Shown here piece after piece: positions 1 to 27,712 of a stretch of 27,712 nt of DNA. The position numbers and the translations under genes were made by a program. The DNA lies in assembly GCA_048885865.1 (NCBI GenBank), contig JBHLLF010000033.1:1-27712 (forward strand), given 5' to 3'. The stretch is from Candidatus Hermodarchaeota archaeon. Its GTDB lineage: Archaea > Asgardarchaeota > Thorarchaeia > Thorarchaeales > Thorarchaeaceae. The stretch's first letter is position 1. Each line of letters begins with the position of its first letter. Below the pieces are notes generated by a model. It saw only the letters and a program-made list of their open reading frames with translations. It made no database searches and was not told where the DNA came from.

Positions 1-204
1 TATCGACTGAACTTCTTCGGTCGTCTTTGGGAGGACAACTGCATCAGGTCTTGTGCCGAACCTAGAGGGTTCTTCTCCTCGTTGAGCGCTCTCAACTTCA
101 AAGCACCACTGGAAGGCATAGGTGTCCAGAATAGCTGGAGCTCTAGTTATGTTAGGTCCTCCAACAACCTGTTCAAGTGCATTGTATACCTTGTCTTCTA
201 GCAT
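1..204 (-). CDS. FAD-binding oxidoreductase (FAD_binding_4, VAO/GlcD family), N-terminal part; truncated by window edge
   Basis: Not in the ORF track. ATG at 204-202 directly abuts the TAG of the upstream gene (TAGATG). Manual translation is open to the edge: MLEDKVYNALEQVVGGPNITRAPAILDTYAFQW...RPDAVVLPKTTEEVQSI, which contains the typical 'PDAVVLPxTTEEV' start of FAD_binding_4 domains. Confidence 0.88.
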   Translation of the reverse strand, partial: MLEDKVYNALEQVVGGPNITRAPAILDTYAFQWCFEVESAQRGEEPSRFGTRPDAVVLPKTTEEVQSI

Positions 205-1476
205 CTAGGCACCTCCCTCCAGACTCTTCAGCACCAATTCTGTGAGGTCATAGTACTCCAATGGACTCTCCCTGTTTCTCAGACTATCTTTGAAATTCGT
301 ACTACAGAAGGGACAGACAGAAACAAGAGCATTAGCACCTGTGCACTCTGCCTCATACACTCGTTCATTGGCTGTCCATAGGGCAAAGTCTGGATAAGCT
401 GACTTGACGCCCGCTCCGGCACCGCAGCAATACGAGTACTCTCGTATCCGTTCCATCTCTATGAGCTCAACACCTGGAATCTGCTTCAGCACATTTCGTG
501 GAGCATCATACACTCCTCCAGCGCCTCGTCGTTCTTGCCTTGGCGGGTCCCAGATATAGACCCGAGAGAGAATCTCAATCTTCTCGCCCTCATATGGTTC
601 ATAAGGTTCAGCCATTCTGCCTAGATGGCATGGATCGTGGTAGGTGACTTTCATCGGGACATCATGTTTGAAATCCAATCTTCCTTCTTCAATAAAGGAC
701 TCCAGCAATTGTGAGATATGGATGACCTCAAAATCAGTTTCAACGAAGCGAGGATATTCAGTTGCTAACATGTTATAGCAACCAGAGCAGCTTGTGATGA
801 TTGACTTCACCCCATGTTCCCTAAAGAGCTCTACATTACTCTTCATTATCTCAATAGCCTTGCTTCGATCACCAACTCGGTAGACAGGACTCCCACAACA
901 GAACTCATCAGAGCCAAGCATTCGGAAATCCTCCTTGGCAGCATTCAACACACGAGCTGTCGATAGAGCAATCTCCTCACGCCGATAAGCTGCGGTGCAA
1001 CCAACAAAATAGATTGTGGAGGAATTCTCATCAATCCTCACCTCATCAGTGAGCCATGAAGGCCTTCTTTCGGCTTCCTCTCCATAGGGATTCTGGTTTC
1101 TATCCACTAGCTCGATGTACTTCTTGTGCTTAGGCATTGGTCCAGCGCCTGATTCCACCGCCTTGGTCCTTAGCTCATGGATGACCTCGTTGGGTTCAAG
1201 GTCATATACCCACTTGCAGGAAACCTCACATCCTCCACAGTTCGTGCACCTATAGAGAACGTCAAGCAAGTCCTGGGAGAACTCAATCCGTCCTTTGTGT
1301 AGAGCGTTTGCCATTATCATTCGCCCCCCTCCCGAATACGCATGGAAGTTGTAGTACTCTATCGACGGGCAGATGTGCGAGAACCTCTTGCTCTTGATCT
1401 GCAGCTGCGGCAGAAATTTGCACTTGGAGCAGCGGACGCAACTGTCCATCATATCCTCGAACTCGCCAAGAGTCAT
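205..1476 (-). CDS. (Fe-S)-binding protein, GlpC/GlcF/HdrD-like: N-terminal 4Fe-4S dicluster plus two CCG domains
   Basis: CVRCSKC...CP and CTNCGGCEVSC cluster motifs. CCG domains: GCTA...FCCG...SCSGC and HDPCHLGR...YCCGAG...CPFC. 4-nt overlap with the upstream gene and a GGAGG RBS. Confidence 0.92.
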   Translation of the reverse strand: MTLGEFEDMMDSCVRCSKCKFLPQLQIKSKRFSHICPSIEYYNFHAYSGGGRMIMANALHKGRIEFSQDLLDVLYRCTNCGGCEVSCKWVYDLEPNEVIHELRTKAVESGAGPMPKHKKYIELVDRNQNPYGEEAERRPSWLTDEVRIDENSSTIYFVGCTAAYRREEIALSTARVLNAAKEDFRMLGSDEFCCGSPVYRVGDRSKAIEIMKSNVELFREHGVKSIITSCSGCYNMLATEYPRFVETDFEVIHISQLLESFIEEGRLDFKHDVPMKVTYHDPCHLGRMAEPYEPYEGEKIEILSRVYIWDPPRQERRGAGGVYDAPRNVLKQIPGVELIEMERIREYSYCCGAGAGVKSAYPDFALWTANERVYEAECTGANALVSVCPFCSTNFKDSLRNRESPLEYYDLTELVLKSLEGGA

Positions 1477-2936
1477 TTCCGCACCTCCTCAAAGCATAGA
1501 TTACCGGGACTCATCACCAGATTAGGATCGAAGATCGATTTCACTTGCTTCATTGCTGAGATGATTTCTGGTGATGAACGTAAATAGACAGACCCAGCGA
1601 TAGCTGGAACTGGCCTGCTGAAGTATGCCCCCTTGTCCATTAGCAGCCTGCTACCATTTTGAAAGAGGGCCTCAGCAGCCTCTAGTTGATTGAGATCTTG
1701 TGAGTCGTAATATATGTCAAAGAAGCAATGCGTGTTCGTGCCTTGAATTGCGGGTTGCAGATAAACACCTATACTATCAGCTGGGAACTTATTCTCTCTT
1801 GTAGCATTAAGAAACTCGGAGTATAGGAAGCTTGTCAAATCGAGTGTGGTGAGAAAGAAGACTTCTTTGCATGCTCCTTTGTATCGGAGCTTCCAATATT
1901 GCTCTGGACAAGGAGCCCCAATCATTTTCTTAACTTCGCCCGCGGGAATATCGTCCAGGCTATAAGTGAGAGTCAGATCATTTGCTGCGGCAATATCCCT
2001 CGAATCCGCCACTCTATAATCAAGCTCTTCATGAGCCATTAATCCTCTCCCAGCGAAGTTAAGAATTAGCGTCCATTTAGGTAGTTTCCGCTCCATTTCT
2101 ATGATCTCTTCGTGCGTTAAATTCAAGGCTGATGACAGGCTTAGAGCGTTCATGATGAAGAGATCGTCAGCAAGCTTTCTGCGAAGCATGGTGTAGGTGA
2201 AATCGAACAGGTCCTCTAGATTCTCAGATGATGCTAGCAAGAGCTGGCTATTCTTCGGCTTATGTTCGCATTTTATTGAAGCCCATGTGACAATTCCTAT
2301 AGTGCCTTGAGACCCCTGGATAATCCTGTATGGATCGAATTGCGAGGGTCCCATTGGGTTCTTTTGAGCCTGTCCAGAAGCCCATTGTTCTTCCAAAGTG
2401 CCTGGGCCAGCAGCTGAACCTGTTCTAAACAAATCGCCATTTCCAAAGACGGTTTCTGTACAAAGGAGAGGGTCTGGAGAGTCCCAATGAAACCGCGGAA
2501 TTGTGATAGGTTCTTGGTCTAGGGCATTAGCTAACACTGACTGCGAAGCCTTGGGTAGTAGAGGCATAAGAGGCTGCAGACCATGTTTGTCTAGTTCATG
2601 TATCAGCTCTTCGAATGTAACTCCCGGTTCAACCGCGGCCATTCGATTCCTGCTGTCAACTCTGAGAATCCTCTTCATTAGTCGAAGGTCGACAACCACA
2701 GTGTCCGCCTTTTCGGCAGATGTTTGGCCTCGTAACCTAGGTAATCCAGAACTAATTGGAATTAGATGCAATCTATGTTCATTTGCCAATTGGACAATCT
2801 GCTGCACTTGTTCAGTTTCAGTAGGATTGACCACGCATGTTGGCTTACCAGAGTATTCGTTCAGTGCAGTTGCGTCTATGACAATATTATCTTCGCCAAC
2901 GATGGCCGTCAATCTGTCTATGATTTTCTTTTCCAA
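1473..2936 (-). CDS. FAD-binding oxidoreductase (VAO/GlcD/p-cresol methylhydroxylase-like family)
   Basis: CVVNPTETEQVQQIV, VVDLRLMKRILRVD, AVEPGVTF, GSQGTIGIVT and C-terminal KSIFDPNLVMSPG are all hallmarks of FAD_binding_4 plus FAD-oxidase_C proteins. TTG start with an upstream GGAGG. Confidence 0.9.
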   Translation of the reverse strand: MEKKIIDRLTAIVGEDNIVIDATALNEYSGKPTCVVNPTETEQVQQIVQLANEHRLHLIPISSGLPRLRGQTSAEKADTVVVDLRLMKRILRVDSRNRMAAVEPGVTFEELIHELDKHGLQPLMPLLPKASQSVLANALDQEPITIPRFHWDSPDPLLCTETVFGNGDLFRTGSAAGPGTLEEQWASGQAQKNPMGPSQFDPYRIIQGSQGTIGIVTWASIKCEHKPKNSQLLLASSENLEDLFDFTYTMLRRKLADDLFIMNALSLSSALNLTHEEIIEMERKLPKWTLILNFAGRGLMAHEELDYRVADSRDIAAANDLTLTYSLDDIPAGEVKKMIGAPCPEQYWKLRYKGACKEVFFLTTLDLTSFLYSEFLNATRENKFPADSIGVYLQPAIQGTNTHCFFDIYYDSQDLNQLEAAEALFQNGSRLLMDKGAYFSRPVPAIAGSVYLRSSPEIISAMKQVKSIFDPNLVMSPGNLCFEEVRK

Positions 2937-2968
2937 TGCTTCTTGGTCCTCCTTGCATTCTCTGTTCT

Positions 2969-3241
2969 CTAACCCCTCTCAAACACAATACCCGTACCGC
3001 CAATAGGATATTGGAAGCTAATTGCTCCCTCATCGCAAACTTGATAACACGCGGCACATTCCAGACATTTCGATTGATAATCATCAGCAATGTATGCTGA
3101 TTTCCCTTTCTTCTTCCATAGATTCATGACACAAATGATTAGGCAGCGACCACAGAGGGTACATTTCTCTTTGTCAATACTGATGAAATCACCTGTGCCA
3201 GGCACTCTCTTCACGAGGTCTTCAACTCTAATCTTCTTCAT
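2969..3241 (-). CDS. 2x[4Fe-4S] ferredoxin, FixX-like
   Basis: CTLCGRCLIIC and CLECAACYQVC motifs. The C-terminal YPIGGTGIVFERG resembles the FixX tail (YPxGGxGV..R.G). ATGA overlap with the upstream flavoprotein. Confidence 0.88.
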   Translation of the reverse strand: MKKIRVEDLVKRVPGTGDFISIDKEKCTLCGRCLIICVMNLWKKKGKSAYIADDYQSKCLECAACYQVCDEGAISFQYPIGGTGIVFERG

Positions 3242-4647
3242 TTGTCCCCCTCCTCATCATATGCAAATGCTTGTGCTATTGCGGTTTCAAGCTCAGGCAT
3301 TGACTCTATGAGCTTCGCAGGGTCTGTCAGAAGATCCATTTTATCGCCAAGTATTGCGGACAGCAGAGGCAGAACCTCCTTCAGAATGAAGGGAGCAGCA
3401 ATCGGAAGATAGTGCTTGATTCTTCTGGCAACTTCCCGTACTCGTTTCGCATGCGGCTGCGACCAATCAATGATTCCTCCAAGTATCTCCATTATCAATG
3501 GTACAAACCAGCTCATGGTCTTCCTTGGACTGAATGGAAGAGCCTTCCAAATGCTGGCAAGCTCAGGACCCGTTTCAAATTCCTCCCCCACACTGGTGGC
3601 CTTCCACTTGGTATCGAACCGAGATAGGAACTCCTTTGATGCATCACCCTCTGCTATCGCCTCAGCTGCTGTTTCTATAGCTGCGCGAGCAGTGATCATA
3701 GCAGGATAGATTCCTTCTGCTTCGAGCGGACATGGGAAGCCGCCAGCATCGCCAATCAATATCACATTGTCAGTGTGTGTATTCTCTGGATAGCCCTGCC
3801 ATGGAAGCAAGTGGGCTTGAAACTCGCGAGGCTTTGCATCGAGAATTCTCATCAAGCGCTGGAAGTATTTCAGGCTAACCACCTGATCCAGATAATGGAG
3901 TGGGTTCTTGTCCCACCATCTCATCCAGTTGCCAAAACCAATATGGAACCCATCGTTGAAGAAGACTTGATACGCTGCAGGAAATGTCGCTGACCACCAC
4001 ACGGCAAGCGCTTCATCTCCCATGATATCATCTATCTTGCCAGGATCTACAGAAAAATCGTACTGGGTTGTCAAAGTGACATTTTCCTGCCTCCATCGTG
4101 ATCTCAGACCACTCTCCCGTGCAACAATTGAAAAAGCTCCATCAGCCCCTATCACAAGCCCCCTATACTTCTCGCCTTTTTCGTCAATTATTCCGATGAC
4201 CTTTCCATTCTCCTTAATGAGCCCGGTGATGAGAGTGGACGTCTTGAGTTCAGCTCCAGCTTGTGTGGCAAATTCAGCGAGCCAAGGGTCAAACTCACTG
4301 CGATACACGTTCATTGTGATGAAACTCTTTGCAGGTTCATATGAGACAGACTCGGTAGGCCGGGTCATGACATAGCCTGCTACAATATTGTCAGAGTTAA
4401 CGAAATAATTGCGAGCAGCCGCGCCTGGTCGCATAGAGGGACAGGCCTCGGGGGTCAATTCTTTCATGATATCAAAGTCAAGCCACATCCGAGGTCCCAA
4501 GCCACAGCCAGATGAGTTCTTTTCCCCTGGTCGCCTTCCTCTTTCGAAGAATATGGTCTTGAGGCCCTTCTCAGCGGCTTCTTTCGCCGCTATCGATCCT
4601 CCAGGCCCTGCTCCAACAATGACCACGTCGTAGTCGTGTACTGCCAC
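3238..4647 (-). CDS. FAD-dependent oxidoreductase, FixC / geranylgeranyl reductase family
   Basis: YDVVIVGAGPGG Rossmann motif, GEKNSSG, RSEFDPWLA, VIGADG and GDAGGFPCPLEAEGIYPAM. I moved the start from the track's 4686 to the in-frame GTG at 4647, which follows a GGGTGA RBS and avoids overlap with padR. Confidence 0.87.
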   Translation of the reverse strand: MAVHDYDVVIVGAGPGGSIAAKEAAEKGLKTIFFERGRRPGEKNSSGCGLGPRMWLDFDIMKELTPEACPSMRPGAAARNYFVNSDNIVAGYVMTRPTESVSYEPAKSFITMNVYRSEFDPWLAEFATQAGAELKTSTLITGLIKENGKVIGIIDEKGEKYRGLVIGADGAFSIVARESGLRSRWRQENVTLTTQYDFSVDPGKIDDIMGDEALAVWWSATFPAAYQVFFNDGFHIGFGNWMRWWDKNPLHYLDQVVSLKYFQRLMRILDAKPREFQAHLLPWQGYPENTHTDNVILIGDAGGFPCPLEAEGIYPAMITARAAIETAAEAIAEGDASKEFLSRFDTKWKATSVGEEFETGPELASIWKALPFSPRKTMSWFVPLIMEILGGIIDWSQPHAKRVREVARRIKHYLPIAAPFILKEVLPLLSAILGDKMDLLTDPAKLIESMPELETAIAQAFAYDEEGDK

Positions 4648-4651
4648 AATC

Positions 4652-5167
4652 TCACCCTCTTCTCTTATCTCGACTCTCACCCTCAATCGATTGCAGTTCC
4701 TTTCTAATCACCTTCAGCTTGTCTAAGAGAACTCTTTTTCTTAGTTCGAGGAGTCCCCTCTGAACCTCGAGATCGGGAATGATTCTAATCGCCTCAATGA
4801 TTGTTTTCTCAGGAATAATGTCGTCAATCCCCAATTCCTGCAAGTTAACCAATAAATCCATCATGAACTCAGCGGGAAGCTTCTTCGCCGCCACAGTCAT
4901 GAACTGATAATTGAATAGCACATACTCTTTTACAAAATCCCTTGTATCTCGAACATAATCCAGACCCTCATTGGTAAGTCCGTAGTATGTCGTTTCTCCT
5001 ATCGTCTCTTCTTCGATGAATCCCTTTTTCACGAGTGTCTTGAGCGCTGGATAGAGTGTTCCGGTCTTCGGAACCCAAATGCCTTCAAAGGTATCACGGA
5101 GATTCGTCAGAATTTCGTATCCGTACTTTGGTCCTTCAAGGAGTTGAATGAAAATTAAGAGCTGCAT
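4652..5167 (-). CDS. PadR-family transcriptional regulator
   Basis: LLEGPKYGYEIL...GTLYPALKTLVKKGFI...YYGLTNEG is the PadR winged-helix signature, followed by a C-terminal helical dimerisation region. Confidence 0.93.
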   Translation of the reverse strand: MQLLIFIQLLEGPKYGYEILTNLRDTFEGIWVPKTGTLYPALKTLVKKGFIEEETIGETTYYGLTNEGLDYVRDTRDFVKEYVLFNYQFMTVAAKKLPAEFMMDLLVNLQELGIDDIIPEKTIIEAIRIIPDLEVQRGLLELRKRVLLDKLKVIRKELQSIEGESRDKRRG

Positions 5168-5230
5168 TGGCGTGAGCTTGCCGCCAGTAGGTAGGAACGG
5201 TCTGATGCTGATCCTTCAACACCCCAATAG

Positions 5231-5268
5231 GTAGAGTCCTACTACGTAGAATTCTACGTAGATATAAG
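5231..5268 (-). promoter_or_regulatory. Putative PadR operator (perfect 20-bp palindrome plus a degenerate second box) next to a TATA-like box
   Basis: CTACGTAGAATTCTACGTAG at 5242-5261 is its own reverse complement. A related box GTAGAGTCCTAC lies at 5231-5242. The minus-strand TATA-like CTTATATC (5268-5261) is immediately upstream. Confidence 0.7.
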
Positions 5269-5295
5269 TATGTCGAGTGTGAGTTTCAAGTCACT

Positions 5296-6492
5296 TCATT
5301 GCCTGTCCTTTGATTTGGGATTCCCTCTCACGAATTCCATCAGCTTGTTCTTGACATAATAGAAAAAAGGCATTTGCACTTTAGAATCACCCGGAGGGAT
5401 TTCTTGTTCAAGCCTGCGCGCAGGCAACATTTCTTCCATCTCCAATTCATCAGCCCTAACGCTTGGTGCATTAGGAACAATTACTAAGATGGCAATTGCT
5501 CCGACAACTAGAACAGAGGGTATTGGAATAGCAAATAACTCTCCAGTGTCAGGATTCAATGCAGCCAGCAAGTAATACAAGAGAGGCGCCAGAATGCTCA
5601 GAATCCCAAGCTGAACAACTCGCCTGCGATGAATCATCCCACGAAGATATCGCAGAACAAAGAACGCAAACACTATCTGAAATGCACTTACTACGAGGAA
5701 ATTTAGAAAATCAAATACCGAGAGTATGTCAAAAGAAATCTCCATCCAGTCATTCACATTTCCGGGAGCTGGAGTGTCTCTGATTGTCTGAGAAATGACG
5801 TACAACGGTGCATCAATGCGTTGAGTTATGGTGTCAGAATCCCAGATTTGAACAATTGAAGCGACAGGGAGTAGACAAACCATAAGGCCCCAGAGGCAAC
5901 CTGAAACTGAGTATTTGCTTGGCCAGGGGATTTGTCTTCCGGAGGTTTCTTTTTCCCTAAAACCACGCTCTGCTCCCCATAAGGAGGCTTCCTGAGAAAA
6001 GATTGGTATGATGATGAAGACGACGATGGTTAGTGTTCCGAAATTCATCAATGCCGAAGAAGGATATGACTGAAAAATCATATAGAGTTCAGGAGGCAGA
6101 AACTGGTTAACAAGATATGAAGTGAGAATGATTATAGCGAATATAGTCGCCAGGCTAAGATCTAATATTGGCGCATCAGCTCGTCGGTTTCCTATTCTTC
6201 GAATAAGATACATGGATGAGATAACTATGACAATGGCGGCGAGTAGAGTGATTGGTTCAATTAGTCTAGTCGTCGATGACCACATGCCCAATTCCCCAGC
6301 TGTCTGCCATCTTTGAAGATATATGAATACTGAGGTCATTCTATATAATGAGGAAGGCGGCTCTGTAACATATTCCTCAAGCAAGTAAATCTCTGAGGGA
6401 ATTACGAGGAGGATGCAGAATGCAAAAGCGAGCTTCAGCAAAGATAGAAATCTCATTGGACCTCGCACTAGTGGCCTCCTTCGAGTATCCAT
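5296..6492 (-). CDS. Uncharacterised multi-pass membrane protein (paralog of 20746..21852)
   Basis: 398-aa ORF with about 8 hydrophobic segments and a GGAGAGG RBS-like site before the ATG. It shares motifs with the ORF at 20746. Confidence 0.8.
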   Translation of the reverse strand: MDTRRRPLVRGPMRFLSLLKLAFAFCILLVIPSEIYLLEEYVTEPPSSLYRMTSVFIYLQRWQTAGELGMWSSTTRLIEPITLLAAIVIVISSMYLIRRIGNRRADAPILDLSLATIFAIIILTSYLVNQFLPPELYMIFQSYPSSALMNFGTLTIVVFIIIPIFSQEASLWGAERGFREKETSGRQIPWPSKYSVSGCLWGLMVCLLPVASIVQIWDSDTITQRIDAPLYVISQTIRDTPAPGNVNDWMEISFDILSVFDFLNFLVVSAFQIVFAFFVLRYLRGMIHRRRVVQLGILSILAPLLYYLLAALNPDTGELFAIPIPSVLVVGAIAILVIVPNAPSVRADELEMEEMLPARRLEQEIPPGDSKVQMPFFYYVKNKLMEFVRGNPKSKDRQ

Positions 6493-6626
6493 AATTTGCC
6501 TCTCCTGATAACAGGAAACGAAAGACAGTCATATAACCGCGATTCGTGAATAAAGCAATCGGTCTTCGAAGCTACGCCATTCAATTCGAAGCCTTTAACT
6601 TGTAAGCTGTAATCCCCTAAATGTAG

Positions 6627-7292
6627 GTGATGCGTGTGGATGTTGACAAATCCCTTAACTGCAATGAACTGAGGGAATGCGACGTTGTCGACTCAACTGG
6701 CAAGAAGATCGGCAAGATAGGCGATATGACCTTCACCTTTGACGGCAATCTCAATCTTGCACAATTCGTGCTGCGTGGGTCTGCCTGGGAGGAGTTCCTG
6801 GAGTCGATTGGTGCTAGGCCAGACAAGGATCCATTGTTTGATGCGTCTCTCATCCGCAGAATTGGTGACAAGGTCCAATTAGCTACTAACGTGAATAGCT
6901 TGAAGACTACTCTTGATGAGGGAGCTATCACCGAGGCGGAGATTCGTTGGTCTGAGCTGAAAGACAAGTATATTGTAGACAAAGATGAAGTAGGTGTAGG
7001 GAAAGCTGTTGACATTGACTTCGACATAGATGGAACAGCTTCCTTGACGGTGGGCGGAGGCATCATAGAAGAAACCTTGGAGTCCATTGGTCTCAAGGCC
7101 GATGTTGACATAATAGTTCCAGCTGAAACTATCGAGTCGATGGGCGACAAGATCAAGCTGAAGGTCTCCAAGAATGAGCTTAAGCTAACCATGGACAAAG
7201 CGCTTGAGAATATGGAGGTCAAGAAGTCCAGAGATGATATTGCAACTCAAAGCGCTGTCGCGAAAGTCCGTCTGTTTCGAAAGCTAAGGTAG
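6627..7292 (+). CDS. Tandem PRC-barrel domain protein
   Basis: Two internal repeats: ELRECDVVDSTGKKIGKIGDMTF...IRRIGDKVQL and ELKDKYIVDKDEVGVGKAVDIDF...IESMGDKIKL. Both match the PRC-barrel pattern (L.g..V.d..G..iG.v.D ... I..igD.i.v). The true start may be ATG 6630 or GTG 6636, after AGGTGA. Confidence 0.85.
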   Translation: MMRVDVDKSLNCNELRECDVVDSTGKKIGKIGDMTFTFDGNLNLAQFVLRGSAWEEFLESIGARPDKDPLFDASLIRRIGDKVQLATNVNSLKTTLDEGAITEAEIRWSELKDKYIVDKDEVGVGKAVDIDFDIDGTASLTVGGGIIEETLESIGLKADVDIIVPAETIESMGDKIKLKVSKNELKLTMDKALENMEVKKSRDDIATQSAVAKVRLFRKLR

Positions 7293-7470
7293 TTGAAGAA
7301 AGAATTCAAGATTGCATATCCTTCGAAGTGCACCATTCAGATTAGTCTATAATAGGCTAGCGAATCCTCCGGAGGAAGAGGTAGATTTCATTTGAGCCAA
7401 CGACTTTCTAGCCTGCGAAATCACTATCAGAGATATGTGGATCTTTCTGAATGAGCGAGAGAGTTGCCTC

Positions 7471-10400
7471 TCAAGGAATTTCTCCATGCACTACAAACTT
7501 GTCTTCCCATTCCATCTGATGCTTCAAATTCCCTTTCATAACTTCGAGATTTCTGAGTGATTCTTCCAGACTCTCCTCGAATATTCCTGGGAATTCCTGA
7601 ACCAGCTCGCGTTTAAGACTAACTGCTCTCTCCAATAGAGAGTATGCCATTTTCTTGCTGGACATTATGTTGTAATAATTGGCATAGTTATGAAGCACTA
7701 TCGCAAGGTGAATCCTGTATATCTCGGGTGTTCTTTGAGCAAGATTTTCAATAATAGATAGAGATTTCTCAAATTGAGTCTCAGCAGATTTCATTTCTCC
7801 AGTATCAGCTAGAACTATAGCATGATTGCATAGCAAATTTGAATGAAGGCCGCTGTAGACCTCAGGTACCTCCTCCGACCGTTGCAAAGAGATTTCTAGG
7901 GCTTCTTCTATGGCCTCTTTTGCTTCAGATTGCCTGTCTTTAAGCCGCAACAGAACACTATAGTTGTTTAGAATTCCAGCCAAAAAAGCGTGCCAACGCG
8001 GCGGCATGAATTCTGATTGCCGATATATCTGAATAGCTTCCAATAAAGCCTCTTCAGCTTTGTCGAACCTCCCGTCTTTTATGTACATGACCGCGGACGA
8101 ATTGAGCTGGGCTCCCAAATACAGCCATCCACGTGTGCCTCCCTCCATGCGTTTCCGACACATCCCAATCGACTTTTCAACTGCTGAAATTGCCTCAGGG
8201 ATATTTCCACGAGCGAAATGAACATGACTTAAAATGTAATGGGCCCCTTCTATCCATGTTCTATAGACTTCCGGAAATTCTTCGAAATTCTTTTCTCCCA
8301 ACTCTAGATATTCTGTGAGGGTTTCTTCAGCTTCACTTAGTTTATGGAGCCGCAAGCTAAACATGCTTCGATTGAAGAATTGGCTACCTAATCTGCTAAG
8401 AAAGACATCTGGCTCTTTTTCAGAAAGACCTCTGCGTATCTCAAATGCCTCACGAGAAAGCTGGTCAGCTTCTTTAACGTCCCCCTTCTGATCAAGGAAT
8501 ATTGCCAAGTTATTTAGCATCGCGGAAAGAGCTGACTTTGCACGGGAGTTATCTGGGTTGGAGTCAACTACATCCCTTTGAAGCCTAATCGCTTCCCGAA
8601 AGACTCGTTCTGATTCAGTCCACTTATTACTGCGCCCAAGCATTACGCTCATAGCATTTAGGGCGGTGGGTATCAATTCCTTGCAGTCAAATCTCTCATA
8701 GATTGCAATTGCTTCTTGTGCATATGGAATCGATTCCAACGGATGCATGTCACCGAGCCACCAAGCGTATGCCAGTAGTATCTTGGCTAGGGCTTTGAGC
8801 TGTTTGGGAGATTCCTGCTCTGCAACTGTTCTCTGGATTTCTACAGCCCTTGAGATTACTTCCAGTGCTTCATCGTATCCAGTATACCTTAGCACTTCAT
8901 GTAAATCAGATAGGTATTCAGCTATGCTGTCAAGGTGTTTTGCAGAATCATCTTTGCTCAGCTCTTCAAGAATTCGTATAGCTTCCCTAGCCGCATCCTC
9001 AGCTTCGGCAAGTCGACTGAGTTTACCCAAGACCTTTGATCTAAGTCCCAAAATCTCCGCCACACCTTTGATGGAGTGGAACCTCAGATTTTCAAGAATC
9101 TTCTGAGCATTGATTACTGCATCTTTCATCACAAGTTCATTGATGACATCTTTTGCAGTCTGGATTGCCTCCTCTTCAGAGAATATTGCTCGAACAGAGA
9201 ATGCATGTCCCATTAGACTCGAATCAGCATCATCTTCAGCCTTCTTCTCAAGCAGGAGAACGACTTCATCCGCCAGACTCTTCCCGCGTGTTCCTAACTC
9301 ATTAATAATGAGATCCCTAGTAAGATCATGAAGCACATATAGACCATCATCACGGGCACGTACGAAACTCAATTGCAGAAGTCTTTGCCATAAGTCAGAT
9401 GTAAGAGACGGGGCTACGATGCCCAATATTTCACGGTTAAAACTCTCCATCAAACCTGCTCTATTGATGATATCCTGAAGCCCTGATGTCATGTTGAAGA
9501 GTCTCCGCCAAGTCTTCAAGCGAACTTCATCAAGCGTGTCAGCACGCAGGCCTTCTACATCATCAAGAGAAATGGTTCCTGCATCCTTCATGTCACAAAT
9601 AGCATCGATAACAAATGGGTTTCCACCACTGACACTCACAATCCTATTCTGTATCGACTCATCCAGCACTCCTCTCATCTCAAGTAATTCCCGAGTGCTT
9701 TCTTCATCCAACTCGGTGAGTTCTTGCACCTCGAGATTATCCGTTATATCTGCCGATTCTGGAACTGACCTTCTGCTGCCTAAGACACCCACACTGTTGC
9801 TGAGTGAGGACAGAAACACGCACCACAGTTCAGTTTCGCTGATTTTCTTTCCTGCATATCGCCAAAGAGGAGTATCGCTGTCCACATATTCAAAGTGATC
9901 AAAAAGGAAGAGAATTGGCTGATTTGGATTACTGCGATTATTCAGGTCCTCCAGCAGAGCATCAAGGAAGAGGATTTCTGCATGACGCGGCTCTTTCCAT
10001 AGAATCTCCAGCAGTTTCGCAAGATAATCCTTTCCCAGTCTATCCTGCAGCCACTGTCCCAATGAGCCAAATCTGTTCTTTATCTTGGGAGCTACCTCAG
10101 CACCGATGGAACGAATCGCATTTCCAATGCTTGCCAGAGACCCAATGAACGGGATGGCCATAACGATCTCCCTAGCCCATTCCCGCCCCTTTTCCTTGAC
10201 CGGTTCGACACCTTCTACAAATCGCTGTCGAATTTGCCAGAGCACATCGAATCTCTGAAGACTTGCGCCCAGCAAAACAGCTCCTTTTGCTAGGACATTG
10301 AGACGCTCGTAGAAGCCTGTGTGCTGGTCACAGTCAAGACGAATCGTGGAATCTATCGTACGGTTCCAGTAATCAAGTAGAGAGCTCTTGCCAATACCTC

Positions 10401-10524
10401 CTATTCCTCTCAAAACTAGAACAACACTTTGTTCCTTGCAGCGCTTCAGAGCATTGTCCATCCAGCTGATGTAGACTTCCCTATCAACAAAGAGTTGGTC
10501 CGATAGGTCGAAGCGCTCGTACAA
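7471..10524 (-). CDS. STAND-class P-loop NTPase with winged-helix and C-terminal TPR array (copy A)
   Basis: FVDRE; Walker A GIGGIGKS; Walker B ILFLFDHFE; sensor-1-like GSR; GxP motif SGGNPF; MHD-type motif LHD; many LNNLA/LNNYS-type TPR units. TTG start. Confidence 0.88.
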   Translation of the reverse strand: MYERFDLSDQLFVDREVYISWMDNALKRCKEQSVVLVLRGIGGIGKSSLLDYWNRTIDSTIRLDCDQHTGFYERLNVLAKGAVLLGASLQRFDVLWQIRQRFVEGVEPVKEKGREWAREIVMAIPFIGSLASIGNAIRSIGAEVAPKIKNRFGSLGQWLQDRLGKDYLAKLLEILWKEPRHAEILFLDALLEDLNNRSNPNQPILFLFDHFEYVDSDTPLWRYAGKKISETELWCVFLSSLSNSVGVLGSRRSVPESADITDNLEVQELTELDEESTRELLEMRGVLDESIQNRIVSVSGGNPFVIDAICDMKDAGTISLDDVEGLRADTLDEVRLKTWRRLFNMTSGLQDIINRAGLMESFNREILGIVAPSLTSDLWQRLLQLSFVRARDDGLYVLHDLTRDLIINELGTRGKSLADEVVLLLEKKAEDDADSSLMGHAFSVRAIFSEEEAIQTAKDVINELVMKDAVINAQKILENLRFHSIKGVAEILGLRSKVLGKLSRLAEAEDAAREAIRILEELSKDDSAKHLDSIAEYLSDLHEVLRYTGYDEALEVISRAVEIQRTVAEQESPKQLKALAKILLAYAWWLGDMHPLESIPYAQEAIAIYERFDCKELIPTALNAMSVMLGRSNKWTESERVFREAIRLQRDVVDSNPDNSRAKSALSAMLNNLAIFLDQKGDVKEADQLSREAFEIRRGLSEKEPDVFLSRLGSQFFNRSMFSLRLHKLSEAEETLTEYLELGEKNFEEFPEVYRTWIEGAHYILSHVHFARGNIPEAISAVEKSIGMCRKRMEGGTRGWLYLGAQLNSSAVMYIKDGRFDKAEEALLEAIQIYRQSEFMPPRWHAFLAGILNNYSVLLRLKDRQSEAKEAIEEALEISLQRSEEVPEVYSGLHSNLLCNHAIVLADTGEMKSAETQFEKSLSIIENLAQRTPEIYRIHLAIVLHNYANYYNIMSSKKMAYSLLERAVSLKRELVQEFPGIFEESLEESLRNLEVMKGNLKHQMEWEDKFVVHGEIP

Positions 10525-10567
10525 TCTATTGACTCCATAACAGTTTAGGGAATCGATTGGGATTGGC

Positions 10568-10594
10568 CTCTCATAAGATAGTCGGTATTTCCAT
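10568..10594 (-). promoter_or_regulatory. Conserved promoter-like element upstream of STAND-TPR copy A
   Basis: Minus strand ATGGAAATACCGACTATCTTATGAGAG. The CTTATG ends 48 nt upstream of the TTG start. The same motif and spacing occur before copies B and C. Confidence 0.7.
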
Positions 10595-13500
10595 TAGCTA
10601 ATGGAGGTGTCATAGAATACACCAACTTCAGTGTCTTTTTCTTCAATCCAGATTTCTTGCTCTGCGAAATCCACCATCTGAAGCGCTTCAAGTCTTCTTT
10701 TAATCGAATCAGCCTTCTTTCTTTCCGCTCGTTGCATGTAATGGAGCAATAGGTTTGATAGAACCATTTTGAAATATCGCTCATAAACAGAAGGGACTCT
10801 TGCTGCCAGATTTTCAAGGATATCAAGCGCGTCTAGATAATATTCTTCAGCTTTCGAATGTTCATCATTCAACTTGTGTATATTGCCAAGGTTGTTCAAG
10901 ATGAACCCTAGGCGACCATTGTGAAATTCGGGTGATTTTTCTGCCAGCTTTGCACGTATTTTTGTACCCTTTAGGAATACAAAGCGAGCCTCATCCACCC
11001 TATTTGCGGTAGATAGATGAACTCCAAGATTATTGAGAGTCGTCGCTACGCTACCTAGAAACATTTCCGGATTCTTTTTTGCTAATGCCTCTCTTACCTC
11101 AAGTGCTTCATGCAGAGCTTTCTCTGCCTCGTCATTCTTATTCATGGTTCTATGCAAGACGCCAAGATTATTCAATATCTGACCCAAGAGTTGCAAATGG
11201 AATACATTCTCTGGGAATTTTCGAGCTAAAACTCGGGCTATTTCAAGTGCTTCATGGAAGAATTTCTGAGCTCTGTCTGCTTCATCTGCTTCTTGGAGAA
11301 GGATTGAATAGTTGTTTAGTATCCACGCAATATACTTCTCAAAGAGGTCAGGCCAATCTTGTAGGAGTCGTTCATAGTTTCCCATTGCTTCTTCATAGCA
11401 TTCTCGAGCTTCGGAAAACTGGCGCTTTTCATAATACAAAACCGCCAAATCGTTGAGAATCTGTGAGAGCCTATGAAGATAAACCTCAGGAGTATCTTGG
11501 GCTGCTTCTCTTAAGTGATCTAGGATTTCCCTATAGTGAATTTCTGCATCAGCATAGTTGCCAGCAAATTTCATCACAAGTGCGAAATGTCTGGGGATAT
11601 ATGCGGCTCGGAATCGCCATTGGAAGGAAGCCGTCTGATACATATCAAATAAATCTCTGTACGCTCTATTAGCCTCCTGAAATCTGGATGTAAGTCTGTA
11701 GATATGTCCTAGGTATTGAAGTCTGTTCATTCTATTGATATACTCAGTATCATTCTTTGGAATTTCCATTGCTGCTTTCTCAGCTTCAATTGTGTTTCCT
11801 GCTAGAAGCAATGTATAGCAAAGATAGCTCAATGTAAATGCCCGTTCACGCGATATTGCAGATGATTCTCTACCAAACTTCTCTAGGTCCAGGGCCCTTT
11901 GCAAGAGGTCTGCTGCTTTGTTCAATCTATGCATATCTATTAGAAAGAGGCTGTACCACCAATATACACTGAATACCCAAGGATGTTTCCTCATATCTTT
12001 GAGGTCAATCTCCTCGGTAAGTTCTAGAGCTCTTTCAAACATTGCATCGGCTTCAATTGGTTTCTTTATTCTACGCAGCAAGTTGCCATATGAATTTAGA
12101 ACCTGTGCTAGATAGAACTTGTTGCTTTTAGGATCAGATTCAGCTAATTCCTCGAGAACAGCAATAGCATCTTTGAACAGATGTTCTGCTTCAGCAACTC
12201 TGTCTAGTGCCGTGAGGTGGTGTGCTTTAATCCAGGAGATTAGGGTTTGCTCTCTCAGCTCACCAAAATTAACTGAGTCAAGTAATTCAACGGCTGAGCG
12301 AAATTGCCCCCTCCAGCTTAAGTTGTTCGCAACTTCAGAAATCTTATGTATGGCAAATTCTGGAGAGTATAGACCTTGCACGGAAATGGAAAGCCCGAGG
12401 AGTGTAGGGTCATCTTGTGCTTCTGAGGTTTTCTCAAGGAGTTCAGCAACCTCATCCGCTACTACGCGGAACCGATCCCCGAGTTCTGCAACCACCAGTT
12501 CTCTTGCTAGGTCATGCATAACGTACGTTCCATCGCCTCGATTCTTTGCGAAACTAAGACCTACCATTCTTGTCCATTGATCAATGTTCATGGTTGGAGC
12601 AATAGTATTCATCACGTTTCGGTCGAAGTAGGGCAACAATCCAGCCCGATTCACTAGCTCCTGAAGGTCCTGAACCTCATTGAAGAGCCTTCTCCATGTC
12701 TTCAGCCGAACTTCCTCAAGAGTGTCTGAACGTAGACTCTCAACTGATGAAAGTGAAAGCGAATTTGATTCCGCCATATCGCATAGCGTACCAATAACGA
12801 AGGGATTACCACCGCTAACACTTACAATTCGCTCTTGTAGTTTTGAATCTGTTATTTTTCTCAAATTCAGAAGCTCGATGCAGCTCGCCATATCAAGTTC
12901 AGTTAGCTCTGAATCCTCTATCTTATGCTCGGGAGATTCAACTACTCCCTTCCTACTTGCCATAACTCCAACACAATTGGACAGAGATGACAAGAAGACA
13001 CACCATAGCTCTGCTTCAGTTATCTGCTTTCCAGCGTAACGCCAATGAGTTGCTTCGGTATCAACATATTCGAAGTGATCCATTAGAAAGAGCAGGGGTG
13101 ATTCCAGATTCTTTCTGCTATTCAAATCTTCAAGAAGTGCATCCAAATAGAGGAACTCAGCTTGATGTGGATCCTTCCAGAGTATTTCCAGAAGTTGTTC
13201 CACATGATTCTTGCCGAGGACTTCTTGTAGCCACTTGCCCAAACTGCTGTATTTCCCTTTCAGCTTGGGTGTCACTTGCGCACCTACTGCTTTTATTGCA
13301 CTGCCTATAGTTGCTAGTGATCCGATGAATGGAACTAGTGTGACTATTTCCTTTGCCCACTCACGACCTTCTTCCCTGACTGGCTCAACGCCTTCAACGA
13401 ATCGTTGACGAATCTGCCAGAGAACATCAAATCTCGGGAGTTGTACACCGAGACGCACTGCTCCTTTTGCTAGGATGTTCAATCGTGCATAGAACTCGGA

Positions 13501-13704
13501 ATATTGCTGGCAGTCCAGACGAATAGTGGAGGCAATAGTACTCGTCCAGTAATCTAGCAAGGAGCTTTTGCCAATTCCTCCGATACCCCTTAGGTGCAAT
13601 ACAACTGACTTGTCTTCGCAGCGCTTGAGAGCCTCATCCATCCATTCGAGATACTCTTCCCTGTCTACGAAGACTTGTTCAGATGGTTCGAAGCGCTTGT
13701 ACAA
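10594..13704 (-). CDS. STAND-class P-loop NTPase with winged-helix and C-terminal TPR array (copy B)
   Basis: GIGGIGKS, LLFLMDHFE, ASR, SGGNPF, canonical MHD (YVMHDLAR), and repeated ILNNLG/TLNNLG TPR units. TTG start. Confidence 0.88.
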   Translation of the reverse strand: MYKRFEPSEQVFVDREEYLEWMDEALKRCEDKSVVLHLRGIGGIGKSSLLDYWTSTIASTIRLDCQQYSEFYARLNILAKGAVRLGVQLPRFDVLWQIRQRFVEGVEPVREEGREWAKEIVTLVPFIGSLATIGSAIKAVGAQVTPKLKGKYSSLGKWLQEVLGKNHVEQLLEILWKDPHQAEFLYLDALLEDLNSRKNLESPLLFLMDHFEYVDTEATHWRYAGKQITEAELWCVFLSSLSNCVGVMASRKGVVESPEHKIEDSELTELDMASCIELLNLRKITDSKLQERIVSVSGGNPFVIGTLCDMAESNSLSLSSVESLRSDTLEEVRLKTWRRLFNEVQDLQELVNRAGLLPYFDRNVMNTIAPTMNIDQWTRMVGLSFAKNRGDGTYVMHDLARELVVAELGDRFRVVADEVAELLEKTSEAQDDPTLLGLSISVQGLYSPEFAIHKISEVANNLSWRGQFRSAVELLDSVNFGELREQTLISWIKAHHLTALDRVAEAEHLFKDAIAVLEELAESDPKSNKFYLAQVLNSYGNLLRRIKKPIEADAMFERALELTEEIDLKDMRKHPWVFSVYWWYSLFLIDMHRLNKAADLLQRALDLEKFGRESSAISRERAFTLSYLCYTLLLAGNTIEAEKAAMEIPKNDTEYINRMNRLQYLGHIYRLTSRFQEANRAYRDLFDMYQTASFQWRFRAAYIPRHFALVMKFAGNYADAEIHYREILDHLREAAQDTPEVYLHRLSQILNDLAVLYYEKRQFSEARECYEEAMGNYERLLQDWPDLFEKYIAWILNNYSILLQEADEADRAQKFFHEALEIARVLARKFPENVFHLQLLGQILNNLGVLHRTMNKNDEAEKALHEALEVREALAKKNPEMFLGSVATTLNNLGVHLSTANRVDEARFVFLKGTKIRAKLAEKSPEFHNGRLGFILNNLGNIHKLNDEHSKAEEYYLDALDILENLAARVPSVYERYFKMVLSNLLLHYMQRAERKKADSIKRRLEALQMVDFAEQEIWIEEKDTEVGVFYDTSIS

Positions 13705-13747
13705 TCTCCTAGCCCCTTATCGCGCGATAATAGGCAGTAGCAGAAGT

Positions 13748-13773
13748 CTCTCATAAGCAAGTCGGTTTTCCAT
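13748..13773 (-). promoter_or_regulatory. Conserved promoter-like element upstream of STAND-TPR copy B
   Basis: Minus strand ATGGAAAACCGACTTGCTTATGAGAG. The CTTATG ends 48 nt upstream of the TTG start. Confidence 0.7.
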
Positions 13774-13796
13774 CCAAAAGAAACTACTCTAGCACC

Positions 13797-16700
13797 CTAA
13801 TAGATCCAGAAGTATGTAATTGACGCCCTCATTTCCTCTTCTGACCAAATCCCTTCCTGAATGGCTTTTCTGATTCTCAACCCTTTGACCGCACTTTCCT
13901 CTTGAGCGGCAGTGGCTTTCTTGAATGCTTCATCTGCATCTTCTTGTTGTCCATCTCTCTTCATGATTAAGCCGATATTATTGAAACAAGAAGATATACC
14001 CGGCAGAAATAACTCTTCTGATACCTTTTTCAATTCCCGTCTTATCCTAAGACATTCAGTTAGATGTTCCAGTGCTTCAGAATTCTCGCCAGTTTCAGAT
14101 AGCGCCACACCCAAGTTGTTGAGTATCGTGGCATAATGGTGATAGAAGAGGTCTCGTGACTTTTCGACTAAGGGCTCCAATCTCTCTTTCGCTTCTCGAT
14201 AGGATTTCAACGCCTCTTGACTTCTCCCTTCATTCCTGAGAAGCACTCCAAGATTATTGAGAACAACTGCCTGCAGGTCTCTTACGAAAACAGCTTCTGG
14301 AAAATTGTGGACAAGCTGGGTCGAAATATCAAGGGCTTCAGTATACGCCTTTTCTGCTTCTTGAGCCTTGCCAGCGTGATTCAGATTTATTGCAGAGCTG
14401 TTCAGGACATCACAAAGGATGTCTTGGTATCGATCTGGAAATAGCTCTGCTGCTTGTCTGTAGAACTCTAGAGATTCAGAATAGGCATTATTGGCTTCTG
14501 CGAATCTGCCATCCTTGCTGAGAAAGTCTGCAAGATTTCTTAGACTAAGTGCAATCAGGCTCTTCCCTCTCTCTGGTTCCTCTTCAAATACCTCCTCGGC
14601 GATGTCCTGCGCTTCTGTTAGCAGTTCCTCTGCATCTGCGAATTTTCCTACCTGCAGTAGCAGAATTCCTAAGTTCACTAGAGGATCTACCAAATACGAC
14701 TTCAACTGCTTATCCTTTTCTACAAGTGTCCTACCAATTGTGACGAAATCGTTGAATACGGCTTCAGCTTCCGACGCTCTATTCAATAATTTTAGGGTAG
14801 TCCCGATAATTGACTTGCTAAAGAAATCAGTTAGGTCGATTCCCTCAATCTCATTAGCTTTCATAGCCAGTTCTTCAGCCTCGTCTGCCTTTCCCAATTG
14901 GAGCAACACATTGGCAAGACCTGCAAGCAATACTTGATGCATTCGAGAATTATGTTGCCCTTCAAATGAATGGAGGTCTTGGGGAGTGGTCATAACTCTC
15001 TCTTGAATTTCCAATGACTCTCGATATTCCACTTCTGCTTCTCCGTATCTCTTCGTAAGATGCAAGAGATCGCCGAGCGTGGAACGCATCAACGCTATAG
15101 AACCCAAATTATACCCGGGAGTCCTTTCATCAAGGCTTGTCGCTCTTCTGATTCCCTCTCTCATCGCTTCCTCGGCTTCATCAAGTCTATCCAAGCCTAT
15201 ATAGAGTGAAGCAAGACCCCCATAAGCTTCAGCTACCCAATAGCGAACATCATCTGAAACTCCGCTTGGCACATGGTCAGCCAGGCTCATCACTTCTCTA
15301 TAATCTCGTTCTGCTTCGACAACTCTTTTCAATGCAGTGAAAATCCATCCCCTGGCTATTATTCTGCAAGCATGGCCTCCCAGTGTATCGATTCTATTGT
15401 ATTCATGGAACGTAAGGGCATCAGAAAGAGCGCCTCTGTACATTAAGTCAGTGGATGTTTGAGTCAGTTTTGTGAGAGCCTCAATCTCAGATGCCAGTGA
15501 ACGAACAGCAACCGACAATCCAAGAAGAGCATAATCAGATTCTTTCTTAAATGCACTTTCGAGGCGGTTGGCTGCTTCTGTCGCCAATTCTGCGATTCTA
15601 TCTTCCATTTCCTTGACAATCAGGTCTTTGGCCAGATTGTGAAGCGCGAATGTGCTATCGCCGCGGTCTCTAATGAAGCTAAGATGAATCAACCTAGTCC
15701 ATTGGTCCGAGTCCATTTCTGGCGCAATGATATTCAACACTCGTCTATCGAAGAACGGGAGAATACCAGCTCGATTCACCAATCCTTGGAGTTCTTGTAC
15801 TTGGCTGAAGAGTCTTCTCCAAGTCTTTAGACGAACTTCTTCGAGTGTGTCTGCCCGTAGGTTCTCAATTGAGTCTAGGGAGAGCATGCCAGAATCAGCG
15901 ACATCGCAAATAGTACCAATGACAAACGGATTCCCTCCGCTCACGCTGACTATTCGTTCTTGAAGAGCGGAATCAGTGATTCCTCTCAATTCCAAGAGTT
16001 CAATGCAGCTTTCTCGTTCCAGCTCTGTGAGTTCAGATTCTTCAATGGCAATCTTTGCCTTATCCGCAACGGGTCTTCTACTGGCCATCACTCCTACGCT
16101 GTTGGACAATGATGACAAGAACACACGCCAGAGTTCAGACTCAGCAATCTCCTTCCCACCATACCTCCAATGAGTCTTTTCTGCGTTGACCCTTTCGAAA
16201 TGATCAAAGAGAAAGAGGATTGGCATTCCAGGGTTCGTTCGTTCGTTTATGTCCTCAAGCAACGCATCCAGGTAGAGGAATTCCGCATGATGAGGATCCT
16301 TCCAAAGTATCTCTAGAAGTCGCTCAACATGATAATCTCCTAATGTGTCTTGGAGCCATTTTCCGACTGCTCCATACCTTTCTTTCAGCTTTGGAGCCAC
16401 TTTTGCGCTCACAGAACGGATTGCTATCCCGATGCTGACAAGAGAGCCTATGAATGGAATCGCAGAAATGACATCCTCTGCCCACTCCCGCCCAGATTCC
16501 TTGACTGGTTCGACTCCCTGTACAAACCGCTGTCTGATTTGCCAAAGAACATCAAATCTTTGTAGAGGAATTCCGAGCAAGACTGCTCCTTTGGCCAAGA
16601 CATTCAATCGATCATAGAACTCGGTATACTGCTGACAGTCAAGTACAATGGTGGTTTCCACGGTCTTCTTCCAGTGTTCGAGAAGTGAACTTTTCCCAAT

Positions 16701-16829
16701 CCCTCCAATACCACGAAGGTGCAGGACGACACTCTTCTCTTTGCAGCGTCTGAGCGCCTCAGTCATCCAATCGATATACTCCTCTCTATCTACGAAGATT
16801 TTCTCGGAGGGTTGGAAGTGCTTGTACAC
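13797..16829 (-). CDS. STAND-class P-loop NTPase with winged-helix and C-terminal TPR array (copy C)
   Basis: GIGGIGKS, ILFLFDHFE, ASR, SGGNPF, variant LHN at the MHD position, and TPR units. I moved the start from 16919 to GTG 16829: (M)YKHFQPSEKIFVDRE aligns with the N-termini of copies A and B, and the 48-nt motif spacing is restored. Confidence 0.88.
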   Translation of the reverse strand: MYKHFQPSEKIFVDREEYIDWMTEALRRCKEKSVVLHLRGIGGIGKSSLLEHWKKTVETTIVLDCQQYTEFYDRLNVLAKGAVLLGIPLQRFDVLWQIRQRFVQGVEPVKESGREWAEDVISAIPFIGSLVSIGIAIRSVSAKVAPKLKERYGAVGKWLQDTLGDYHVERLLEILWKDPHHAEFLYLDALLEDINERTNPGMPILFLFDHFERVNAEKTHWRYGGKEIAESELWRVFLSSLSNSVGVMASRRPVADKAKIAIEESELTELERESCIELLELRGITDSALQERIVSVSGGNPFVIGTICDVADSGMLSLDSIENLRADTLEEVRLKTWRRLFSQVQELQGLVNRAGILPFFDRRVLNIIAPEMDSDQWTRLIHLSFIRDRGDSTFALHNLAKDLIVKEMEDRIAELATEAANRLESAFKKESDYALLGLSVAVRSLASEIEALTKLTQTSTDLMYRGALSDALTFHEYNRIDTLGGHACRIIARGWIFTALKRVVEAERDYREVMSLADHVPSGVSDDVRYWVAEAYGGLASLYIGLDRLDEAEEAMREGIRRATSLDERTPGYNLGSIALMRSTLGDLLHLTKRYGEAEVEYRESLEIQERVMTTPQDLHSFEGQHNSRMHQVLLAGLANVLLQLGKADEAEELAMKANEIEGIDLTDFFSKSIIGTTLKLLNRASEAEAVFNDFVTIGRTLVEKDKQLKSYLVDPLVNLGILLLQVGKFADAEELLTEAQDIAEEVFEEEPERGKSLIALSLRNLADFLSKDGRFAEANNAYSESLEFYRQAAELFPDRYQDILCDVLNSSAINLNHAGKAQEAEKAYTEALDISTQLVHNFPEAVFVRDLQAVVLNNLGVLLRNEGRSQEALKSYREAKERLEPLVEKSRDLFYHHYATILNNLGVALSETGENSEALEHLTECLRIRRELKKVSEELFLPGISSCFNNIGLIMKRDGQQEDADEAFKKATAAQEESAVKGLRIRKAIQEGIWSEEEMRASITYFWIY

Positions 16830-16874
16830 TCTATGATGCCCCGGTTGAGCGATGGGGTACGTTCGACCGAGTAC

Positions 16875-16896
16875 CACATAAGCTAGTCGGTGTTTC
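16875..16896 (-). promoter_or_regulatory. Conserved promoter-like element upstream of STAND-TPR copy C
   Basis: Minus strand GAAACACCGACTAGCTTATGTG. The CTTATG ends 48 nt upstream of GTG 16829. Confidence 0.68.
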
Positions 16897-16960
16897 TCCG
16901 GCTGAATAGACCCAAGCATTTAACTATGGTTAATGAAGTAGCGGAACAGGTCATCCAGGA

Positions 16961-18187
16961 ATGAGTGAGCATATTGAACAACCATTTGAGAGCGTAGAAT
17001 CTGGGTCGGGGAGCTACAGATTCATCGAGTTTGCAGCTTACATTCTATTTGGAATTGGTCCACTTGTTGGGAATGCCGTGCTCACTCTATTAGGGCCGAT
17101 TTCCGCTCAGTTCGCTCTTAATCCAACTGCCATTCTTGTAGCCATTCCTGCTTTCATGTTTCCATTTGCATTCATTCAACTGTTCTCTGGAGCTATTTCA
17201 GACATTTACGGACGGGTCCCAGTAATCGCCAGCGGCCTACTTGCATTCATAGCAGGCATCGCACTCATTGCATTCTCGACTTCCATTGAGTTCTTCGCAC
17301 TAGGGCATTTGGTATCCGGAGTGGGCTTTGGATTTACGAATCCAGTGCTTCTAGCTCTCCTTTCGGATTGTGCTATCCCTGAAGAGATTCCCAAGAAGAT
17401 GGGCATAGCTTCGGCACTTGCATCTCTCGGTGTGGGGCTGGGCCCATTCATTGCTGGCCAAATGGTAGTCTTTGGTTGGCAATACTACTACCTCCTGATT
17501 CTGTTGATAGTGTTTCTAGGCCTAATCGCCGTTACAGTGGCTGAGCGGCCTCCAACTCAAGTTCACGGCGAAACGGGAATTCGGGTACTTATTAAAAGTC
17601 TGAGCCTGGAGCTGAGGAAACCTGCTGTTCTTCTGATGCTGTTCACAGGCTTTCTTGTTTCCAATGCGTACTTGGGAACACTCGTCTGGACCTCTCGTGG
17701 ATTGACTGGAGCAATCAATGAAACCCTCACTGGTTTACTTCTTCTGGGAGCCGGCATTTTTGGAGCAACTGCGGGATTGCTATTGAACCGAATGATCAGA
17801 AGGTGGAGTTATGGCATCTCTATTTCAATTGGCATCGTAAGCCTGTTTGCGACCATGACCATCTTCCTTCTGATTGGAGATATCACGACAGCCAGTTCAG
17901 TTCCATGGGTGGGTCTGGCTTTTATTCTCGTGGGCTGGGCAGGTGGCATCCTATTTCCATTATTAATTACCTTCAGTCAAATCATCTCGCCCGAACGACG
18001 CGGAGTCTTGGCAGGAGTTTTGACGTTTGCCTTCTTCCTTGGTGTGGCCCTTATTCCAACTCTGTATGAACCATTGTTCCTGCTTGGAATGACTTCGCTA
18101 TACCTGGGCTTGCTTGGCGTATCTGTGCTGCTTCTGATATTCTATTCAGCGCTCCACTTGAAAGTCAAGAACTTGCATGCAAAATAA
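16961..18187 (+). CDS. MFS transporter (DHA1/drug-efflux-like)
   Basis: 408 aa with about 12 hydrophobic segments. MFS motif A GAISDIYGRVPV, motif C-like GVGLGPFIAG, and PERRG in the second half. Confidence 0.92.
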   Translation: MSEHIEQPFESVESGSGSYRFIEFAAYILFGIGPLVGNAVLTLLGPISAQFALNPTAILVAIPAFMFPFAFIQLFSGAISDIYGRVPVIASGLLAFIAGIALIAFSTSIEFFALGHLVSGVGFGFTNPVLLALLSDCAIPEEIPKKMGIASALASLGVGLGPFIAGQMVVFGWQYYYLLILLIVFLGLIAVTVAERPPTQVHGETGIRVLIKSLSLELRKPAVLLMLFTGFLVSNAYLGTLVWTSRGLTGAINETLTGLLLLGAGIFGATAGLLLNRMIRRWSYGISISIGIVSLFATMTIFLLIGDITTASSVPWVGLAFILVGWAGGILFPLLITFSQIISPERRGVLAGVLTFAFFLGVALIPTLYEPLFLLGMTSLYLGLLGVSVLLLIFYSALHLKVKNLHAK

Positions 18188-18261
18188 CTGGGGTACGTCG
18201 CCGAGTTGCAGAAGTATATACATGATTACAGCCCAAAAGAACTCGTCACAAATCTGGGACC

Positions 18262-19194
18262 GTGACCATCTTGGACTCGATTGACCGAAGTATCCTCTGG
18301 CAGCTAGATGCCAATTGCAGAACAACATATGAAAATCTCTCTCGGAAGTTAGGGATAACCGCGAACGCTGTTAGGAAACGAATAACCAACCTGATTGAAA
18401 GTGGAGTCATAATCCGGTTCATGGTGTTGCCCAGCAATGCATTGATGGACCTCGAGTTTGTTTCTGGAGTCCTCTACACAAACGGTAGTGAAGACCGTCA
18501 GGAAACCGTAGGTATCTTGGGGTCAAACCCTGTTATTCACCATGTCAGCCCGTTGGTCACTGCTCGGGGTGGTGCATACCATTTCTTTGGTCAATACTCT
18601 GGAGCTGAGATGCTTGCCCAGCTTGGTTCCTTCCTTCGTGGACTTCCTCAGACTGAAGAAGTGAAGTTCAATACAGTTCTCTTTCCTCGAGGAGAGAGAG
18701 CGAATTTGACAAAGCGACAGATGCGTGTCCTACGTGTCCTTTTGGATGATCCACGCATGCAAATTAGTGAGATTGCTAGGAAATCTCAACTTCCTGTTCG
18801 AGCGGCACGAAGAGCATTGCAGGAACTTGAAGAGGAAGGCGGAGTCAGGTTCACAGTCAGATGGGATGTTAACACCAGAGGGAATAATTCCTTCTGGGCG
18901 TGTATCGAATGGGATGACAGAACCTCTGAACATTCCCAGATAATTGACTGGCTTCACAAAGAATTTCCAAACGAATATTGGACCTTTTTCGTTGCCGCTG
19001 CGGAACCGCTGGTCTATGCAAGGTTCGTTGTCGACGACCTACTCGATGTGGACCGAATCACAAATCAAATCAAAGATGCTCCATCTGTCAAATCCCTCGA
19101 AACTCTAGTTTGCTATTCCACGTATGATTTCCCATGGTATGGCGAGGCAGTACTAAGGGAGATGCTAGCACAGGAGGGAATTCAGGACTCCTAG
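18262..19194 (+). CDS. Lrp/AsnC-family regulator with duplicated HTH-RAM architecture
   Basis: N-terminal LDSIDRSILWQLDANCRTTYENLSRKLGITANAVRKRITNL and a second HTH, LTKRQMRVLRVLLDDPRMQISEIARK. It is about twice the length of a normal Lrp. Confidence 0.9.
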   Translation: MTILDSIDRSILWQLDANCRTTYENLSRKLGITANAVRKRITNLIESGVIIRFMVLPSNALMDLEFVSGVLYTNGSEDRQETVGILGSNPVIHHVSPLVTARGGAYHFFGQYSGAEMLAQLGSFLRGLPQTEEVKFNTVLFPRGERANLTKRQMRVLRVLLDDPRMQISEIARKSQLPVRAARRALQELEEEGGVRFTVRWDVNTRGNNSFWACIEWDDRTSEHSQIIDWLHKEFPNEYWTFFVAAAEPLVYARFVVDDLLDVDRITNQIKDAPSVKSLETLVCYSTYDFPWYGEAVLREMLAQEGIQDS

Positions 19195-20690
19195 GTATTG
19201 AATTCTACGCTAGGCTTGAAATCGGGTGTCTGCCTGATCTTTGCTACTTGTTCGAATGCATATGCAATCTCGATAAGTTTCGGTTCTTGATATGGCCCAG
19301 AGATGAATGAGATTCCTACTGGCAATCCATGAATATAACCAGCAGGTACTGTAATGCTTGAATAACCCGAGACCGCTGCCAACGATGATGAACCTCCAGA
19401 AAAGTGATCTCCTGTCACATGATCAGTGAGCCAAGCAGGACCACCGGATGGCGCAACAACTGCATCGAGTCGCTTCTCTTTCAAAACAGGATCCAAACCC
19501 TCAGTCTGTGACAGTTTCTTGCATTTCTCCAATGCCTCTACATACTCCTTTTCGTCGAGCGAGCCTTTCTCTTGGCTCTTCAGCATGATATCCTGACCAA
19601 AGAAAGGCATTGCCCTTTCTCTATTAGCTTCATTGAACTCTATGACATCCTTCAGCGATTTCACTGGAGCATCGGGGCCCAAGCTGGCCAAATATGTATT
19701 GAGGTTCTCCTTAAACTCATAGATAAGGACTTCATATTCCGGATCCCACAATTCCTTGGTACTGGGGATTTCGATTGGGTCGACTATTTCAGCGCCCTTC
19801 TCTCTCATGACAATGATGCTATCCTCTATGATTGCATCCACTCGTTCATCGAACCCAAAGAGATTCCTGACAACTCCGATTCGAGCACCCTCAAGTCCAT
19901 TGGAATTGAGAAACTTCGTATAGTCAGTGTGACTCTTGCCTCTGCTCTCCTTTGTGACAGGGTCTTTTGGATCCACACCAGTCATAGCTCCAAGAAGAAT
20001 GGCTGCGTCTGCGACAGATCTTCCCATAGGACCAGCGGTGTCTTGAGAGTGACTGATGGGGACTATTCCCGAACGACTCACCAGTCCAATACTAGGCTTA
20101 ATTCCAACTATCCCATTTGCATGAGAAGGGCATATGACTGAGCCATCGGTTTCAGTACCGACCGCGACAGTGCATAGGTCTGCGGCTACCGCTACAGCAG
20201 ACCCTGAGCTTGAACCACACGGATTTCTGTCTAACGCATATGGGTTGAGTGTCTGTCCTCCCCGACTACTCCAACCACTTGAGGAGTGCTCGGATCTGAA
20301 ATTCGCCCACTCACTCAGATTCGCCTTTGCGAGAATAACAGCTCCTGCTTCTCGCAGTTTCTCAACAACAAATGCGTCTCTCGCGGCCACAAAGCCTACG
20401 AGTGCAAGAGAGCCGGCAGTGGTCATCATCTTGTCTGCTGTATCAATGTTGTCTTTGAGAACAACTGGAATACCATGCATAAGGCTTCTAGGCCCTTTTT
20501 CATTGCGTTCAGCATCCAACTCATCTGCAATGGCTAAAGCATCAGGATTTGGTTCTATAATGGAGTTGAGTTTCGGTCCATTGCTGTCGATTCTTTCAAT
20601 GCGTCCCAGATACCATTCTACTATTCTCCGCGAAGTGAGTCTTCCAGCGTTCATCTCCTCTTGAAGCTGCAGAATATTCTGTTCTTTCAA
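19191..20690 (-). CDS. Amidase-signature family amidase (peptide-amidase-like)
   Basis: GIPVVLKDNID (catalytic Lys), CGSSSGS, GTETDGSV (catalytic Ser), GIKPSIGLVSR and QDTAGPM. The 'LSEWANFR' segment is typical of non-GatA amidases. Confidence 0.93.
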   Translation of the reverse strand: MKEQNILQLQEEMNAGRLTSRRIVEWYLGRIERIDSNGPKLNSIIEPNPDALAIADELDAERNEKGPRSLMHGIPVVLKDNIDTADKMMTTAGSLALVGFVAARDAFVVEKLREAGAVILAKANLSEWANFRSEHSSSGWSSRGGQTLNPYALDRNPCGSSSGSAVAVAADLCTVAVGTETDGSVICPSHANGIVGIKPSIGLVSRSGIVPISHSQDTAGPMGRSVADAAILLGAMTGVDPKDPVTKESRGKSHTDYTKFLNSNGLEGARIGVVRNLFGFDERVDAIIEDSIIVMREKGAEIVDPIEIPSTKELWDPEYEVLIYEFKENLNTYLASLGPDAPVKSLKDVIEFNEANRERAMPFFGQDIMLKSQEKGSLDEKEYVEALEKCKKLSQTEGLDPVLKEKRLDAVVAPSGGPAWLTDHVTGDHFSGGSSSLAAVSGYSSITVPAGYIHGLPVGISFISGPYQEPKLIEIAYAFEQVAKIRQTPDFKPSVEFNT

Positions 20691-20745
20691 ATGAGCAACT
20701 CCGATTAGAATGCGGACGGCATCACTAGGTAATAAGTGAGACCGG

Positions 20746-21852
20746 CTAAGTTCTATCTACAATCTCAGCAATCCTTCTCTTTGCTCCTATAAATCGGCTC
20801 TTTATCATATAGGTGAAAGGGACTTTTATGCTCCCTTCTGGATGAGAAATGACTGGCGCTTCATCGCCCCTTTTATCAGAGAATTCAGCTTGGCGATTGA
20901 CTGTGGGATCTGATGACAAAACAACAATAGTCCCCATTATTAGCAAGACTGGAATAGGAAGCACGATTGTGGGAAATTGAGCTACCAACACTATTCCTGG
21001 AAATGCAGCAATATAGGGGAGAAGAATGCTTGAAAGCCCAATGAGAAGGACTCTGCGTCTTGATATCAAGCCTTTCAGGTATCTTAGTATGGAGAACCCA
21101 AATAGAAGATGTAGCAAGAGGTATGTGAGATAATATAGAGAATCCATTGGTGATAATGAGGAAATGTAAATGTATATTTGATTAACCGGTTGCCATGGAA
21201 CTTCGGGGAATAACATCTCATACCGGGTCATGTAGGATAGGGAAAGAAATGCGTAAGCTGCATTATCCCCCGAAAAAACGGCAGTCAGTCCTACTGGCAC
21301 TAACGTAGTAACAAAACCAATTGCACAAGCTAGGATTCTATGCTTTGCTTGAAAGTCCCGATGACTGGCTTCTCTAATTATGAGAGGAAGGATAATCAGA
21401 ATGGCCATCACTAGCGTTCCGAATCGAAGTAGTTTCCAATCAGGGCCTGTCTGTACCAACCATAATAACTCAGCTGGTGGGAAATGTTCCACGAAGTAGA
21501 TTGTCACTACTGCGGTGCCAAAGTACGCGGCTAACCCAGCGTCTCGGATTGGTTCAGTTGGATTTAGATTCCTGATTTTGCGATTCAACAGGATAGCAGG
21601 TATACAAATTATACAGGCAATGGCCAAGGTCACAGGATTGCTAATTGTCAATGGAGGAATGCTGCTGTCCCTCGAATCATTATAATCCATTAGCACGGAG
21701 CCAACCGAGATATTATAGTAATTATTATAGTAATTACCAAAGTAGGTTATCTCGATGGGAATTATGAAGAGAATGAATATTGCCACTGCCATCTTGACCC
21801 AGAAGGACAGATCTATTGACCTTCCCCCTAGGATGATAGTAAATCTCCTCAC
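20746..21852 (-). CDS. Uncharacterised multi-pass membrane protein (paralog of 5296..6492)
   Basis: About 8 hydrophobic segments and motifs shared with the 5296 ORF. The start is uncertain. I chose in-frame GTG 21852 over 21987 because it matches the paralog's N-terminal length and removes the overlap with the divergent ORF. Confidence 0.75.
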   Translation of the reverse strand: MRRFTIILGGRSIDLSFWVKMAVAIFILFIIPIEITYFGNYYNNYYNISVGSVLMDYNDSRDSSIPPLTISNPVTLAIACIICIPAILLNRKIRNLNPTEPIRDAGLAAYFGTAVVTIYFVEHFPPAELLWLVQTGPDWKLLRFGTLVMAILIILPLIIREASHRDFQAKHRILACAIGFVTTLVPVGLTAVFSGDNAAYAFLSLSYMTRYEMLFPEVPWQPVNQIYIYISSLSPMDSLYYLTYLLLHLLFGFSILRYLKGLISRRRVLLIGLSSILLPYIAAFPGIVLVAQFPTIVLPIPVLLIMGTIVVLSSDPTVNRQAEFSDKRGDEAPVISHPEGSIKVPFTYMIKSRFIGAKRRIAEIVDRT

Positions 21853-22040
21853 TTCCTTAGGATAAATCAAGACTCTGTCTCCGAAGCAGGTTATTGCGCA
21901 GTTGGCTGAAGCTATAGATTTTGAATTCGAAGCATCTCCCAAATGGCTCTCAGATTGATTTGCTTCATGCCTATTATCAATTTCCAATCAAGTCGATTCT
22001 CAATGAAGCTTCTGAGGTTCTAGATTTAGTCAAAAAAGAT

Positions 22041-23750
22041 ATGAAGCATGAAGTCACAAACCGGATAGAGGGCATTGAATTGGTCAGCTCACTCAAGCAT
22101 CTGCTAGAAAAGCTAAGTGCCGATGAAGATCTACAAAACTCTCAAGAATTTCATAAAGCACTAACTAGAGAGATATCCACCGAACTCGATGAGTCCTTCT
22201 TTGAAGATGATGAAGACAACCACGAGATACGTCGGCGAATGAGCCGAATGGAACTGCTAGCTTCATTTGGTGAATTTGCTGGCCTAAGGGACAGTAGTAT
22301 GGTTCAGGAAGCGCTCCTTGGGTTCCTAAACGCGAGAACAGATGAGTTGTTCAACATTCTCAATTCGGATTGGGTAAAGAATGGCGAATTCAGACAGAAG
22401 CTCAGTTCGATTCTTCCAATGACAAGAACCGCAATGGGTGATGATAGATTTTCAGATCATCTCAATGAACTCCAGCCCGCTGCCTTAGATGAATTCGTGG
22501 CGGGAGAAATTGCCAAGATTGTTGAAGAAACAAATCATCGGCGGATGATAATGAATGTCTTCAGAGGAGACCACTTCGCGGAATACGAGAGCATCCAGAA
22601 TGCAGTGGCAGCTGTGACCGAAAAAAGCGACCTGTCTGAAGGATTTCCCTTCTACATCACTAGAGTTTACGGATCACCACCGAAGATGGCAGATTCCCCC
22701 GCAATCAAGGATGCTATTGCAAGAGCGGTTGAGAATGCCGAACATGCTCCAATTGCGATCCTTGACCTTCTTGGTGCTCCTTCTTTACTCCAAGATGATT
22801 CCATCAACTCTGCAGTAGTTGGACTAATTAGAAGAACAAAGGTTCCGTGGGAATATGTAGGAGGGGAAATTCAGGGAGGGCAATTCTTTGAAAATCTAGA
22901 GTCTTACTCTCAAATCGAAGAAGCAATGCTTGAACGTATTCCAGATATGGTTCAAGCAATAAGGAATTCTGAACGACCTTTTGATGTTGTGCAGGATATT
23001 TCGGAGAAGCAGGTGCTTATCACTGATGAAAGGATACAAGCTGCATTAGCTGAACGTCCACAGATTCTCAAAGCTCAGTTTATGGAATATCTCAGGCAGC
23101 TCATGAAACGGGGGCCTAGCGGGAATTATATCAGAAGGACCAATCCGAGACCGGGTTGGATTCTAAAGTATGTAAAAGAAGGATGGGCTTTAGATGCTTT
23201 TTCTGAAGTGCTTGAGGATGAAATTGAGAATCGTAACCTTGTCAATTCCATTCTTCATGTACCAGAGATTCTCAGCGAGCAAAGAACAGGTTTCATGGCT
23301 CACAAACTCCTTCGTTCTCTTATGAGGCATAATGAAACCCTACATCGTCAGAACACATTTCCAAGGATTGCGGATCCAGTACTGGTTGCCAGCTTTGCGT
23401 GTCTCTTGAAGAATCCAGTGTTCGCAAAGAATCAAGAGGACACTGTAGCTAATCTTCTGTTGGAGTTCCCCCTTGCGATAAAAGATGTCAGAGATGTACC
23501 TTCTCTGCGGAAAACCAAACCTATCACGAAAGCAATGGCTGAGTTTCTCTGGAAAAGTGTCCAAATGCTCTTGAGCGGCCACAGAAACGCCCACGTGTTT
23601 GAAGAGGTCCTCAATACCGTACGATTGACAAAGTGGCTATCAAGGGAAAAGGAGATCAAAGTAGTAGTGAAAGAGCTGAAGAAACTGTATGACAAGAATG
23701 ACGTTCTTCGCAGGTTCTATAGACTTGGAAACATACTCAGGATGTTTTAG
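22041..23750 (+). CDS. Hypothetical protein, probable alpha-helical repeat (solenoid)
   Basis: Long open frame (track: 21921..23750, 609 aa; first ATG at 22041). It is soluble and helix-rich, with recurring 'I..A[IVLM]A' helices. The start is uncertain. Confidence 0.72.
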   Translation: MKHEVTNRIEGIELVSSLKHLLEKLSADEDLQNSQEFHKALTREISTELDESFFEDDEDNHEIRRRMSRMELLASFGEFAGLRDSSMVQEALLGFLNARTDELFNILNSDWVKNGEFRQKLSSILPMTRTAMGDDRFSDHLNELQPAALDEFVAGEIAKIVEETNHRRMIMNVFRGDHFAEYESIQNAVAAVTEKSDLSEGFPFYITRVYGSPPKMADSPAIKDAIARAVENAEHAPIAILDLLGAPSLLQDDSINSAVVGLIRRTKVPWEYVGGEIQGGQFFENLESYSQIEEAMLERIPDMVQAIRNSERPFDVVQDISEKQVLITDERIQAALAERPQILKAQFMEYLRQLMKRGPSGNYIRRTNPRPGWILKYVKEGWALDAFSEVLEDEIENRNLVNSILHVPEILSEQRTGFMAHKLLRSLMRHNETLHRQNTFPRIADPVLVASFACLLKNPVFAKNQEDTVANLLLEFPLAIKDVRDVPSLRKTKPITKAMAEFLWKSVQMLLSGHRNAHVFEEVLNTVRLTKWLSREKEIKVVVKELKKLYDKNDVLRRFYRLGNILRMF

Positions 23751-23830
23751 GATTCTCGGAGTCAACGAGAAGAGCGCTTATTGCAGACGATGTGTCAGGA
23801 AACACCTACTAGAAAACTGGTGTACGAGCG

Positions 23831-24622
23831 ATGGTTGAATCAATCGAGGTCCTAGAGGCCACTCCTGAGGACGGCGAAGTCCTTGCAGAGATTTCGAAGA
23901 GAGCCTTTGAGAGTGACGTTGATGTAGGTGCCTCTGTGAAAGGAGGGCCAATGGGATATGACTCAATGGAAGTCCATAGGAAAGACGCGAAGAAAGAGTG
24001 GTTGGATTACCTGAAGGTCCTCTATGAGGGACGGATTGTGGGGGGGATGCGCGTTTACAAGATGCATCCTGGTCATTATGAAATCATGGGTGTCTTTGTC
24101 GACCCTGATTATCATAGAAGAGGAATTGGCCAGCAATCATTCGAGATTGTTATGAAGATGTATCCAGATGCTAAGAAATGGACTCTCGATACCCCAGACT
24201 GGAATATCCGGACAAAGAACTTCTATGAGAAGCTTGGCTTTGTCCAATACGGGGTTATGCGCTGGGAGCCTGACTTTGAGCTTCGAGCTTATGAGTTGCT
24301 TCTTGACCCAGGATTCAAGAGGGATGTCACAAGCATAGGTGAGCTTGTTGATGGCATGAAACAAGTCACTGTAGAGGGAACAGTGGACACCATTCCGCCT
24401 GCAAGGGAAGTAGTTTCAAGAAAGGATGGAAAGACTCACAGGGTTGCTGATGCAAGACTATCGGATGAAACGGGATCCGTTAAGCTAGTCCTATGGAATG
24501 ATGCCATCAGACAAGTGAATCTCGGTGAGAGAATATTGGTGGAGAAGGGGTATACCACATCGTTCAGAGAAGAGATTCAACTCAATTTGAGTAGATTTGG
24601 TAGACTTATCATCTTGCGATGA
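23831..24622 (+). CDS. GNAT acetyltransferase fused to a C-terminal SSB/RPA-like OB fold
   Basis: Acetyl-CoA-binding motif A FVDPDYHRRGIG and motif B NIRTKNFYEKLGF. The C-terminal ~98 aa (IGELVDGMKQVTVEGTV...VADARLSDETGSVKLVLW...GYTTSFREEIQLN) match the single-OB archaeal SSB pattern. Confidence 0.88.
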   Translation: MVESIEVLEATPEDGEVLAEISKRAFESDVDVGASVKGGPMGYDSMEVHRKDAKKEWLDYLKVLYEGRIVGGMRVYKMHPGHYEIMGVFVDPDYHRRGIGQQSFEIVMKMYPDAKKWTLDTPDWNIRTKNFYEKLGFVQYGVMRWEPDFELRAYELLLDPGFKRDVTSIGELVDGMKQVTVEGTVDTIPPAREVVSRKDGKTHRVADARLSDETGSVKLVLWNDAIRQVNLGERILVEKGYTTSFREEIQLNLSRFGRLIILR

Positions 24623-24697
24623 TATACATCTCCACGAACCGAAACACAAATGACCTGCGACTCTCGAGCCTGACAAACCTTAACTTCCAATAATGAT

Positions 24698-25615
24698 GTG
24701 AGATCCTTGGACAATATCGACAAGAGAATCATATTCGCTCTGGACCATGACTGCCGGCTATCGTATCAAGCAATAGCAGACAAGATTGGGCTTACAGCAA
24801 ATGCCGCTAAGAAGAGAATCGCAAAGCTTGTGGAATCAGGCATAATTGATCAATTTCTTGTCACACCATCCTTCGCTATGATGAACGCAGATCTTGTTCT
24901 ATCTATTGTCCAAACTGATGGCACAGAGTACCAGGAGGATCTCATTGAAACCATGGGAAACAATCCATGCGTCGCACAGGTGAGCTCAGTCGCTTGTGGC
25001 ATGGGGGGTCTCTACGCAGTATTTGCTGCCGTAAGTGGTTCAAGGGCTCTCTTGGAGTTTGGTTCTCAGATAAGGAAGCTTGAATCTGTTACCGATGTCG
25101 ACATTCATGTCTTGCACTACCCAAAGGGTAAGAAGGTTAAACTTTCTAAGACGCAAAAGACTGTGCTTCGGTATCTTGTGGAGAATACTCGTGCTACTAT
25201 CGTGGACGTTGCAAAAGCAACAGGGATGACAGCACGAAGAGCACGAAGAGCAATTGACGACCTCAATGAAGGAGAAGGAGTCGATTTCAGTGTTCTTTGG
25301 AATCTCGGTATCGGCGGATTGACTGAGGTTTTTATGAGGATTGCCTGGGATGAGAAGAGCACCAATGCCGATGAAATTGTGGAATGGCTTAAAGAGAAAT
25401 TTCCTGATGAGTTCTGGTCTCCATTCATATCTGCGGTGGCTCCAATCATCTTTGCCAGGTTCGTTGTCAGTGAGATTGAAACCGCGGAAACAATATCAAG
25501 AAATATTAGAAGAGCGCCATTTGTTGACTTGGTAACTTCCTTGGTTCTATACTCCAACAACATCTTCGAGTGGCCCGGAACTATTGAATTGAAGAAACTG
25601 TTAGACAGCCAATAG
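24698..25615 (+). CDS. Lrp/AsnC-family regulator with duplicated HTH-RAM architecture (paralog of 18262..19194)
   Basis: LDNIDKRIIFALDHDCRLSYQAIADKIGLTANAAKKRIAKL and a second HTH, LSKTQKTVLRYLVENTRATIVDVAK. It shares W.....FP.E.W..F and ARFVV motifs with the paralog. Confidence 0.9.
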   Translation: MRSLDNIDKRIIFALDHDCRLSYQAIADKIGLTANAAKKRIAKLVESGIIDQFLVTPSFAMMNADLVLSIVQTDGTEYQEDLIETMGNNPCVAQVSSVACGMGGLYAVFAAVSGSRALLEFGSQIRKLESVTDVDIHVLHYPKGKKVKLSKTQKTVLRYLVENTRATIVDVAKATGMTARRARRAIDDLNEGEGVDFSVLWNLGIGGLTEVFMRIAWDEKSTNADEIVEWLKEKFPDEFWSPFISAVAPIIFARFVVSEIETAETISRNIRRAPFVDLVTSLVLYSNNIFEWPGTIELKKLLDSQ

Positions 25616-25631
25616 CCTCGAGAAGCTTCGC

Positions 25632-25674
25632 TCATCTCAATTGGCTCTTCAAGCGTTGAATTCTTATGAGATGA
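25632..25674. promoter_or_regulatory. Nested inverted repeat overlapping a CTTATGAGA TATA-like element
   Basis: TCATCTCA (25632-39) pairs with TGAGATGA (25667-74) and encloses TTCAA-gcg-TTGAA. CTTATGAGA at 25663-71 matches the motif seen before the STAND genes. Confidence 0.35.
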
Positions 25675-25724
25675 ATCTGCATTCTGTCAAATAGAATAAC
25701 GATTAGGTCAGTGAGATAGGGATA

Positions 25725-27712
25725 TTGACAGGTCAACCTTGCGACGAGCTGGTGCAGGCAGAAGAACTACTGAAGAATGGGGAATATAATCAGGCCCTCC
25801 AGATAGTACAATCCCTTTCATCCAATGAACTGATGCCTGCTGAAAGCCTCCATTGCTCTCTTCTTGAGTGCAAACTACGCATCAGGTTGGGTGATCTTGA
25901 GAAGGCCGGGCATGTTGCTGATGAGTCTTTAGAAGTTGCCAGGCAGCAGGAAAATGCGTTTATGATGCTTGACTTTCTTCTCATTAAGGTTGAGCTTGCG
26001 TGGCGTTCAGGAGAATTTGATGATGGCCTTTTGATGGTACCAGAGATTGAGAAGCAACTGAAACAATGGGATGTAAAATCAGATATTGATGAATCGGAAC
26101 TCCAGAGAAGAAAGGCGCAGCTCTCACGTCATTGTGGAATCCTCAATTGGTATAAGGGAGACCTAGATAGAGCAGGCGAGTATCACGAAAAGAGCCTCGA
26201 AGTATATCGTGAATTGGGCGATAAGCCAGGCGAAGCTAGCTCATTGAACAATATTGGCTTGGTGCAATGGTCCAAGGGAAATCTTGATGCTGCAGCTAAC
26301 TATTATGAAAAGAGCTTGTCAATCAGACGAGAATTAGGGATCCCCTATGAAATCGCTGTAATTCTAAACAATCTCGGAAACGTCTATGTAATGAAAGGTG
26401 ACTTAGAACGTGCATTAGATTATCATAATCAAGCTCTACACATTAGAGAAGAGCTGGACAATAAGCCGGATCTGGCAACCTCGTTGACAAACGTAGGATC
26501 CGTTTACCAGACAAGGGGGAGTTTGAACCAAGCGTTGGAGTGTTATCATAGGGCATTGAAAATCTATGAGGATATTGATGTTAAACAGGGCATGGCATTA
26601 GTTCTAAACAACTTGGGCAGTGCATATGAAATCCGAGGAGATCTTCCTCAGTCGCTTGATTATCAGCAAAGAAGCCTAGAGATTAAGAAAGAACTTGGAA
26701 ACAAACAAGAGATAGCTCTCTCACTCCTCAACATCGGTGGAATTCATCGCCAGAGGGGTGATTCGGAATTAGCTCTGGAAACCTTACAACAGAGCCTGGA
26801 ATTGTTCAAGGAATCAGGCAATGAGTCCTATACAGCTGCTGCAAATTATTTCATCGTAGCTATTGCAACTGAGAATGATGACCTTGAAGCCGCTGATGAT
26901 GCACTTCGTAATCTTAAGGAACTCAGTGAGGAAACCACCAACCCAGTCATTAGCCAGCGGTATCGAGTGGCCAAAGCAACCCGCCTGAAGGCAAGCAAAG
27001 GCGCTCGAAACAAACTTGAAGCTCAAGGAATACTTGCTAAGATTGTTCAAGAAGAAGTGGTTCAGCACACGCTCACTGTGACTGCGATGGTCCATCTTTG
27101 TGATTTGCTTCTGTTCGAGCTCAAAATGACAGGCGACGAAGAGCTCTTCGAGAGTGCGAAAGATATAGCACAGCAGATCATGGACATCGCCAAGTCTCAG
27201 ATGTCTTACTCCCTCCTTGTCGAGGTGTATATCCTTCAATCAAAATTCGCATTAGTGGAGCAGGACCTCGAAAAAGCTAGGATTCTGCTTTCACAAGCAC
27301 ATATTATGACTCAGGAGAAAGACCTCTATATCCTTGCTAGAAAAGTAGCTCACGAAAGAGATCTGCTGCAATTGGAGGTAGATAAGTGGCAGAAAATAAT
27401 AGAAAAGAATCCATCCCGAAAGGAAATGATTGACTTTGCCCAACTAGATGATTATCTCGAGCGCATGATCAAGAAGACAGTGGCAGTCCTTACTGCCGAT
27501 GAGAAGAAGGAGTTCGGCGATGAAGCAGTCAAGGAGAAGTACCGCCTAGCGTATTCCGACCTGCTCGAAGGAGCAGAGACTGTTGAAAAGAGTCAGTTTC
27601 GAGTAGGCATTGCTCAGATTGGACTCTCACAGAATGGAGACCTTCTCGGGGAGTATTATGAGGAATTTGGCAAAGGTCTCTTGGTAATTCAAAAAGATAG
27701 GATTGACGAGGT
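25725..27712 (+). CDS. Large TPR protein (MalT-like/TPR_12 repeats), truncated by the window edge; possible C-terminal carbon-nitrogen hydrolase domain
   Basis: Not in the ORF track because it has no stop. Manual translation from TTG 25725 is open to the end: MTGQPCDELVQAEELLKNGEYNQAL... It has ~40-aa repeats (SLNNIGLVQWSKGNLD, ILNNLGNVYVMKGDLE, SLTNVGSVYQTRGSLN, VLNNLGSAYEIRGDLP, SLLNIGGIHRQRGDSE) and ends ...SQFRVGIAQIGLSQNGDLLGEYYEEF... Confidence 0.88.
   Translation, partial: MTGQPCDELVQAEELLKNGEYNQALQIVQSLSSNELMPAESLHCSLLECKLRIRLGDLEKAGHVADESLEVARQQENAFMMLDFLLIKVELAWRSGEFDDGLLMVPEIEKQLKQWDVKSDIDESELQRRKAQLSRHCGILNWYKGDLDRAGEYHEKSLEVYRELGDKPGEASSLNNIGLVQWSKGNLDAAANYYEKSLSIRRELGIPYEIAVILNNLGNVYVMKGDLERALDYHNQALHIREELDNKPDLATSLTNVGSVYQTRGSLNQALECYHRALKIYEDIDVKQGMALVLNNLGSAYEIRGDLPQSLDYQQRSLEIKKELGNKQEIALSLLNIGGIHRQRGDSELALETLQQSLELFKESGNESYTAAANYFIVAIATENDDLEAADDALRNLKELSEETTNPVISQRYRVAKATRLKASKGARNKLEAQGILAKIVQEEVVQHTLTVTAMVHLCDLLLFELKMTGDEELFESAKDIAQQIMDIAKSQMSYSLLVEVYILQSKFALVEQDLEKARILLSQAHIMTQEKDLYILARKVAHERDLLQLEVDKWQKIIEKNPSRKEMIDFAQLDDYLERMIKKTVAVLTADEKKEFGDEAVKEKYRLAYSDLLEGAETVEKSQFRVGIAQIGLSQNGDLLGEYYEEFGKGLLVIQKDRIDE

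Follow-up and report, generated by a model that had tools for sequence, protein, structure and literature searches.

The window, a 27,712-nucleotide stretch of a Thorarchaeia assembly, carries three paralogous genes that we read, with a probability of about 60%, as separately transcribed members of a STAND NTPase family restricted to Asgard archaea and centred on Thorarchaeia, one in which a C-terminal tail would latch the switch, output would be delivered in trans, and the gene set would evolve by birth and death with module exchange. The predicted protein plan joins an NBD-HD1-WHD module with an enlarged helical subdomain to a short arm, a long kinesin-light-chain-type TPR solenoid and, in the core family, a W-acidic tail (Table 1).

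ORFs and alignment bear out the head-to-tail trio at 7471-16896 in the original prediction, as well as its assignment to an Asgard archaeon. The minus-strand ORFs comprise 1017, 1036 and 1040 codons and are separated by gaps of 69 and 92 nt; no further family copies were found in the 3.58 Mb, 87% complete assembly. One start is corrected. The open frame of gene 3 extends 30 codons upstream, to an ATG at 16919, and because a conserved upstream motif lies inside this extension and family homology begins at the GTG at 16829, the GTG is the most likely start, about 11 aa ahead of the FVDRE motif as in genes 1 and 2. The motif, ACCGACTNNCTTATG, recurs ahead of all three genes; its only other exact match genome-wide falls within an unrelated coding gene. 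Since each gene is headed by a conserved BRE/TATA-like motif and a GGAG, as in 32 family members from many genomes, separate transcription from individual promoter-like motifs is the best explanation of the upstream sequences.

Table 1 Features of the three-gene array, in window coordinates.
Feature	Position	Strand	Description
Gene 1	7471..10524	(-)	1017 aa, TTG start; STAND NTPase, TPR and W-acidic tail; ORF and translation
Gene 2	10594..13704	(-)	1036 aa, TTG start; STAND NTPase, TPR and W-acidic tail; copy modelled
Gene 3	13797..16829	(-)	1010 aa from the GTG at 16829; STAND NTPase, TPR and tail
Gene 1 upstream motif	10572..10586	(-)	ACCGACTNNCTTATG; 48 nt ahead of start codon
Gene 2 upstream motif	13752..13766	(-)	Same as ACCGACTNNCTTATG
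Gene 3 upstream motif	16877..16891	(-)	Same as ACCGACTNNCTTATG
Gene 2 NOD, aa 1-445	12370..13704	(-)	NBD-HD1-WHD and start of arm
Gene 1 NOD equivalent	9190-10524	(-)	
Gene 3 NOD equivalent	15495-16829	(-)	
Gene 2 helical expansion, aa ~66-203	13096..13509	(-)	Between strand 2 and Walker B strand
Gene 2 TPR solenoid, aa 446-1007	10684..12369	(-)	Pfam TPR_12/TPR_10
Gene 2 C-terminal tail, aa 1008-1036	10597..10683	(-)	W-acidic core E1017-E1022
Gene 1 tail equivalent	~7474-7548	(-)	
Gene 3 tail equivalent	~13800-13874	(-)	

The proteins are 62-67% identical to one another over residues 1-440 and 24-28% beyond, and sliding-window identity drops from 0.66-0.74 to 0.14-0.38 past about residue 440. 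The predicted colinear N-terminal part of some 430 aa, followed by barely alignable TPR halves, is thus confirmed, and its five quoted identical blocks all occur in the three genes. Synonymous divergence among the three genes is saturated (pS 0.75-0.85); on this sequence evidence they are therefore old paralogs kept similar through selection, not recent duplicates. The suggested dN/dS comparison indicates purifying selection on both halves (ω of 0.06-0.13 for the N half and 0.15-0.36 for the C half), with sensor values 2-3 times those of the NOD; the gene-wide sensor ω, being below 1, does not indicate positive selection.

Judged by motifs and modelled fold, the conserved half qualifies as a genuine STAND module, and the proposed STAND/NB-ARC-like NTPase plus TPR architecture holds. 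Over 57 sequences reaching down to 22% identity, R15 (the FVDRE Arg), G40, G45 and K46 of Walker A, and P301 of GxP are invariant, while Walker B D209 with E212, sensor-1 R251 and the MHD-like H397 are invariant or nearly so. In place of the usual DD/DE, Walker B has D-H-F-E, so nucleotide hydrolysis may be atypical. In gene 3 the MHD-like motif is LHN, a D-to-N change retained in four orthologs that recalls the specialised partners of paired plant NLRs. The AlphaFold model of gene 2 (pLDDT 89 and pTM 0.84 for the NOD; 87 and 0.70 at full length) matches resting or ADP-bound structures over residues 7-445, with VIA-align Z scores of 24.1 for MalT (8bob_C), 23.2 for NRC2 (8rfh), 22.9 for PH0952 (6mfv) and 22.0 for Apaf-1 (3sfz), as against only 12-14.5 for ORC/Cdc6, MNS and NACHT. 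The top PDB sequence match is also Apaf-1 (E 1e-4); no Pfam NB-ARC match rose above threshold in these proteins. The best explanation of sequence and model together is that the family sits in the Apaf-1/PH0952/MalT branch of the STAND superfamily.

With PH0952 of Pyrococcus horikoshii and E. coli MalT the Thor proteins share the NBD-HD1-WHD-arm-TPR order (PMC6468293), and the structural match covers nearly the whole NOD. At rest the Thor proteins would be expected to be closed on ADP and autoinhibited by contact of NBD and sensor, as shown for TPR-type STANDs (PMC6468293). They differ from both in having about 75 more residues between Walker A and B, a W-acidic tail, and variable multi-copy arrays instead of a single regulator gene. 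Members of the AP-ATPase clade (Apaf-1, CED-4 and plant NB-ARC NLRs) show the same FV-R-E, P-loop, sensor-1 Arg, GxP and MHD-like His-Asp motifs; Apaf-1, NRC1 and NRC2 reach Z scores of 22-23, and plant NLRs likewise form tandem clusters with diversified sensors. However, the Thor proteins lack CARD, CC and TIR domains, have TPRs instead of WD40 or LRR sensors, and depart in their Walker B.

The expansion of about 75 aa is family-wide and also present in distant bacterial relatives, the Walker A Lys lying 163 aa from the Walker B Asp in core members and 161-190 aa in distant ones. The gene 2 model places seven helices across residues 71-195, and the enlarged subdomain is positioned, in this model, where the ISM/H2 helices are. 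It is conserved to the same degree as the catalytic motifs (W158 and D193 invariant, P125 and G164 nearly so) and includes a hydrophobic hairpin around PFIGSL (aa 119-141; KD19 maximum 1.6-2.0).

The solenoid varies most in its N-terminal and middle repeats, and a conserved Asn-Asn ladder runs along its last 4-5 repeats (N846, N892 and N938, conservation 0.98-1.00). Its fold matches are peptide-binding TPRs, namely APPBP2, LGN, NprR/Rap, MalT domain III (Z 25.3) and KLC1, with the C-terminal repeats superposing on KLC1-TPR:peptide chimeras over ~250 residues (rmsd 3.1, 20% identity). Such Asn pairs are a general feature of the TPR_12 consensus. Of 119 core members, 68 have a strict W-acidic pattern within their final 35 aa, compared with 0.3% of other 35-aa windows (~200-fold C-terminal enrichment), and the tail is modelled as coil, yet with a pLDDT of 78-88. 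Complex prediction with tail and groove chains cut from one polypeptide gave an ipSAE of 0.71 (best of three controls, 0.01); among solved complexes 58 of 80 attain that mark, among mismatched pairs 2 of 110. The runs share at least 77% of contacts, with partner pLDDT of at least 56, and bring W1019-E1022 against Asn pairs 845/846, 891/892 and 937/938. This score may partly stem from solved TPR-peptide complexes that the model had learned. As a set, the groove-contact positions are conserved like other TPR positions (0.49 vs 0.50, p = 0.71). The prediction supports tail-groove binding without proving it: the W-acidic tail is predicted to occupy the Asn-lined groove of its own TPR, akin to kinesin-light-chain motif binding.

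KLC TPRs bind W- and Y-acidic motifs in their groove and, in cis, their own LFP-acidic stretch, which causes autoinhibition (PMC6214655). Both have TPR_12/TPR_10-type repeats and an Asn-lined concave groove (6fuz, 6fv0), and an acidic-aromatic short motif would fill the groove in cis in the Thor proteins as well. KLC, in contrast, has no NTPase, and its latch motif is N-terminal to the TPRs rather than C-terminal; the resemblance concerns the motif-recognition mode only and does not imply common descent of the latch. The tail is absent from the distant Asgard members and bacterial relatives examined, so the basic switch cannot depend on it.

The family is rare (144 matches in 1.84 billion representatives) and centred on Thorarchaeia, with members in 49 of the 400 Asgard genomes and a patchy spread among genera. 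Some genera of one family have none (0/5 and 0/4 genomes), whereas the window's own genus has them in 13-15 of 16, depending on query and cut-off. Copy number ranges from 0 to 10 per genome, with many N-terminal fragments bearing stop codons, and the same flanks (MFS, amidase, PRC-barrel and multi-TM genes) enclose different paralog sets in related species (genomes G010, G002, G020 and G008). Gene 1, whose own N-domain has a profile match at E 8e-197, has a G008 ortholog 92% identical in that domain. Gene 2 shares 84% identity with its counterpart there in the N module but 29% in the C module. For gene 3 the dS to its G008 ortholog is 1.10 in the N module and 0.40 in the C module, and one relative, P0130, joins the N module of one clade to the C module of another. 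On these sequence patterns, NTPase and sensor modules are swapped between paralogs. The proposed diversified sensors are upheld accordingly, and the genes neither form fixed one-to-one orthologs under uniform purifying selection nor fall in an already characterised non-signalling ATPase family, nor does the predicted structure lack the STAND HD1/WHD arrangement.

The family, so far undescribed, has no model in Pfam, NCBIfam or PADLOC and is one branch of a wider bacterial and archaeal NTPase-TPR group with the same layout. Uncharacterised 'tetratricopeptide repeat protein' clusters in the ESM Atlas (for example in Ignavibacteriaceae, Halarcobacter and Cylindrospermum) have an unassigned N-terminal NTPase near the protein start, TPR_12/TPR_10 sensors, Walker A-B spacings of 165-205 aa and a D-x-[YF]-E Walker B. 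The whole NOD, expansion included, superposes on them (TM 0.73-0.78 over 389-412 of 445 residues). Sequence identity to the Thor family is 24-29%, at the edge of detection, and unlike it they have no W-acidic tail and no known arrays.

The label 'effector-less' survives in part. Neither genes 1-3 nor the 144 relatives have an N-terminal effector; the relatives all align from their residue 1-55, reach at most 1380 aa and carry no other Pfam domains than TPRs. The W-acidic tail (in the core family) or the conserved NTPase expansion could nevertheless carry output. The suggestion that the copies signal via a common partner or a hetero-oligomer found no support: neither synteny nor the shared upstream motif yielded a partner gene, conserved neighbour or co-regulated gene.

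An Avs/NLR-like role against viruses or mobile elements, in which each paralog would recognise a different invader protein by its TPRs and set off defence by way of either a common trans effector or a sensor/helper hetero-oligomer, is possible but doubtful. A STAND NTPase with a long, mostly TPR-like C-terminal sensor in a single-gene unit is the architecture of most Avs families, and Avs1-21 and bNACHT likewise diversify and exchange sensors between clades (PMC13581612); copy-number variation, common pseudogene fragments, locus turnover, swapped and less constrained sensors and the retained D-to-N change of the gene 3 clade would fit. But Avs proteins bear N-terminal nuclease, protease, SIR2, TIR or other effectors and lie near defence genes, whereas this family has neither. 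No PADLOC model matches the NTPase, the ~110 neighbours (10 in the window, 103 at 19 related loci) are metabolic and transport genes whose only PADLOC matches are generic ABC-ATPase or HTH, and the viral contigs searched held no relatives. Applying the two criteria of PMC13581612, a neighbourhood or an effector linked to defence, would place the family among the non-defence STANDs. An immune role is unproven because defence genes, an effector partner and viral copies were not found.

Those housekeeping neighbours, together with purifying selection on both halves, would suit a regulatory or scaffolding ATPase, a tentative reading in which an ATP-gated adaptor would assemble or release different clients per paralog through TPR-motif contacts, using its modules much as NPHP3, kinesin light chain and MalT-type regulators do. 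As many as 391 of 589 prokaryotic STAND clades are not defence-associated, and non-immune STANDs exist (MalT, AfsR, TEP1, NPHP3; PMC13581612); the ESM Atlas clusters nearest in sequence features carry NPHP3_N, AAA_16 or WHD_MalT, and KLC/NPHP3-type repeats with a cis W-acidic motif point the same way. Patchiness within a single family, variable copy number, frequent decay and sensor swapping are, however, unusual for core cell-biology factors, and the proteins have no DNA-binding or other output domain. It is improbable that the NTPase module is itself the effector, its expansion hairpin inserting into or disturbing a membrane on oligomerisation. KAP NTPases do have membrane segments within the P-loop domain, and plant resistosomes form membrane funnels. 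No other 19-aa window of the NOD is as hydrophobic as the hairpin, which has a nearly invariant Pro at its centre, retains its character in remote members and lies in the strongly conserved subdomain, but it is short (~20 aa), Pro/Gly-broken and of borderline transmembrane hydrophobicity. The AlphaFold models show it packed inside a soluble helical subdomain (pLDDT 68-83), and no protein in the window matches KAP_NTPase. The equivalent NBD region is the sensor docking site in PH0952 and Apaf-1 (PMC6468293), so its conservation is explicable without a membrane.

For the tail-latched switch that we favour, we infer nucleotide binding, oligomerisation, ligand and output as follows. At rest the NOD would be closed on ADP and the tail, acting as a cis latch or pseudo-ligand, would occupy the concave, Asn-lined groove of the final TPRs. 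A ligand, whether protein or peptide, that bound the variable N-terminal and middle repeats or competed for the groove would free the tail and release the NOD, allowing nucleotide exchange and multimerisation by the NOD. Because there is no catalytic effector domain, the oligomer would act by recruiting one or more trans-acting partners through displayed tails, the enlarged NBD subdomain, or both. Birth and death, with paralogs trading NTPase and sensor modules, would give each genome its own set of specificities.

The array consists of three consecutive minus-strand open reading frames of 1017, 1036, and 1040 codons, spaced 69 and 92 nt apart, on a complete 27.7 kb contig of a 3.58 Mb MAG that is 87% complete. 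Pairwise identity of the three proteins is 62–67% over residues 1–440 and 24–28% beyond, with an abrupt fall near residue 440, as expected from the original prediction of conserved NTPase halves joined to divergent TPR halves; the identical blocks quoted there for the three paralogs are all present. Synonymous sites are saturated among the copies, so these are old paralogs whose N-terminal halves are kept alike by selection. The open frame of gene 3 runs on for 30 codons upstream of a GTG at 16829; because homology begins at this GTG and the family's upstream motif falls inside the extension, we place its probable start there. In the gene 3 clade the MHD-like switch motif reads LHN where the others have LHD; this clade also has a distinctive tail that finishes in a hydrophobic-aromatic run, and may represent a functionally specialised paralog.

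Table. Coordinates of the array, of its neighbours in the window, and of relatives and fragments in other Asgard genomes
Feature	Position (strand)	Remarks
Cluster syntenic with related genome G010	205-4686 (-)	putative CCG-type Fe-S protein (a reading from Cys motifs), FAD_binding_4 oxidase, ~482-aa flavoprotein, then PadR regulator
Multi-pass membrane protein	5296-6492 (-)	398 aa, no Pfam family
Gene 1	7471-10524 (-)	
Gene 2	10594-13704 (-)	
Gene 3	13797-16829 (-)	LHN clade
Double-HTH regulator	18262-19194 (+)	~305 aa; weak PADLOC matches to Csa3/CasR HTH models
Multi-pass membrane protein	20746-21987 (-)	413 aa, no Pfam family; paralog of 5296-6492
609-aa ORF	21921-23750 (+)	no Pfam or PADLOC match; start overlaps end of divergent membrane-protein gene
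GNAT acetyltransferase fused to SSB-like OB fold	23831-24622 (+)	Pfam Acetyltransf_1 + tRNA_anti-codon/Ssb-like_OB
Double-HTH regulator	24698-25615 (+)	~305 aa; paralog of 18262-19194
TPR_12/MalT-like TPR protein without NTPase	25725-27712 (+)	runs off contig
Gene 3 orthologs	L024 8510-11542; L042 5855-8998	LHN clade
Short N-terminal remnants beside intact copies	G030:C76:6077-6409; G015:C111:3529-3852; G366:C66:24645-24917; others	several with in-frame stops
Doubtful TPR-plus-tail gene	G004 L027 5754-7892	abuts run of N

The STAND criteria of Leipe et al. from 2004 reportedly comprise an hhGRExE-type helix, Walker A/B with a sensor-1 arginine, an HD1 GxP with a winged helix, and C-terminal repeats. 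We looked for these elements in an alignment of 57 N-terminal domains with identity down to 22% (A2) and a further alignment of 65 sequences (A4), numbering residues by gene 2. The hhGRExE-type pre-P-loop helix is present as FVDRE, a segment that aligns with VFVTRK of Apaf-1 and whose R15 is invariant in the 57 sequences. Walker A has invariant G40, G45, and K46, and Walker B takes the variant form hhhhD-H-F-E, in which D209 is nearly invariant in A2 and invariant in A4, as is E212; the sensor-1 Arg, R251, is nearly invariant in A2. HD1 carries the GxP motif as GGNPF, with P301 invariant, and is joined by a winged helix bearing the MHD motif of the AP-ATPase/NB-ARC clade (H397 in 64/65 sequences, D398 in 56/65). 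The C-terminal superstructure repeats match TPR_12 and TPR_10 with E values of 1e-23 to 1e-36.

An AlphaFold2 model of the NTPase module (NBD-HD1-WHD, or NOD) built from the N-domain alignment reached a pLDDT of 89 and a pTM of 0.84, and its top Foldseek matches were STAND proteins without exception. Strong VIA-align matches cover residues 7–445 and comprise MalT (8bob, Z 24.1), resting NRC2 (Z 23.2), PH0952 (6mfv, Z 22.9), the NRC1 NB-ARC (Z 22.7), and Apaf-1 (Z 22.0), with an NBD-HD1-WHD rmsd of 3.2–3.7 over 302–340 residues for MalT, NRC2, PH0952, and Apaf-1; ORC/Cdc6, archaeal MNS-type ATPases, and NLRP3/NOD2 score Z 12–14.5. In a profile search of PDB sequences, Apaf-1 ranks first (E 1e-4) at the pre-P-loop helix and P-loop, and a second, non-significant Apaf-1 alignment falls in the GxP region. 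These structural and profile matches suggest that the NOD lies on the Apaf-1/PH0952/MalT side of the STAND superfamily, and the model resembles closed, resting STAND forms. The STAND motifs read earlier from the sequence (Walker A/B, GxP, winged-helix MHD, and repeats) are thus confirmed by alignment, AlphaFold2 model, Foldseek, and VIA-align.

None of the three proteins matches Pfam NB-ARC (PF00931) above its gathering score, one distant member gives a partial match (21.7 bits vs. a cut-off of 23.5), and AAA_16 stays below its Pfam cut-off (25.9–29.4 bits vs. 32.6). PADLOC and NCBIfam gave no match on the NTPase half of the three proteins and generic TPR matches only elsewhere. Pfam, NCBIfam, and PADLOC hold no model for the family, and our literature search found no paper joining Thorarchaeota or Asgard archaea with NB-ARC-type STANDs and none on the family itself. 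We regard the family as a variant of the well-known STAND kind rather than a new kind.

One subdomain of the NBD is enlarged. The Walker A Lys and the Walker B Asp lie 163 residues apart in all core members and 161–190 apart in distant ones; the corresponding distance in Apaf-1 is ~85 residues. Some 300–340 of the 445 residues of the NOD model align with solved STANDs, and the ~75 additional residues contribute to a set of seven modelled helices that separates strand 2 from the strand of Walker B. Within the expansion, W158 and D193 are invariant and P125 and G164 nearly so. It also contains a hydrophobic hairpin of ~20 aa, broken by Pro/Gly, of borderline transmembrane character (KD19 1.6–2.0). 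A KAP NTPase was considered and rejected: PF07693 has no match in the three proteins, and the short broken hairpin is modelled inside a soluble helical subdomain. In PH0952 and Apaf-1, the ISM and H2 helices occupy this NBD region, where the sensor docks (PMC6468293). In the ESM Atlas, bacterial and methanogen clusters named 'tetratricopeptide repeat protein' align over 389–412 of the 445 NOD residues (TM 0.73–0.78). Bacterial examples among the matches listed have a Walker spacing of ~165–205 aa, a D-x-[YF]-E Walker B, an NTPase close to the protein start that belongs to no Pfam family, and TPR_12/TPR_10 sensors; a scan of genome contigs gave at least nine loci. Since expansion, Walker spacing, and Walker B are common to these clusters, the expansion is a hallmark of a wider, uncatalogued NTPase-TPR group of which the Thorarchaeal family is one branch.

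The three proteins start 11 aa ahead of the NTPase and end ~30 aa past the last repeat, leaving no defence effector domain at either terminus. A search of 1.84 billion representative proteins gave 144 relatives, all of which likewise begin at the NTPase, with TPRs as their sole other domains, so the lack of an N-terminal effector noted earlier extends to the family. An N-terminal amyloid-type signalling motif was also ruled out, because only ~11 residues precede the NTPase. The comparison with Avs defence receptors drawn upon in the original prediction is not supported: there is no effector domain, the NTPase region matches no PADLOC Avs/NLR model (one weak match to a generic TPR model was obtained), and PADLOC, run on 10 genes around the array in the window and on 103 from 19 related loci, detected no defence genes, only generic ABC-ATPase/HTH matches. 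The window neighbours include a PRC-barrel protein, an MFS transporter, the double-HTH regulators, an amidase, and the two paralogous multi-TM proteins, and by Pfam the 103 others are metabolic and transport genes. All-against-all neighbour clustering over 20 loci revealed no conserved partner, only locus-specific flanks (MFS, amidase, PRC-barrel, multi-TM), and no genes that accompany dispersed copies; the distant members P0186 and P0262 stand alone amid unrelated genes. A scan of viral contigs with one P-loop pattern found no relative. A STAND census takes either a defence neighbourhood or a defence effector as its criterion of defence association (PMC13581612), and by these two the family would not count as defence-associated.

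The closest protein relatives bear Thorarchaeota/Promethearchaeota names, and named relatives extend over Thor-, Sif-, Hod-, and Baldrarchaeota. The family occurs in 49 of 400 Asgard genomes (38/85 in its own taxonomic family, 5/19 in a second, and 0/135 in the largest other one), with 0 to 10 copies per genome within the genus. N-terminal fragments of family genes are numerous, some with stop codons, and the remnants beside intact copies are signs of gene decay inside arrays. In the N-domain tree, the related genome G008 has one-to-one orthologs of all three genes, though its array is interrupted by an amidase gene and one further ORF. The locus equivalent by its flanks contains a gene 2 ortholog and then two genes of another subclade in G010, two genes of other subclades in G002, and a gene 2-like copy plus another member in G020. 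The copy number and synteny comparison proposed earlier thus yields differing paralog sets at one locus.

The two halves also have separate histories. Gene 2 and its G008 ortholog are 84% identical in the N half and 29% in the C half, and for gene 3 and its ortholog dS is 1.10 in the N half and 0.40 in the C half. The third gene of the G010 array and the relative P0130 have a common N module, and the C module of P0130 matches the gene 2 clade. Among 128 full-length members, pairs at 80–95% N identity include C identities as low as 15–27%, and a few pairs show the reverse. As synonymous sites are saturated between the paralogs, we used ortholog pairs for dN/dS, obtaining an omega of 0.06–0.13 for N and 0.15–0.36 for C, values that mark the sensor as relaxed but give no evidence of pervasive positive selection. 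The picture is one of birth-and-death evolution with module exchange rather than a fixed orthologous trio. Partial matches hinted at 'NOD-less' TPR-plus-tail genes; we claim none, because the candidate examined ends against a stretch of N, which may be an assembly gap or withheld bases.

ACCGACTNNCTTATG sits 48 nt before the start of each of the three genes, and a conserved block, GCGTG...GGGGTCAGGAG, extends to the start codon. This layout recurs ahead of 32 family members in many genomes, which would fit a BRE/TATA-like promoter with a short leader bearing a Shine-Dalgarno sequence. With such a motif before each gene, the three would be separate transcription units, perhaps answering to a single regulator. 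Genome-wide exact matching placed no co-regulated partner in a meaningful position; the single other match lies inside an unrelated FAD-enzyme gene.

The two multi-pass membrane proteins flank the region; in G010 the STAND array is likewise bordered by this membrane family, which also occurs close to the array in G002. Each ~305-aa regulator combines an N-terminal winged-helix HTH of AsnC type with another winged-helix HTH that is MarR/TrmB-like. The duplicated regulators and membrane proteins together suggest an old segmental duplication around the array. An 835-aa protein (cluster c12) similar to the TPR protein at the contig end is encoded in G047, two genes away from a member of the family.

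The TPR halves are very variable, yet core members terminate in an acidic-tryptophan motif, typically ...LPESEEWSEEEE...., with clade-specific variants (EWED in gene 1, EIWIEE in gene 2, IWSEEE in gene 3). Of 119 members, 68 have the strict W-acidic pattern within their final 35 aa, vs. 0.3% of other windows, and the tail is absent from distant Asgard members and bacterial relatives. In the full-length model of gene 2 (pLDDT 87, pTM 0.70), the solenoid is continuous over 446–1007 and tail residues 1008–1030 are modelled as coil (pLDDT 78–88). Given the TPR part (446–1000) and the tail (1001–1036) as separate chains, complex prediction scored 0.71, vs. 0.01 for the best of three controls, a level attained by 58 of 80 solved complexes and by 2 of 110 mismatched pairs. 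At least 77% of contacts agree between runs, the partner pLDDT is at least 56, and the model supports, but does not prove, tail-TPR binding. Residues 1013–1031 are predicted to follow the concave groove, contacting one helix face every ~45 residues, with W1019-E1022 against the Asn pairs 845/846, 891/892, and 937/938 (conservation 0.72–1.00). Groove-contact positions are no more conserved than other TPR positions (0.49 vs. 0.50, p = 0.71); the Asn pairs alone are exceptional, and these are part of the TPR repeat consensus. Solved TPR-peptide complexes may drive the tail-groove score. The solenoid resembles peptide-binding TPRs (APPBP2, LGN, NprR/Rap, MalT domain III, and KLC1-TPR:peptide chimeras). 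KLC TPRs hold W-/Y-acidic motifs in their groove, and KLC's own LFP-acidic stretch is a cis inhibitor (PMC6214655).

The family is most economically explained as a switch like MalT, PH0952, and Apaf-1, gated by ligand and oligomerising in a nucleotide-dependent way. The exchangeable TPRs at the N-terminal end and in the middle of the sensor would set ligand specificity, contacts that the enlarged subdomain makes between NBD and sensor would stabilise the resting state, to which the predicted tail latch probably adds, and the output would be the recruitment of something in trans. What such a switch serves is divided between defence and cell regulation, to which we give about equal weight: gene turnover and sensor swapping speak for conflict, and the fact that no effector, defence context, or sign of positive selection was found speaks against it. 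It is possible, though we consider it unlikely as a whole, that the array represents a diversifying Thorarchaeia repertoire of effector-less NLR-like innate immune receptors, in which the W-acidic tail in a KLC-type TPR groove would be a eukaryote-style short-linear-motif latch, ligand would free the tails, the oligomer would recruit a trans-acting executioner, and variants confined to one clade, for example the LHN form of gene 3, would be helper/sensor partners in the array. If true, NLR-type sensor/helper logic and W-acidic/TPR motif recognition would exist in the archaeal relatives of eukaryotes.

STAND switches are the basis of eukaryotic apoptosis and innate immunity and of many bacterial antiviral systems, and Asgard archaea are the closest prokaryotic relatives of eukaryotes; to our knowledge, STAND forms in Asgard archaea have barely been described. 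An Asgard survey covers NACHT-type 'NLR' systems (PMC11291487). Here, one Asgard class has retained, duplicated, and recombined an Apaf-1/MalT-like switch without an output domain, each copy with its own putative promoter, making the family a concrete case for how an 'effector-less' receptor signals, for which the predicted cis docking of the W-acidic tail in a KLC-type groove offers a simple hypothesis. If the latch holds, archaea too would use a way of recognising motifs that has so far been known from transport in eukaryotes. Should the proteins prove to be plain regulators, they would still form a defined clade, recognisable by Walker A and B motifs ~165 aa apart and a Walker B of D-x-[FY]-E type, in a large uncharacterised part of the STAND tree.
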